Part shown: positions 1-64,000 of the stretch, piece after piece
Layout: each line of letters starts with the position of its first letter
Position numbering within the stretch: position 1 is the first letter of the stretch
Source of the DNA: Terriglobales bacterium
GTDB taxonomy: Bacteria > Acidobacteriota > Terriglobia > Terriglobales > SCQP01
Direction: 5' to 3'
DNA: 64,000 bases
NCBI GenBank assembly: GCA_050747745.1
Contig: JBOGKM010000040.1
Location: forward strand, 7,978 to 71,977
The notes under the pieces: model-generated
What the model was told of the DNA's origin: nothing
What the model saw: only the letters and a program-made list of their open reading frames with translations
Database searches by the model: none
Position numbers and translations under genes: made by a program

Positions 1-1975
1 CCAGAAGCGCGGCGCTGGGCGAGCCATGGGTGCGCACCAGAATGCTGCCGATGGAGGGATGCTGCTGCAAGGCGAAATAGACCTGCGGCTGCGGCGGCTC
101 GCCGAGGGAAGCGTATTTGACGGTCGGCACCTCGCCGACGACGGTCACCTGCCAGGTCTCCTCGAAAAACTGCAGCCGTTTGCCAATCGGGCTCTGTCCC
201 GGCCAGAGACGGTGGGCCAAGGCGGTATTGACCACGGCGACCATGGGCGCGGCGGCGGTGTCGTCGGGGCTGATGCCGCGGCCGCGCAGCAGCGGCATGC
301 CCATGGTCTGAAAGTAGCCAGGGCTCACGGCGGTGACGGGGGTCAGCTTGCCGTTGCGGGTATTGGAGGTGTCGACGCCACTGGGAAAGGTGGTGCGCTC
401 CAGACCGCCGGTCAGCGGCGGCGCGTTGGTGATGCCGGCGGCGGCGACGGCGGGCAGAGCCCGCAGGCGGGCGAGGGCGGCGAGATAGAACTGGTGCATG
501 CGGGCGGGGGTGTAGCCGGCCGCGTTCAGGTCCGGCGTCAGCGCCACCAGATGCGGGGCGTCGAAACCGGCCTGCACCTGTTGGGCGTTGAGCAAGCTAT
601 GGACGAAGAGGCTGGCGCCCACCAGCGCGATGAGGGAAAACGCGACCTGCACCACCACCAACAGACCGCGGAGGCTGTACCAGTGGCGGCCGCCGCCGGG
701 GGCTTCGGTGCGGTCGCGCAGCGAAGCCAGCGGGGCGGTGCGAGTGGCCTGGAGAGCCGGGGCCAGACCGAACAAGAGGGTGGCCACCAGCGCCAGCACG
801 AACGTGAACAGCAGCACCAGGGGGCTGATGGTGGCATGGATTTGCTGATTCAGTTGCGGCGGCAGCAGCGCCCGCAGGCCATTGCGGGCCACAAAGGCCA
901 AGCCGACGGCCACGATGCCGCCCAGTAGCGCCAGCACCAGGCTTTCGCTCAGCAGTTGGCGCATGAGTCTTGAGTGCCGCGCCCCCAGGGCCAGGCGCAC
1001 GGCAAACTCGCGCCGCCGCTCGGTTGCGCGCACGAGCAGCAAGTTGGCGATGTTGGCGCAGGCGATCAGCAGAACGAGCGCGGCGATGGCGAACAGCAGC
1101 GCCCCGGCCAGCAGAAATGCCGGGCGCGCATTGGGATTTATGTTGCTTTCGCTCATGGGCACCAGGGCAAAGGTGCGCCCGGCATCATCGCTGGGGAATT
1201 CGCTGCCCAGATGCAGGGCCAGGGCAGCCACCGCTGCCTGCGCCTGCTGGAGGCTCACGCCCGGGTTAAGCCGCGCCACCGCGGAGGCGAACAGCGCCCT
1301 GCGCTCGAGGAACCAGTTTTTGAGGATGCCGGTGAGGACTTGATCGTGCATCGCGAGCGGGAGCCACACATCGGGATTGCCGAACACCCCCACGTTTTGA
1401 AACCCCGGCGGGGCGATGCCGACGACGGTGTAGGCCAGTCCGTTCAGTTCGAGAGTCTGGCCGATGATGCCGGGCTCGGCCCCGAACTGCCGCACCCAAA
1501 AGTTGTGGCTCAAAATCGCCACCGGATGCGCGCCCGGGGTTGAGTCCTCGTCCGGACGGAAATTCCGGCCGGGGGCGATGTGCTCGCCCAGCAGCGGGAA
1601 GAAATTGGCGTTGACCAAGGCTGCGTTTAAACCCTGCACGTGGCCGTGCGACTGCCAGGTGATGCCGGTCCCGATATCCACAGAGAGGGCGGAAAACACG
1701 TTGTTGTCGCGCCGCAAGTCGCGCAAGTTGACATAGGAACTGGGGTTGAAGCCGAGGGCGGGGTTGCGCGCGTCGCGCGTGTAGATGGCGACCGCGCGGC
1801 CCGGATCCCGAATCGGCACGGGGCGGAGGAATACCGCATTGACCAGGGTGAACACGACCGTGTTCACGCCAATGCCCAAGGCGAGCGACAATACCGCGGC
1901 GATGGCAAAGCCCGGGCGGCGCACCAGCAGCCGCACTCCGCCACGCACATCTTTCCACCAGGTGGTGAGATCCAT
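1..1975 (-). CDS. MacB/FtsX-type ABC transporter permease, ADOP (acidobacterial duplicated orphan permease)-like; 3' end runs off the window
   Basis: Absent from the ORF track because it has no stop inside the window. Hand translation from ATG (complement of 1975-1973) gives MDLTTWWKDVRGGVRLLVRRPGFAIAAVLSLALGIGVNTVVFTLVNAVFLRPVPIRDPGRAV... The same frame is still open at base 1 (...PSIGSILVRTHGSPSAALL). The N-terminal TM plus large periplasmic domain pattern is typical of MacB-like permeases. Confidence 0.8.
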   Translation of the reverse strand, partial: MDLTTWWKDVRGGVRLLVRRPGFAIAAVLSLALGIGVNTVVFTLVNAVFLRPVPIRDPGRAVAIYTRDARNPALGFNPSSYVNLRDLRRDNNVFSALSVDIGTGITWQSHGHVQGLNAALVNANFFPLLGEHIAPGRNFRPDEDSTPGAHPVAILSHNFWVRQFGAEPGIIGQTLELNGLAYTVVGIAPPGFQNVGVFGNPDVWLPLAMHDQVLTGILKNWFLERRALFASAVARLNPGVSLQQAQAAVAALALHLGSEFPSDDAGRTFALVPMSESNINPNARPAFLLAGALLFAIAALVLLIACANIANLLLVRATERRREFAVRLALGARHSRLMRQLLSESLVLALLGGIVAVGLAFVARNGLRALLPPQLNQQIHATISPLVLLFTFVLALVATLLFGLAPALQATRTAPLASLRDRTEAPGGGRHWYSLRGLLVVVQVAFSLIALVGASLFVHSLLNAQQVQAGFDAPHLVALTPDLNAAGYTPARMHQFYLAALARLRALPAVAAAGITNAPPLTGGLERTTFPSGVDTSNTRNGKLTPVTAVSPGYFQTMGMPLLRGRGISPDDTAAAPMVAVVNTALAHRLWPGQSPIGKRLQFFEETWQVTVVGEVPTVKYASLGEPPQPQVYFALQQHPSIGSILVRTHGSPSAALL

Positions 1976-1998
1976 GATCGCGATTCTACCCCCATTGG

Positions 1999-2016
1999 CT
2001 GTGCAAGGATGTGCAG
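1999..2016 (+). promoter_or_regulatory. Candidate upstream activator site CTGTGCAA-GGAT-GTGCAG, about 88 bp upstream of the -24 element at 2089
   Basis: The CTGTGCAA octamer plus a TGCA half-site at the same spacing recurs, in inverted orientation, at 9444-9465 upstream of the second sigma-54 promoter. Confidence 0.3.
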
Positions 2017-2088
2017 AAAACCGGAACCCAAGTTGCGTCTCAACGGCCCCAACCGCACCGGCGCACCAGCATTTCCGGGCTTAGGAGT

Positions 2089-2104
2089 TGGCACGCGAAT
2101 TGCA
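2089..2104 (+). promoter_or_regulatory. Sigma-54 (RpoN) -24/-12 promoter
   Basis: TGGCACGCGAATTGCA matches the consensus TGGCACG-N4-TTGCW, with correct GG to GC spacing (12 nt between the first G of GG and the G of GC). It lies 23 nt upstream of ATG 2127 in the same orientation. Confidence 0.75.
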
Positions 2105-2126
2105 ACCTCCCGCCTTGGGGGTAATT

Positions 2127-2609
2127 ATGTTCCGCCGTTACATATTGGTACTGACGATGGTGCTGGCGGTGGGGGTGGCCGCGCAAGCGGGCAGCCTCAC
2201 CTACTTCTTTAGCGGCATGTGCAACGGGTGCGCCGCCGGGGTTACGACGCAGGAGGTGATGAGCGGAGGTGGCTGGGGAGAAGCGGTGAACCCGGCGCCA
2301 TTCCTTTCGGTGTTGAACGGAGGCCTTAATTTGGGCAACCTGGCACAGGATCCATTCGGACAGGCAGAAGCGAATACAGTCGGCGGCGCCACGCCGTTAG
2401 GGAGCCCGAATTTCATCTTCCAGAGTGACCAGAGCGGCCATTGGTGCATGGCGGCGGGCGGAAGCAGTTGTCTGCCCGCGGCCGACCTGCTGTTGGACGG
2501 GAGCCGGCCTTGCCCCACCCCGACGCCGGAGGCGGCGACGCTAGACCTTTGGTTGGGCGCTGTACTGCTGCTGGGCTGCTGCACATTGGTTCGCCGCCTG
2601 GCATGCTAG
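2127..2609 (+). CDS. Small exported protein with PEP-CTERM-like C-terminal sorting signal (PEA variant)
   Basis: ORF 2088-2609. The preferred start is ATG 2127 (MFRRYILVLTMVLAVGVAAQAG signal peptide, G-rich SD at 2117-2121). The C-terminus is ...TPTPEAATLDLWLGAVLLLGCCTLVRRLAC, i.e. a P-E-x motif, a TM helix and a basic tail. Confidence 0.7.
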   Translation: MFRRYILVLTMVLAVGVAAQAGSLTYFFSGMCNGCAAGVTTQEVMSGGGWGEAVNPAPFLSVLNGGLNLGNLAQDPFGQAEANTVGGATPLGSPNFIFQSDQSGHWCMAAGGSSCLPAADLLLDGSRPCPTPTPEAATLDLWLGAVLLLGCCTLVRRLAC

Positions 2610-2670
2610 ACAGCACACAGCAGACCCCGGCGAAGCCGGGGCCTGCGGACACATGCAGGGCGGGTTGGGC

Positions 2671-3270
2671 CTAGAAATGGCCGCCGGAGGCGCCGGATTT
2701 GAGCTGCGACTGCACCTTGCGGGCTTCGCTGAGGTGCTTTTGGAGGACCGGGATGGCGCTCTGCACGACGGATTTGATTTGTGGGTCGGTGATCTGCGGC
2801 TCCAGTTGCTGCAGGCGCTGAATCGCGTGCTGATGATCACGGATTTGGGCGGCGACAAAACTGTGCTCCGCCGTCGCCGGTTGTTCCTTGTCCCAGCGCT
2901 GATCCATGCGCCGCGACTGCTTTTGCATGGCGGCGTTTTCTTTCAGGTCGATTTTGGCCTGACTGGCAGCCTTCTGAAGCTGATCTTGCAGATCCTGGTG
3001 ATCGTTGATGAGATCCTGTGCGAAGCTTTTGACGTCCGGATTCTGCACATGCCCCTGGATGTTCTGGGCGCCAGCAATTTCGGTTTTGTTGATGGTATCC
3101 AACAGGTCCGCCGCACGCTGGTTGGCGCTGGCCATCGAGCGCGAGGGATGAGCGGCGGCCTGGCCGTGATTGGGATGCTGGGCTTGCTGGCTCTGCGCCA
3201 GGCAGAACGGAACTGCCGCCATCAACGCCCCGGTGAGAGCGTACATTGCCAAATGCTTCTGTATTTGCAT
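2671..3270 (-). CDS. DUF4142-like exported protein
   Basis: Signal peptide MQIQKHLAMYALTGALMAAVPFCLAQS. Two helical repeats with the F..D.I.DH and ...DHQHAI.. pattern typical of DUF4142. GGAGG SD 9 nt upstream of the ATG. Confidence 0.8.
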   Translation of the reverse strand: MQIQKHLAMYALTGALMAAVPFCLAQSQQAQHPNHGQAAAHPSRSMASANQRAADLLDTINKTEIAGAQNIQGHVQNPDVKSFAQDLINDHQDLQDQLQKAASQAKIDLKENAAMQKQSRRMDQRWDKEQPATAEHSFVAAQIRDHQHAIQRLQQLEPQITDPQIKSVVQSAIPVLQKHLSEARKVQSQLKSGASGGHF

Positions 3271-3374
3271 GAGATTTGACCTCCGAAATCTGGGGGATGA
3301 GATGAGTGGCGGCAGTGGGGCGGATGCATGTGCTCCGCTGTAGTGGGGGAAAAACGGGTGGCGGCGGCGGGCAC

Positions 3375-3470
3375 ATTGGGCGCGGTCATTGAGCGCGAGG
3401 GATTAGCAGGCGAAATGGCACCGCAGCCATCAGCGCCCCGCTTAGAACACAAGTGGAAATTGAGCCCCGC
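3375..3470 (-). pseudogene. Decayed partial duplicate of the 5' end (signal-peptide region) of the adjacent DUF4142 gene
   Basis: Hand alignment shows 3378-3410 resembles 3121-3153 (about 25/33 identical) and 3411-3452 resembles 3201-3244 (about 32/44), with an internal deletion. The minus-strand translation LSGALMAAVPFRL compares with LTGALMAAVPFCL in the intact gene, then hits a frame change and stop. Confidence 0.5.
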
Positions 3471-3482
3471 AGATGTATCGGG

Positions 3483-3944
3483 TCAAGATTGCGGGTGATC
3501 ACGCAAATAGTCGAGAATGGGGAGCTGCGGCAGGAAGAATGGTTCTGCGGGCAGCGGGCGCCATTCCACCAGGCCCTCCCAGGATGAGCGCAGCCGGCCC
3601 TCGGCGTGAGCGGTGAAAACGCTTAAACGTGAAGGTATATGATGGCGGTCCGAGTAAGCGAACAGGAGCTGGCAGGAGTGAAGATGCAAGCCGGTTTCCT
3701 CGCGCACTTCGCGCCGCAGGGTGTGCTCGGGTGATTCGCCCGGGCGCGAGGTGCCGCCCGGGAAAGCCCAGCCCAGGCCATCGCTGCGCCATTGCAGCAG
3801 AAACAGCTCACCGCGGCGGATGACCGCGGCGGCGCTGGGCAGCTCGCCGAAGACGGGAAAACGCCCGTAAGTGGCAACCACGAGCCGCGAACAGAGGCGG
3901 AACAGAGTGGGCCCGACAGGCATGGAATCAGCCAAAGAGAACAA
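3483..3944 (-). CDS. NUDIX hydrolase
   Basis: Nudix box GGTSRPGESPEHTLRREVREETGL (GX5EX7REUXEEXGU). The start may instead be the internal ATG at 3923. Confidence 0.85.
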   Translation of the reverse strand: MFSLADSMPVGPTLFRLCSRLVVATYGRFPVFGELPSAAAVIRRGELFLLQWRSDGLGWAFPGGTSRPGESPEHTLRREVREETGLHLHSCQLLFAYSDRHHIPSRLSVFTAHAEGRLRSSWEGLVEWRPLPAEPFFLPQLPILDYLRDHPQS

Positions 3945-4425
3945 ATTTCACGCCGACCAGAACCTGCCGGTCCACCGGACGGCCGGCGTGGAAGCTTGAG
4001 CGGCGGCGGAATTCCAGGTAGGGAACCCAATTGCCCAGCGACCAGCCCGCGCCCACGCCCAAGTCCGTAAATCCGTGCAGCCCCAGGCCCCAGCGGCGGC
4101 CGATGGCGACGTCACCGAGCAGCAGCGGGCCCCAGCTTTGCGCCGGACGCAGCGAGGGCGAAAGCCACACTTCCAGGCCCGTGGCCAGCGATACACCGTG
4201 ACTGGCGGGAAACGGGTCGTAACCAAACTGCGCCAGATTCCATAGCAGCAGCACATGCGGCAGCGGAGGCAGCGCGACGCCGAGCTGAGCCTGCACCGTG
4301 CCGAGGGTGTCGGGTGCCTGCGCGTGGACATGGGCGCCGACCGCGCCGGAGGCGACAATCTGCGCGGGAAGAGCGGCGCTGGAGAGGGCGAGAAGGAAAC
4401 CTAGCAACAGGAATCGCAAGCGCAT
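3928..4425 (-). CDS. Exported hypothetical protein (possible small beta-barrel/outer-membrane protein)
   Basis: Signal peptide MRLRFLLLGFLLALSSAALPAQ. Alternating hydrophobic pattern and C-terminal ...VGVKFVLFG. No recognised domain. Confidence 0.6.
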   Translation of the reverse strand: MRLRFLLLGFLLALSSAALPAQIVASGAVGAHVHAQAPDTLGTVQAQLGVALPPLPHVLLLWNLAQFGYDPFPASHGVSLATGLEVWLSPSLRPAQSWGPLLLGDVAIGRRWGLGLHGFTDLGVGAGWSLGNWVPYLEFRRRSSFHAGRPVDRQVLVGVKFVLFG

Positions 4426-4700
4426 GCTTTCATGGTACCTGCCGGGGCATCCTCGAGCCGCACCGTTTCCCCCGGGTGCAAATAGGACTTGCGCCGCAGC
4501 CAGTCTTGCAAAGCCTCACGCAGCGCCGGCAGCGGCACCCGCGAGCCGGCCTCCAGCCAGCCGTCGGCGAGCGGCAGGGTATCGTCGAAGCGGGTTTCGC
4601 CAGTGAAGCTGCGCATGGCGAAGCTATCGAGGGCGCGCAAGGGGCAGGGGCGCTCGCCCTCGGGGCCGCTCAGGGTGACGCGCAATTTATGGACGTACAC
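4401..4700 (-). CDS. Hypothetical protein
   Basis: 99-aa ORF starting 3 nt after the gatB stop, with balanced amino-acid composition (MYVHKLRVTLSGPEGERPCPLRALDSFAMRSFTGETRFDD...). No motif recognised. Confidence 0.45.
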   Translation of the reverse strand: MYVHKLRVTLSGPEGERPCPLRALDSFAMRSFTGETRFDDTLPLADGWLEAGSRVPLPALREALQDWLRRKSYLHPGETVRLEDAPAGTMKACACDSCC

Positions 4701-4702
4701 GC

Positions 4703-6166
4703 TCAGCCCAGCTTTCGTTGCAGCAACTGGTTGACCAGCGCCGGAGCGGCCTGGCCGCGCGAGGCCTTCATCACCTGGCCGACAAAAAAAGCCAGCAGAG
4801 CGGACTTGCCGGCGCGGTACTGGGCCGCCTGGCCGGGATGGGAGGCGACGACCTCCTCGACCAACCGCTCCAGCGCCGCGGTGTCGGAGATCTGCTTCAG
4901 CCCCAGCGCTTCCACCAGCTGGGCCGGGGCTTGTTTTTGAGCCAGCATGGCAGCAAAAACTTCCTTGGCCATCTTGCCGGAAATGGCGCCTGCGTCAATC
5001 AGTGCCACCAGTTCAGCAATGTGCTTAGGCGGAAGGCCCAGCGCTTCCGGCACGGCATTGGCCGCCTTGGCGTGGGCCATGAGATCGCCCATGATCCAGT
5101 TGGCCACGGCTTTGGGGTTGGGTGAGGTGGCGGCGGCCTCTTCAAAATAGGCAGCCAGGGCGGGCGTGGCACTGAGCAACTGAGCGTCGTAGGCGGAAAG
5201 GCCATAGCGCGCCTGCAGCCGCTCCCGCAGCGCTTGCGGGAGTTCGGGCAGCGCGGCTTCGACCTGGGCGCGCCAAGCCGCGCTGAGCATCAGCGGAGCC
5301 AGATCGGGCTCGGGGAAATAGCGATAATCGTGCGCCTGTTCCTTGGAGCGCATGGGTGCGGTGCGGCCCTCGGCCACATGGAACAGGCGGGTTTCCTGGC
5401 GGATGCGCCCGGCGGCGTCGAGCACTTCCGCCTGGCGTCCAATCTCAAACTCCAGCGCGCGCTGCAGATAGCGGAACGAATTCAGGTTTTTGACTTCAAC
5501 CTTGGTGCCAAATTGGGCTTGGCCGAGCGGACGCAGGCTGACGTTGGCGTCACAGCGCAGGCTGCCTTCCTCCATATTGCAATCGGAGACTTCCAGAAAC
5601 AACATGATCTGCTTGAGGCGGGTGAGGTAATCGAAGGCTTCCGCGGGCGAGCGCAGATCGGGTTCGGAAACGATTTCGATGAGGGGCACACCCGCCCGGT
5701 TCAGATCCACGTAGGAGTGCGCGGCCGAGCCCGGCAGCCCCTCGTGGATGTTTTTGCCGGCGTCTTCTTCCAGATGCAGGCGGGTAATGCCGATGCGGCG
5801 CCGGCGTTCCGGCTCGCCGGGAAAGATTTCGAGCCAGCCGTGCTCGGCCAAAGGCTGGTCGAACTGGCTGATCTGGTAGCCTTTGGGCAGGTCGGGGTAA
5901 AAATAGTTTTTGCGTGCGAACACGGAGCGCTCATGCAGCTCGCCATGGAGGCCGAGGGCGGCGCGCATGGCTTTGTCCACGGCGGCGCGGTTGAGCACGG
6001 GCAGCGCGCCCGGCAGCCCAAGGCAGACGGGACAGGTGAGGGTGTTGGGGGGAGCGCCAAAGCGGTTGGCGCAGGCGCAGAAGATTTTCGAGGCGGTATT
6101 GAGCTGAACGTGAACTTCCAGGCCGATGACCGGCTCCCAGCGAAGCGCCGTTTCAGATACCGACAT
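4703..6166 (-). CDS. gatB: Asp-tRNA(Asn)/Glu-tRNA(Gln) amidotransferase subunit B
   Basis: Full-length match to the GatB pattern: WEPVIGLEVHVQLNT.SKIFC, DLNRAGVPLIEIVSEPD, RCDANVSLRP, and a C-terminal YqeY-like domain. Confidence 0.97.
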   Translation of the reverse strand: MSVSETALRWEPVIGLEVHVQLNTASKIFCACANRFGAPPNTLTCPVCLGLPGALPVLNRAAVDKAMRAALGLHGELHERSVFARKNYFYPDLPKGYQISQFDQPLAEHGWLEIFPGEPERRRRIGITRLHLEEDAGKNIHEGLPGSAAHSYVDLNRAGVPLIEIVSEPDLRSPAEAFDYLTRLKQIMLFLEVSDCNMEEGSLRCDANVSLRPLGQAQFGTKVEVKNLNSFRYLQRALEFEIGRQAEVLDAAGRIRQETRLFHVAEGRTAPMRSKEQAHDYRYFPEPDLAPLMLSAAWRAQVEAALPELPQALRERLQARYGLSAYDAQLLSATPALAAYFEEAAATSPNPKAVANWIMGDLMAHAKAANAVPEALGLPPKHIAELVALIDAGAISGKMAKEVFAAMLAQKQAPAQLVEALGLKQISDTAALERLVEEVVASHPGQAAQYRAGKSALLAFFVGQVMKASRGQAAPALVNQLLQRKLG

Positions 6167-6172
6167 ACCCAG

Positions 6173-6607
6173 CTATTTTATCGAACCGGCTTCGGCACCG
6201 CGCGCGCGGGGCCCCAGTCCCACCCAATGCTCGCAGGCGACCATGGAATTGCCGGGGTGGACGGGATCGTACTTGACCTGCACCGGAAGGCCGGGAATCC
6301 AGCTTTGCGGATCCAGCCGCACCGGCACCAGATGCAACTGCTGGGAGGCTTGATAGGTCACCCCGGCGACTTCATATTCATAGACCAAGGTCGGCGCGGC
6401 CTCGGCGCCGGCTGGTTCCGGAGCGGGCATCATGTCCAGGATTTCTCCGCTCGTGATGCGTCCCAGCGCGTGTACGTGCAGGCGGCGGGCCACCTCGATC
6501 TGCTCCGGCGTGAGCCGGCGGCGGCGCAGCAGCCAGACCGCGATGGCCGCCGTTACGGCAACGGCGGCAGCGGCAAGGGCCAGCGGCGCACTGTAGCTGA
6601 AGTTCAT
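6173..6607 (-). CDS. DUF3592-like membrane-anchored protein
   Basis: The internal ATG at 6607 overlaps the upstream gene's stop (ATGA). One N-terminal TM (MNFSYSAPLALAAAAVAVTAAIAVWLL) is followed by a beta-rich domain. The upstream 82 codons of the track ORF are R/G-rich antisense-type sequence. Confidence 0.6.
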   Translation of the reverse strand: MNFSYSAPLALAAAAVAVTAAIAVWLLRRRRLTPEQIEVARRLHVHALGRITSGEILDMMPAPEPAGAEAAPTLVYEYEVAGVTYQASQQLHLVPVRLDPQSWIPGLPVQVKYDPVHPGNSMVACEHWVGLGPRARGAEAGSIK

Positions 6608-7407
6608 TGCGCCGCGGCGGCGACCGGGTTCTCCAGGCTGCCGATGCCCGCCACGGTAATGCGGACGCGGTCGCCAGGAAGCAGCGCACTTACGCCGGCG
6701 GGCGTACCGGTGGCGAGCACATCGCCCGGTTCCAGGGTCATCACCGCCGTGACCGCGGCCAGCAGTTGCGGCAGCGAAAAGAGAAAATCGCGGGTGTTGC
6801 CCTGCTGGCGCAGCTCGCCGTTGACGCGGGTTTCGATCTGGAGGCCGTGCCAAGGTTGCGGCCCAGGCTGCGGCGCGTCCTCGACCCAGGGCCCCAGCGG
6901 GCAGAAGGTGTCAAACCCTTTCGCCCGCGTAAACAGCAAATCGCGTTTTTGCAGGTCGCGCGCGGTGACGTCGTTGAGGCAGGTGTAGCCCAGCAGGAAT
7001 GGAGATGGATCCGCACTGGCGGAAAAACGCGAAAGCCGGCGCCGCATCACCAGCGCCAGCTCGGCCTCGTACTCGACCTGTTGCGATAGCGCGGGCAGCA
7101 GGATGGTGCCGCCGGGATCGAGCAGCGCCGAGGGGGGCTTGAGGAAAAACATCGGCTCGGGAGGGGCTGTGTGCCCCAGCTCGCGCGCGTGCGCACCAAA
7201 ATTTCTCCCGATGCACACGATTTTGGTGGGCGCACACGGCGCCAGCAGCGGCGTCGTGTCCAGCGGCAGCCGCTCCCGCCCCTGCAGGGGGCGGCAGCCG
7301 TCCTTAAAGGGCGTGCCCGTGTAAACCTGAATGAAGTCGCTGCCTTGCTCGGAGCACACCTGCCCCCAGCCGACATTGCCTTCCTGCCGGAACTTGACCC
7401 ATTTCAT
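6604..7407 (-). CDS. Fumarylacetoacetate hydrolase (FAH) family protein
   Basis: KIVCIGRNFGAHARELG, EAELALV, and a C-terminal GD.....GTP.GV pattern typical of the FAH/HpcE family. Confidence 0.9.
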   Translation of the reverse strand: MKWVKFRQEGNVGWGQVCSEQGSDFIQVYTGTPFKDGCRPLQGRERLPLDTTPLLAPCAPTKIVCIGRNFGAHARELGHTAPPEPMFFLKPPSALLDPGGTILLPALSQQVEYEAELALVMRRRLSRFSASADPSPFLLGYTCLNDVTARDLQKRDLLFTRAKGFDTFCPLGPWVEDAPQPGPQPWHGLQIETRVNGELRQQGNTRDFLFSLPQLLAAVTAVMTLEPGDVLATGTPAGVSALLPGDRVRITVAGIGSLENPVAAAAQ

Positions 7408-7424
7408 GAGTTTTCAATCCCTGC

Positions 7425-8390
7425 CTACAGGCCGCCGCCACCGCCGCCCTTCTTGGATTTCGGGTTCGTCTTTTTGGGCGTGTTGGGATCGGTCTGCACG
7501 GATAGAATACGTGCGCTGGCGCCAAAGCGTTTGTAATTTTTGAACTGAATCACCATGCGCATGGGCACCGGTGTTGCTCCCGGCCCACTGGGCGGTATTT
7601 CCCCCTGCATGAGCGTATAGACCGGAAACCAGTACTTGCCGTCAATTTCCTTGCGCCACACCGTGAAGGGCAAAAAGGTGTTTTGCGCATAGCCCTTCTT
7701 GTCATAAATGTCCGGCACGACGCGCCCGATGCTTTTCACGATGCACAGGCTCTGATCGTCCACGTAGACGACACCGTCAAAATAGCGGCGCCCCTTGACG
7801 ATTTTTTTGGGCTGTACGCGGAACATGTACGCCGTGATCTGATCGAGATGCTGGTGATCGAGATAGGTGACGTTGTATTGAGGCAGCTCGTCGATGGAGA
7901 AGGTGTACATGTTCATGTTGAACATGTCAGTAACATCATCGGGAGTGATATTGATGCTGGTGAGGGTGGGCTGGGGACAGTAGGTGCAAACGATCTGGCG
8001 TCCGCTGCCGGGGACGTAGACGATGTTGTTGACTTGCTGGAAGGCCCCAGTGGGCTGACCGCCGGGACCGAGATCGCTGACCGACTGCATGAGGATGGAT
8101 TCGGTGTAGGTGTAGTTGTTGGCGAGCAACTGGCGGAAGTCGCGCTCATGGGTGGCAAAGGTCTGGATGATGCTTTGAATTTTCGCCGGGGAGGGATTGG
8201 GAAGGCGCTGGCTGGGCGGAGCCAGGCTCCACACCGGGCGGTTCATCGCCAACGGCCCCGGACCGGCGCCGTCGCCCAGCACGAGCTGTCCTTTGGAATT
8301 CAATTTGCCGCTTTGCGCGGCCGCGGCCACCCCTAGCACCAGCATCAGCGCCAAGGCGCCACCGCACTGCCATGCCCTGCGTACCGGCAT
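7425..8390 (-). CDS. Exported hypothetical protein with C-terminal KKGGGGGGL tail
   Basis: Signal peptide MPVRRAWQCGGALALMLVLGVAAAAQS. Balanced composition, no recognised domain. Confidence 0.75.
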   Translation of the reverse strand: MPVRRAWQCGGALALMLVLGVAAAAQSGKLNSKGQLVLGDGAGPGPLAMNRPVWSLAPPSQRLPNPSPAKIQSIIQTFATHERDFRQLLANNYTYTESILMQSVSDLGPGGQPTGAFQQVNNIVYVPGSGRQIVCTYCPQPTLTSINITPDDVTDMFNMNMYTFSIDELPQYNVTYLDHQHLDQITAYMFRVQPKKIVKGRRYFDGVVYVDDQSLCIVKSIGRVVPDIYDKKGYAQNTFLPFTVWRKEIDGKYWFPVYTLMQGEIPPSGPGATPVPMRMVIQFKNYKRFGASARILSVQTDPNTPKKTNPKSKKGGGGGGL

Positions 8391-8470
8391 ATTTACCCCC
8401 TGTTAAACATTCTACCCGCCTCCCGCCGCGTGCGCAGACCGTATAATCAGAGCAGATTGGGAGGCTCTCG

Positions 8471-9385
8471 ATGCCGTTTTCGATCCGCCGCGCGGCCACG
8501 GTTACGGCCGCAGCGATGTTGATCTTCACTGCCGGCGCCTGGGCGAGCCGCAAGGCCACCTACATCCGCCCGGTGATGCACACCTTCTCCGCCGCCGGTA
8601 TTCGCCAGATCGTGGTCCAAAACCTCGCCGGGCCGATCAGCGTGCAGACCGCTGCCGGCAATTCCATTCAGGTCACAATCCTCATCCACTCCGCCGGCGA
8701 TGACGCCGTTTTCGCGCGCACGCTATCCCAGCAACTCACGTTTACGGTCCAGAACATCAACGGCCAACTGCGCGTGATCGGCAATTATCCGCTCGATCAC
8801 TTTCGCAACTATGCCTACCCGATGAAAAGCATCGCCGGGATTCACGGCACCGATAAGAACGTTTATCAGGGCAAAAAGGTCTTCGTCCGCAACGTCTCCA
8901 GCGGCAAGGCAGTCGAGCTGTGGGCGGAAATCCGCATCACCACGCCGCCGCGGGTGGCGGTGGTGTTGCGCAATATTTATGGTGAGCTGAAGTTGCGCGG
9001 CGGCGTCCCCGCGCCCGGTGGAGGCAGCATGGACGGGTTCACCGACGCCGGCAACATAGAGGTCTATCGGCCGGAGTGGCAGTCAGTGAAGCTGCAAAAC
9101 GATTACGGCAAGGTGGATTTCACCGCCGGGCTCGGCGCGGCGCGCGACATCCACATCAAAACCGACGTGGGCAGTACCTACCTGTCCCTGCAGCCCGGCG
9201 CCGACCCGGTCATCATCGCCCACAAGGACTTGGGATTTTTGCACAACGACATCACCCAGGCGAGCTTTCATAAAGACAGCCAAGGCGATTCGGTGCTGAA
9301 ACTGGGAGATGGCAAAGGCGCTACCGTCACCATCGACATGAGCATCGGCAGCCTGCACCTTGCCACGATTGGGGCAGGGCAATGA
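8471..9385 (+). CDS. DUF4097-like beta-strand repeat exported protein (putative adhesin fold)
   Basis: Signal/TM MPFSIRRAATVTAAAMLIFTAGAWA. Repeated G.I.V...G.... beta-strand pattern (ISVQTAAGNSIQVTILI, GELKLRGG, GNIEVY, GKVDF, TDVGSTYLSL). Confidence 0.7.
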   Translation: MPFSIRRAATVTAAAMLIFTAGAWASRKATYIRPVMHTFSAAGIRQIVVQNLAGPISVQTAAGNSIQVTILIHSAGDDAVFARTLSQQLTFTVQNINGQLRVIGNYPLDHFRNYAYPMKSIAGIHGTDKNVYQGKKVFVRNVSSGKAVELWAEIRITTPPRVAVVLRNIYGELKLRGGVPAPGGGSMDGFTDAGNIEVYRPEWQSVKLQNDYGKVDFTAGLGAARDIHIKTDVGSTYLSLQPGADPVIIAHKDLGFLHNDITQASFHKDSQGDSVLKLGDGKGATVTIDMSIGSLHLATIGAGQ

Positions 9386-9447
9386 ATCGCGAGTAGGCAA
9401 AGGGTTCGGGTCCGGGAGAAGTAGACGGGAATTAACCGGGCCGAAAA

Positions 9448-9463
9448 GTGCAACTTTTTGCAC
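9448..9463. promoter_or_regulatory. Palindrome GTGCAA-CTTT-TTGCAC, candidate enhancer-binding-protein site (or hairpin) about 67 bp upstream of the -24 element at 9514
   Basis: A perfect 6+6 inverted repeat. Its reverse complement CTGTGCAAAAAGTTGCAC shares CTGTGCAA-N4-KTGCA with 1999-2016. Confidence 0.3.
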
Positions 9464-9513
9464 AGGGGGGTGTCATAGCTGGCGGAAAGCACGCTACGAA
9501 AGGGGAACCCGTT

Positions 9514-9529
9514 TGGCACTGAGATTGCA
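9514..9529 (+). promoter_or_regulatory. Sigma-54 (RpoN) -24/-12 promoter
   Basis: TGGCACTGAGATTGCA matches TGGCAC-N5-TTGCA with canonical spacing. It lies 26 nt upstream of ATG 9555, and AAGGAG SD at 9541-9546 would fall in the short leader. Confidence 0.75.
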
Positions 9530-9554
9530 CGGCATATCTAAAGGAGACGGAACC

Positions 9555-10130
9555 ATGAAAACGAGACTGCTGGGACGGATTACGGTTTGGGGGGCGCTTG
9601 TATGCGGACTGGCGCTGGCAGCGGCGCCGGCGGTAGCGGGCCCGGTGGTGTGGACATTTCAGAATTTCGATGGCATTAACGGAGCGACCGGCCAGATCAC
9701 GGGGTCGTTCGTTTACAACGGGTCCGCAATTACGAGTTGGGACATCACTGTACCGGAAGACTCGATCTACAGGTCGCCCAACACCTTCCCTCAGGTGACG
9801 TTCACCGAAGGCAATTCGTCGGAGTTCGGGTCCTATTTGAGCGAGCCGGAGTTCGCCACCAGCTCCGGCGGTACGCTCGATTTGTATTTCGACGTCGGGC
9901 CTTCGGACCTTTCCACGCCCGGCACCTACAACGACGCCAATTGGTTCGAGGACTACCAGGCGACAAGCAGTTCATATATCGAGGCTGATTTCGGGGGCAC
10001 GCTGGTAGGGACGGCGGAGACGCCGGAACCAGCTACGTGGGCCCTGCTGGGTACGGGCGGACTGATGCTGCTGGGGCTGGCGTGGCGGCGGAGGGGGAGT
10101 TTTGCAATGGGCCGCTATACTGGGGTGTGA
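9555..10130 (+). CDS. PEP-CTERM sorting domain-containing exported protein
   Basis: The start is ATG 9555 after AAGGAG. Signal peptide MKTRLLGRITVWGALVCGLALAAAPAVAG. Canonical C-terminus TPEPATWALLGTGGLMLLGLAWRRR. Confidence 0.85.
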   Translation: MKTRLLGRITVWGALVCGLALAAAPAVAGPVVWTFQNFDGINGATGQITGSFVYNGSAITSWDITVPEDSIYRSPNTFPQVTFTEGNSSEFGSYLSEPEFATSSGGTLDLYFDVGPSDLSTPGTYNDANWFEDYQATSSSYIEADFGGTLVGTAETPEPATWALLGTGGLMLLGLAWRRRGSFAMGRYTGV

Positions 10131-11689
10131 AGCCGAACAGCCCGCCGCGTGCGTTTCGTGAAAACTTGACCGCCCTGATCACGCGCACCGCGACGGATTT
10201 GCCGCCGGATGTGCGGGCGGCGATGAAGCGCGCGAGCGGGCGCGAGGTGGCGGAGCATCCCGAGGGAAATCAGGCCAGCCAGGCGCTGAGCATCATTGAC
10301 ACCAATATCCAGATGGCAGCCGGGGATGAAGGCCCGGTGTGCCAGGACACCGGCATGCCCACGTTTTTCGTGCAGACGCCGGTGGGATTCAACCAGATTC
10401 AGCTGCGGCGGGAGATTGTGGGCGCCATCGAGGAAGCCACACGGCGGGGCAAGCTGCGGCCCAACAGCGTGGATTCGCTGACCGGAACCAATAGCGGCAA
10501 CAACTTGGGGCCGGGCACGCCGGTGGTGCATTGGGAACAGTGGGAAAACGAGGAAGAAATTGAGATCAAGCTGCTGCTAAAAGGCGGCGGCTGCGAGAAC
10601 AAGAACATCCAGTATTCCCTGCCCTGCACGCTGGAGCATTTGGAGCGGGCGGGACGCGACCTGGACGGCATCCGGAAATGCATTCTGCACGCGGTGTGGC
10701 AAGCGCAGGGACAGGGGTGCGCACCGGGAGCGCTGGGGGTGGCCATCGGCGGGGATCGGACCTCGGGCTACGCGGCGGCCAAAGAGCAGCTTTTGAGACC
10801 GCTGGATGACGTCAACCCGGACGCGCGGCTGGCGGAGTTAGAAGCCTACGTGCTGGAGCGGGCGAATACACTGGGGATCGGCGCGATGGGATTCGGCGGC
10901 GGGGTGTCGCTGATCGGGTGCAAGGTTACAGCGCTGAACCGGCTGCCGGCCAGCTTTTTCGTTTCCGTCGCCTACGATTGCTGGGCGTACCGGCGGCGGG
11001 GGGTGGTGCTGGATGCGGCCACGGGCGAAGTGAAACGTTGGCTGTACGGCGATCCGCCGCTGAAGGGACAGGAGCCGAAGGCGCCGGCGAGGGTTGAGGC
11101 GCCGGCGGGCATCCGGCTGCGGGCGCCGATCAGCGAGGAACTGGTTCGCAGCCTGAAGGTTGGCGAGATGGTACTGATTTCCGGGGTGGTCTATACCGGA
11201 CGGGATGCGGTGCACGCGCACCTGATGCACCATGATCCACCGGTGGATCTGCAGGGCGCGGTGCTGTACCATTGCGGGCCGGTGGCGCGCAAGGATGCGC
11301 AGGGCAACTGGACGATCGGCGCCGCCGGCCCGACCACCAGCATCCGCGAAGAACCTTACGAGGCCGATTTGCTGCGGCGATACGGTATGCGGGTGATTAT
11401 CGGCAAAGGCGGCATGGGGGAGCGGACGCTGGAGGCGCTCAAGGAGTGCGGGGCGGTGTATTTGAACGCCATTGGCGGCGCGGCGCAGTATTATGGCCGG
11501 ACGATCAAGAAGGTGCGGGGCGTGCATCTGCTGGAGTTCGGCACACCGGAGGCGATGTGGGAGCTGGAAGTCGAGGATTTTCCCGCCGTGGTCACCATGG
11601 ACAGCCACGGGCATAGCCTGCATCAGTGGGTGGCGGCCGAGAGCGGCAAGGCGCTGCACGAGCTGGCGGGGATAGGGGATCGGGTTTAG
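10127..11689 (+). CDS. Class I (Fe-S) fumarate hydratase / tartrate dehydratase family, fused alpha+beta
   Basis: PVCQDTGMPTFFV, GGGCENKN and a C-terminal beta-subunit-like part (GVVYTGRDAVHAHL, GPTTS.R). The proposed GTG start at 10127 overlaps the upstream stop (GTGA), but the start is uncertain. Confidence 0.9.
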   Translation: MKPNSPPRAFRENLTALITRTATDLPPDVRAAMKRASGREVAEHPEGNQASQALSIIDTNIQMAAGDEGPVCQDTGMPTFFVQTPVGFNQIQLRREIVGAIEEATRRGKLRPNSVDSLTGTNSGNNLGPGTPVVHWEQWENEEEIEIKLLLKGGGCENKNIQYSLPCTLEHLERAGRDLDGIRKCILHAVWQAQGQGCAPGALGVAIGGDRTSGYAAAKEQLLRPLDDVNPDARLAELEAYVLERANTLGIGAMGFGGGVSLIGCKVTALNRLPASFFVSVAYDCWAYRRRGVVLDAATGEVKRWLYGDPPLKGQEPKAPARVEAPAGIRLRAPISEELVRSLKVGEMVLISGVVYTGRDAVHAHLMHHDPPVDLQGAVLYHCGPVARKDAQGNWTIGAAGPTTSIREEPYEADLLRRYGMRVIIGKGGMGERTLEALKECGAVYLNAIGGAAQYYGRTIKKVRGVHLLEFGTPEAMWELEVEDFPAVVTMDSHGHSLHQWVAAESGKALHELAGIGDRV

Positions 11690-11691
11690 GG

Positions 11692-12735
11692 ATGGAGTGC
11701 CTGAACTGCGGAGCGGAAATGGCGCGCGTCGAGATGCGCTCGGACAAGGCCAGCGTGAGCTACGACCTGTGCGAGAAGTGCGGAGGGCTGTGGCTGGATG
11801 CGGGCGAGATGGACAAGATCGCCTACCAAGTGAAGGGCAGCATTGAACAGAGCACACAGGAGCCGGTGGCCGAGACTGCGCGAAGGGTCCGCAAGTGCCC
11901 ACGCTGCGACAATGAGGACCTGGTTGCGGTTCATTTTCTGGATTGCACCGAAATTCTGCTACACCACTGCCGCGGCTGCGGGGGATATTGGCTGGACGGC
12001 GGCGAGCTGGAGCTGATGGACCGGGAGCTGGCGGCCGATGGTCCGGTCAAAAGCCACAGGTTTGCTGATTTCGTTTACAACCAGCACCTGCCGTACTGGA
12101 TAAAACGAGTGAGCAGCGCAGATGCGCGGCCGCGGCGGGAGGCGATGCCGATTGCGGGGGCGGAAAAGACCGGTCCGGCGCAAGGGCAATGCCCGGCGTG
12201 CGGCACACAGCTCGAGGGATATACGGCTTTCGGGATGAAGTTCTCGGGCTGCCCGGCCTGCAAGGGGATTTGGCTGTTGCGGGATGAACTGCGCGAGCTC
12301 AAGAACCAGGTCGAGGGCGGCAATCTGCGCTGGCTGAATGACGAGGTGGAAAACATTGAACAGGTGTGCGCGGCGGAGTGCAAGCGGCTGTGCCCATTGT
12401 GCGCCGGCCAGCGGCTGGAGGCGACGATGTTCGGAAAATCGTCGGCGGTGATTGATTGGTGCCCAAAATGCCGGGGCATGTGGCTGGACGGGGAGGAATT
12501 CGACGCGATCCGGGACTACTTGCACCAGGAGATGGAAAGTCTGCATTCGGGCGAGATCGAGAAAAGGCTGTTGCAGGCGGTGCGGAAGGTCTGGAGCGGC
12601 GGGGCCGAACCGCGACGCGAGGAGCTGCTGGATGCCAAGGCCACGATCCGGGCGCTGGTGCATGCGGGCATTTACGAGCACGTACGACTGGTCACGCGCA
12701 TGGTGGCGAACGCAAGGGCGGTTAGACCGTTCTGA
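11692..12735 (+). CDS. Protein composed of four tandem TFIIB-type zinc-ribbon modules (zf-TFIIB/PF13453-like)
   Basis: Four repeats of CxxC...CxxCxGxWLD: CLNC..CEKCGGLWLDAGEM, CPRC..CRGCGGYWLDGGEL, CPAC..CPACKGIWLLRDEL, CPLC..CPKCRGMWLDGEEF. ATG 11692 lies 2 nt after the fumarase stop. Confidence 0.8.
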   Translation: MECLNCGAEMARVEMRSDKASVSYDLCEKCGGLWLDAGEMDKIAYQVKGSIEQSTQEPVAETARRVRKCPRCDNEDLVAVHFLDCTEILLHHCRGCGGYWLDGGELELMDRELAADGPVKSHRFADFVYNQHLPYWIKRVSSADARPRREAMPIAGAEKTGPAQGQCPACGTQLEGYTAFGMKFSGCPACKGIWLLRDELRELKNQVEGGNLRWLNDEVENIEQVCAAECKRLCPLCAGQRLEATMFGKSSAVIDWCPKCRGMWLDGEEFDAIRDYLHQEMESLHSGEIEKRLLQAVRKVWSGGAEPRREELLDAKATIRALVHAGIYEHVRLVTRMVANARAVRPF

Positions 12736-12760
12736 GCCATTCCGATTAGAATGATCACTT

Positions 12761-13846
12761 ATGCCCTTTAAGGTTGCGGTGCTCAAGGAGACGCGCGCGG
12801 GCGAGGCGCGCACGGCGATGGTGCCGGCGGTGGGGGCGCAACTGGAGAAGCTGGGGGCGGAAATCAGCTGGCAAGCGGATGCGGCGGCGGCGGGAGGAGC
12901 GGATTTGGTGTTGGGGGTGCAGCCGCCGGGCGCAGCGATCGTGGGGGCGATGCGGCCGGGGGCGATTCTGATTTCCTTTATCTACGCGCAACAGAATCCG
13001 GCGCTGGCGGCGGCGCTGCGCGACCGGCAGATCACATGCTTCGCCATGGAACTGGTGCCGCGGATTTCGCGGGCGCAGCCGCTGGATGCGCTCTCCAGCC
13101 AGGCAGCTCTGGCGGGGTATTACGCGGTACTACTGGGCGCCACGCACCTGACGCGCGTGCTGCCGCGCATGACGACGGCGGCGGGGGTGATTCGTCCGGC
13201 AACGGCGCTGGTGATGGGATTGGGGGTGGCGGGGTTGCAGGCGATCGCCACGCTGCGACGGCTGGGGGCGGTGATTGAGGCTTACGACGTGCGGCCGGAA
13301 ACGAAAGAAGAAGCCGAATCGCTGGGGGCAAAATTCGTGGCGACGGGGGTGGATGCACGCGGCGAGGGCGGCTATGCGCGCGAGCTGACCAGCGAAGAGA
13401 GAGAGAAGATCGACGCCGCGATCACCAGCCACATTCAACGCGCGGACCTGATCATCACCGCCGCGGCGGTGCCGGGGCGGCGGTCGCCGCGGTTGATTTC
13501 GGCCGAGCAGGTGGCGGGAATGAAAGCCGGGGCGGTGATCGTGGACCTGGGCGCCGAAGGCGGCGGCAATTGCGCGCTCAGCCGCGCGGGAGAAACGGTG
13601 CGCGCGGCGGGAAAAGATGGCGAAGTGACGATCCTGGCTCCCTTGAACATCACCTCGCGGCTGGCGGAAAACGCGAGCGAGCTATACGCCAAAAACGTTT
13701 TCAACCTGCTGAAGCTGATGATCAAGGACGGGGCGCTGGCGCTGGACTGGAACGACGAAGTGCTGGAAAAAACCGCGCTCACGCACGCCGGAGAGGTGAA
13801 AAACACGGCGGCGCGGGAAGCGCTGGAAGCGGCCACGGCGCGCTGA
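12761..13846 (+). CDS. pntAA: NAD(P) transhydrogenase subunit alpha part 1
   Basis: Alanine dehydrogenase/PNT N-terminal and NAD-binding pattern (VLKETRAGEARTAMVP, VMGLGVAGLQAIATLRRLGA). Confidence 0.93.
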   Translation: MPFKVAVLKETRAGEARTAMVPAVGAQLEKLGAEISWQADAAAAGGADLVLGVQPPGAAIVGAMRPGAILISFIYAQQNPALAAALRDRQITCFAMELVPRISRAQPLDALSSQAALAGYYAVLLGATHLTRVLPRMTTAAGVIRPATALVMGLGVAGLQAIATLRRLGAVIEAYDVRPETKEEAESLGAKFVATGVDARGEGGYARELTSEEREKIDAAITSHIQRADLIITAAAVPGRRSPRLISAEQVAGMKAGAVIVDLGAEGGGNCALSRAGETVRAAGKDGEVTILAPLNITSRLAENASELYAKNVFNLLKLMIKDGALALDWNDEVLEKTALTHAGEVKNTAAREALEAATAR

Positions 13847-13860
13847 CGGAGACGGGAACA

Positions 13861-14154
13861 ATGGAAACCACACTGGTGGGCTTCATCGCCGCCTACATCG
13901 TGATGCTGGCGGCGTTTACCGGCATCGAGATCATCGGGCGGGTGCCGGCGATTCTGCACACGCCGCTGATGTCGGGGTCGAACTTCGTACACGGCATCGT
14001 GGTGGTGGGCGCGCTCTACGCGCTGCTGAACGCGGCCACGCCGGCGCAGCAGATCATCGGGTTCGTGGGGGTGCTGCTGGGCGCGGGCAACTGCGCCGGC
14101 GGCTACGTCTCGACGGAAAGGATGCTGGAGATGTTCAAATCCAGCAAGAGCTAG
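13861..14154 (+). CDS. pntAB: NAD(P) transhydrogenase subunit alpha part 2 (membrane)
   Basis: 97-aa hydrophobic protein METTLVGFIAAYIVMLAAFTGIEIIGRVPAILHTPLMSGSNFVHGIVVVGA, located between pntAA and pntB. Confidence 0.9.
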   Translation: METTLVGFIAAYIVMLAAFTGIEIIGRVPAILHTPLMSGSNFVHGIVVVGALYALLNAATPAQQIIGFVGVLLGAGNCAGGYVSTERMLEMFKSSKS

Positions 14155-14160
14155 CCGCGC

Positions 14161-15588
14161 ATGACCACTCCCCGACTGATCATTGACGCGGCCGATTTCA
14201 TCGCCGCGCTGCTGTTCATCCTCGGCCTGAAGCGGATGTCGTCGCCGGTAACGGCGCGCAACGGCATCGTGGTGGCGGGCTGGGGGGTGCTGATCGCCAC
14301 GCTGGCGAGTTTTCTGTACTGGTTCGGGGTGACGGCGGCGGCGCGGCCGCATTTGGGCCTGAACCTCGCTCTCTGCATCATCGCCGTGGCGCTGGGGTTT
14401 CTGTGGGCGTGGTGGACGGGCAAGCGGGTGCCCATGACGCAGATGCCGCAGATGGTGGCGCTGTACAACGGCATGGGTGGCGGGGCGGCGGCCTGCATCG
14501 CGGCGGTGGAGCTGAGCGGACGCACGGCGCTGGCCACCGGGCGGTTGATTCCGGCGCTGATCGGGGCGTTGATTGGCGCGGTGTCGCTGTCGGGATCGCT
14601 GATTGCGTGGGCGAAGCTGGACGGCAAGATCAACAAGACCTTGCACTGGGGGACGCAGCAAATCGTCAACTTCGTGGTGCTGGGAGCGACGATCGCGGTG
14701 GGGCTGTACATCATTTTGTCGGTAACCGGGCAGGCACATGCGGGCTGGGTGGTCGGTTATTTTGTAGGCGCCCTGGCGTTCGGCGTACTGGCGACGCTGC
14801 CCATCGGGGGCGCCGACATGCCGGTGATGATTTCGCTGTACAACGCCATGACCGGCATCGCGGTGGCGATCGAGGGCTATGTACTGGCCAATCCGGTGCT
14901 GATCATCGCCGGGGTGGTGGTGGGAGCGGCGGGATCGTTGCTGACGCTGGCCATGGCGCGGGGAATGAACCGGTCGATTTCGAACATCCTGTTCACGCAC
15001 TTTGGCGCGACGCCGGCGGCGGCGGGGGCGGGAGAAATTCAAGGCAGCATGAAGCCGGTCGATCCCAGCGATGCGGCCATCAACATGCGCTACGCGGGCA
15101 AGGTGCTGATCATTCCCGGCTACGGGCTGGCGGTGGCGCAGGCGCAGTACAAGCTGTGGGAGTTCGTGAAGCTGCTGCAGGCTGCGGGTGTAGAAGCGAA
15201 GTTCGCCGTGCATCCGGTGGCGGGGCGCATGCCCGGACACATGGACGTGCTGCTGGCGGAAGCGGGCGTGCCGTATGACCTGATGAAAGAGTTGGATGAG
15301 GTCAACGACGAGTTCGACTCGACCGACGTGGCGCTGGTGATCGGCGCCAACGACGTGGTGAACCCGGCGGCGCGGACCGACAAGAGTTCGCCGATCTATG
15401 GGATGCCGATTCTCAATGCCGACCACGCGCGCCAGGTGTACGTGATCAAGCGCGGCCAGGGGAAGGGATATTCGGGCGTGGAGAACGAGCTGTTTTACGC
15501 CGACAACTGCAACATGGTCTACGGGGACGCGCAGGCGGTGCTGGTGAAGTTCATCGCGGCGATCAAGGAGATGGGCGCGGCGGCGTAG
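14161..15588 (+). CDS. pntB: NAD(P) transhydrogenase subunit beta
   Basis: Multi-TM N-terminus plus the NADP(H)-binding dIII domain (IIPGYGLAVAQAQ, HPVAGRMPGHMDVLLAEA, GANDVVNPAA). Confidence 0.95.
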   Translation: MTTPRLIIDAADFIAALLFILGLKRMSSPVTARNGIVVAGWGVLIATLASFLYWFGVTAAARPHLGLNLALCIIAVALGFLWAWWTGKRVPMTQMPQMVALYNGMGGGAAACIAAVELSGRTALATGRLIPALIGALIGAVSLSGSLIAWAKLDGKINKTLHWGTQQIVNFVVLGATIAVGLYIILSVTGQAHAGWVVGYFVGALAFGVLATLPIGGADMPVMISLYNAMTGIAVAIEGYVLANPVLIIAGVVVGAAGSLLTLAMARGMNRSISNILFTHFGATPAAAGAGEIQGSMKPVDPSDAAINMRYAGKVLIIPGYGLAVAQAQYKLWEFVKLLQAAGVEAKFAVHPVAGRMPGHMDVLLAEAGVPYDLMKELDEVNDEFDSTDVALVIGANDVVNPAARTDKSSPIYGMPILNADHARQVYVIKRGQGKGYSGVENELFYADNCNMVYGDAQAVLVKFIAAIKEMGAAA

Positions 15589-15973
15589 AGAACAGTTGTT
15601 AGCCCGGATTCCCATTTTGAGTGGCCCGGCCACCTCTTGTTTGACCGGACCTTGTGAAACCTTCGACCGCCAGTATCGTCAGTGTTTATGCGGGTGTGGC
15701 AAGGGTTTGGGAACCACTCCTTCAGCAGGGCCGATTGGGTAACGGTTTGCCATCTTTATGCTTTCAAGCCTTAATGCCGGCCTCCAAACACGCGGTCAGT
15801 TCGTGCTTGCCAGTCATGCCGATCAGCTTCCTTTCGAGGTATACGAGGTCATGCCGGATGGTCCACGGTCTTGACTCTCTGGCGCCACAGTCTCGAAGCC
15901 GCACTTCCAAGTTTCAGCGGCGAGCGATGCGCTGTGCGGGTTCATATATTCTTACCTATTGAGGAAAGGCAGA

Positions 15974-16423
15974 ATGAGCGTGCGCAGATACGTCATTCTC
16001 GGCTCGTGCCTGGTGGCGCTCGTCTTGATCCAGGTCATACCCTACGGCCACGACCACTCCGATCCGCCTACGGTCGCCGAACCGCATTGGGATGCTCCCC
16101 AGACCCGGGCACTGTTCCAGCACGCCTGCTTCGACTGCCACAGCAATAATACCGTTTGGCCCTGGTATTCCAACGTGGCACCCATGTCGTGGCTGGTGGA
16201 GAACGACGTCCAGGACGGCCGACGCCACATGAACTTGAGCGAGTGGAACCGGCCGCAGAAGGATGCCGCGAATGTGGCTAACAGGGTACGAAGTGGGGAT
16301 ATGCCGCTCTGGTACTACCTCCCCATGCACCCGAGGGCCCGGCTGAGCGCTGCCGAGAAGCAGGAGCTCATCGCCGGCGCAGCGCGCTCACTCGGTCCGC
16401 AGAAGCCGCCGAGGAAGAATTAG
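15974..16423 (+). CDS. Heme-binding domain protein (Haem_bd/PF14376-like, CxxCH)
   Basis: ATG 15974 after GAGGAAAGG. N-terminal TM, then CFDCHSNNTVWPWYSNVAPMSWLVENDVQDGRRHMNLSEW. Confidence 0.75.
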   Translation: MSVRRYVILGSCLVALVLIQVIPYGHDHSDPPTVAEPHWDAPQTRALFQHACFDCHSNNTVWPWYSNVAPMSWLVENDVQDGRRHMNLSEWNRPQKDAANVANRVRSGDMPLWYYLPMHPRARLSAAEKQELIAGAARSLGPQKPPRKN

Positions 16424-16769
16424 AATCACTGACGAAGTTTAACTTCGATGTCGGGCCAGAACTCGGCTTCGAGATTGAAGATCGCGAGCCCGACGCCGCT
16501 GGCAAAGTCAGCAGCAGAAATGGTAAGCGATCTCCGCCAGCCCGCTCGCCAGAAGGAGAAACAGAAACAGAGACGGCAAGTTATTTGCGATTCGTGGTGA
16601 GCGGCGCATCACTCCACATCCGGCAGGCATCTCACCACGTGAGCCACCGCGTGTCAAGAGAAAAATGCGGCTCGCCACTTTTTGCCCTGCTGGCTGGAGT
16701 GGGGGCTTCGATTCGCGGCAGGGTCCGGCCGCTGTTCGCCCTGCTGTAGCAGCGCAGCGCGAATGGCGC

Positions 16770-17298
16770 TCAGGGCTCCTTCAAGCTGCCGCCACACGCA
16801 TGTCGCGGCTCCAGGGCCTGGCGGCAGGCGGCGAGAGGTTCGGAGGCTTCGGCGAGGCCGGCGGCGTGGGCGCGCTCCAGCCAGGGCAAAGCTTGCGCCG
16901 GCTGCTCGAAACCCTCGAGCAACAGCATGCCCTTGTTGAAGATCAGCAGGTGGTTTTCCGGGTCGAGCAAAAGGGCGCGGTCGAGGCTGGCGAGAGCTTC
17001 GGGAAAATTCTGAGCGCGGGCGAGCAGGCCGGCGCGGTTGGACCAGGCGGCCGACTGCAGCGCCCGGTTGCCTTCGGCGCGGGCCAGCAGCGCATCATAG
17101 GCGGCCAGGGCGGCATCGGGACGTTCGAGATCTTCGAGCAGCAGGGCTTTGCCGAGCCAAGCGTCGGCGTGGGCGGGATCGAGGGCCAGGGCGCGATCAA
17201 AGGCGGCAAGGGCACTGGTATTGCGCTCTGCCCCGTGGTGCTGACGGGCGCGGGCGACCCAGGCGGACGCGGTGGCGGGTTCGGCCTCGCCGTCAGCC

Positions 17299-17327
<29 letters not shown>
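16770..17327 (-). CDS. Tetratricopeptide repeat protein
   Basis: TPR-like repeats (ALAAFDRALALDPAHADAWLGKALLLEDLERPDAALAAYDALLA...). The internal ATG 17327 is chosen, so the gene overlaps the purA 3' end by 29 nt. Confidence 0.7.
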
Positions 17328-18663
<1,336 letters not shown>

Positions 18664-18671
18664 GGGGCAAT

Positions 18672-19016
18672 TTAGTGGACGGGAGCGGGCTGGAGATGGC
18701 GATCGAGGGTGCGGCGCAGCGCGTCCTTGCTTACGTAGCCGACAATCTGTTCGGCAATTTTGCCGTTACGGAACAGCAGCAGGGTGGGAATGCCCTGCAC
18801 CTGGTAGGCGCCAGCGGTGCGGGGATTCTGGTCCACATCGAGCTTGCCGACTTTGAGCTTGCCGGCCAGCTCGCCGGCGACGGCCTCGACGTGCGGGGCC
18901 AATTGGCGGCAGGGGCCGCACCAAGTCGCCCAGAAATCCACCAGAACCGGCATGTCGGATTTCAGCACTTCGGATTCAAAGTTGGTATCGGTGAATTCAG
19001 CGACATTGGCGGACAT
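18672..19016 (-). CDS. trxA: Thioredoxin
   Basis: WATWCGPCRQLAP active site. ATG 19016 is preferred because GGAGGAG sits 7 nt upstream; the track ORF starts 5 codons earlier at 19031. Confidence 0.93.
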   Translation of the reverse strand: MSANVAEFTDTNFESEVLKSDMPVLVDFWATWCGPCRQLAPHVEAVAGELAGKLKVGKLDVDQNPRTAGAYQVQGIPTLLLFRNGKIAEQIVGYVSKDALRRTLDRHLQPAPVH

Positions 19017-19046
19017 GAGGGTCTCCTCCATCTAATATTGTAATGG

Positions 19047-19793
19047 ATGCAGAGCTCGGCGCCGAAGGGGCAAAACTTTCTCTATCAGGATGCCTGGCTG
19101 CGGCGCGTGGCGGCGGCAGTGGGACCGGCGGCGGCGGTGCTGGAAATCGGGGGTGGACCGGGCGGACTTTCGAAGCTGCTGGCGGAAACGAGCGAGCGGT
19201 TGTGGGTGGCGGAAGTGGACGCGGCGCTGGCGGCGGAGCTGCGGGCGAAACTGCCGGACAATGCCGAGGTGATCGCCGGGGATGTACTGGACATTGACCT
19301 TGGCGCGCTGGCACGGAAGCACGCGGTGGCACGCTGGCGCGTGGCGGGCAATTTACCCTACTACATCACCAGTCCGATTTTGCTGCACCTATTCCGGCAT
19401 GCCGGCTGCATCGCCGATGCCACGCTCATGGTGCAGCGCGAGGTGGGCGAACGCCTCACGGCGGTGCCGGGCAGCCGGGCCTTCGGACTGCTGAGTGCGA
19501 CGGCGCAGTTTCATGCGCGGGTGGAGCGGCTGTTTGATGTGCCGCCGGGCGCGTTCCGGCCCGCTCCCAAGGTGCATTCGACGCTGGTGCGGCTGACGAT
19601 GGCGCCGCAGGCGGAGGGGCTGGGAGTGGAGACGAAGCCGTTTCTAGAGTTCCTGCGGCGCGGGTTTGGGCAGAAGCGCAAGCAGCTGGCGAGCTATTTA
19701 GCAGATCCGGCGCGGGCGGGGTTGCCGACGCGGGCACGGGCGGAGGAATTGAAGCTGGAAGAGTGGGCGCGGCTCTATCACACGGTAAAATAA
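19047..19793 (+). CDS. rsmA: 16S rRNA (adenine1518/1519-N6)-dimethyltransferase
   Basis: KGQNFL motif, SAM-binding VLEIGGGPGGLS, NLPYYITSPIL. Confidence 0.93.
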   Translation: MQSSAPKGQNFLYQDAWLRRVAAAVGPAAAVLEIGGGPGGLSKLLAETSERLWVAEVDAALAAELRAKLPDNAEVIAGDVLDIDLGALARKHAVARWRVAGNLPYYITSPILLHLFRHAGCIADATLMVQREVGERLTAVPGSRAFGLLSATAQFHARVERLFDVPPGAFRPAPKVHSTLVRLTMAPQAEGLGVETKPFLEFLRRGFGQKRKQLASYLADPARAGLPTRARAEELKLEEWARLYHTVK

Positions 19794-19798
19794 GCTCT

Positions 19799-21469
19799 GT
19801 GAAGCAACCTTTGCAATTGATTCCCTTGGGCGGGTTGGGCGAGTTCGGCCTGAACCTGATGGCCATCCGCTACGGCGAAGACATGGTGGTGGTGGACTGC
19901 GGCCTGATGTTTCCCGAGCCCGAGCTGCTGGGCATTGACATTGTGGTACCGGACGTAAGCTTTCTTGTCGAGAACCGGGCACAACTGCGGGGCATTCTGC
20001 TCACGCACGCGCACGAGGACCATATCGGCGCCCTGCCGTTCGTGATCGAGGATCTGAACGTTCCGATCTACGGCACGGAATTCACGCTGGCCATGGTGGA
20101 ATCAAAATTCAGCGAACATGGGCTGCTGGAGACGACCACACGGCAGGTGGTGCGGCCGCTGGAGCCGTTCACGCTGGGGCCGTTCACGGTGGAATATATT
20201 CACGTCACGCACAGCATCGTGGGAGCGTGCGCCATCGCCATTACCACGCCGGCGGGGGTAGTGATCCACACCGGGGATTTCAAGATTGACCCCACGCCCA
20301 CGGACAACCGTCCCTTCGACCTGCACACCTTCGCCGCCTACGGCAAGCGCGGGGTGCTGGCACTGCTGAGCGACAGCACCAACGTGGACCGGCGCGGCTA
20401 CACGCCCAGCGAACTGGCGGTGCGCGACCGCTTCGAGGACGTGTTCGCCTCGAGCGGCGCGGGGCGGCTGTACATCTGCTGCTTCACCAGCTCGATCCAT
20501 CGCATCCAGCTGGCGGTGGAAATGGCGGCGGCGTATGGGCGCAAGGTTTGCTTTCTGGGGCGCAGCATGGAGAACAGCACTGCGATTGCGCACCGGCTGG
20601 AGTTTTTGCACCTGTCCGACGGGATTCTCATCCGGCCGCAGGATTTGCGTTCGTTTCCGCGCGAGCAGGTGACGGTGGTGATTTCGGGCAGCCAGGCGGA
20701 GCCGATGTCGGCGCTGGCGCGGGCGGCGGTGAACAACCACAAGTTCGCCGAGGTCAGCGCGGGCGACACCGTGGTGCTGTCCAGCCGCATCATTCCCGGC
20801 AACGAGCGCGCCATTTACCGCATGATCAACCACCTGTTCAAACTGGGGGCGAAGGTGGTCTACGACACCGAGCAATATCCGCCGGTACACGTTTCCGGCC
20901 ACGCCAGCCAGGAAGAGCTGAAGCTGATGGCCAACCTGGTGCGGCCGCGGCATTTCATTCCCGTCCACGGGGAATTCCGGCAGCTTTCGCTGCACGCGCA
21001 ATTGGTGCGCAGCCTGCGCATCCCGAAGCTGGAGGCGCACGTGGCGGAAGACGGCGAGGTGCTGGAGTTGAGCGAGGATGGTTTGTCGCGCTCGGGCACG
21101 GCCGCCACCGGGCGGGTGTTCATTGATAGCGGCAGCCAGGACGAGGTGGCCGAGGATTTGATCGTGCGCGACCGGCGGCACCTGGCCGAGGATGGGATCG
21201 TACTGCCGATTCTGGCGATCAACAAGGCGACCGGGCGGGTGCAGAACGAGCCGGAGATCGTGACATCGGGGTTCGTGAATCCGGTGATGGCGGACGGGCT
21301 GCTGACGCGGGCGCGCGCGCTGGTGGCGGAATCGGTGGCGGCTGCGGGGCGGGAGGAATCGGGGGACTGGTCGCTGATCAAGGAGCGCATCCGGCGCGAT
21401 TTGCGCAAGTACTTGCAGGCACAAACCAACAAGCGGCCGCTGATCCTACCGGTTATTCTGGAAATATGA
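19799..21469 (+). CDS. rnj: Ribonuclease J
   Basis: IPLGGLGEFGLNLM, metallo-beta-lactamase LLTHAHEDHIGALP, and a beta-CASP region. GTG 19799, just after the rsmA stop, is preferred over the track start at 19763. Confidence 0.93.
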   Translation: MKQPLQLIPLGGLGEFGLNLMAIRYGEDMVVVDCGLMFPEPELLGIDIVVPDVSFLVENRAQLRGILLTHAHEDHIGALPFVIEDLNVPIYGTEFTLAMVESKFSEHGLLETTTRQVVRPLEPFTLGPFTVEYIHVTHSIVGACAIAITTPAGVVIHTGDFKIDPTPTDNRPFDLHTFAAYGKRGVLALLSDSTNVDRRGYTPSELAVRDRFEDVFASSGAGRLYICCFTSSIHRIQLAVEMAAAYGRKVCFLGRSMENSTAIAHRLEFLHLSDGILIRPQDLRSFPREQVTVVISGSQAEPMSALARAAVNNHKFAEVSAGDTVVLSSRIIPGNERAIYRMINHLFKLGAKVVYDTEQYPPVHVSGHASQEELKLMANLVRPRHFIPVHGEFRQLSLHAQLVRSLRIPKLEAHVAEDGEVLELSEDGLSRSGTAATGRVFIDSGSQDEVAEDLIVRDRRHLAEDGIVLPILAINKATGRVQNEPEIVTSGFVNPVMADGLLTRARALVAESVAAAGREESGDWSLIKERIRRDLRKYLQAQTNKRPLILPVILEI

Positions 21470-22377
21470 GAACCGCGCTGATGGTGATCCTCCTGGCGGT
21501 GGTGGCGGGTGCGCAGGCGACACCGCTGCACAAGGCAATCGCGCTGGGCAGGGAAACAGTGTATCTCAGCCCCGATCTCAGCAGCTCCAAGGTCGGCGGC
21601 TTGCAGCCGGGCGAACAGATCGGGGTGCAGGCGACCGGCCGCGGCTTCACGCAGATTTTTTCCGGTGTGAGCGGCTGGATTCCGGATCACGATTATGTGC
21701 AGCTGAGCGCGCCCAATGCGGCCAGCGTTCTCCTGGGCGCGGCGGTGAAGCAGGAACGTCTGGGGGAGCAGAACAACGACGATACGGCCACGGCGGCTGC
21801 GGTGCGGCTGTTTCTGGACATCTACAACTACCTTCCGGAATCGCCGCGGGCGGCGGAAGCGCTCTACCGCGGCGCGGCGCTGCGGTGGGAGACGAAAATC
21901 TCGGAAGAGCCGCTGGGCACGGCGCCGTCGAATCGGCTGTTTCCGGATGATTCGCTCCTGCACAAGGTCGAAAACAGATATCGCAATACGCCCTGGGCGG
22001 CGCAGGCGGCATTCCAGTTGATCATCGAGCATTTCACCTGCGGGGACTGGTTCCAGAAGCCCTCCTGCATCGGCAAGGAAGCCAAGCGCTACCAGGACTA
22101 CGTGAAAAAATACCCCTCCAGTCCGTCCGCACCAGAGGCCGCGTTCGATGCGCTCTACCGCGACGGTATTGCCTGGACGATCTACCGGCGCGCGAGCATA
22201 CACCAGGATGCCGGCAAGGCGGCGCAGTTCCAACAACAGGTGGCCCTGGATGCGGTACAGCTGCAGCAGCAATACCCGCACTCGGATTGGGCGGCGCGAG
22301 GAGCGTACCTGGCGTATCTGGTGGCGCACAACTCACCGCTGCCACTGCCGGCGAGTACGCCGCTGGGCGGGCCGTAG
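21466..22377 (+). CDS. Exported hypothetical protein (helical-repeat C-terminal part)
   Basis: ATG overlaps the rnj stop (ATGA). Signal peptide MRTALMVILLAVVAGAQA. Balanced composition. Confidence 0.7.
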   Translation: MRTALMVILLAVVAGAQATPLHKAIALGRETVYLSPDLSSSKVGGLQPGEQIGVQATGRGFTQIFSGVSGWIPDHDYVQLSAPNAASVLLGAAVKQERLGEQNNDDTATAAAVRLFLDIYNYLPESPRAAEALYRGAALRWETKISEEPLGTAPSNRLFPDDSLLHKVENRYRNTPWAAQAAFQLIIEHFTCGDWFQKPSCIGKEAKRYQDYVKKYPSSPSAPEAAFDALYRDGIAWTIYRRASIHQDAGKAAQFQQQVALDAVQLQQQYPHSDWAARGAYLAYLVAHNSPLPLPASTPLGGP

Positions 22378-23089
22378 TCAGCCTGAAGCGAGCGTGATCA
22401 TCCGGCAGGATCCAAGCTCCCGTCTGAAACACAGCGTGGCCCGCAGGCTCGGGCCAGGGCGCCAGGATCGGGTCGGCGGCGAGCCAAGGCTGCTTGCCGG
22501 TGGTGTAGCGGAGCACATCGCAGACCGGCGCCAAACCCATGGCCGCGCGGTGAGAGTTGAGCACCCCGGCAAACAAGCCGTTGAAACGCACCGTTTCGAG
22601 CCTCCACAACTCGCGGTGGTCCGTTGCCGCGGGAGCCGTTGCCTGTCCCGGCAAAGCCGGCAACGGGGGTGGGGCATGGTGCGCTGACGGCAAAACTGCC
22701 GGACAGTAAGCGGCGAACGTGCAGGGGATGGCCATGCTCTCTGCCACGGATCTCGCGGCAATCTGAAGGGCTCCTGCCGCCACAATGGCGTCACACCCCT
22801 GCGCTGCCGCGGCGATCGTCTCGAATTGCGTGGCGACGGTGGCGGCTGCCAGTTGGTGCCGGCGCTCGGCCGCGTCTGAGGGGTTGGCCGGTGCCGGTCG
22901 AGCGGCAGCAAGCTTGCGAAGCTCGGGACCGATGGGGACGGCAGCCAATCCGAAGCTGCCAATCCAATCCTCGAAGTCGGGGGGCACGCACAGCCGGACT
23001 TCCACGCCGCGGGCCTTTAATTCCAGGGCCAGTGCGACCAGGGGTTGCACGTCGCCGCGCGAGCCGATGGTTGAAAGCAGGATACGCAT
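22378..23089 (-). pseudogene. GT1-family (GT28 N-terminal domain/MGT-like) glycosyltransferase truncated after about residue 231; nucleotide-sugar-binding half missing
   Basis: MRILLSTIGSRGDVQPLVALALELKARGVEVRLCVPPDF... through ...FQTGAWILPDD is GT1-like. The remaining 120 codons of ORF 22034-23089 are antisense to the convergent gene ending at 22377 and lack the GFGS / HHGGxGT-type C-domain motifs. Confidence 0.6.
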
Positions 23090-23134
23090 GCGCAGGAACG
23101 CGCCTGTGCCCTCAAGGGCGCCTGACCGGGGTGC

Positions 23135-23659
23135 TCAGATAAACATTTCGTCGTCTTGGCAGGCGGGACGAGGAGCGGGGCTGGAGCGACGGCGGAAGAA
23201 GAAATCGAGGCCGGTGCGCACGCCCTGCATGAGGGCGTTCACATCGCGAACCGGGCGCAGGACGGTGTCGCGCAGGGTGGACGCGATCTGGTCCACGCTG
23301 GCAAGGGCGGAGCCCAGGGCGTCATCCACGCGCACCATTTGCAGCTCGAGGCGCTGGCCGAGTTCGGCGGTAAAGGCGTCGGCGCGGCGGAGTTGATCGC
23401 GAGCCAGAGCACTCATTTCGGCCACATTGGCAGAGATGATGTCGAGCTTGGGCCGCGCCTGCGCGAGCATGCTCTGGGCATCGCGGACGGCGGGGCCGAC
23501 GGCGGCAACGATCTGCTCGACCTGGGGCAGCAGGGGCTCAATTTTTTCCGAGACCTGCTTGAAGCGGCCGGCGAGGACGAGCAGGACGATCCACTGCGCC
23601 AGCATCGAGAAGGCTGCGATGGCGACGAAGATAACCAGCAGAATGTCAGTGGTGGACAT
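23135..23659 (-). CDS. DUF948-like membrane-anchored coiled-coil protein
   Basis: N-terminal TM MSTTDILLVIFVAIAAFSMLAQWIVLLVLAG followed by helical repeats. Adjacent to a YtxH gene, as is often seen for general-stress pairs. Confidence 0.65.
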   Translation of the reverse strand: MSTTDILLVIFVAIAAFSMLAQWIVLLVLAGRFKQVSEKIEPLLPQVEQIVAAVGPAVRDAQSMLAQARPKLDIISANVAEMSALARDQLRRADAFTAELGQRLELQMVRVDDALGSALASVDQIASTLRDTVLRPVRDVNALMQGVRTGLDFFFRRRSSPAPRPACQDDEMFI

Positions 23660-23692
23660 GATTGATGGCCTCCGGCGCGAGCGCGGCAGCGA

Positions 23693-24028
23693 CTAGAGCT
23701 GAGCACCGGGCTCGCGGTTTTCCGGTTCCTGCCGCCCGGCGGCCTCGCGGTAGGCCTGTTTGCCAGCCTCGACGGCGGACTGGAACTGATCAATTTGCCG
23801 GGTGACGGCGGATTTTCCGCGCTCGGCAAATTCAGTGGCTTGGCTGTAGACGCCTCCGGCCTGCTGGCGCCATTCGCCCGTCTTGCCCCGGAAGCGATCG
23901 CGGCCCTCGCTGGCCTTGTCGCGCAGCATGCCGCGAGTTTGCTCGCCCGATTGTGGAGCATAAAGCACCCCGGCAAGGGCGCCCAAGCTCAGACCGACCA
24001 AAAACCACAGACCTCTGGATTCCGCCAT
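23693..24028 (-). CDS. YtxH domain-containing protein
   Basis: MAESRGLWFLVGLSLGALAGVLYAPQSGEQTRGMLRDKA is the YtxH signature. The internal ATG 24028 is chosen. Confidence 0.75.
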   Translation of the reverse strand: MAESRGLWFLVGLSLGALAGVLYAPQSGEQTRGMLRDKASEGRDRFRGKTGEWRQQAGGVYSQATEFAERGKSAVTRQIDQFQSAVEAGKQAYREAAGRQEPENREPGAQL

Positions 24029-24082
24029 ATAGAGCCTCCACTGTGGCGATGCTAGCACTGGCCGAAAGTGAACGCAATGCGG

Positions 24083-24103
24083 TTACCAGTTACCAGTTGC
24101 CAG
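24083..24103. repeat. Three tandem heptamers TTACCAG TTACCAG TTGCCAG
   Basis: Read directly from the sequence. It lies in the intergenic region between the YtxH gene start and the uvrC stop, and is followed by the GC hairpin CCGGGCCC-N11-GGGCCCGG (24106-24132). Confidence 0.6.
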
Positions 24104-24186
24104 TTCCGGGCCCGGGGGGGAGATGGGCCCGGAGTCGCACCCCAGCAAGCGGTGGACAGATTCAGAAATTAATAGCCGGAGACCGG

Positions 24187-26001
24187 CTAATTGGGGTGGA
24201 GTTGGGTCCAGAGGGCGCGGGCGCGGGCGGCGGGGAGGACGGCGGCCAAGGCAGGGGAGTCGGCTTCGCGGATCGCGGCCAGGCTGCCGAAGCGCTGCAG
24301 CAGCTTGCGGGCGGTGGCGGGGCCGATGCCGGGCACGGCCAGCAGCTCGGAGCGCAGGTTGGCCTTGCCGCGGCGGAGGCGATGAAAGGTGATGGCGAAG
24401 CGATGAGCTTCGTCGCGGATCATCTGGACGGTGTGCAGCAGCGGGCTATCGGCAGCCAGGCGCAGCGGCGCGGATTCATGGCCAGGGACGAACAACAATT
24501 CCTCGCGCTTGGCCAGGCTGGCGAGGGGCAGGGATTCCAGACCCAACCCGGCCAGCACGCGCTGGGCGGCGTGGAGCTGGCCGATGCCTCCGTCAATGAG
24601 CACCAGTTGCGGCAGGGCGGCGCCGGCGGCGAGTAGGCGAGTGTAGCGGCGGCGGACGACTTCCTCCATGGAACGGAAATCATCCACGCCGGCAACGGTG
24701 CGGATGCGGAAGCGGCGGTACTCGCCGCGCTTCATCGCGCCGCGGTGCCAGACGACCATGGAGGCGACTGTTTCGGCGCCCTGGAAATGAGAAACGTCGA
24801 AGCATTCGATGCGACCGGGTTCGGAGCCCAGATCCAGCCGCAGGGCGGCGGCCAGCGCGCGCCATTGCTCGAGGGCCTGCTGGGCGGCGGAGGGGGCGCG
24901 GAAGCGGCGGGCGAAGGAGAGCTGGGCATTGCGGGCGGCCAGCGCGAGCATTTCCTTTTTGGCGCCGCGCTGGGGCAGGGCGATTTCCACCGTGGCGCCG
25001 CGCTGGGAGCTGAGCGCTGCCTCCAGCGCGGCGCGGTCCTCGAAATCAAGGGGCGCGTCCACGCGGGGCGGCAAGTAAGGCTGCTGCAGGTAGATCTGTT
25101 TGAGCAGGGCGCCGAGAATTTCGGCGTCGCCGGCCTCGGGGTCAGGCAGCGACTCCCAAAAAAATTCACGCCGGTCGACCACGCGGCCATGACGGAGATG
25201 GAACAGATTGAGCGCGGCGCGGTCTTGTTCGCGGTACAGGCCCACGATGTCGGCATCCTGGCCCTCGAGGGCGTGCATTTTCTGGCGCTCGTGCATGTCG
25301 TCCAGGACGGTGAGCAGATCGCGGTAGCCGGCGGCTTCCTCAAAGCGCTCCTGCGCGGCCGCTTCGTCGCGACGGCGGCGTAACTGCTGCGCCAGCTCGG
25401 GCTGGCGGCCGCTGAGAAACAAGCGCGTGTCGCGCACCGCCTGGGCGTAGCGCTCGGGCGTGGTTAGGCCCTCGACGCAGGGACCGAGGCAGCGGTGGAT
25501 GTGGAATTGCAGGCAAGGGCGGGGATGAAAGCGGCTCAGATCCACTCGGCAGGAGGGCACGAGAAAGTGTTTGTGGATGAAGTGAACGAGGCGATAGGCG
25601 AAGCCGGCGGGAAAATAAGGACCGAAATATTCCGCGCCGTCGTGCGCCAAATGGCGGGTGACATACACCCGCGGGAAGGGCTCATGGCTGAGGCGGATGT
25701 AGGGATAGGTTTTGTCGTCGCGCAGAAGAATGTTAAAGCGGGGCTGGTGCTGCTTGATGAGCGTGTTCTCCAGCGCCAGGGCTTCGGCTTCGGTGTCCAC
25801 CACGATGGTTTCCAGAAGGGCAGCTTCGCGCACCAAAGAGCCGGTTTTGGCGTTTTCGGCGCTGGCGGCCAGAAAATAGGTGCGCACGCGGGCGCGCAGG
25901 TCCTTGGCCTTGCCGACGTAAATGATGTCGCCGGCGGCGTTTTTGAACAGGTACACGCCGGGCTGGGTGGGAAGCAGGCGGGACTTGGTGCTCAGGTCCA
26001 C
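24187..26001 (-). CDS. uvrC: Excinuclease ABC subunit C
   Basis: GIY-YIG (PGVYLFKNAAGDIIYVGKAKDLRARV), UVR domain, endonuclease domain and C-terminal HhH (VPGIGPATARKLLQRFGS). The likely start is GTG 26001, or 26058; the first ~75 codons of the track ORF are not UvrC-like. Confidence 0.95.
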   Translation of the reverse strand: MDLSTKSRLLPTQPGVYLFKNAAGDIIYVGKAKDLRARVRTYFLAASAENAKTGSLVREAALLETIVVDTEAEALALENTLIKQHQPRFNILLRDDKTYPYIRLSHEPFPRVYVTRHLAHDGAEYFGPYFPAGFAYRLVHFIHKHFLVPSCRVDLSRFHPRPCLQFHIHRCLGPCVEGLTTPERYAQAVRDTRLFLSGRQPELAQQLRRRRDEAAAQERFEEAAGYRDLLTVLDDMHERQKMHALEGQDADIVGLYREQDRAALNLFHLRHGRVVDRREFFWESLPDPEAGDAEILGALLKQIYLQQPYLPPRVDAPLDFEDRAALEAALSSQRGATVEIALPQRGAKKEMLALAARNAQLSFARRFRAPSAAQQALEQWRALAAALRLDLGSEPGRIECFDVSHFQGAETVASMVVWHRGAMKRGEYRRFRIRTVAGVDDFRSMEEVVRRRYTRLLAAGAALPQLVLIDGGIGQLHAAQRVLAGLGLESLPLASLAKREELLFVPGHESAPLRLAADSPLLHTVQMIRDEAHRFAITFHRLRRGKANLRSELLAVPGIGPATARKLLQRFGSLAAIREADSPALAAVLPAARARALWTQLHPN

Positions 26002-26111
26002 AGGGTAAATTTTACCGCCGGAGGGAAAGTTATAGGTCAGAACGGGAATCAAAGCCACGCCTGGACCGCGTGGGATGCTGGTTTTGGGGTTTGGCAGGCG
26101 GCGTGCTGTAA

Positions 26112-26864
26112 ATGGGTATGGAGGCTCCCATGCCGATGACCACCTCTCATATCCTCGTCCGGCCGCGTATGTTGATGGTCGGCTCGCTGGCCGCCGTGCT
26201 GTTTGTGGCAGGCGGCTGCACCACAAAAAAGTACGTACGCCAGCAGACGCAGCCGCTGATGGACCACGTTAACCAACTGGACCAGGAAACGGCTCAAAAC
26301 ACCAACGCCATCCGCCAGGCGAAGCAGCAGACGCAGCAGGGGCTGGCGCAAGTGAATGCCTCGACGCAACAGGCGGTACAGCAGGCGCAGCAGACGCAGC
26401 AGCAGGCGCAGCAGGTGAGCTCGAAGCTGGACCAGACCTCGAACCAAATCCAAGCGCTGGACAAGACCGTGGCCAACCTAGAGGATTATCACCAGGTGGG
26501 CGAGGCGACGGTGCATTTCGCCCTTAACAAATCATCGCTGACGACGCAATCCAAGCAGGAGCTGGATCAGGTCGTAAGCCAGATGCAGCAGAACAAGGGC
26601 GGGATACTGGAGGTGCAGGGATACACCGACACCACCGGTCCGAAAGCTTTCAACCTCAAGCTGAGTCAGCGGCGGGCGTATTCGGTGGTGCGGTATCTGG
26701 AGGCCAACAACGTGGCGCCGCACCGCATTTACCTGATTGGACTGGGCGAGAACCAGCCGGCGGCGCCGAACACGACTTTGGCGGGGCGGAGGGAAAACCG
26801 GCGGGTGGATCTGAAGATTCTGAGCACCAGCCAGAGCGCGAACACGACCGGCGGCCAGCAGTAA
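26112..26864 (+). CDS. OmpA-family lipoprotein with Gln-rich coiled-coil linker
   Basis: Lipobox-like FVAGGC, a Q-rich helical region, and an OmpA_C-like domain (LEVQGYTDTTGPKAFNLKLSQRRAYSVVRYL...GRRENRRVDLKI). Confidence 0.88.
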   Translation: MGMEAPMPMTTSHILVRPRMLMVGSLAAVLFVAGGCTTKKYVRQQTQPLMDHVNQLDQETAQNTNAIRQAKQQTQQGLAQVNASTQQAVQQAQQTQQQAQQVSSKLDQTSNQIQALDKTVANLEDYHQVGEATVHFALNKSSLTTQSKQELDQVVSQMQQNKGGILEVQGYTDTTGPKAFNLKLSQRRAYSVVRYLEANNVAPHRIYLIGLGENQPAAPNTTLAGRRENRRVDLKILSTSQSANTTGGQQ

Positions 26865-26978
26865 GCCAGTCCCCCCGGGCGGGTGCTTGCATCCGCAAGC
26901 GGAGCGGCCGTAGGCGCAGCAGCAGGCGCCTGCGGCCGCAGGAGCGTTTGCGGCCTCGGGCCGCGCTACCATGGAGCT

Positions 26979-27443
26979 ATGCTGTGGCGCCTGACGGCCG
27001 CCGGGCTGCTGGCGGCCGGGCTGTGTGTGGGAGCGGCGGGGCAGCGGCTGCAAGCGCCGCCGCCGCCGGGGCCGCGCCCGAACGTGCAACCGAATCCTGC
27101 CCTGGCAAAAAACGTAGAACCGCTGGTGCTTCCGGAATCGAAGCCTTTGGTGCTGCCCAAACCCGATCCACTGCTTGCGGGACACGATCTGAGCGTGGGC
27201 AATTTTTACTACCGGCGCGGGGAGTATGCCGGAGCGCTGGCGCGCTTTGACGACGCCATCTATCACCAGCCCGCGCTGGCGGAGGCCTATTGCCGGGCGG
27301 GGGATACGGAATGGAAGCTGCACCGCTACCCGGCGGCGCGCTCGGAATGGGGGCGCTGCCTGGGGGTGGCGCGCAGCGGCAAATGGGCCCAGCACGCACG
27401 CCATCAACTGCAAAAGCATAGGATGGCAGGCCCGCCGGCATGA
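26979..27443 (+). CDS. Exported TPR-like protein
   Basis: ATG 26979. Signal peptide MLWRLTAAGLLAAGLCVGAAG, a Pro-rich linker, and a TPR-like segment (GNFYYRRGEYAGALARFDDAIYHQPALAEAY). The stop overlaps the next start (ATGA). Confidence 0.6.
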   Translation: MLWRLTAAGLLAAGLCVGAAGQRLQAPPPPGPRPNVQPNPALAKNVEPLVLPESKPLVLPKPDPLLAGHDLSVGNFYYRRGEYAGALARFDDAIYHQPALAEAYCRAGDTEWKLHRYPAARSEWGRCLGVARSGKWAQHARHQLQKHRMAGPPA

Positions 27444-29203
27444 GCGGCGAAGTACTGCGGGCGCTGTGGCCCTATCTGCGCCGCTATCGCGGGCGGCTGG
27501 CGGGCGGACTGGCGATTCTGCTGGTCAACACCGCGGTGCTGGTTTCCATTCCCTACATCATTGAACTGGCGATCAATGATCTGGGCAGCGGCATCACCAC
27601 CGCCAAGCTGCTGAAGTACTGCCTGCTGCTGATGGGCGCGGTGAGCGCGCGGGCGGTGCTGAACTACTTTCAGCGGCTCATCCTGATCACGGTTTCACGG
27701 CTGATCGAATACGACCTGCGCAACGATTTGCTGGCGCGGCTGGAGACGCTGCCGGGAGGGTTTTTCCAGAAGTACCGCACCGGCGACCTGATGGCGCGGG
27801 CGGTGAACGACCTGACGGCGGTGCGCAACATGCTGGGACCGGGGATCATGTACTCGGCGCAGGCGGTGGTGCTGTTCGCCTACGTGTTCACCATCCTCTG
27901 GCACCTGGATCCGATCCTGACGCTGATCGCGTTCATTCCGGCGCCGTTCGTCAGCCTGGCGGTGCAGTGGTTCGGCAAGCGTATTCATGACCGCTTCGAG
28001 CGCATCCAGAGCATGTTCAGCGAGCTGGCGACGCGGGTGGAGGAGAACCTGAGCGGGCTGCGGCTGGTACGGGCGTACGCGCGCGAGGGCATCGAGGAGG
28101 GCAAGTTCGACCGTTTGAACCGGGGCTACGTGGATCACAACATGCGGCTCGTGGTGCTGACGGGCGCGTTCGATCCACTGCTGCAGTTGTTGTTGGGCGT
28201 GGCCTTCGTGCTGGTGCTGTGGTTCGGCGGACAAGCGGTGCTGGCGCACCGCATCAACATCGGCGACTACGCCGCCTTCAACCTGTATATGGCGCAGATG
28301 GCGTTTCCGATGATCGCCCTGGGCTACGTCATCAACCTGGTGCAGCGCGGCACGGCGTCGCTGGCGCGGCTGCAGGAACTGCTGGAACAGAAGCCAGACA
28401 TCGCCGACGGGCCGCGCACCGATCACCGCATCGCGCACCTGCGCGGGGAAATCGAGTTCCGCGATTTGACGTTCGCCTATGACGGCGGCGCACCGGTGCT
28501 GCGGCACCTGAACCTGAGAATACCGGCGGGGAGCACGGTGGCGCTGGTGGGGGCGACGGGCAGCGGCAAGAGCACGCTGGTACAACTGCTGCCACGGCTA
28601 CTGGATGCGACGCCGGGGATGGTGTGGATGGACGGGCGGCCGATCGGAGAAATCCCTCTGAAAGTGCTGCGGCGCAGCATCGGGTGGGTGCCGCAGGAGA
28701 CGTTTTTATTCAGCGATACGCTGCGCGCCAACATCGCGTTTGGGCGCCCGGAGGCCAGCGACGAACAGGTGCGGGCGGCGGCGGACGTGGCGGGGCTGAG
28801 TCGGGACGTGGCCGAATTTCCCTCCGGTTACGAGACGCTGGTGGGTGAGCGCGGGTTGACGCTCTCGGGCGGACAGAAACAGCGCACGGCGCTGGCCCGA
28901 GCGGTGATCCGGCAGGCGCCGATCCTGATTCTGGACGACGCGCTGGCAAGCGTGGACACGATCACGGAAGAGAGAATCCTGGAGGGACTGGAAAGCGTGG
29001 CCTTCCACACCGGCGGAGCCCGCACCACGCTGCTGATCAGCCACCGCATTTCCACCGTGCGCAACGCCGATTTCATCGCCGTACTGGATGAGGGGCGGAT
29101 TGGGGAACTGGGAACGCACGCGGAGCTGATAGGGCAGGGCGGCATCTACGCCAGCCTGTACGAGAAGCAGTTGCTGGAGGAGGAGCTGGCGCGCGCCGAC
29201 TGA
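27440..29203 (+). CDS. ABC exporter, fused permease/ATP-binding protein (type I exporter half-transporter)
   Basis: Six-TM domain plus NBD: Walker A GATGSGKST, signature LSGGQKQR, Walker B ILILDDA. Confidence 0.93.
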   Translation: MSGEVLRALWPYLRRYRGRLAGGLAILLVNTAVLVSIPYIIELAINDLGSGITTAKLLKYCLLLMGAVSARAVLNYFQRLILITVSRLIEYDLRNDLLARLETLPGGFFQKYRTGDLMARAVNDLTAVRNMLGPGIMYSAQAVVLFAYVFTILWHLDPILTLIAFIPAPFVSLAVQWFGKRIHDRFERIQSMFSELATRVEENLSGLRLVRAYAREGIEEGKFDRLNRGYVDHNMRLVVLTGAFDPLLQLLLGVAFVLVLWFGGQAVLAHRINIGDYAAFNLYMAQMAFPMIALGYVINLVQRGTASLARLQELLEQKPDIADGPRTDHRIAHLRGEIEFRDLTFAYDGGAPVLRHLNLRIPAGSTVALVGATGSGKSTLVQLLPRLLDATPGMVWMDGRPIGEIPLKVLRRSIGWVPQETFLFSDTLRANIAFGRPEASDEQVRAAADVAGLSRDVAEFPSGYETLVGERGLTLSGGQKQRTALARAVIRQAPILILDDALASVDTITEERILEGLESVAFHTGGARTTLLISHRISTVRNADFIAVLDEGRIGELGTHAELIGQGGIYASLYEKQLLEEELARAD

Positions 29204-29209
29204 GCAGGC

Positions 29210-31114
29210 ATGCCGCAGGAAGAGGAACAACTCGGGAAACCGGTCGACCGGCACCTGATCCGGCGCCTGCTGCACTACGTGCGCCCCTACCGGGCGGTGG
29301 TGGTGCTGGCGACGATTGCGGCGGCGCTGCAGGCGGCGACGCAACTGGTGGGGCCATATCTGAACAAGGTGGTCATTGACCGCTATCTGTTCCCCAAACC
29401 CGGCGCGCACAGCCTGCTGACACCCTACCTGCCGCACAGCGCCTTCCGCGGGGTGGCGATGGTGGGGGTGCTGTATCTGATCGTCCTGGCGCTCGGCTTC
29501 GTGCTCGACTTCGCACAGAGCTACGCCATGCGCTGGGTGGGACAGAAATCCATGTACGCGCTGCGGCGCGAACTGTTCGCGCACCTACAGAGGCTGGCGA
29601 TTTCGTTTTTCGACCAGAACCCGGCGGGACGGCTGGTGACGCGGGTGACCAACGACGTGGAGATGCTCAACGACGCCATTTCCCTGTCGCTGGTGGCGCT
29701 GTTCGACGACGTATTCGTGCTCTCGCTGATCATCGTGGTGATGATCAGCTTCAACTGGCAGCTTTCGCTGATCACGCTGGGCGTGCTGCCGGTGATCATC
29801 CTGGCGACGTATTACTTCCGGCAAGCGGTGCGCGAGGCGTACCGCCGCATCCGGCTGCTGGTGGCGCGCATCAACGTGTTCCTGCAGGAACACATCACCG
29901 GCATGCCGGTGGTGCAGGCGTTCAACCGCGAGCAGCGCTCTTACGAGCAGTTCCGCGCCATCAACCGCCAGCACTGCGACGCCTGGATTTCAGCGGTGCT
30001 GGCCTACGCGCTCTACTATCCGGCGGTGGAGTTTTTGAGCATACTGGCGATTTCGCTGATCCTCTGGTTCGGCGGACTGAAGGTGTTGAACGGAAAGTTG
30101 ACCATCGGTATCGTGTTCGCCTTCATCCAGTACGTGCAGCGCTTTTTCCGGCCCATCCAGGACCTGAGCGACAAGTACAACACGCTGCAATCGGCCATGG
30201 CAAGCTCGGAGCGCATTTTCAAGCTACTGGACACGCCGGTGACGCTGGCCTCGCCGGAGCAGCCGGAGCAGGCGGCGGCGATGCCGGGACGGATTGAATT
30301 CGATCACGTGTCGTTCGCCTATCAGGGCGAGGAGTGGATTTTGCGGGACGTCAGCTTCGTGGCTGAGCCGGGGGCGAGCCTGGCCATCGTGGGGCATACG
30401 GGAGCGGGCAAAACCACCATGATCAGCCTGATGCTGCGCTTCTATGACGTGCAGCAGGGGCGGATTCTACTGGACGGGGTGGACGTGCGGGCCTGGGATG
30501 TGCACGCGTTGCGGCGGCGCTTCGGCATCGTGCTGCAGGATCCGTATCTGTTCAGCGGCACCATCGCCGACAACATTCGCATGGACGATCCCGCCGTCGA
30601 GGCCTCACAGGTGCGGGCGGCCGAACGCGACGCCAACCTGGAGGAATTCTTGGCCGCCATGCCCGACGGCGACGCGACGCTGTTGCACGAGCGCGGTAGC
30701 GGGCTTTCGACCGGGCAGAAGCAATTGGTGAACTTTGCGCGGGCGCTGGCCTCGAATCCCTCGATCCTGATTTTGGACGAGGCCACCGCCAGCGTGGACA
30801 CCGACACGGAGCTGAAGATCCGCGGGGCACTGGAGCGCATGCTGGCCGGGCGCACCAGCATCCTGATCGCGCACCGGTTGTCCACCATTCAGCGCGCGGA
30901 CCAGATTCTGGTGATGCACAAGGGACAACTGCGCGAGCGGGGCACGCACCAGGAGCTGCTGCACCTGCACGGCATTTACTGGCGGCTGTACCGGCTGCAG
31001 TACAAGGACCAGGAGATCAGAGCGGAATCAGCGTTAATGACCCCGGCTCTCGAGGGGGCGCGTGCGGCTTTTCTCGGAGAGAAGCCGCATCCGATCCACC
31101 CCGGTGAGCTGTAG
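29210..31114 (+). CDS. ABC exporter, fused permease/ATP-binding protein (partner half-transporter)
   Basis: Walker A GHTGAGKTT, signature LSTGQKQL, Walker B ILILDEAT. Adjacent to the paralogous half, consistent with a heterodimer. Confidence 0.93.
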   Translation: MPQEEEQLGKPVDRHLIRRLLHYVRPYRAVVVLATIAAALQAATQLVGPYLNKVVIDRYLFPKPGAHSLLTPYLPHSAFRGVAMVGVLYLIVLALGFVLDFAQSYAMRWVGQKSMYALRRELFAHLQRLAISFFDQNPAGRLVTRVTNDVEMLNDAISLSLVALFDDVFVLSLIIVVMISFNWQLSLITLGVLPVIILATYYFRQAVREAYRRIRLLVARINVFLQEHITGMPVVQAFNREQRSYEQFRAINRQHCDAWISAVLAYALYYPAVEFLSILAISLILWFGGLKVLNGKLTIGIVFAFIQYVQRFFRPIQDLSDKYNTLQSAMASSERIFKLLDTPVTLASPEQPEQAAAMPGRIEFDHVSFAYQGEEWILRDVSFVAEPGASLAIVGHTGAGKTTMISLMLRFYDVQQGRILLDGVDVRAWDVHALRRRFGIVLQDPYLFSGTIADNIRMDDPAVEASQVRAAERDANLEEFLAAMPDGDATLLHERGSGLSTGQKQLVNFARALASNPSILILDEATASVDTDTELKIRGALERMLAGRTSILIAHRLSTIQRADQILVMHKGQLRERGTHQELLHLHGIYWRLYRLQYKDQEIRAESALMTPALEGARAAFLGEKPHPIHPGEL

Positions 31115-31130
31115 CGAAACTGATTCCGCT

Positions 31131-31715
31131 CTACGCCGGGTGCCACGACTGCACCGCTTGCAGAACGCGCTCGCTGACGGCTTCGGGCGCGGCGCCACCG
31201 GCAGGAATGGTGAGCGCGGCCAGGCGGTAAAAGACGAGGCGGCACTGGTAAAGCGCGCGGAAGCTGGCCTCGTCACGGAACAGGGGCCGGTTGCGCATGC
31301 CGGCGCAGCGCAACAGCAGTTCGTCCACGGGGACCTCGAGAAACACCGTGCAAGCGCGGGCAGCGCGGAGGGAATCGAGGTTGGGCGGCTGAGCGAAGGT
31401 GCCGCCGCCCAGCGCTAGTACGGTGGGCCGTACCTGCGCCGCGCCCAGCTCGCGCGCCAGCTCGCGACGCTCGATTTCGCGGAACGCGGCCTCGCCGTGG
31501 AGCGCGAACAACGCGGCGATCGCGCAGCCGGCAGCCGCCTCGATGCGGTCGTCGAGATCGCAGAAATGCCAGCCCAGCCGCTGCGCTAAAATCCGCCCGG
31601 CGCTGGACTTACCCGCGCCCATGAAACCTACCAGAACCAGCGGTGAAGGCAGTGGAGGCGGCGGCACCCCACCAGCATAGCCCGCGCGGGGATGCGGGGC
31701 GGGATACGGTTGCAA
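31131..31715 (-). CDS. aroK: Shikimate kinase
   Basis: VLVGFMGAGKSSAGRILAQRLGWHFCDLDDRIE and a GGG...lid region. There is a Pro-rich N-terminal extension, so the start is uncertain. Confidence 0.88.
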   Translation of the reverse strand: MQPYPAPHPRAGYAGGVPPPPLPSPLVLVGFMGAGKSSAGRILAQRLGWHFCDLDDRIEAAAGCAIAALFALHGEAAFREIERRELARELGAAQVRPTVLALGGGTFAQPPNLDSLRAARACTVFLEVPVDELLLRCAGMRNRPLFRDEASFRALYQCRLVFYRLAALTIPAGGAAPEAVSERVLQAVQSWHPA

Positions 31716-31942
31716 GCAAGGCGAAGCCCAAGCAGCGCATCAGGCCGCTTTTATGGTTCGATGAGAGGGCCGAAGAGGTGGTGGAGTTTTTCCTCAGCGT
31801 TTCAAGACCGCTTCGGAGTGTTCTGGCAAATCACGCCGCGCGCAAGCGCGTTGGTGGCCCCGGCGCTGGTTTCGGGGTGCCGAAACTATGCAGTTTTTGC
31901 TCGTAAGCTCATGATTCCACAAGCTTGGCCTCTGGACTGAGG

Positions 31943-32368
31943 CTAGCGATGCGCAGTAGGGGCGCGGTGGACGAGTTGGGGCGCCGGGAGAGAAGCCCGG
32001 CACTGGTCAAGGCTGTTATGGATGATTCCTTCCTGACGCAAGCGAGCGGCGATGTGGGGCCAGAGGTCGGTGCCGGGTTCATGATCATCAGGCGGGAGCT
32101 GGCGGACACGATCGGCGATGCTTTCGAAGCTGGCCAGCAGGCTGGAGCATTCCGGACAGTGGCGGAGATGACGGCGGCCGGAAGGAGGGAGCAGATCGCG
32201 ATCCAACACTTCGGCCAACATGAGTTCAAAGCCGGCGCAATCCAGGGACTGGTTCTGGGGCGCGGCGCGAGAAACGGAAACGACAGCCGGGGTGTTCATA
32301 GTACGCCTCCGAGGCGAATGGCCAGCCGGACGGGACGGTTTCGGGCGGGCAGGGGGACGACGGCTCAT
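31943..32368 (-). CDS. Anti-sigma factor, zf-HC2 (ZAS) type
   Basis: HLRHCPEC matches H-x3-C-x2-C. The start overlaps the ECF sigma stop (ATGA). An alternative start is the ATG at 32299. Confidence 0.65.
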   Translation of the reverse strand: MSRRPPARPKPSRPAGHSPRRRTMNTPAVVSVSRAAPQNQSLDCAGFELMLAEVLDRDLLPPSGRRHLRHCPECSSLLASFESIADRVRQLPPDDHEPGTDLWPHIAARLRQEGIIHNSLDQCRASLPAPQLVHRAPTAHR

Positions 32369-33126
32369 GAGCGTTCTCCCACACTGCGCGCGGCCGCGAC
32401 GGCATCGGCAGCCACGCTGCCTGGGGCACGCCGAGGCAGCGGGATTTGCAGCAGGTCGCGCAGCTTCAAGCGCGCCTTGTGCAGTTGCGATTTGGAATTG
32501 CCGATCGAGCAGCCCATCATGGCAGCGATTTCATTGTGCTCGTAGCCTTCCATATCGTGCAAAACAAAGATAGTGCGATAGCCGGGCGGCAGGCGTTCGA
32601 TGGCGCGTTCGAGATTGACGCGGTCAATCGAGCCGGCCAGATTTTGGTCGCGGGAGCCGATTTCGCGCCGTGGGCCATCTTCGTGGACGGGTTCGGTAAA
32701 CTCTTCGAGGGGAGTTTCGGGCAGATTTTTGCGGCGCAGATGCATGAGTACGACGTTGACCGAAAGGCGGTGCAGCCAGGTGGAAAAAGCACTTTCGCCG
32801 CGGAAGGTGCTGATCTTGCGGAACAGTTGCAAGAACGCCTCCTGGGCGAGATCTTCGGCCTCGGCGGTGTTACCGGTCATGCGCAGGCAGAGCGAGTAGA
32901 CCCGGCGCTTGTGCATGTGATAGAGGAACTCAAAGGCGACGGCGCAACCCTGCTGGGCGCGCTCAATCGCATCGGCCTCATTCCACGCTTCGTCAGCAAT
33001 GGCAGATTGCGACAGAACATACCTCCCGCGACCTATTAGCCCGCCGGCTACTCCCTTTGACGCGCCAGTGCGGGCCAAGGTTGTCCGGGGCGGTGGCGTA
33101 GAGGCGGAGGCGGTCACGAGGTGCAT
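32365..33126 (-). CDS. ECF-type RNA polymerase sigma-70 family factor
   Basis: Region 2 (FEFLYHMHKRRVYSLCLRMTGNTAEAEDLAQEAFLQLF..FSTWLHRLSVNVVL) and region 4 (LPPGYRTIFVLHDMEGYEHNEIAAMMGCSIGNSKSQLHKAR). The start is set to ATG 33126 but is uncertain. Confidence 0.88.
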   Translation of the reverse strand: MHLVTASASTPPPRTTLARTGASKGVAGGLIGRGRYVLSQSAIADEAWNEADAIERAQQGCAVAFEFLYHMHKRRVYSLCLRMTGNTAEAEDLAQEAFLQLFRKISTFRGESAFSTWLHRLSVNVVLMHLRRKNLPETPLEEFTEPVHEDGPRREIGSRDQNLAGSIDRVNLERAIERLPPGYRTIFVLHDMEGYEHNEIAAMMGCSIGNSKSQLHKARLKLRDLLQIPLPRRAPGSVAADAVAAARSVGERS

Positions 33127-33210
33127 GCTATGCTGGTCGAGACCGCCACAACATCCCCTGCGTGTGGGGGACGGGCGCGCACCGGCGCCTTCTCTTTCCC
33201 GTTGCCAGCT

Positions 33211-34263
33211 ATGAAAACCGGCATTATCGGCTTTCCCCAAGTGGGAAAAACTTCCTTGTTCAGCATGCTGACCGGCGCCGAGGTGCAAGCGGGACGACGG
33301 GAAGAACGGGTGGGAGTGGCGATAGTGCCGGACCAGCGGCTGGATCAGTTGGCGGAGCTATTCCAGCCGCGCAAGCTCACCCACGCCACGATCGAGCTGA
33401 GCGAGACGGGGGCGCTGACGCCGGAAACGCTGCGCGACGGCAGCGGCATCGCGGGACTGCGGACAGCGGATGCGCTGGCGCAGGTGGTGCGGGCGTTCGA
33501 GCGGATGGAGCCGGACCCGCCGTCGGCGGATGTGCGCCGGCTGGAATTCGACATGATCGTGAGCGACTTAGGGCAGGTGGAGAAGCGGCGTGAGCGCGTA
33601 GCCAAGGATCTGAAAAAGCAGCGCAGCACGGCGCTGCTGGAGGAAGCGGGGATTCTGGAGCGGATGCAGCAGCACCTGGAGGGGGAGCAGCCGCTGCGCA
33701 CGCTGCCGCTGACGCCGCCGGAGCGGAAGACGACGCGGGGATTCCAGTTTCTCAGCCAGAAACCCATTCTTTATGTCATCAATGTGAGCGAAGCAGAGGC
33801 AGCGGAGCTGGACACGGCCGTGGCGCGACACGGGCTGGAGGAGGCGCTGGCGGCGCCGCTGACGGGAGCGGTGGCGATCTGCGCGAAGATCGAGGCGGAA
33901 ATCGCGGGGCTGCCGGCCGAGGAGGCGGCGGGATTTTTGTCCGGCTACGGTTTAGCCGAGCCGGGCGTGGCGCGGCTGGCGCGGGCGATCTACCGGCTGC
34001 TGGGCCAGATTTCGTATTTCACCGCGGGCGAGGACGAGTGCCGGGCGTGGACGGTGGCGGAGGGCACGGCGGCAGTGGAGGCGGCGGGGGTGATCCACAC
34101 CGATCTGTCCAAGCATTTCATCCGCGCCGAGGTCATTGGCTGGCAGGAGCTGCTGGAGCTGGGATCGGAAGCGGCGGCGCGGCAGCAGGGGAAGATGCGG
34201 CTGGAGGGAAAAGACTATATCGTGCAGGATGGGGATGTGATGCACATCCGGCACTCGGGGTAG
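33211..34263 (+). CDS. ychF: Redox-regulated ATPase YchF
   Basis: MKTGIIGFPQVGKTSLF P-loop and a C-terminal TGS-like domain (FIRAEVI...GKDYIVQDGDVMHIR). Confidence 0.93.
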   Translation: MKTGIIGFPQVGKTSLFSMLTGAEVQAGRREERVGVAIVPDQRLDQLAELFQPRKLTHATIELSETGALTPETLRDGSGIAGLRTADALAQVVRAFERMEPDPPSADVRRLEFDMIVSDLGQVEKRRERVAKDLKKQRSTALLEEAGILERMQQHLEGEQPLRTLPLTPPERKTTRGFQFLSQKPILYVINVSEAEAAELDTAVARHGLEEALAAPLTGAVAICAKIEAEIAGLPAEEAAGFLSGYGLAEPGVARLARAIYRLLGQISYFTAGEDECRAWTVAEGTAAVEAAGVIHTDLSKHFIRAEVIGWQELLELGSEAAARQQGKMRLEGKDYIVQDGDVMHIRHSG

Positions 34264-34265
34264 GA

Positions 34266-34853
34266 ATGACGGAAACGCAGCAATGTCAGCAGTGTGAGGC
34301 GGAGATTCCGGGCACGGCGCAATATTGTCCCGCCTGCGGGGTACGGCTGCCGCAAACGCCGGAGCCGGCGCCGCTGCCGACGCCGCGGCGGCGCTGGGGC
34401 GGCACCCAGGTGGTCATTTGGTTTCTGGTGATCGCGGTGGTGATGGGGGTGCTGTTCATGCTGGGGGTGGTATATTTCATCCGCCACACCGCCATTGTGA
34501 CGACCAACAAGAATGGCGGCCGCATTGAAGCGCCCTACGGTACGTTGAGCCACAGCCGGAATCCGGCACAACTGGCGCGCGGCCTGGGATTGGATCTGGT
34601 TCCGGGCGCAGTCGGAGTGAGCGGCACGCAGGCGGATTTGAACCACAGCGTGGTGGTGTCGATCGAGTTCCGCAGCACGGCCAAGCCTGCCGCGATCATG
34701 AACTTCTACCACGTCCGCTACCCGGATGCTTCGGTGCAAGCGGAGGGCGCGGTAGAGACGCTGGTGCAGTTGAATCCGCGCGACACGATGACCATCGTGG
34801 CCGAGCCCGAACCCAAAGGGACGCGGATTCTGGTCAACGACGTAAGGCACTGA
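34266..34853 (+). CDS. Zinc-ribbon domain membrane protein
   Basis: MTETQQCQQCEAEIPGTAQYCPACG (CxxC..CxxC), one TM (VVIWFLVIAVVMGVLFMLGVVYFI), then an extracytoplasmic domain. Confidence 0.7.
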   Translation: MTETQQCQQCEAEIPGTAQYCPACGVRLPQTPEPAPLPTPRRRWGGTQVVIWFLVIAVVMGVLFMLGVVYFIRHTAIVTTNKNGGRIEAPYGTLSHSRNPAQLARGLGLDLVPGAVGVSGTQADLNHSVVVSIEFRSTAKPAAIMNFYHVRYPDASVQAEGAVETLVQLNPRDTMTIVAEPEPKGTRILVNDVRH

Positions 34854-34890
34854 GGATGGCGGTGCTAAGCTGGGACCAGGAGGGAAAGCG

Positions 34891-35451
34891 ATGGCAATAA
34901 ACTGGAGCCGGGACGTGGATGCGGCACTGGCGCAGGCGGCGGAGCAGAAGCGGCCCATGCTGTTGGATTTCAGCGCGGCGCCAGCGTGAGGGGCCTGCGC
35001 TCGGCTGGAGGCCGAGTCGTATGCCGATGCCGCGACGGCGAAGTTCATCGAGGCGAACTTCGTGCCAGTGGAGGCGCATATCAAGGAGCACCCGGGCTGG
35101 TTCGGGCGTTTCGAGGCGGTGTGGACGCCGACGGTACTGCTGCTGGACAGCAAAGGGAAAGAGCGGGTGCGGCTGGAAGGGTATGTGAGCCGCACCGACT
35201 TCAACGCCTGGCTGCAAACGGGTCTGGGGCGCATGGCGTTCGTGCGCAAGCAGTTCGACGAGGCGGAGGGGTGGTACGGGCAGGTCGCCGCGGAGTCATC
35301 GCAATTTGCGCCGGAGGCGACCTACTGGCGGTCCGTGGCGCACTACAGCGGCACGCACGACCACACGGCGCTGGCGCAGGTGGAAGCCGAGCTGCGGGAG
35401 AAATTTCCGGGGAGCGTGTGGGCGGAAAAAGCGCTACCTTGGCGGCAATAG
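34891..35451 (+). CDS. Thioredoxin-fold protein with in-frame TGA at the first Cys of CxxC (candidate selenoprotein, U-G-A-C); alternatively a nonsense-disrupted pseudogene
   Basis: ATG 34891 follows AGGAGGG. The translation is MAINWSRDVDAALAQAAEQKRPMLLDFSAAPA-TGA(34987-34989)-GACARLEAESYADAATAKFIEANFVPVEAHIKEHPGWFGRFEAVWTPTVLLLDSKGKERVRLEGYV..., all in a single frame to TAG 35449-35451. The track shows only 35062-35451. Confidence 0.65.
35000..35016 (+). promoter_or_regulatory. Candidate bacterial SECIS hairpin
   Basis: CTCGGC-TGGAG-GCCGAG forms a 6-bp perfect stem with a 5-nt G-containing loop. The stem starts 10 nt and the loop 16 nt after the TGA. Confidence 0.5.
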
Positions 35452-35452
35452 G

Positions 35453-37681
<2,229 letters not shown>

Positions 37682-37769
37682 GATGATTGTCTCGATTCGG
37701 TGGAGGCCTTCGAGGCTCTGCTTCGCGCTGCGCACTTCGCGCTGCTGCGCAAGGGGAGCGGCGGAGCCG

Positions 37770-38039
37770 TTACTTGCGCAGTCCCAGCTTCTGGATCAGT
37801 GCGCGATAGCGATCCAGGTGCTCGCGCTTGAGATAGTCGAGCAGGCGGCGACGCTTGCCCACCAGCAGCAGCAGGCCGCGGCGGGAGTGGTGATCCTTAG
37901 CGTGGGTTTTGAAGTGCCCGGTGAGGTATGCGATGCGGTCGGTTAGCAGCGCCACTTGCACTTCCGGAGAACCGGTATCGGTGGGATGGATGCGGTAGGT
38001 GCCGACGAGATTAGTCTTGGCTTCAGATGTGGTCGCCAT
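37770..38039 (-). CDS. rpsO: 30S ribosomal protein S15
   Basis: 89 aa: [40 protein letters not shown]. Confidence 0.97.
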
Positions 38040-38110
38040 GCGTGAGGCGGGGCTCCTGTTTTTCTCTCATAGGTATAGGAACCATTAATGTACCACAGTT
38101 CGCCTGGCGG

Positions 38111-39682
38111 CTAGAGGCCGCCACCGCCTCCATTGCCGCTGCCGGGGGCCGGATGCACGATGACGTACTGGCCGCCGGGCTGGATACCGCCGATATAAAT
38201 GCGCAGCATGATGGGCTGGGTGGGCGGGAGCTTTTGCAGCTCGCGGGTGACAGCGCCGGCGCTGGGGGTGGGGACGCGGTTCACGCTGGTGATGACTTCG
38301 CCGGGCTGAATGAAGCCGCTGTTGTAGGCAGGCGAGCCGGGCTGGACGTAGGTGATGATCGCGCCCTGAATGCCGCTGGGGATCTGGTTGCGCTCGCGCT
38401 GCTGCGGGGTGAGGGTTTCCAAGCGGACGCCGAGATGGGCGCCGGTGGTGTTGGAAGCGGTATTGGGTCCGTGCGCCGGGGAGACGTGCTCGCCAGGAGG
38501 ATAGCCCAGGATCGCAGTCAGCGACATGGGCCGGCCGTTGCGCAGAATGCCGAGCTTGACCTGATGGCCTGGCGCAACTTCGCCGGTGGCGATTTGCAGT
38601 TCGGTGGCGCTGTGGATGGGCTGGCCGTTGAAGTTGACGATGACGTCACCGTTTTTGAGGCCGGCTTTGGCGCCAGGATCGCCGGAGGTGATGGTGGAAA
38701 CCAGCGCGCCCTGGGTGTTGGGCGAAACATGGAAGAAGGGCGCGGTGTCTGGCGTGAGATCTTCGATGTTGATGCCGAGAAAGCCGCGGATGACCTTGCC
38801 GTGCTTGATCAGCGCCTCGGTCACGGGCTGGGCGATGGCGCTGGGGATGGCGAAGGATTCGCCGCTGAAGCTGCCGGTGGAAGTGAAGATGAAGGCGTTG
38901 ACGCCAATCACCTGGCCGAGCACGTCGACCAGCGGGCCGCCCGAGTTGCCGGGATTGATGGCGGCATCGGTCTGGATGTAGTCGCCGGGCTGGCGCAGGT
39001 TGCTGATGGCGCCGGGGGGACGGCGGTTGAGGCCGCTGATGATGCCGTGGGTCATGGTGAAGTTGAGGCGGAAGGGATTGCCGAAGGCAAATACCAGATC
39101 GCCCTGTTGGAGGTGGTTGGAGTTGCCCCAGGGCAGATTGGAAAGGCCGGTGGCGGGGATTTTGATGACCGCCAGATCGGTGAGCGGATCGGTGCCAACC
39201 ACCTTGGCCTCGAAGCTGCGCGAGTCGGTGAGAGTGACGCGGATGTTGGTAGCGTCTTTGACGACGTGGTTGTTGGTGACGATGTAGCCATCAGGGGAGA
39301 TGACGATGCCGCTGCCGAGGCCCTGCTCGTAATGGGGACGGCGGGGGAACTGGCCGAAGAACTGCGACAACGGATTGCCGGGCGGAATGCCCTGACCCTG
39401 CTCCTCGTCGCTGGCGGATTCGTGCGCGGTCACCTGCACCGTCACCACGGCCGGCTCGACCCGCTTGGCCAGCTCTTCCTGCTCTTTGGTGAGCTCGGAC
39501 AAGTCCGGCACCTGGTGGGCGCTGAGGGCCGGCTCGGTCGAGCGGATGATGCCGGAGAAGGCCGGATCCTGATCGCTGTGGGTGCGATAAAACGCCATGG
39601 CACCGACCACGCCGACAATCACGAGCAGGACGGCGAAGGCGCGGCCGCTCACGTACAGGCCAGAGAAGCGGGACGAAGGCAT
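38111..39682 (-). CDS. Do/DegP/HtrA-family periplasmic serine endopeptidase with two PDZ domains
   Basis: ATG 39682 after AAGGAGAA. Catalytic triad context TNNHVV / DLAVIKI / GNSGGPLV. Two PDZ-like segments. C-terminal tail [10 protein letters not shown]. Confidence 0.93.
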
Positions 39683-39847
39683 GGCGTGGTTCTCCTTGGA
39701 CACCGCAGGCCGCGGCGATGCCGTTGCCGGCGGACTGCACTTCCATATTGGACGCAAAAGACGAAGCTGAAGCGACCCAAAAAGCGCGCCCGGCACTATG
39801 CTATACTGAGCCAGCCGCGGGAGAAACCCGCAGCGCAGGAGAACACT

Positions 39848-40387
39848 ATTCGAGACACCCGACCGCGCCGCATCCCCGAACCCCGAACCCGCATTAATGA
39901 ACGCGTCCGCGCCCGCGAGGTGCGGGTGATTGATGAATTGGGCGCCCAGTTGGGGATCATGCCGCCGCAAGAGGCGCTCACGCTGGCACGGCAGCGGACG
40001 CTGGATCTGGTAGAAGTTGCTCCCAGCGCCAACCCGCCAGTCTGCCGGATCATGGATTTCGGCAAATACCAATATCAGATGGAAAAGAAGGCGCGGGAGG
40101 CCAAGAAGAATCAGAAAAACATCGTCATCAAGGAAGTGAAGTTCCGGCCCAATACCGACGACCACGACTACTCGTTCAAGAAAAACAACGTGCTGCGCTT
40201 TCTTGAGGAAGGGGACAAGGTCAAAGCCGTGGTGCAGTTTCGGGGCCGGGAAATTACGCACAAGGAGATTGGCTTTCAGTTGATCGAAAAACTTCTGCAG
40301 GAAGTCAGCCCGCAAGCCAACGTCGAGTTCCGACCGCGGCTGGAAGGCAACTCGCTGACCGCCATTCTGGCCCCCAAGAAAGCCTGA
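39848..40387 (+). CDS. infC: Translation initiation factor IF-3, probable ATT start
   Basis: [23 protein letters not shown]..., C-terminal [17 protein letters not shown]. No in-frame ATG/GTG is suitably placed upstream. ATT 39848 lies 4 nt after AGGAGAA (39837-39843). Non-canonical infC starts are well established. Confidence 0.9.
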
Positions 40388-40396
40388 AGCAAAATT

Positions 40397-40594
40397 ATGC
40401 CGAAGCTGAAATCGCATCGCGGCGCCGCCAAACGCTTCCGTTCCACCGGAAGCGGCAAGATTGTGCGCGGACATTCGGGCGCGCGCCATATTCTCACCAG
40501 CAAGGCACGCAAACGCAAACGCAAGCTGGACCTGGATACGCTGATCTCACCCGCCGATCAGAGGCGGGTACGGCGGATGATTCCGTACCAGTAA
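40397..40594 (+). CDS. rpmI: 50S ribosomal protein L35
   Basis: [23 protein letters not shown]....H. Confidence 0.95.
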
Positions 40595-40688
40595 GGTGAA
40601 CCTAGGGCCCCCGGAAAGTTTGGGGTGAGCTCAAGCGCCAGAACGGCTCCCATCGTGCCGGAGGGCGCACAGCCGAAAGGATGAAACG

Positions 40689-41057
40689 ATGCCACGCGTC
40701 AAACGAGGAAGCAAGCGGCGCCAGAAGCGCAAGAAGGTCCTAGGGCTCACCAAGGGCTTTTTCCTCACCAAAAGCAAACTTTATCGTTCGGCCAAGGAGG
40801 CCAGCCAGCGTGCGCTGAAGACCGCCTACAGCGGGCGCAAGCAGCGCAAGCGGCAGTTCCGCGAGCTGTGGATTGTGCGCATCGGGGCGGCGGCGCGGCA
40901 GAACGGCATCACCTACAGCCAGTTCATGCACGGGCTGCAGCTGGCGAAGGTGGAACTGGACCGCAAGGTTCTGGCCGACATTGCGCAAGCCGATGCGGCC
41001 GGGTTCGCTCAACTGGTGGAACAGGCCAAAGCCGCGTTGGCGCAGCCGGCGGCGTAG
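40689..41057 (+). CDS. rplT: 50S ribosomal protein L20
   Basis: [22 protein letters not shown]. Confidence 0.97.
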
Positions 41058-41059
41058 CG

Positions 41060-42121
41060 GTGAAGGCAGCGGCCGAACTGGCGAAGCTGGCCTCGACGCC
41101 CTGGCCCGAGTTGGGCGTACACAGTGAAGCCGAGCTGGATGCCGCTCTGCACGCCTTCCATGAAGCTCTGGCGGAGGCCAGCGAGCGTGCGGTCTGGCTG
41201 GCGCGCAAGCACGGCCTCATCGGAGTGCTGAACGATCATTGGCTCAAGCCCGCGCCCCCGGAGTGGAAGCGAGCGCTGGGCGCGCGGCTGAACACGCTGA
41301 AGATCACCGTCGAGGCGCATTTTGCCGCGCAGGCCACGGCGCCGCGGCCGGAGGCGCCGCGCGTGGACGTGACCTTGCCCGGTTTCGCGGCGCAGGCCGC
41401 AGCGGCGCATCCGGTGCTGCAGGTGCGCGATGAAATCATCGCCATATTTCTCGGCTTGGGCTACAGCGTGGCTGAGGGGCCGGAAATTGAGACGCCGTAT
41501 TACAACTTCGAGGCTCTCAACATTCCCGCCGGGCACCCGGCGCGCGAGGAGCAGGACACGCTGTATCTGGAAGGCGGCACGCATCTGCTGCGCACCCACA
41601 CCTCGCCGGTGCAGATCCACTGCATGGAGCAGCAGCGGCCGCCGCTGCGGGTGATCGTGCCCGGCAAGGTGTACCGGCGGGACGCGCCCGACGCGTCGCA
41701 CTCGCCCAATTTTCATCAGGTGGAGGGCCTGGCGGTGCAAACCGGGCTGAGCTTTGCCGATCTCAAAGGCACGCTAGAACAGTTCGCGCAAGCATTTTTC
41801 GGAGCCGCCGGTCCGCGGGTGGCCACACGCTTGCGGCCCTCCTACTTTCAGTTCACCGAACCCAGCGCGGAATTGGATGTCGCCTGCATTTTCTGCCACG
41901 GCTCCGGCTGCCGCACCTGCAAGCAGACGGGCTGGATCGAGTTGCTGGGTTGCGGCATGGTGGATCCGGCGGTATTCCGCTTCGTCGGTTACGACGCGGA
42001 GCAGGTAAGCGGGTTCGCCTTCGGCATGGGGCTGGAACGGCTGGCGATGTTGCGCTACGGCATTGATGACATTCAGCGTTTTTACAGCGGCGACGTGCGC
42101 TTCCTGGAGCAGTTTCGGTGA
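41060..42121 (+). CDS. pheS: Phenylalanine--tRNA ligase alpha subunit
   Basis: GTG 41060 lies 2 nt after the rplT stop. HPV..V.DEI...F..LGY....GPEIE..YYNFEALN.P..HPAR, and class II motifs (FRPSYFQFTEPS, GFAFGMGLERLAMLRYGI). Confidence 0.95.
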   Translation: MKAAAELAKLASTPWPELGVHSEAELDAALHAFHEALAEASERAVWLARKHGLIGVLNDHWLKPAPPEWKRALGARLNTLKITVEAHFAAQATAPRPEAPRVDVTLPGFAAQAAAAHPVLQVRDEIIAIFLGLGYSVAEGPEIETPYYNFEALNIPAGHPAREEQDTLYLEGGTHLLRTHTSPVQIHCMEQQRPPLRVIVPGKVYRRDAPDASHSPNFHQVEGLAVQTGLSFADLKGTLEQFAQAFFGAAGPRVATRLRPSYFQFTEPSAELDVACIFCHGSGCRTCKQTGWIELLGCGMVDPAVFRFVGYDAEQVSGFAFGMGLERLAMLRYGIDDIQRFYSGDVRFLEQFR

Positions 42122-44076
42122 AGGTACTGCTGAGCTGGCTGCGCGAACTGGTGGCGGTGGAGAGCAGCGCAGCCGAACTGGCGCAGGCGCTGTCGCTGGC
42201 GGGACAGGCGGTGGATGCAGTGGTGGAAGAGCAGGGGGAGACGCTGCTCGACCTGGACCTGACTTCAAACCGGCCCGACTGCCTCAGCCATTTCGGGCTG
42301 GCGCGGGAAATCGCCGCTATCACCGGCCAGCCGCTGCGGCCGCCGCCGCGGGCCGGCCTGGCACGGCACCCGGCGGGGGCGCGGGTGCAGATCGAAGCAC
42401 CGGAAGCGTGTGGCCGCTACGGCGCGCTGCTGCTGGAGGCAGTGCAAATCGGAGCCACGGCGGAGCTGGTAGCGGCGCGGCTGGAGCGGCTGGGGCAGCG
42501 GGCGATTAACAACATTGCCGATGCCACCAATTACACGCTGTGGGAAATGGGGCACCCCACCCACGCTTTTGACGCCGATCGGTTGCGCGGCGGCCACGTC
42601 GTGGTGCGCTGGGCGAGGGCGGGGGAGATGCTGGTCACGCTAGACGAGGTCAAGCGCACGCTGACGGCCGAGGACCTGGTGATTGCCGATGCCGAGGGGC
42701 CGGTGGCGCTGGCGGGCGTGCTGGGCGGCAAGGAAACGGCGATCGGGCCGCAGACGCGGCGGGTGCTTTTGGAAAGCGCCTGGTTTGATCCGCAGGCGGT
42801 GCGGCAGACGGCGCGACGGCACGGGCTGCACACCGAAGCCAGCCACCGCTTTGAGCGCGGGGCCGATCCGGAGGCAGTGTGGACGGCGGCCGAGCGCATC
42901 ACCGCGCTGCTGCACGGGCACGCCAGGCCGGCCGTAGGCGGCATCATTTATAGCGACGGCAACCTGCCGCCACGCAAGCCCATTGCGCTGCGGCCAGAGC
43001 GCATCGCGAGCGTGCTGGGCGCGCCCATCCCCGCGGCGGAATGCCAGCGGAAGCTGACCGCGCTGGGTTGCGAGGCGCACGGCGACGGCGCCTGGGTAGC
43101 CCCGAGCTGGCGACCGGATCTCAGCCGGGAGATTGACCTGATCGAAGAACTGGCGCGGCTGCACGGCTACGACCGCTTCCCTTCCCGTCTGCCCGCGTTT
43201 CACGGCAGGGCGCTCCCGCTGCCGGAGGAAGGTCTGCGCCAGCGCGTGCGCCAGCAGTTGCGCGGCCGCGGCTTCGCCGAAGCCATCTCGCTCAGCTTCG
43301 CAGCCGAATCCGAGTGCCGCGCCTTTGCACCGCAGCGCACGCCCGTGCGGGTGAGCAATCCGCTCAGCGAAGAAGCCGCCATCCTGCGCACCTCCAGCCT
43401 GCCGGCCATGCTGCACCTGCTGCAATACAATGCCCATCGCGAGTTAGAGGCGCGGCTGTTCGAAATGGGCAAGCTGTACGAGCGTGATGCCGCGGGCGAG
43501 CCGCGCGAGCGAGCTGTGCTAGCGCTCGGCGCCTGCGATGGACCGCGAGATTTCCGCGCCTGGCGCGGGGAGGTGGAGGCGGTGCTGGGGCTGTTCGATC
43601 GGCCGCCGCTGGAGGCCACTGCCGCCGGCGGCCTGTTAGACCCCGGCGCCCGCATCGGCGAGTGGGCCTGGCTAGGGCGGCTGCATCCGGAGCTGGCGGC
43701 GCAGTGGAAGCTGCCCGACGAGACCTGGCTGGCCGAAATCGACCTTGAGCGCGCCCTCAGCGCCGGGGCGCGTCCGGTCGCCTACGCCAGGCCGCCGCGC
43801 TTTCCGGCCAGCGTGCGCGATTTTTCTTTCCTGCTGGAAGAGGGCGTGAGTTGGGCGCAAATCGAACACAGGGTGAATACCCCTCCGATTTCCGACTTGA
43901 TGGAGCTGCAGCCGGTGGAAGTATTTCGCGGCGCCAACCTGGCCGAGGGGCGCTATAGCCTGCTCATTCGCGCCAAGTTCCAGAGCCGGGAGCGAACGCT
44001 GCGGGACGAGGAAGTGCAGGCCTCTGCCGATGAGATCGTGCGCCGCCTTAAAGAGTTGGGAGGAATCCAAAGATAG
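42118..44076 (+). CDS. pheT: Phenylalanine--tRNA ligase beta subunit, short form (652 aa, no N-terminal OB/tRNA-binding insert)
   Basis: MKVLLSWLRELV..., B3/4 domain (TSNRPDCLSHFGLAREIA), B5, and the C-terminal FDX-ACB domain. The start overlaps the pheS stop. Confidence 0.93.
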   Translation: MKVLLSWLRELVAVESSAAELAQALSLAGQAVDAVVEEQGETLLDLDLTSNRPDCLSHFGLAREIAAITGQPLRPPPRAGLARHPAGARVQIEAPEACGRYGALLLEAVQIGATAELVAARLERLGQRAINNIADATNYTLWEMGHPTHAFDADRLRGGHVVVRWARAGEMLVTLDEVKRTLTAEDLVIADAEGPVALAGVLGGKETAIGPQTRRVLLESAWFDPQAVRQTARRHGLHTEASHRFERGADPEAVWTAAERITALLHGHARPAVGGIIYSDGNLPPRKPIALRPERIASVLGAPIPAAECQRKLTALGCEAHGDGAWVAPSWRPDLSREIDLIEELARLHGYDRFPSRLPAFHGRALPLPEEGLRQRVRQQLRGRGFAEAISLSFAAESECRAFAPQRTPVRVSNPLSEEAAILRTSSLPAMLHLLQYNAHRELEARLFEMGKLYERDAAGEPRERAVLALGACDGPRDFRAWRGEVEAVLGLFDRPPLEATAAGGLLDPGARIGEWAWLGRLHPELAAQWKLPDETWLAEIDLERALSAGARPVAYARPPRFPASVRDFSFLLEEGVSWAQIEHRVNTPPISDLMELQPVEVFRGANLAEGRYSLLIRAKFQSRERTLRDEEVQASADEIVRRLKELGGIQR

Positions 44077-44115
44077 CGGGCGGCGAAGGCGGTCCTACTA
44101 GTGTAGGATAGCGGT

Positions 44116-45327
44116 ATGATGCGCTGCACGCCCTGGATCGCGGGGCTGGCGCTCGTGGCAACGTCGCTTGCCGGAGCGCAAAGTTCCAAAAAATCGAACG
44201 CGAAGCCCGCCGCCGGTCCGGCGTTACAACCGTACCTGAAGGGACTGCCGACGCCGGAGCCGCCACCGCCCAAGACCACCATTGTCGAGCAAATCGTGGC
44301 GCGCATCAACGACAAGATCATCACCACCACCGACTACAGCAACGCCAAGCAAGAGCTGGCCGAAAGCCTGCAACAGCAGGCGCAGCAAAACGGGCAGACG
44401 GTGACGGCGGTGCAGTTGGCCAAGGCAGACAAGAGCCTGCTGGCCACGCTGATCGATAATCAGCTCCTCATCCAGCGTGCCCAGGATCTGGGACTGAGCG
44501 CGGAAACGCAAACCATTTTGCAACTGGATAAACTGCGCAAGGAGAATCACCTGGCGACCATGGAGGATTTGCAAAAGGCAGTGGAAGCGGAGGGGGAAAA
44601 CTACCAGGATTACAAGCAGGAGATCCAAAACGGCATCCTCATGAACATGGTGATCGAGCAGGACGTGGCGCCGCGCATTTCCGCGCCCGCGCCGCAGGCG
44701 ATCGCCGTCTACTACAAGGCCCACAAGGGCGAATTCGTCAACCCCGATGGGGTGCGGCTGAGTGAAATCCTGATCAAGACGGCAGGCAAGCCGGCTTTCG
44801 AGCAGAAGCGGTTGCAATCGCTCGCCGATCAGGTGCAGGAGCGAGCCGCGAAAGGCGAGGACTTCTCCAAACTGGCGCAGCGCTATTCCGATGCCTCCAC
44901 CGGATCCAGCGGGGGCGATATTGGGTTTGAAAAGCGCAGCGATCTGCAGCCCGATCTGGCGAAGGTGCTGTTCGCGCTGCCGATCGGCGGGGTGACACCG
45001 GTGGAGAAGACCAGCAATGGATACCTGATTCTTCAGGTCACAGATAAACATCAGGCGGGACAGGAAAGCCTGCAGGACGCCAAGGATCAGATTTCCGAGA
45101 TTCTGTACCAGCAAAAGCTGCAGCCGGAGCTGCACACGTATCTGGACAAACTGCGTGCGGACGCCTACATCACGGTGGCGCCGGGCTACGTGGATACCGG
45201 CGCCGCGGCCGACACGGAGCGCGTGGACCTGACCAAGTTCCAGCGCGTGCTGCCCAGCGATCTGCCCAAGCAGACAGGCAAGAAGGACAACAACAGCGGC
45301 TTTAACGTAGGCGGCGGTGGCCGCTAA
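44116..45327 (+). CDS. SurA-like periplasmic chaperone / parvulin-type peptidyl-prolyl isomerase
   Basis: Signal peptide MMRCTPWIAGLALVATSLAGAQS, SurA N-terminal-like region (IVARINDKIITTTDY), and parvulin domain (RLSEILIK...GGDIGFEKRSDLQPDLAKVLFALPIGGV..NGYLILQV). Confidence 0.85.
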   Translation: MMRCTPWIAGLALVATSLAGAQSSKKSNAKPAAGPALQPYLKGLPTPEPPPPKTTIVEQIVARINDKIITTTDYSNAKQELAESLQQQAQQNGQTVTAVQLAKADKSLLATLIDNQLLIQRAQDLGLSAETQTILQLDKLRKENHLATMEDLQKAVEAEGENYQDYKQEIQNGILMNMVIEQDVAPRISAPAPQAIAVYYKAHKGEFVNPDGVRLSEILIKTAGKPAFEQKRLQSLADQVQERAAKGEDFSKLAQRYSDASTGSSGGDIGFEKRSDLQPDLAKVLFALPIGGVTPVEKTSNGYLILQVTDKHQAGQESLQDAKDQISEILYQQKLQPELHTYLDKLRADAYITVAPGYVDTGAAADTERVDLTKFQRVLPSDLPKQTGKKDNNSGFNVGGGGR

Positions 45328-46345
45328 CAGCTTCGTGGCCGACGAGGGCAAGACGGTGTTCGTGGGCGGGCTCAAGCCGGACACGAGCATCACCTCGTCG
45401 TTCCTGGTGCTGGGCAAAGACATCCGCCAGAAAAAAGACGGCGAGCCCTACCTGGACCTATTGCTGGGCGACCGCAGCGGACAGATCAATGCCAAGATGT
45501 GGGATGGCGTGGAGGGGGTAGCCACCAGCTTCGCGCGCGACGATTTCTTGAAAGTGCGCGCCCAAGTCAGCGTTTACCAGAACAAGCTGCAGTTGAAAAT
45601 CGAGAAGCTGCGGCGGCTGAACGATGGCGAGGTTGCCCTTACCGACTATCTGCCCACCACCAGCGCCGACGTGGGGGCGATGTGGGCCGAGCTGCGGCAG
45701 CGCATCGCGGCCATCGGCGACCGGCATCTGCGGATGCTGCTGGAAGCGATTTTCGGCGACGAGGAAATCGCGGCGCGCTTTCGGCAGGCGCCGGCGGCAA
45801 AGGTGCTGCACCACGCCTACCTGGGCGGCCTGCTGGAACATGTGACCTCCCTGTGCCGGCTGGCGGACGGCGTGGTGCGCCATTACGGCTGGGTGCGGGC
45901 GGACCTGGTCTACACCGGGATCCTGCTGCATGATCTCGGCAAGATTGAAGAGCTACGGTATCAGCGCAGCTTTTCCTATTCCACCCCCGGACAACTGCTG
46001 GGCCACATGGTGCTGGTGTTGCGGCTGCTGCACCAAAAGCTGGCCGCGCTGCCGGAGTTTCCGCCCGAGCTGGAGGTGCTGGTCGAGCACCTGATCATCA
46101 GCCATCACGGCCATTACGAGTTCGGCTCGCCCAAGCTGCCGATGTTTCCCGAGGCGCTGCTGCTGCATCACCTCGACGATCTGGACTCGAAAATGCAGGC
46201 GATGCGCACGCAATTGGAAGAGGAAGCGGTGCTGGGAGATCCGGAATGGACCAGCTACAACCGCGCACTGGAACGTCCGCTGCTGCGCGCGGACCGGTAC
46301 TGGGCGGGCGAGCGGGCGCAGCCCGCCAGCGAGGACGGGGAGTGA
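45317..46345 (+). CDS. OB-fold + HD-domain phosphohydrolase (YhaM-like 3'-5' exoribonuclease family)
   Basis: N-terminal OB fold (YLDLLLGDRSGQINAKMWDG), HD domain (HHAYLGGLLEHV, LLHDLGK, SHHGHYEFGSP, HHLDDLDSK). GTG start. Confidence 0.8.
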   Translation: MAANSFVADEGKTVFVGGLKPDTSITSSFLVLGKDIRQKKDGEPYLDLLLGDRSGQINAKMWDGVEGVATSFARDDFLKVRAQVSVYQNKLQLKIEKLRRLNDGEVALTDYLPTTSADVGAMWAELRQRIAAIGDRHLRMLLEAIFGDEEIAARFRQAPAAKVLHHAYLGGLLEHVTSLCRLADGVVRHYGWVRADLVYTGILLHDLGKIEELRYQRSFSYSTPGQLLGHMVLVLRLLHQKLAALPEFPPELEVLVEHLIISHHGHYEFGSPKLPMFPEALLLHHLDDLDSKMQAMRTQLEEEAVLGDPEWTSYNRALERPLLRADRYWAGERAQPASEDGE

Positions 46346-46737
46346 TGACCTCGCGCTCGGGCGGCGAACTGCCACAGCTTGAGCTCGACTGTTTAGCCGC
46401 GCTGTGGGCGCTGGGAGCTGCGCCGGTGGCGGCGGTGCGCCAGCATCTGGCCGGGCACGGCCGCAGCCTCGCCTATACCACAGTGCTGACGGTGCTCGAC
46501 CGGCTGCGGCGCAAGCAAGCGGTGGCGCGCCAACGGCGCGGGCGCGCCTACGTCTATATGCCGCTGCTGAGGCGCGAACAGATACGGGAGCGCGCGCTGG
46601 ATCGGCTGATTCACAATTATTTCGACTCGCGCGCCGAGCTGGGCGCATATCTACGCGGCGAAACGGCGGCTACGCCGGTGGTGCCGGTGGCTGCGCCGGC
46701 GCCGGAACCCGAGCCGGAACCGGCCTTTCTGGATTGA
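46345..46737 (+). CDS. BlaI/MecI/CopY-family transcriptional repressor
   Basis: LELDCLAALWALGAAPVAAVRQHL...SLAYTTVLTVLDRLRRKQAVARQRRGRAYVY.P is a winged helix typical of the Penicillinase_R family. The ATG overlaps the upstream stop (TGATG). Confidence 0.8.
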   Translation: MTSRSGGELPQLELDCLAALWALGAAPVAAVRQHLAGHGRSLAYTTVLTVLDRLRRKQAVARQRRGRAYVYMPLLRREQIRERALDRLIHNYFDSRAELGAYLRGETAATPVVPVAAPAPEPEPEPAFLD

Positions 46738-47450
46738 GGGAGCGCCGCCGCCGTGCCGCAGCGGTAGCGCAGCAACGTCCAAAGCGCTTCGAAGCCATCG
46801 CGGGCGCCGATCTTTTTACCTGCGGCGCGGGCGCGGTAGCGGACCGGCACTTCCTGAATGCGGATGCCGCGGCGGCGCAGCTTGGCAGTAACCTCGGGAC
46901 AAAATTCGAAGCGCCGGCAGCGCAGATTGAGTTGGCGCAGCCGCTCGGTACGGAAAGCCTTGTAGGCGGTGGCCTCATCGCTGATGCCCGCCCGGTAGAG
47001 CCAGTTCGCCGCGGCGGTGAGCACACGATTGGCGAGCCAGGCGGAGCGCCGCATGCCCAGTTCACCGCGCCCAGCTCCGGCCAGAAAGCGCGAGCCGTAC
47101 ACCACGTCCGCCTCGCCCGCCAGCAGGGGCGCCAGCAGGCGGCCATAATCGGCCGGATCGTACTCGAGATCACCGTCCTGAATGAGCACGATCCCGCCGC
47201 GCGCACGCGCAATGCCAGCGCGGATGGCGGTGCCCTTGCCACCGCGGCAGGAACCATGCACCGCAGCCGTGACCGCGCCGAGCCGTGCCGCCTCCGCCAC
47301 CACGGCGCGGGTGCCATCGGTCGAGCCGTCATCCACCACGATGATTTCCCGCTCGCAGCCGTACGGCAGCGGCGCCGCCCGCACCCGATCGAGCACGCGC
47401 GGCAGCGTGCGGATTTCGTTGTACACGGGAATGATGATGGAAACCAGCAT
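46617..47450 (-). CDS. GT2-family glycosyltransferase (polyprenyl-phosphate sugar synthase-like)
   Basis: MLVSIIIPVYNE....L......REIIVVDDGSTDGT, IQDGDLEYDP, and GSR motifs. The 3' end overlaps the convergent blaI-like gene by 121 nt. Confidence 0.88.
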   Translation of the reverse strand: MLVSIIIPVYNEIRTLPRVLDRVRAAPLPYGCEREIIVVDDGSTDGTRAVVAEAARLGAVTAAVHGSCRGGKGTAIRAGIARARGGIVLIQDGDLEYDPADYGRLLAPLLAGEADVVYGSRFLAGAGRGELGMRRSAWLANRVLTAAANWLYRAGISDEATAYKAFRTERLRQLNLRCRRFEFCPEVTAKLRRRGIRIQEVPVRYRARAAGKKIGARDGFEALWTLLRYRCGTAAALPQSRKAGSGSGSGAGAATGTTGVAAVSPRRYAPSSARESK

Positions 47451-47452
47451 GG

Positions 47453-48778
47453 CTACGCGGACTCCTGGCGCGGCGCCGGGCGCCACAGGAAGGTTACGCA
47501 GGATGCGGCCAGCAGAATTACTTCCGGATCGATCGCCAGCCGATAGCGTGGAATCGCCTCGGTGAGGTAATAGGCGCAGGGGATCAGCAGTGGAAAGGCC
47601 GCCACAATCCACACGCCTGGCCGCCGCCTGTGCCACAACCACAACCAGCCTGCCAGCGCACCCAGGCCGCTGAGGAGATCGGCGAGCAGAACATAGCGAT
47701 CCATCCCACTGAGCCGCCGCCGCTGCCACTGGCCGCGCGCCAGAACGCGCCATGGCCGCGGTGCTCCACCCGACCAGAACGCCCAAAAACGCAGCCAGGC
47801 GCGCTCGGCCGTGCGCCGCGAATGGGCGGCCATATATTCCACGGCCGCGCGAAATTTGGCGCGCATGTATGGGATTTCGCCCTGACGGAGAAACAGCGCT
47901 CGTTGCCCGGCATCGTCCAGCGGATGTTGCTGCCCGTGCCAGGGCACGCTTGCACCTGCATTATTACCCAGCCACAGCGCCAGCCCCAGGTCGCTGCGCA
48001 CCGGCACCCAGGCGTGCAGCGTCGCGCGATTGCGCAGCGTCCAGGGGAGCACGCACAGCGCCGCCGCCGCCAGTCCCAGCACGGCGGTGCGCCACTGCCG
48101 CGCCGCCAGGAAGAACAGCACCGGCAGCACTGCCGCGAACACCGGGTTGGTCAACAACGTCAAGCCCCACAATAAGCCGAAGAGAATCCAGGGCACGGCG
48201 TTTGCGCGCCGCGGATCGGCCGCGCGCAGGCGCAGCGTGGCCCACACCAGCGTCACACCCAGCAGCGCCGAAAGACAGCCGTTCCACATGCTCTGGTAGG
48301 TGAGAAGAATAGCATTGGGATACACGGCCCAGATGCAGCAGGCGATCAGTCCGGCGCGGTGGCCCGCGAGTGCGCGCGCGGCCGCATAAAGGGGCAAACA
48401 CACCAGCGTGGCGAAGAGGATGTTCAGGCCTACGGCGGCCACAAACGCGCCAAACGAATCGGGACCGAAGATGCGGAACACGCCCGCCAGCAGCGTGGGA
48501 TAGACGGGCGCCACCCACGCGGTCGGGCCGCTGGGCACGCGCAGGGGTGAACTGAAACCCTGGCCCGTGGCCAAAGCATAGGCTACGTTGCTGCTTTCAA
48601 AGGAAAACGGCGCCAGCGCCAGCGCGCGCTCGGCATGGTGGGCGATGAAGCTCCAAGCGAAGATCAGGCGCAGCGCCGCCGTTGCTGACAGCGCCGCCCA
48701 GAAGGCCGGCACCCGGTGCGCGCCCGGCCGCGGGTGGGTCCGCCGGTCTGGAGCGAGCCGCTCTCCTGCAACGCTCAT
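47453..48778 (-). CDS. Polytopic membrane glycosyltransferase, ArnT/PMT_2-like (GT-C fold)
   Basis: About 10 predicted TM segments. The first-loop pattern FESSNVAYALATGQGFSSP...VAPVYPTLLAGVF resembles COG1807-type enzymes. Family assignment is tentative. Confidence 0.65.
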   Translation of the reverse strand: MSVAGERLAPDRRTHPRPGAHRVPAFWAALSATAALRLIFAWSFIAHHAERALALAPFSFESSNVAYALATGQGFSSPLRVPSGPTAWVAPVYPTLLAGVFRIFGPDSFGAFVAAVGLNILFATLVCLPLYAAARALAGHRAGLIACCIWAVYPNAILLTYQSMWNGCLSALLGVTLVWATLRLRAADPRRANAVPWILFGLLWGLTLLTNPVFAAVLPVLFFLAARQWRTAVLGLAAAALCVLPWTLRNRATLHAWVPVRSDLGLALWLGNNAGASVPWHGQQHPLDDAGQRALFLRQGEIPYMRAKFRAAVEYMAAHSRRTAERAWLRFWAFWSGGAPRPWRVLARGQWQRRRLSGMDRYVLLADLLSGLGALAGWLWLWHRRRPGVWIVAAFPLLIPCAYYLTEAIPRYRLAIDPEVILLAASCVTFLWRPAPRQESA

Positions 48779-48799
48779 CCACCCATTTTGAACGGGATC

Positions 48800-49264
48800 C
48801 TAGGCAGCCGCGCGTCCGCTAGCGGGTTGTACGCCGGCGGCGGCTTCCCGCACCTCGACCGTGTGCGTGCCTGCGATGGCGCCGGCGGCCAGGCCTGCGA
48901 CCACGAAGCTGACCAGATCCACGATGATGAACTCGGCGGTGGCCACCACCCGCAACGGCAGCATCGCGGCCAGGGCCAGGTTAAAGGTCACGCTGGCGAG
49001 CAGCGTAAGCCACAGGCCGAAGCGCACGCCTTCGACCGCGCCGCGGCCGCGATAGCCCTGCAGAAAAACGTAGGAGTAGGCGAAGCCGCCGATGATAGCC
49101 ACCAGCACGAACAGCGCCAAGGCGACAGCGCCGGGCGCGGCTCGCCAGGGCATCAGCTCGCTGCTCTGCAGCGTTCCATTGATGAGCCAGTAGCCCAGGC
49201 CCTCCAGCACAAAGAGAATGACACTGACGGCGATCCAGATTTTCCCAAACGGCATCCCTTTCAT
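48800..49264 (-). CDS. Integral membrane hypothetical protein (4 TM)
   Basis: The internal ATG 49264 gives MKGMPFGKIWIAVSVILFVLEGLGYWLING..., which is hydrophobic throughout. Confidence 0.55.
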   Translation of the reverse strand: MKGMPFGKIWIAVSVILFVLEGLGYWLINGTLQSSELMPWRAAPGAVALALFVLVAIIGGFAYSYVFLQGYRGRGAVEGVRFGLWLTLLASVTFNLALAAMLPLRVVATAEFIIVDLVSFVVAGLAAGAIAGTHTVEVREAAAGVQPASGRAAA

Positions 49265-49357
49265 GGAAAATTTCCCCCCAGCCCTGGTAGGGCACGAGAC
49301 GACTGTATTGTGCTTCCAGCGGCGGCAACTTGCAAGCCTGGCGGAGGGTGCAGGATC

Positions 49358-50986
49358 ATGATGGAGGGAATGCATACCGCAGCCGTCATTCCGCCGAGGC
49401 GCGTGCAGACTCGCCGGGGTTTAGGTTCGTTTCTCCTGGGCCTGATCGCGGCGGGCCTGAGCGGCGCCGCCTTGGCGGCTCTGTTTCCCACCATCGGTTG
49501 GGATTGGATGGCGTGGTTTGCCCTCGTTCCGCTGTGGATCGTAGTCGCTCGCGCGGAAAGCGTCTGGCGGGCGCTGTGGCCGGGATACGTTGCCGGAGTA
49601 GTCTTTTTCGCCATCAGCTGCCCCTGGATCGCCACCACGGTGCATCATTACGGCGACCTCAGCCCGGCGATGGCCGGGGTGGTGTTTATCTGTTTTCTGC
49701 TGCTCATGGGCAGCTACCTGGCACTGTTCGCGCTGCTGGGCTATGCGGTAGGCAAGGGCATAGGGCACCGGCTCTGGCCGCTGCCGTTCGTCTGGGTTGC
49801 CGTCGAGCTGTTTCGGACCTACACGCCGATGGGCGGATTTCCATGGAATCTACTTGGCTACTCGCAGTATCAGCATGTCGGTTTCATGATGTCCACCACC
49901 ATCGCCGGCGTTTACGGCGCGAGCTTCATCATCGCGCTGGCCAACACGCTGATTGCCGCGCTAGCGCTGCGCTTCTGGGCAAGCAAGCCAAGGCGCGTGA
50001 GCTGGCCCACGCGCGGCGATGCGGCGCTGGCAGTTGCCCTGGCGATCATTTTGGGCTTTGCGACACTGCCGTACCATCCCCGCACCAGCCCCATTGATCC
50101 GCTGCGCGCGCGTTTGGTACAACCCAACACGCCTCTGGCCGCATCCTGGACCAGCGCCAGCCTGGAGCAGTTTTTACAGCATCAGTTGACGCTTTCCGAT
50201 CCGGCCGGATCGCCGCCGGTGAATCTCATTCTGTGGCCGGAACAGCCAGCGCCGCTCGAATACGCCATGCAGCCGGCCTTTCAGGCCATGACCGCCGAGA
50301 TGGTTTCACGCAGTCACGCCGCCTTCCTGTTTGACCAGGTCACCTACGGGCTGACCCCGTCGGGGACACTCGACCTGAACGCGCCCCACAACTCGGCGAT
50401 TCTGATCCGGCCCGATGGCACCACGGGCGAGCACTATAACAAAATCCACCTGGTGCCGTTCGGCGAGTACGTGCCGCTGCCGGGCTGGCTACAGCGCTTT
50501 TTGGGCGCCAGCAAGCTGGTGCAGAACGTGGGCAATTTTGTGCCCGGCCACCAGTTGACGCTATTTAACGTAGCCGGGCACCGCTTCTCGGCGTTGATCT
50601 GCTACGAATCCATTTTCCCGCAACTGGCGCGGCAGGAAACCAGGCGGGGGGCGGAATGGCTGGTGAACCTTTCCGACGACAGCTGGTACGGCCACTCCTC
50701 GGCGCAGGCGCAAGGATTAATGATGGCGCGCACGCGCGCAATCGAAAACCATCGCTGGCTGCTGCGCGATACCGACAACGGCCTGACCGCGGTGATCGGG
50801 CCCTACGGGCGGGTGATGCGGGAGTTGGCGCGTGCGCAATCCACCTCGATCGAGTCCGGGTTTCAGCCGCTGTCGCAGCTGACCTTCTACACCCGCCACG
50901 GCGACTGGCTCGCGTACGCGTGCTGCATCCTCGTAGCCCTGCTGGGTCTGGCAGCGCTGGTGCGCCGCTGGTTGCCGCACCGGTGA
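49358..50986 (+). CDS. lnt: Apolipoprotein N-acyltransferase
   Basis: N-terminal multi-TM region plus a C-terminal CN-hydrolase domain (LILWPEQPAP, ICYESIFP, WLVNLSDDSWYG). ATG 49358 follows GGAGGG; the upstream 214 codons of the track ORF are antisense artefact. Confidence 0.9.
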   Translation: MMEGMHTAAVIPPRRVQTRRGLGSFLLGLIAAGLSGAALAALFPTIGWDWMAWFALVPLWIVVARAESVWRALWPGYVAGVVFFAISCPWIATTVHHYGDLSPAMAGVVFICFLLLMGSYLALFALLGYAVGKGIGHRLWPLPFVWVAVELFRTYTPMGGFPWNLLGYSQYQHVGFMMSTTIAGVYGASFIIALANTLIAALALRFWASKPRRVSWPTRGDAALAVALAIILGFATLPYHPRTSPIDPLRARLVQPNTPLAASWTSASLEQFLQHQLTLSDPAGSPPVNLILWPEQPAPLEYAMQPAFQAMTAEMVSRSHAAFLFDQVTYGLTPSGTLDLNAPHNSAILIRPDGTTGEHYNKIHLVPFGEYVPLPGWLQRFLGASKLVQNVGNFVPGHQLTLFNVAGHRFSALICYESIFPQLARQETRRGAEWLVNLSDDSWYGHSSAQAQGLMMARTRAIENHRWLLRDTDNGLTAVIGPYGRVMRELARAQSTSIESGFQPLSQLTFYTRHGDWLAYACCILVALLGLAALVRRWLPHR

Positions 50987-50989
50987 AGG

Positions 50990-53900
50990 TTATCCGAGAG
51001 CTTCGACGACCAGTGCCGCCTGCTCCTGTTGATGGCGGCGGAGCGAGCCGGTGGCGGGGCTGGGACTTTCCTTGCGGCTCACGTGCGCCAGCGCGGCGGT
51101 AGCGGCCAGCAGCGCGCGCAGGCGCGGCTCGGCGAACGACCACGCGCCCTGGTTTTCCGGCTCTTCTTGTACCCAGCAGCAGTCGCTGAGCTGAGGATAG
51201 CGCGCCAACTCGCGGCCCAATGCCTCCGCCGGGAACGGATACAACTGTTCCACGCGGATGATGGCCGGCTCGCCGGCCTGCCTAGTTTTGCGCGCCTTGG
51301 TCAGGTCGTAATAAACCTTGCCCGAGCACAGCAGCGCACGGCGCGTCTGCGCCGGCGCGAGCGCGTCACCGATCACCGGCTGGAAGCTTCCGCTGGTGAA
51401 CTCGGCAAAGGGCGAGGCCACCTCGGGATGGCGCAGCAGGCTTTTGGGCGTGAGCAGCACCAGGGGGCGGCGGGGGCGCCGCAGGCCCTGATCGCGCAGC
51501 AGATGAAAATACTGCGACGCGGTGGTGCAGTTGGCGATGCGCCAGTTGTTTTCGGCCGAAAGCTGCAGGAAGCGCTCCAGCCGTGCGCTGGAATGCTCCG
51601 GACCCTGGCCTTCGAAGCCATGAGGCAGCAGCAGCGTGAGGCCGCTGGTGCGGGACCATTTGGTCTCTGACGAAGAGAGAAACTGGTCAATGATGACCTG
51701 TGCGCCGTTGGCGAAATCGCCGAACTGGGCCTCCCAGAGCACCATCGCCGTGGCATGCGACATGGCGTAGCCGAACTCGAAGCCCATGGCCGCTTCTTCC
51801 GACAGCAGGCTATCGTAGATCTCCACCGGCCGCTGCGCGGCATCGAGATGGGCCAGCGGAATGTAGAACGCCGCGGTTTCGAAATCGTACAGGAGGGCGT
51901 GGCGCTGGCTGAAGGTGCCACGCCCGGTGTCTTGGCCGCTCAGGCGGACGGGCACGCCTTCCAGCGCCAGCGAACCCAGCGCCAGCGCCTCGGCGAGAGA
52001 CCAATCCACCGCCCCGCGCGTGGCAATGGCCTGCGCCCGGCGGCTGATGAAATTTTTCAGTTTGGGATGGAGATGAAACCCGTCCGGCAGAGCCGTCAAG
52101 CGCTCGCCGATCTGCGCCAGCGTGGCCTCGGCCACGCCGGTTGCGGGGGCAAACGGCACGGCCTCGGGTTCCGGCACTGCCGGTGGCACCGGCTGCGCCG
52201 CCGCATCGCTGAGCGCCTGCCGCGTCGCCTGGCGCTCGCTGTCGGCCTCGGCTTCGCTCAGCTGCCCGGCGCGTACCAGCGCGGCAGCGTAAAGGACACG
52301 CACGGAGGGATGCTGATCAATATTGCGGTACATGACCGGCGAGGTCAGGCTGGGATCGTCGGCCTCATTGTGCCCGTGGCGCCGATAGCAGACCATATCC
52401 ACCACCACGTCTTTGCGGAACTCCCGCCGGAAGGCGTAGGCGAGCTCCATGGCCCGCACGACGGCTTCCGGATCGTCGCCGTTGACGTGGAAGATCGGCG
52501 CCTGGATGGTGCGCGCGATGTCGGTGCAATAGAGTGAGGAACGAGCACCTGCGGGGGCGGTGGTAAAGCCGATCTGGTTGTTGATGACGAAGTGCATCGT
52601 GCCGCCGGTACGATAACCGCCCAACTGCGACAGGTTCAACGTTTCCGCCACCACGCCTTCGCCCGCCATGGCCGCATCGCCGTGAATGAGGATCGGCAAC
52701 ACCTGCTGGCCGCGCTCGTCGCCGGAGCGCCCGCGCAGGTCCTGGCGCGCGCGCGCGCTGCCCTCGACCACAGGATCGACCTCTTCGAGGTGGCTGGGGT
52801 TGTTGATCATCTCCACCGGCAGGCGCACGCCCTCAGGCGTAAGGTGGGCGCCGCGCGCACCGAGATGGTATTTCACATCGCCCGAGCCGTCGACGCTTTC
52901 CGGGTCCTGATCCTCGAACTTGGAAAACATCTCGTTCATGCTCAGCCCGAGCACGTTGACCAGCACGTTCAACCGTCCGCGGTGCGCCATCCCGAGCACG
53001 ATTTCCTGCGCGCCATCGCGGCTGGCCAGATTCAGGAACGTGTCCAGCGCCGGAATCATCGCCTCGGCTCCCTCCAGGGAAAAGCGCTTGTGGCCGACGA
53101 AGCGCGCCTGCAGCAAGTGTTCGAGTTCCTCCGCCTGCGTGAGTTTGGCCAGTGCCCGCCGCTGCTGCCCGGCGCTCAGTCCGCGGCGAGCGGAAGGCGG
53201 TTCCATGTGCTCCTGTAGCCATTGCCGCTCTTCCGGGCGCTGCAGGTGCATGAACTCCAGCGTCAGCGTACCGCAGTAGGTGGCATGCAGCACCTGCAGA
53301 ATATCCGCCAAGCTGCAGGTCGGCCCGGCGTCGGGGCCGCGCCCGGCGAGCGGGCACAAAAACTGCTCTTGCATGTCGGCCGGTCCGAGGCCGTAGTGCT
53401 GGGGTTCTAACTCGGGATGCGGCTTGGTTTCCTGCATGCCCAATGGATCCACGTGGGCCAGCAGATGGCCGCGCACGCGGAAGTTATGCACCAGTTGAAA
53501 TACCGCCGCCTGCTTGCGCACCGTTTCCAGATCCGGTGCGCCAGGAGCGAAAAGCGCTGCCGGGGGCGCGGGTGCTCCGGCGCCCGCGATGGCGGGCGCC
53601 AGGCGCAGCAGGGGAGCCAGACTGATGCCCAGATCGGCGTAGATGCGCTGGTAGAAGCCGTCGGCACCGTTGAGCAGCGCGTCCACCCGCGCCAGAAAAG
53701 CGCCCGACTCGGCCCCCTGCACAATGCGATGATCGTAGGTACACGACAGCGTGAAAGATTTGCCCACACCCAGCACCCGCAGCGTGGATTCGGCAACATG
53801 TTCAAAACCTGCCGGCCATGCCACCACTCCGGCGGCGATGTTGGCCGCCTGTCCCGCTAACAGTCGCGGCACCGAAGCGCGCGTGCCCAGCGTGCCCGGG

Positions 53901-54586
53901 TTGGTCAGGCCGATGGTCGAGCCCTGCAGATCATCCGGCGAAATTTTGCCGCTGCGCGCCGCCTGGACGAGGCGTTCGCACTCGGCAGAGAAATCGGTAA
54001 AGTTGCGGCTCTCCGCCTGCTTCACCACAGGCACCAACAGCGAGCGCCCTCCGGCGCGCTCCACATCCACCGCCAGACCCAGGTTCACGTGTCCGCGTTC
54101 AATGCGGCTGGGCCGCCCGTCAGCGATCGTGTAGGCGCGATTCAGCGCTGGGAACGCCTCCAGTGCGCGCACCATGGCCCAGGCCAGCAGTGGCGTGATC
54201 GCCAGCTTTTTGCCCTGCGGCGCCAAGGTCTGGTTCATCTGACGGCGGTTCAGCTCGAGCAACTCGACCGCGATCGAGCGCTGCGATGTCGCCGTCGGGA
54301 CCGCAAGGCTGGCTTCCATGTTGGCGGCCAGCCGCTCCGCCGGCCCGCTAAGCGCGCTCACCGTGTCGCCAGGCAGCAGAGCCATCGGCGGCGCCGCAGC
54401 GGCGTGGGCGGCCGGAGCGGCGGCGTGTCCATTGCCGGCCAGGCGGTCAAAAATGCTGCGCCAGGCTTCCGGCACGGCTTGCGAGTTGGCCCGATACAAC
54501 CGCCAGAGTTCGCGCCCATAGCCTCCGTTGGCGCCCAAGGTTTCCAAATAAGTTTCGATCTGTGCGTCGGGTTCGCTGAGCGGCAT
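50990..54586 (-). CDS. sucA: 2-oxoglutarate dehydrogenase E1 component fused to an N-terminal E2-type acyltransferase catalytic domain (Kgd/OdhA architecture)
   Basis: Residues ~90-330 form a 2-oxoacid dehydrogenase acyltransferase catalytic domain ending in SCTYDHRIVQGAESGAFL. The remainder is E1o (GMAHRGRLNVL, HGDAAMAGEGVV, transketolase-like C-terminal part). No lipoyl domain was seen. Confidence 0.93.
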   Translation of the reverse strand: MPLSEPDAQIETYLETLGANGGYGRELWRLYRANSQAVPEAWRSIFDRLAGNGHAAAPAAHAAAAPPMALLPGDTVSALSGPAERLAANMEASLAVPTATSQRSIAVELLELNRRQMNQTLAPQGKKLAITPLLAWAMVRALEAFPALNRAYTIADGRPSRIERGHVNLGLAVDVERAGGRSLLVPVVKQAESRNFTDFSAECERLVQAARSGKISPDDLQGSTIGLTNPGTLGTRASVPRLLAGQAANIAAGVVAWPAGFEHVAESTLRVLGVGKSFTLSCTYDHRIVQGAESGAFLARVDALLNGADGFYQRIYADLGISLAPLLRLAPAIAGAGAPAPPAALFAPGAPDLETVRKQAAVFQLVHNFRVRGHLLAHVDPLGMQETKPHPELEPQHYGLGPADMQEQFLCPLAGRGPDAGPTCSLADILQVLHATYCGTLTLEFMHLQRPEERQWLQEHMEPPSARRGLSAGQQRRALAKLTQAEELEHLLQARFVGHKRFSLEGAEAMIPALDTFLNLASRDGAQEIVLGMAHRGRLNVLVNVLGLSMNEMFSKFEDQDPESVDGSGDVKYHLGARGAHLTPEGVRLPVEMINNPSHLEEVDPVVEGSARARQDLRGRSGDERGQQVLPILIHGDAAMAGEGVVAETLNLSQLGGYRTGGTMHFVINNQIGFTTAPAGARSSLYCTDIARTIQAPIFHVNGDDPEAVVRAMELAYAFRREFRKDVVVDMVCYRRHGHNEADDPSLTSPVMYRNIDQHPSVRVLYAAALVRAGQLSEAEADSERQATRQALSDAAAQPVPPAVPEPEAVPFAPATGVAEATLAQIGERLTALPDGFHLHPKLKNFISRRAQAIATRGAVDWSLAEALALGSLALEGVPVRLSGQDTGRGTFSQRHALLYDFETAAFYIPLAHLDAAQRPVEIYDSLLSEEAAMGFEFGYAMSHATAMVLWEAQFGDFANGAQVIIDQFLSSSETKWSRTSGLTLLLPHGFEGQGPEHSSARLERFLQLSAENNWRIANCTTASQYFHLLRDQGLRRPRRPLVLLTPKSLLRHPEVASPFAEFTSGSFQPVIGDALAPAQTRRALLCSGKVYYDLTKARKTRQAGEPAIIRVEQLYPFPAEALGRELARYPQLSDCCWVQEEPENQGAWSFAEPRLRALLAATAALAHVSRKESPSPATGSLRRHQQEQAALVVEALG

Positions 54587-54630
54587 AGTTGTTTCTCCTA
54601 AAATTATACCTGTCTGAATAGGAGATCTCT

Positions 54631-56082
54631 GTGACCGCTGATCCCGCCGATCTCGCGCTGAATGCCGCGGTGCGGCTGCAGCTCTGGCAGAAATTGGCCA
54701 CCGAAGTGGAGCGTTATCTGCGGCAGGTCGCCGCAGCGCCGGTGGCGCCCCCGCTGGATGCGGCCGCGCTGCGTGGCGAGCTGGCCCGCATTGGTTTTGG
54801 CGGCATGGAACCGGTGGAGGCGATGCAGTTTGCCGTCACGGGACTGTGGGCGCAGCAGGTGCATACGCCGCATCCGCGATATTTCGGTCTGTTCAATCCC
54901 GCGCCCACCACCATGGGCGTAATCGCCGATGCGTTGGTGGCGGCTTTCAATCCGCAGCTCGCCGCCTGGAGCCACGCGCCGTTCGCGGCCGAGGTGGAAG
55001 AGCATTTGCTACGCGAGGTGGCGGTCAAATTCGGCTACGAGCGCGCAAGCGCCGATGGTGTCTTCACCAGCGGCGGTGCCGAAGCCAACCACACCGCGCT
55101 GCTGTGCGCCCTCACCCACGCCTTTCCGGAATACGCCCGCGGCGGCGCCCGCGCGCTGCCGCAAGCGCCGGCCATTTATGTCTCCAGCCAGAGCCATCAC
55201 TCCATGTTGAAGGCGGCGCGGCTGTGCGGCCTGGGAACGGACGTAGTGCGCGTGCTGGAGGTCGATGCCGGGCTGCGCCTGCAGCCTGAGGCCGCAGCGG
55301 CCGCCCTCGGCCGCGACCGCTCAGTCGGACTGCGTCCGCTGCTGCTGGTTGCAACCGTGGGCACGACGAGCGCAGGCGTGGTGGATCCGGTGGGGGCACT
55401 GGCCGAGTTGGCGGCGCGTGAAGGTCTCTGGCTGCACGCCGATGCCGCCTGGGGCGGTCTGGCGGCGCTAGTGCCCGAGCTGCACCCGGTGATCGCCGGC
55501 ATCGAGCGCGCAGATTCCATCACCTTCGACGCCCACAAGTCGCTCTCGGTGCCGATGGCCGCGGGCATGCTGCTCACACGCCATCCTGAGATTCTCGAAC
55601 GCACGTTCCGCGTAGGCGAAAACTATATGCCCCGCGACGCCGCCGCCAGGGGTGATGCCGGCGTGGATCCTTTTGCGCACTCGATGCAGTGGTCGCGCCG
55701 CTTCATCGGGTTGAAGCTGTTTCTCTCGCTCGCCGTGGCCGGCTGGGGCGGCTACACCGCTGTGCTGCGCCATCAGCTGGCGATGGCCGAGCTGCTGCGA
55801 ACGGCCGCACCCGCGGCGGGCTGGCGTGTGGTCAACGACACGCCACTGCCTCTGGTCTGCCTGGCCGATGCCGCTGAGGGCGGCGACCGGCCCGAATATA
55901 TCGAAGCGATGGTGCGCGCGGCGGTCGCCTCCGGCGAAGTTTGGGTGTCGGCGGCTGCGCTGCCGCACCGCCGCGCCGCCATACGCTGCTGCATCACCAA
56001 CTACCGTACCCAGCCCGCCGATCTTCAGGCCCTGCTCGCCTGCCTCAACCGCGCCCGCAGCCACGCGGCCCTTACCAGGTAA
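54631..56082 (+). CDS. Pyridoxal phosphate-dependent group II decarboxylase
   Basis: GTG 54631 lies 6 nt after AGGAG. HPRYFGLFNP, SGGAEANHTAL, and the PLP-lysine context DAHKSLSVP. Confidence 0.85.
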   Translation: MTADPADLALNAAVRLQLWQKLATEVERYLRQVAAAPVAPPLDAAALRGELARIGFGGMEPVEAMQFAVTGLWAQQVHTPHPRYFGLFNPAPTTMGVIADALVAAFNPQLAAWSHAPFAAEVEEHLLREVAVKFGYERASADGVFTSGGAEANHTALLCALTHAFPEYARGGARALPQAPAIYVSSQSHHSMLKAARLCGLGTDVVRVLEVDAGLRLQPEAAAAALGRDRSVGLRPLLLVATVGTTSAGVVDPVGALAELAAREGLWLHADAAWGGLAALVPELHPVIAGIERADSITFDAHKSLSVPMAAGMLLTRHPEILERTFRVGENYMPRDAAARGDAGVDPFAHSMQWSRRFIGLKLFLSLAVAGWGGYTAVLRHQLAMAELLRTAAPAAGWRVVNDTPLPLVCLADAAEGGDRPEYIEAMVRAAVASGEVWVSAAALPHRRAAIRCCITNYRTQPADLQALLACLNRARSHAALTR

Positions 56083-56713
56083 GGATCAAGCCCACCGAAG
56101 GCTGCGAAACGTAGGTCCATTTATTGACCGCAAGCGCGGAGTTTTTGAAATCGGGAACTTTGAAGAACAATCCCTGGTATTCCGCCCGCGCGCCCAGATC
56201 GAAAATGTGGAAATCCACGCCCGCGCCCACATTCGCCGCTCCGCGTACCTGGTTGCGGAGCACCAATCCGGTGAAGTTGGCGCGCGGGCTGAAAATCAGC
56301 GCTCCGCCGCCGGCGAGGATAAAGGGTTGGAAAATGCCGCCGATGCGCGGTGTGGTGATCACCTCGTTGGCGACGGCTTCCTGCATATTGGCCGTAATGG
56401 AATAATTCAGCGCAGGCGTATTCGGGGCCGTAGCGGGCGTGATGTAACTCTGCCCGTTGCGGGTATAGCTGTATTCCACCTCGAGTGCCTCCCAGTGGTT
56501 CAGGTACAGACGATAGCCGACCAGCAGCCCGGCGGAATTCTTTGCCAGATGCGTAGTCGGCGCAGTCGCCACGGTCCCGGCCAAGCTGTTTGTACTCTTA
56601 GTGAAGACGCCGGTTACTTGAATTGAGAGCTCCGAGTGCTGCACGCCTTGCGCTCCGGCCGCAATGCCCAGGCCAGCGGCTATTATAATGGCTAATGTCG
56701 CACTACGATACAT
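56072..56713 (-). CDS. Outer-membrane beta-barrel protein (OmpW/OMP_b-brl-like)
   Basis: Signal peptide MYRSATLAIIIAAGLGIAAGAQG, alternating beta-strand pattern, and an aromatic C-terminus ...VGLILTW. Confidence 0.75.
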   Translation of the reverse strand: MYRSATLAIIIAAGLGIAAGAQGVQHSELSIQVTGVFTKSTNSLAGTVATAPTTHLAKNSAGLLVGYRLYLNHWEALEVEYSYTRNGQSYITPATAPNTPALNYSITANMQEAVANEVITTPRIGGIFQPFILAGGGALIFSPRANFTGLVLRNQVRGAANVGAGVDFHIFDLGARAEYQGLFFKVPDFKNSALAVNKWTYVSQPSVGLILTW

Positions 56714-56816
56714 TGATCAGACCTCCGTATGCTTAGTGCGATGCCCGATTCCACGCGGAAGAGGGCTCGGGTGGGAGGTCCGATTGAGCAGCGTGGAACG
56801 GAAGCGGCGGGCGGGG

Positions 56817-57250
<434 letters not shown>

Positions 57251-57387
57251 GATGGTGGGAGGGCGCGGAAGCATTTTGCGCCAGAAGCGGAGCGGCGGCC
57301 ACCAGTAGAACGACAGGCAGCGCGTGCCGGACTATGGGATCGAAGCTCCCTGAAGTTAGGGACGCTGCCGACCGGCTTGCCGTTACA

Positions 57388-58446
57388 TCACGGGCGGGCT
57401 TCAAAGACCAAGTGAAGCGGGGTTTCGGCGGCGCGGCGAAAATGGCTGAAACCGCCCCGGGCCACCACGTCGCGCAGGCGCTGCTCGCCGGCTTGCGCTC
57501 CCAGCGCCAGGCCGACCTCCTGGGAAAGCGAAGCGGGAGTACACAGTAGTGTGGAAGCACCGTAGTAGGCGCGGCCGATAGGATTGAGATTGCCGGTCAG
57601 GTCATCTTGGGCGAAGGGTTCGACGATCATCCAAGCGCCGTCTTTTTTGAGCGAGGCACGAACGTGGGCGGCCGCGCCAACCGGATCGCCCATGTCGTGC
57701 AGGCAATCGAAAAAGGCGACGAAATCGAAATCAGCGCCGGGATAATCTTTGGCCTGCGCGACTTCGAAGCGGATGCGATCGCCCACGCCTGCCTGGCGGG
57801 CGCGCTGGCGGGCGGCGACGAGGGAGGATTCGTGATAGTCGAAGCCGGTGAATGACGAGACAGGGAAAGCTTGCGCCATCAGGATGGTCGAAGCACCCAG
57901 GCCGCAGCCCACATCGGCAACCCGCGCGCCGGCGCGCAGCTTGGATTCGACGCCATCCAGAGCGGGTATCCAGGAGCTGACCAGGTTGGCGGCATAGCTG
58001 GGGCGGAAAAAGCGCTCGGTGCCCACGAACAGTTCGGGATGATGTTCGTGCCAGCCCATGCCCTTGCCGGTGCGAAAGCACGCGGCCACGCGCTCCTGTG
58101 ATTTTACCGCCGCCAAAGCGCACTGAAAAGCGCCCGGCAGAAAAACCGGGCTGCCCTCGTCGGCGAGGGCGAAGGCCTGCTCTTCCGAGAGATGAAATTT
58201 GCCGCTGGCGGAGTCGTAGTTGGCGTAGCCGCCCGCCGCCTGGGCGCACAGCCACTCGCGCACGTAACGCTCGGCGGTGCCGGTGATGCGGGCCAGCTCG
58301 GCCGGGGTTTGCGGGCCATGCGCCGCCAGTGCTTTGTAAAGACCGAGCTGATCGCCGATGCAGATCAGCGCCGCTTGGAGCGTAGCTCCGAAATCAACGA
58401 CCGCCTTAACCACGAACTCGTGAAGTTTATCCGGATTGACTGCCAT
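57388..58446 (-). CDS. Class I SAM-dependent methyltransferase with N-terminal winged-helix dimerisation domain
   Basis: Motif I VADVGCGLGAST, post-I FDYHE, FDFVAFFDCLHDMGDP. The N-terminus LGLYKALAAHGPQTPAELARITGTAERYVREWL is wHTH-like. Confidence 0.88.
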   Translation of the reverse strand: MAVNPDKLHEFVVKAVVDFGATLQAALICIGDQLGLYKALAAHGPQTPAELARITGTAERYVREWLCAQAAGGYANYDSASGKFHLSEEQAFALADEGSPVFLPGAFQCALAAVKSQERVAACFRTGKGMGWHEHHPELFVGTERFFRPSYAANLVSSWIPALDGVESKLRAGARVADVGCGLGASTILMAQAFPVSSFTGFDYHESSLVAARQRARQAGVGDRIRFEVAQAKDYPGADFDFVAFFDCLHDMGDPVGAAAHVRASLKKDGAWMIVEPFAQDDLTGNLNPIGRAYYGASTLLCTPASLSQEVGLALGAQAGEQRLRDVVARGGFSHFRRAAETPLHLVFEARP

Positions 58447-58523
58447 GGAAAGAATGTGGCCGGTTTGCGCGCGCCGCGCAAGTAGCCTAAAAGGACCATA
58501 GACTATATATGTGGCGTGTCATC

Positions 58524-59495
58524 ATGAGCTATCGCCAAATGAGGTCTGAGGATGTTGGCGCTTGCGTGAAGCTGATCGGGCAGCACCCGGTCATTGGACC
58601 GCGCTATGGCCATTCGCTGGGCGAACTGGGGCGAGCCTGGCAGCGGTTGCTCGGCAGCAGCGCGCTGAAGGCGGTTGTATTTGAGGAAGGGGCGCGGCTG
58701 TGGGGCGTGGGGGTTTCGGCTTTCGTACAGGAAAGCTTCTTGCGGGAAATCAAGCAGCTGCCCTTGTTCTGGATCGGACCGGGATTGGCGCGGCGCATCG
58801 CCGCCGGGGAATCGCCGCTGCTGAGCGAGCGGCAGATCGAGGAGGCGAATGCTTGCGGAGGGTTGAGCGCGGTGACCTGGGAGGGTTGCATTGGCGCTGA
58901 ATTTGCGAAGCGCTCCGAGCTCTATCACGAGTTGATGACCGCGTTTCTGGAACAACACCGCGGCTATTTGTGGAAAGAGCAGATCGCCTCGCAGGCGGAA
59001 AGCGCGGGACGGCTGCGGTGGACGCTGCATTCCGGCGGGCGCATGTGGGATGCGGGGAAGGGATGCTATACGGCGGGAGTGGGAGCGGGCCTGACGGCGA
59101 TCGCGCGGGCCCCGCATGTGGTGGGCATTACGCGTGATATGGATCGCGGCCGCCCCAGTTCCTGGGTGGGTGCGCTGTTCGATTATCATGCGCCCCGGCT
59201 GGGGCTGAGCCGTGGCGAGCAACGGCTATTGCTAGCCGCGTTCGAGACCGGCGCCACAACGGACCGGGAATTGGCAGCCGCGTTGCGCCTTTCGCTGCCC
59301 AGCGTTAAAAAAATGTGGCTGTCGGCTTATGCCCGCGCCGCTGCGGTGCTGCCGGAGATGTTGCCGGGCCGGGCAATGGAAGGGAGGGATGCGATGGAGC
59401 GCGGAAAGGAGAAAAAGCGGCGGCTGTTAGCGTATGTGCGCGCGCATCCGGAGGAGCTGCGGCCGGTGGCAAAAAAGCTGCTGGCCTCCGCATGA
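58524..59495 (+). CDS. Hypothetical regulator: uncharacterised N-terminal domain plus C-terminal LuxR/GerE-like HTH
   Basis: LSRGEQRLLLAAFETGATTDRELAAALRLSLPSVKKMWLSAYARA resembles the GerE HTH. The N-terminal ~230 aa are unassigned. ATG 58524 is preferred. Confidence 0.55.
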   Translation: MSYRQMRSEDVGACVKLIGQHPVIGPRYGHSLGELGRAWQRLLGSSALKAVVFEEGARLWGVGVSAFVQESFLREIKQLPLFWIGPGLARRIAAGESPLLSERQIEEANACGGLSAVTWEGCIGAEFAKRSELYHELMTAFLEQHRGYLWKEQIASQAESAGRLRWTLHSGGRMWDAGKGCYTAGVGAGLTAIARAPHVVGITRDMDRGRPSSWVGALFDYHAPRLGLSRGEQRLLLAAFETGATTDRELAAALRLSLPSVKKMWLSAYARAAAVLPEMLPGRAMEGRDAMERGKEKKRRLLAYVRAHPEELRPVAKKLLASA

Positions 59496-59579
59496 TCGGC
59501 ATGTCATAGCGCGGTGCGGTGGCGCTGGCGAGCGTGCCCCGATGCGAGGTAAACTGAGCCGGTCAATTCAGGAGGGTTC

Positions 59580-62500
59580 ATGTCCGTACGCATGTCGGGT
59601 TTAGCATTTGTCGCCGTGCTTGGGGTTTCGGTGGCCGCCTTTGCTCAGGTGAATCCTAACCTCTATGCCGGACTGCGCTGGCGCAACCTTGGCCCGCATC
59701 ACGGCGGCCGCATTGCCTCGGTTTCCGGCGCGATCGGTCCGGGCCAGGCGGGGGTATTTTACGCCGGCTTGCCACAAGGCGGAATGGAAAAAACCACCGA
59801 CGCCGGGGTGACATGGTTCTACATCTTCGATCAGTTCAAAAACGTCGACAGCGTAGGCGCGGTGCAGGTCGCGCCGTCCAATCCTGACATTGTCTATGCT
59901 GGAACCGGCGATTCGGTGGGCGGCAGCCTGGGTGACGGCATGTATAAATCCACCGATGCGGGCAAGACCTGGACGCACATCGGCCTGGAAAATACGGTCA
60001 AGATCAATACCATCCTGATCTCCCCGACCGACCCCAACGTGGTGCTGGTGTCCACGCAGGGCAACGCCACCCATAACGGACGCGGCGTGTTCCAGACTAC
60101 GGACGGCGGCCAGACCTGGACGAATGTACTGAACCCGAAGGGCTATAACGGCACGCGCGACATCGCTTACGCCTTTGACGTGCCCAATGTGGTCTTCGCC
60201 ACCACGCAAGGCACGGGTGGGTTCCGCTTCGGGCCGCGCCCACGGAACGCGCCGAAGCCCAAGCCCGCCCAACTGTTCAAATCCACCGACGGCGGCCAGA
60301 CCTGGACGCAGATCACCACCATTCCGGATTACACTGGCCGCATCGGCGTGGCCGTGGCCATGCACACCAACGCGCAACGCATCTTCGTGGTGGGCAACGG
60401 CATCGACCATGGCTCGGGGCTGTACCGTTCCGACGATGGCGGCCAGACCTGGCGCCACATGGACGTTCACGATCTGGACGTCGGGAACGGGCAAGGCAGC
60501 TACAGCTGCGGCGTGTACGTGAGCTCGACCGACCCCAACGTGGTCTATACCATGGCCACCGCAGTGTATCGCTCCACCGATGGCGGCAATACCTTCGCAC
60601 CGTTCAAGGGCGCGCCCGGCGGGGAAGACGCCCACCCCATGTGGATCGACCCAACCAACGGCAATCGCATGATCGAAGGCATGGACCAGGGCGCCGGGAT
60701 TACGCTGAATGGCGGCACGACGTGGAGCAGCTATTACAGCCAAACGGACAGCCAACTGTATCACCTGGCGACCACGAACACCTATCCCTTCTGGATCCTG
60801 GCCTCGCAGCAGGATACTGGGGCGGTCATGGTGCGCAATCGCGGCGATTTCGGAGAAGTCAACTACGATTGGCATCCGCTGGATTCGTCGGAATTCGGGC
60901 GGCTGGCGATTTCCCCGCTCAACCCCAATATCGTCTACGGTGTCGGCTACGGTCCCGGCGGCGGCGGCAGCGGGATCATCAAAATCGATACGTCCACCGG
61001 ACAGTGGGAGAACGTGGCGCCGAATTTTGGTGTCAATGCAACCAAGTACCATCAGGGCCGCGATTTCGCCAAGCATTTTGATACCGCCTTCAATCCCAGC
61101 GCTCTCTACGTCGCCTATCAGTGCCTGATGGTGACCACCGATGGCGCCCAGAGCTGGAAGGTCTTCAGCCCCGACCTCACCACCAAGCAAGGTCAGCCGC
61201 AAATCCAATGCGGCGCACCCGAGCCGGGCGTGAAAACCGGCGGGCCGTTCAACCCCTTCGCGTCCCGCGGCAACTCGATCAATGATTTCTCCATTTCCAC
61301 GGCCAAGAAAGGGGTGTTCTGGACAGTCAGCAGCAACGGCCAGATCTATAACACCATGGACGGCGGCAAACACTGGAATAACGTAACCAATATTCCCAAC
61401 GCCAAGGGCATTTCGTTCCTCAACATCCAGGCCAGCCACCAGAACCCGCAGGAGGCCTACATCTCCGGCCGTCTCGGCGGCGGGCGCGGCTTCAGCGCGG
61501 CGCCGGCACACGGGGATACCAACGTGCCCTTGATCTGGCGCACCACCGACGGCGGCAAGACGTGGACAAAAATCGTCAGCGGCCTGCCGCAGGATCAGCG
61601 CAGCGAAAGTTGGGTCAACGTGGTGCGCGAGGATCCGGAGCAGCCGGGACTGCTGTTCTGCGGTACGGAGTCGGCGGTCTACGTCTCCTTTGACGATGGC
61701 AACAACTGGCAGTCACTGCAGCTCAACATGCCGACCACCTCGATCCGCGACCTGAAGTTCCACACCTTCGATCACGAAAACGATATTGTGATCGTGACCT
61801 ACGGCCGCGGCATTTGGGTGCTGGACGACTATGCACCGCTGCGGCAAATCGCCGCCAAAGCATCCTCGATCGCCTCCGCGCCGGCATACCTGTTCCAGCC
61901 GGGGGATGCCATTCGTTCGCGCATTAACACCAACTGGGATCAGCCGACCGAACCCTGGGAGCATTACGCGGAAAATCCTCCCTACGGCGCCGCTTTTTAC
62001 TACTACCTCAGCCAGGCGCCCACGGGCCAGATCAGCTTGAGCATTTATGACTCCCACGGCGGCTTGGTGGACACCATAACCAGCACGCTGCCGCCGGCGA
62101 TCACTGGCGCCGAGTTTCCGGCCTACTGGCTGGCCACGCCCGAAAGTCGCGCGCTTTCCACCAACGTAGGAACCAACCGTTTCGTCTGGAATCTACACTA
62201 TGCGCCTCCGCCGGCGTTCCAGCACGATCTGGAAAACCAGATGGACTCGGTCGAGCACGAAACCACGCCCGGCCCGAAGGGCCCGCAGGTGATCCCGGGT
62301 GTTTACACCGTCAAGCTGACGGTGAATGGCCAAACCTACACGCGCAAGCTGACGGTCATCAACGATCCGCGCGTGGGCCAGGGGCCGGAGGTGATGGCGG
62401 CGCTGCGCGCGCAGAACAAGCTGAACATGCTGACCTATCGTTCCATGTTTTACTCCTACGGCGGGCACGCGGCCGCCGCCGCGGCGCTGGCGCAGGTAAC

Positions 62501-62900
62501 GGCGGTGGAAAAGGCCAACTCAACGGGCGCGGTCGCCGCGCAGGCTAAGGTAATTGAGGTAAAACTGAGCTCCATCGCCGGCAAGCTGCCACCTGCTGGC
62601 GGCGGGTTCTTCCGCCGCGGCGCGGTCCCCAAGCCGGGCCAACTGCAGTCGTTTGTGCAGGCGAATAACGCCTTCAACACAATGGTGAGCATGCAGCAGG
62701 TGGGCCTGGACATGGCGCCCACGCCGGCGCAGATCGCCACCTGGGAAAGCGACTGCCAGAATTACGAACGCACGGTTACGGCCTGGGACACGATGCGGTC
62801 CAAGACGCTGGTGGCCTTCAACTCACTGCTGCGCCAAAACAACCTGCAGGCAATCACCGTCGCCCCGGGCAAGCTGTCTGATCCCAGTTGCAAGTTCTAA
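59580..62900 (+). CDS. Large exported BNR/Asp-box repeat protein (sortilin/VPS10- or GH74-like beta-propeller)
   Basis: Signal peptide MSVRMSGLAFVAVLGVSVAAFAQ. At least 10 Asp-box repeats of the S/T-x-D-x-G-x-T-W type (TTDAGVTW, STDAGKTW, TTDGGQTW, STDGGQTW, SDDGGQTW, STDGGNTF, TTDGAQSW, TMDGGKHW, TTDGGKTW, SFDDGNNW). Confidence 0.85.
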   Translation: MSVRMSGLAFVAVLGVSVAAFAQVNPNLYAGLRWRNLGPHHGGRIASVSGAIGPGQAGVFYAGLPQGGMEKTTDAGVTWFYIFDQFKNVDSVGAVQVAPSNPDIVYAGTGDSVGGSLGDGMYKSTDAGKTWTHIGLENTVKINTILISPTDPNVVLVSTQGNATHNGRGVFQTTDGGQTWTNVLNPKGYNGTRDIAYAFDVPNVVFATTQGTGGFRFGPRPRNAPKPKPAQLFKSTDGGQTWTQITTIPDYTGRIGVAVAMHTNAQRIFVVGNGIDHGSGLYRSDDGGQTWRHMDVHDLDVGNGQGSYSCGVYVSSTDPNVVYTMATAVYRSTDGGNTFAPFKGAPGGEDAHPMWIDPTNGNRMIEGMDQGAGITLNGGTTWSSYYSQTDSQLYHLATTNTYPFWILASQQDTGAVMVRNRGDFGEVNYDWHPLDSSEFGRLAISPLNPNIVYGVGYGPGGGGSGIIKIDTSTGQWENVAPNFGVNATKYHQGRDFAKHFDTAFNPSALYVAYQCLMVTTDGAQSWKVFSPDLTTKQGQPQIQCGAPEPGVKTGGPFNPFASRGNSINDFSISTAKKGVFWTVSSNGQIYNTMDGGKHWNNVTNIPNAKGISFLNIQASHQNPQEAYISGRLGGGRGFSAAPAHGDTNVPLIWRTTDGGKTWTKIVSGLPQDQRSESWVNVVREDPEQPGLLFCGTESAVYVSFDDGNNWQSLQLNMPTTSIRDLKFHTFDHENDIVIVTYGRGIWVLDDYAPLRQIAAKASSIASAPAYLFQPGDAIRSRINTNWDQPTEPWEHYAENPPYGAAFYYYLSQAPTGQISLSIYDSHGGLVDTITSTLPPAITGAEFPAYWLATPESRALSTNVGTNRFVWNLHYAPPPAFQHDLENQMDSVEHETTPGPKGPQVIPGVYTVKLTVNGQTYTRKLTVINDPRVGQGPEVMAALRAQNKLNMLTYRSMFYSYGGHAAAAAALAQVTAVEKANSTGAVAAQAKVIEVKLSSIAGKLPPAGGGFFRRGAVPKPGQLQSFVQANNAFNTMVSMQQVGLDMAPTPAQIATWESDCQNYERTVTAWDTMRSKTLVAFNSLLRQNNLQAITVAPGKLSDPSCKF

Positions 62901-62929
62901 GGAAAATCAGCGTTGAAGCTGATTTTTCC
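62901..62929. terminator. Strong hairpin immediately after the stop codon (possible bidirectional terminator)
   Basis: GGAAAATCAGC-GTTGAA-GCTGATTTTTCC forms an 11-bp stem with one bulge or wobble. The U-tract lies within the 3' arm and no clean trailing U-run follows. Confidence 0.45.
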
Positions 62930-62955
62930 ACAGGGAACGTAGGCGGGAGGGAGCG

Positions 62956-63150
62956 CTAGGCGGCGCGGCTGCCGCGGCCATGGGGTAGCCAGGCGGGCCA
63001 GTGGCTAGGCTTGTCTGCCACGGGCTGGGCGGAGTGCGATTGACGCGCCATAAGCTCCAGCACCAGCCCCAGCAATATCGCGCTCATCCCGACCGCCGAC
63101 AAGATCCCCATGGTCAACAGCACGCCGGCGGTGATAGCGGTTAGCGGCAT
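62956..63150 (-). CDS. Possible small membrane protein (64 aa)
   Basis: MPLTAITAGVLLTMGILSAVGMSAILLGLVLELM has one or two hydrophobic helices. No SD or homology evidence. Confidence 0.3.
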   Translation of the reverse strand: MPLTAITAGVLLTMGILSAVGMSAILLGLVLELMARQSHSAQPVADKPSHWPAWLPHGRGSRAA

Positions 63151-63263
63151 AGCATGAATACGAACGAGGCGGTTATCGGCGCTTTCCCGTCCAGACTTTA
63201 GTTCCCGAGTAGCCGGTTGCGCCGCTCCCAACCAGCCCGCAAAATGAGGCTAGGAGGCTCGGG

Positions 63264-64000
63264 ATGACGCTTTTGAGTGCGATTCATTGGGGAAACTGGC
63301 ATATTTGGCTGACGGCGCTGGCCATTTTAGGCGGCACGCTGATCGCGGGCTTAATCGTCCACAAGGCCATTTTTTCCGTCTTGGCGGGCGTGGCAAAAAA
63401 ACCCGGCCGCATCTGGGAGGCATCGCTCAACCAGCATGCCCGGCAGCCCTCCAAATGGTTGCTGCCGGTGGCTGCCATGCTGCTGGCACTGCCCGCGGCG
63501 CCCCTGCCCGCGCTGGTTCACCAGGGCCTGGAGCATCTGTTCAGCCTCATTCTGATCGGCGGCGGCGCCTGGTGCATCATGCTCGCCATTTCTGTGCTGG
63601 GCGACATTCTCGCCGCGCGCTACCGGATTGATGTAGCCGATAATCTCGAAGCCCGCCGCGTCGCCACCCAGGTGCAGGTCATGCGCCGCGTGGTAGGCGT
63701 CATCGTCGTGATCCTCACGCTGGCGCTCATGCTGCTCACCTTCCCGGGCGCCATAGCCATTGGCACCAGCATGCTGGCCTCGGCCGGCCTCGCCGGACTG
63801 GTCATCGGCATGGCCATGCGGCCGACGCTCAGCAATCTCATCGCCGGGATCCAGATCGCTCTCACCCAGCCCATGCGCATCGAGGATGCGGTCATTGTTG
63901 AAGGCGAATGGGGCTGGATCGAGGAGATCACCTCCACCTACGTCGCCGTCCGTCTCTGGGATTGGCGACGCATGATCCTGCCGCTGACCTATTTCATCGA
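63264..64000 (+). CDS. Mechanosensitive ion channel (MscS family); 3' end runs off the window
   Basis: Absent from the ORF track because it has no stop. ATG 63264 lies 6 nt after AGGAGG. Hand translation gives MTLLSAIHWGNWHIWLTALAILGGTLIAGLIV...SMLASAGLAGLVIGMAMRPTLSNLIAGIQIALTQPMRIEDAVIVEGEWGWIEEITSTYVAVRLWDWRR, the MscS TM3/beta-domain signature. Confidence 0.85.
   Translation, partial: MTLLSAIHWGNWHIWLTALAILGGTLIAGLIVHKAIFSVLAGVAKKPGRIWEASLNQHARQPSKWLLPVAAMLLALPAAPLPALVHQGLEHLFSLILIGGGAWCIMLAISVLGDILAARYRIDVADNLEARRVATQVQVMRRVVGVIVVILTLALMLLTFPGAIAIGTSMLASAGLAGLVIGMAMRPTLSNLIAGIQIALTQPMRIEDAVIVEGEWGWIEEITSTYVAVRLWDWRRMILPLTYFI

Follow-up and report, generated by a model that had tools for sequence, protein, structure and literature searches.

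The "thiol:disulfide interchange protein" family of bacterial selenoproteins is listed with a PF13098 domain, a UxxC motif and WP_011366075.1 as its reference (Table 1 of PMC13188914). The family was predicted by Kryukov and Gladyshev in 2004 (as reported in PMC13188914), and in 2006 it had three listed members, all of them from Deltaproteobacteria (PMC1794560). We infer that the reference protein, whose sequence is printed in the deep-Sep supplement (PMC12013277), is that of Geobacter metallireducens, as PMC1794560 lists the family for that species. Another selenoprotein of this general type is the Sec-containing thioredoxin (PF00085, UxxC), which is recorded as experimentally verified (Table 1 of PMC13188914).

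Here, we analyze a gene in a 64,000-nucleotide stretch of DNA from a Terriglobales bacterium (the window, by which we mean this stretch at its full length). Altogether our results make it very likely that positions 34891-35451 on the forward strand encode a single 186-residue cytoplasmic thioredoxin-fold selenoprotein, in which an internal UGA is read as Sec by means of a hairpin in the message and which acts as a selenol/thiol oxidoreductase.

Relation to described families

Residues 3-185 of the window protein align by BLASTP with residues 4-186 of WP_011366075.1 at 32% identity (E 2e-33), with U33 on U33, and a second published member of the family aligns equally well (E 2e-33). This end-to-end alignment, with matching Sec columns, places the gene in a known, computationally predicted selenoprotein family. 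The two share a length of about 190 residues, a thioredoxin fold joined to a helical C-terminal domain, Sec at residue 33 within a UxxC motif that follows ..LLDF..., a WTPT cis-Pro loop, and the motifs APEA.Y and YP.S.W. They differ around the active site, which reads APA-U-GAC in the window protein and NPG-U-IGC or FDG-U-LGC in the family. The hosts differ as well, since the present gene is found in Acidobacteriota MAGs and not in Deltaproteobacteria like the members listed in 2006, and identity to the reference is only 32%. The marks of membership in this family (a PF13098 score, an in-frame UxxC TGA and full-length Sec-to-Sec homology) were all found, as were two of those of a bacterial selenoprotein gene in general, namely agreement with the bacterial SECIS criteria and the existence of both Cys and TGA homologues elsewhere.

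Other families are less good matches. The Sec-containing thioredoxin resembles the window protein in its thioredoxin fold, its UxxC motif and the use of Sec for the nucleophilic Cys, but the window protein scores 23.3 bits against a PF00085 cut-off of 23.5, has an extra C-terminal domain and carries a different local motif. The best NCBIfam match is the VPGUxxT thioredoxin-like (seleno)protein type 2 (NF041383, a model of 287 positions), with which it shares a Thioredoxin_7-like N-terminal region and a Sec that comes first in the active site. We rejected membership in this family because 39 bits fall far short of the required 275, the match is confined to residues 3-61, and the motif is APAUGAC and not VPGUxxT. 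The Trx7/PDZ (seleno)protein NF041199 was likewise set aside (17.7 bits against 300, no PDZ match, UxxC and not CxxU), as was DsbD, which has a membrane core with alpha and gamma periplasmic domains and of which the gamma-like thioredoxin domain alone matches a protein of 186 residues (NF001419, 32.8 bits against 330). Nothing relevant came up when the literature was searched for APAUGAC and FSAAPAU as motif strings.

Domains and fold

The earlier note had recognized a thioredoxin-like layout in the translation and, with U read as C, three Pfam families now score above their gathering thresholds: Thioredoxin_2 (PF13098; residues 16-108, 45.5 bits against 27), Thioredoxin_7 (43.2 against 27) and Thioredox_DsbH/DUF255 (33.9 against 27). 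An AlphaFold model was made for the Cys form P0004, which is 62% identical to the window protein (pLDDT 87, pTM 0.86). In this model the CxxC motif lies between strand beta-1 (23-26) and helix alpha-1 (34-44) of a thioredoxin fold. Together, Pfam, the model and Foldseek place the thioredoxin-fold domain at about residues 3-100 (34897-35190, +), and it includes the cis-Pro loop W78-T79-P80-T81 (35122-35133, +), whose WTPT is invariant in homologues. The remainder of the protein, about residues 101-186 (35191-35448, +), is an all-helical, TPR-like domain according to the model, Foldseek and a weak Pfam match to TPR_16. Its helices in the P0004 model span 101-118, 122-135, 142-157 and 160-173, with short ones at 178-182 and 184-195. 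The N-terminus (MAINWSRDVDAAL...) is not hydrophobic, and for this reason we take the window protein to be cytoplasmic.

Among the closest solved folds are the gamma domain of DsbD (PDB 2fwg and 1uc7), DsbH (2ju5) and thioredoxins. The DsbD gamma match (Foldseek E 2e-06, 28% identity, target TM-score 0.75) superimposes with an rmsd of about 2.1 A over 119 columns and has CxxC in the same place. DsbD gamma, however, is a Cys-containing periplasmic domain of a membrane electron transporter, whereas the window protein is a stand-alone protein with a helical tail, a Sec and neither signal peptide nor membrane segment. The E. coli chaperedoxin YbbN/CnoX (3qou) similarly combines a thioredoxin domain with a TPR-type helical domain, and Foldseek aligns it over its full length (201 columns). 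At 14% identity and an rmsd of 11.5 A, the arrangement of its domains must differ, and YbbN is longer, at 282 residues. YbbN is a holdase that has SxxC in place of CxxC.

An in-frame TGA conserved across relatives

The frame runs from an ATG at 34891 to a TAG at 35449-35451 (187 codons including the stop), and a Shine-Dalgarno-like AGGAGGG (34878-34884, +) lies 6 nt 5' of the start. Its sole internal stop is a TGA at 34987-34989, so that the peptide spanning the stop reads FSAAPA-U-GAC-ARLEAESY in translation. The earlier note gave the same start, end and internal stop, and all of these coordinates are borne out. It had also placed the TGA in the column of the first, nucleophilic Cys of a CxxC motif, with a Cys three residues on. 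The homologues agree with this assignment: the redox motif is U33-G-A-C36, distant homologues have Cys in the position of U33, and the presumed resolving residue Cys36 (TGC, 34996-34998, +) is Cys in all 81 sequences of our alignment, encoded by both TGC and TGT.

A scan of one genome per species revealed relatives in 223 genomes, from which we took the best 80 loci, representing 79 genomes. In each of these 80 loci, at 52-78% protein identity, a TGA occupies the same column and is the sole stop to interrupt some 190 codons of open frame, an agreement well beyond what chance would give. These identities exclude the possibility that the loci are copies of one contaminating sequence. By label, 77 of the 80 are from Acidobacteriota, including Terriglobia, Blastocatellia/Pyrinomonadaceae, Bryobacteraceae and Thermoanaerobaculia, and one each is from Binatia, Deltaproteobacteria and Limnocylindrales. 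Every homologue of the window protein comes from a MAG or a metagenome; two of the loci, L031 and L053, lie on closed chromosomes (OY969419.1 and OY970256.1). The start Met is shared (codon 1 is M in 98%). Upstream of the TGA, L24, S28, A29, A30 and P31 are 100% conserved, yet each is written with four to six codons. This combination of fixed amino acids and free codons indicates that ribosomes read the 32 upstream codons in frame with the downstream part. On the other side, residues 34-57, between the TGA and an internal GTG, are conserved to the same degree as the rest of the protein.

Two further observations concern the distribution of these genes. The three loci outside the Acidobacteriota (L005, L020 and L036, 58-65% identity) come from MAGs that bear the labels Candidatus Binatia, Candidatus Limnocylindrales (Chloroflexota) and Deltaproteobacteria. 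Their divergence does not exceed that seen among the Acidobacteriota copies, which points to horizontal transfer or mis-binning. In addition, the MAG that contains the closest relative of the window locus, L001 (JBOGKQ01), carries a second, paralogous copy (L021:3001-3516) with the same TGA and hairpin. This copy is 65% identical to the window protein and has a divergent N-terminus before ..ILLVFSAAPA.., in which we found no clear start codon.

A SECIS-like hairpin downstream of the TGA

From the TGA onward, 81 sequences could be aligned without gaps, and RNAalifold predicts one hairpin in this alignment, with columns 13-19 paired with columns 25-31. In the window it occupies 34999-35017 (+), 10 nt 3' of the TGA, with a stem of 35000-35005 against 35011-35016 that is capped by the apical loop UGGAG (35006-35010) and closed by a G-U pair (34999/35017); in the window sequence the lower stem can reach 34996-35021. 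Compensatory changes are present at two stem pairs (CG to or from UA in 15 sequences, GC to or from AU in 3), and 92.8% of cells are paired, as compared with 19-41% in slid registers. In covariation score and in percentage paired, the hairpin surpasses all 500 shuffles and every slid register, while double changes affect no more pairs than they do in shuffles (425/500). Synonymous variation tells a similar story: entropy falls to 0.0-0.3 bits only at Ala37 (GCT), Arg38 (CGG), Leu39 (CTG) and Ala41 (GCC), and is 1.0-2.4 bits at all other four- and sixfold codons within the first 100.

Published criteria for a bacterial SECIS comprise a loop N1-G-[G|U]-N-N2 and a stem of 4-16 bp (PMC13188914, Fig. 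2), together with a UGA-loop spacing of 16-37 nt and an MFE of at most -7.5 kcal/mol (PMC13188914). The hairpin described here agrees with all four, having a 5-nt loop UGGAR, an upper stem of 6-7 bp, a spacing of 16-17 nt and a core MFE of -11.8 kcal/mol in the window; the MFE is -7.5 kcal/mol or lower in 80 of the 81 sequences. The region is GC-rich, and folded alone it gives a z-score of only -1.0, with 36 of 200 shuffles as stable, so that the case for the hairpin is a comparative one. Rfam searches at the gathering threshold and, over 34880-35120, at E <= 10 recovered neither a SECIS family nor any other match to the hairpin; this is uninformative, as the Rfam library used contains no family that fits this element.

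Cys homologues provide a second view of this element. When a profile was run against 1.84 billion representative proteins, 18,077 matched at E <= 0.001, 98 of them at E <= 1e-30, and realignment of 269 proteins taken from both protein searches yielded 289 aligned stretches. The N-terminus is absent in 192 of these. CxxC is present in 54, in line with the expectation that Cys orthologues would place Cys in the TGA column, and TGC was verified at the DNA level for eight Cys-form proteins; each Cys form is one protein, about 190 aa long. Among four close TGC forms, the hairpin is still present, nearly intact, in three (L084:154-744; L087:501-785 and L088:446-730; L089:501-1085). In the fourth (L085:501-1070, with L086) it has partly decayed, to GCA CGG CTT with a loop UUGAU. 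Distant Cys forms keep the ARL(D/E)AE peptide in other codons and have no hairpin; L092, for example, reads GCC CGC CTG GAC GCT GAG and folds at -1.0 kcal/mol. Loss in distant forms and decay in one close form is the pattern expected of a fossil SECIS, and from these sequences we read the hairpins of the close Cys forms as probable remnants left by a recent single-base change from Sec to Cys.

An alternative reading is that the hairpin has some other role, such as in mRNA stability or translational pausing, and that its position behind the TGA is coincidental. Such a role would account for its retention in the close Cys forms (L084, L087/88 and L089), which is the weakest point in the RNA case for a SECIS, and sits comfortably with the unremarkable z-score of the single sequence. 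It does not explain why position, spacing, loop sequence and energy all fit the bacterial SECIS consensus, or why the hairpin is missing from distant Cys forms that share the peptide and is being lost in L085/86. We therefore consider this alternative improbable and favor the model in which the hairpin serves as a SECIS.

Genomic context and Sec machinery

The gene sits amid housekeeping genes in the window. Upstream are ychF (33130-34263) and a zinc-ribbon gene (34266-34853); downstream, pnp (35453-37681, -) and rpsO (37770-38039, -) are followed by a degP-like gene, infC, pheS and pheT. The order sigma factor, ychF and zinc-ribbon gene is common only to the closest relative, L001, and no neighbour gene is conserved across the family. 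In the absence of a conserved partner the context offers no functional clue.

ARAGORN, Pfam scans and six-frame tblastn detected none of selA, selB, selD or tRNA-Sec in the 64-kb window. The wider searches were also negative: ARAGORN found no tRNA-Sec in the window and 60 related loci, and E. coli SelA, SelB and SelD had no six-frame tblastn match in 576 kb comprising the window and roughly 0.5 Mb of sequence flanking related loci. The selenoprotein gene is thus not linked to the Sec machinery. A cultured member of the Terriglobales, Occallatibacter riparius (Acidobacteriaceae), is a Sec user with three known selenoproteins (PMC12013277).

Several other reading frames in the window merit mention. 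An ORF of 1198 residues (50990-54586, -) joins the catalytic domain of a 2-oxoacid dehydrogenase acyltransferase (E2; residues 75-306) to a 2-oxoglutarate dehydrogenase E1, an arrangement that we take to resemble the OdhA/Kgd-type fusion of Actinobacteria. A second (59580-62900, +; 1106 residues) carries Sortilin/Vps10 and BNR/Asp-box repeats and is probably a secreted beta-propeller glycoside-binding protein. A third (11626-12735, +; 369 residues) contains four Zn_ribbon_TFIIB-type zinc-finger repeats (Pfam E 1.8e-35) with no other recognizable domain. ORFs of 300-440 residues with coding-like GC3 and no Pfam match at E <= 1e-5 lie at 47453-48778 (-), 58509-59495 (+), 7425-8390 (-), 8471-9385 (+) and 21466-22377 (+). 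Long Pfam-less ORFs also run antisense to or overlap real genes (38027-40387, +; 38111-40489, -; 36221-37657, +), the genes overlapped by such ORFs being the selenoprotein gene, pnp, the degP-like gene and infC, as is typical at 65% GC. One of 344 residues (34215-35249, -) lies antisense across the selenoprotein gene and could mislead a gene caller. Finally, mechanical joining of ORFs across TGA codons gave 35 candidates in the window, of which the selenoprotein gene alone is credible; the candidate at 588-1343, for example, is an Arg/Ala/Ser-rich off-frame translation.

Mis-annotation of the gene and the reading of its UGA

Public records handle this gene poorly. The earlier note had predicted that gene callers would split or truncate it, and that is what an identical public contig (GCA_973402415.1) shows: its gene calls are a 32-aa fragment (window 34891-34989) and a 129-aa ORF. 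The latter corresponds to 35062-35451 (+), begins at a GTG that encodes Val58, and is an annotation artefact and not a separate gene. These 129 codons are also all that the mechanical ORF list of the window contains, as had been stated. The best database match to the window protein is this same fragment (P0001, "hypothetical protein ACRD04_03015 [Terriglobales bacterium]"), and most homologues in protein databases are N-terminally truncated, at 129-150 aa. GenBank/PGAP and ENA/Logan gene calls accordingly list 129-150-aa "hypothetical" or "thioredoxin fold" proteins without the active site. No NCBIfam model, when run against the window protein, covers the APA-U-GAC clade, which explains why PGAP truncates its members.

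The "full-length" JGI entries, among proteins P0002-P0019, have a W in the Sec column (FSAAPAWGAC). WxxC occurs in 24 of the 289 aligned stretches, and we read it as TGA mistranslated to Trp; in the one entry whose DNA was checked (L081:124-699) the codon is TGA, which adds to the 80 loci with TGA in other genomes. On the short contigs behind these JGI proteins the TGA had been taken for a sense codon, hence the Trp.

These Trp entries could be taken at face value. The UGA might be decoded as an amino acid other than Sec, by Trp, Cys or Gly read-through or suppression or through a genetic code that assigns TGA an amino acid, and the lack of Sec machinery within the window would also be in keeping with this. 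Yet of the ordinary stops in the window TGA is the most frequent, ending 13 of the 25 Pfam-supported ORFs, so that there is no genome-wide reassignment of the codon. The recoded TGA is confined to a single column, that of the redox Cys, the hairpin fits the SelB-dependent bacterial SECIS model, and the homologous listed selenoprotein has Sec at the very same residue. A non-Sec reading of this codon thus appears a shade less probable still than another role for the hairpin.

The output of the gene callers could also be correct as it stands, with a 32-residue peptide ending at the UGA and a 129-residue protein translated from the GTG at 35062. Such a protein would be without the redox motif and the strand beta-1 and helix alpha-1 on either side of it; residues 34-57 are as well conserved as the rest, and the Cys forms are undivided, at about 190 aa. 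We regard two separate products as distinctly unlikely, and slightly more so than a non-Sec reading or another role for the hairpin.

The least credible explanation, with a probability close to nil, is the nonsense pseudogene that the earlier note had raised as its alternative: a single TGY-to-TGA change (here TGC to TGA) would suffice to make one and public annotation does treat the gene as broken, but decay is contradicted by a TGA kept in all 80 of the best loci at 52-78% identity with no second stop or frameshift, by conserved amino acids with free synonymous change on both sides of the TGA and by the conserved SECIS-like hairpin. No further disruption was found 3' of the TGA in any of the 80, although such damage in relatives would be the sign of a decaying gene. 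The note's principal proposal, an unannotated UxxC selenoprotein, is instead supported by the Cys homologues, the universal TGA of these loci, the hairpin and the intact downstream frames.

A model for Sec insertion and catalysis

How a selenoprotein of this kind would be made and would act can be outlined mostly from what is established about selenoproteins in bacteria and about oxidoreductases with a thioredoxin fold. We envision a scenario in which the hairpin (35000-35016) acts as a bacterial SECIS and, while the ribosome pauses at the UGA, brings SelB-GTP-Sec-tRNA(Sec) to it. SelB, carrying Sec-tRNA(Sec), would bind the hairpin loop, and the UGA 16-17 nt upstream would be decoded as Sec33. 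In the folded protein, Sec33 would face the WTPT loop from the N-terminal end of helix alpha-1, where it could attack a substrate disulfide or another oxidised sulfur species, and the mixed selenenylsulfide would then be resolved by Cys36. Binding of a partner or substrate protein is probably the task of the helical, TPR-like C-terminal domain.

Implications

The family to which this gene belongs has been predicted since 2004. What is new is its host range, which takes in many Acidobacteriota MAGs, and its systematic mis-annotation. The main value of the finding is therefore one of annotation. The JGI entries carry a false Trp onward into protein databases and profiles, and an NCBIfam-type model for the clade would mend hundreds of Acidobacteriota records. 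In addition, the alignment of about 80 SECIS sequences, with its compensatory pairs, synonymous constraint and fossil copies, could help to train bacterial SECIS models. The biological value is modest: the gene leaves our understanding of how selenoproteins work unchanged and extends a family from a few Deltaproteobacteria to many soil Acidobacteriota.

A broader reading, which we put forward tentatively and with chances somewhat short of even, is that the APA-U-GAC clade is a distinct, Acidobacteriota-centred subfamily present in at least 223 species-representative genomes, mis-annotated throughout and with a SECIS that is near-invariant across classes. If this is true, the close TGC forms with an intact hairpin would record an ongoing replacement of Sec by Cys, Sec use would be far commoner in soil Acidobacteriota than inventories suggest, and this gene would provide a simple marker of the trait.
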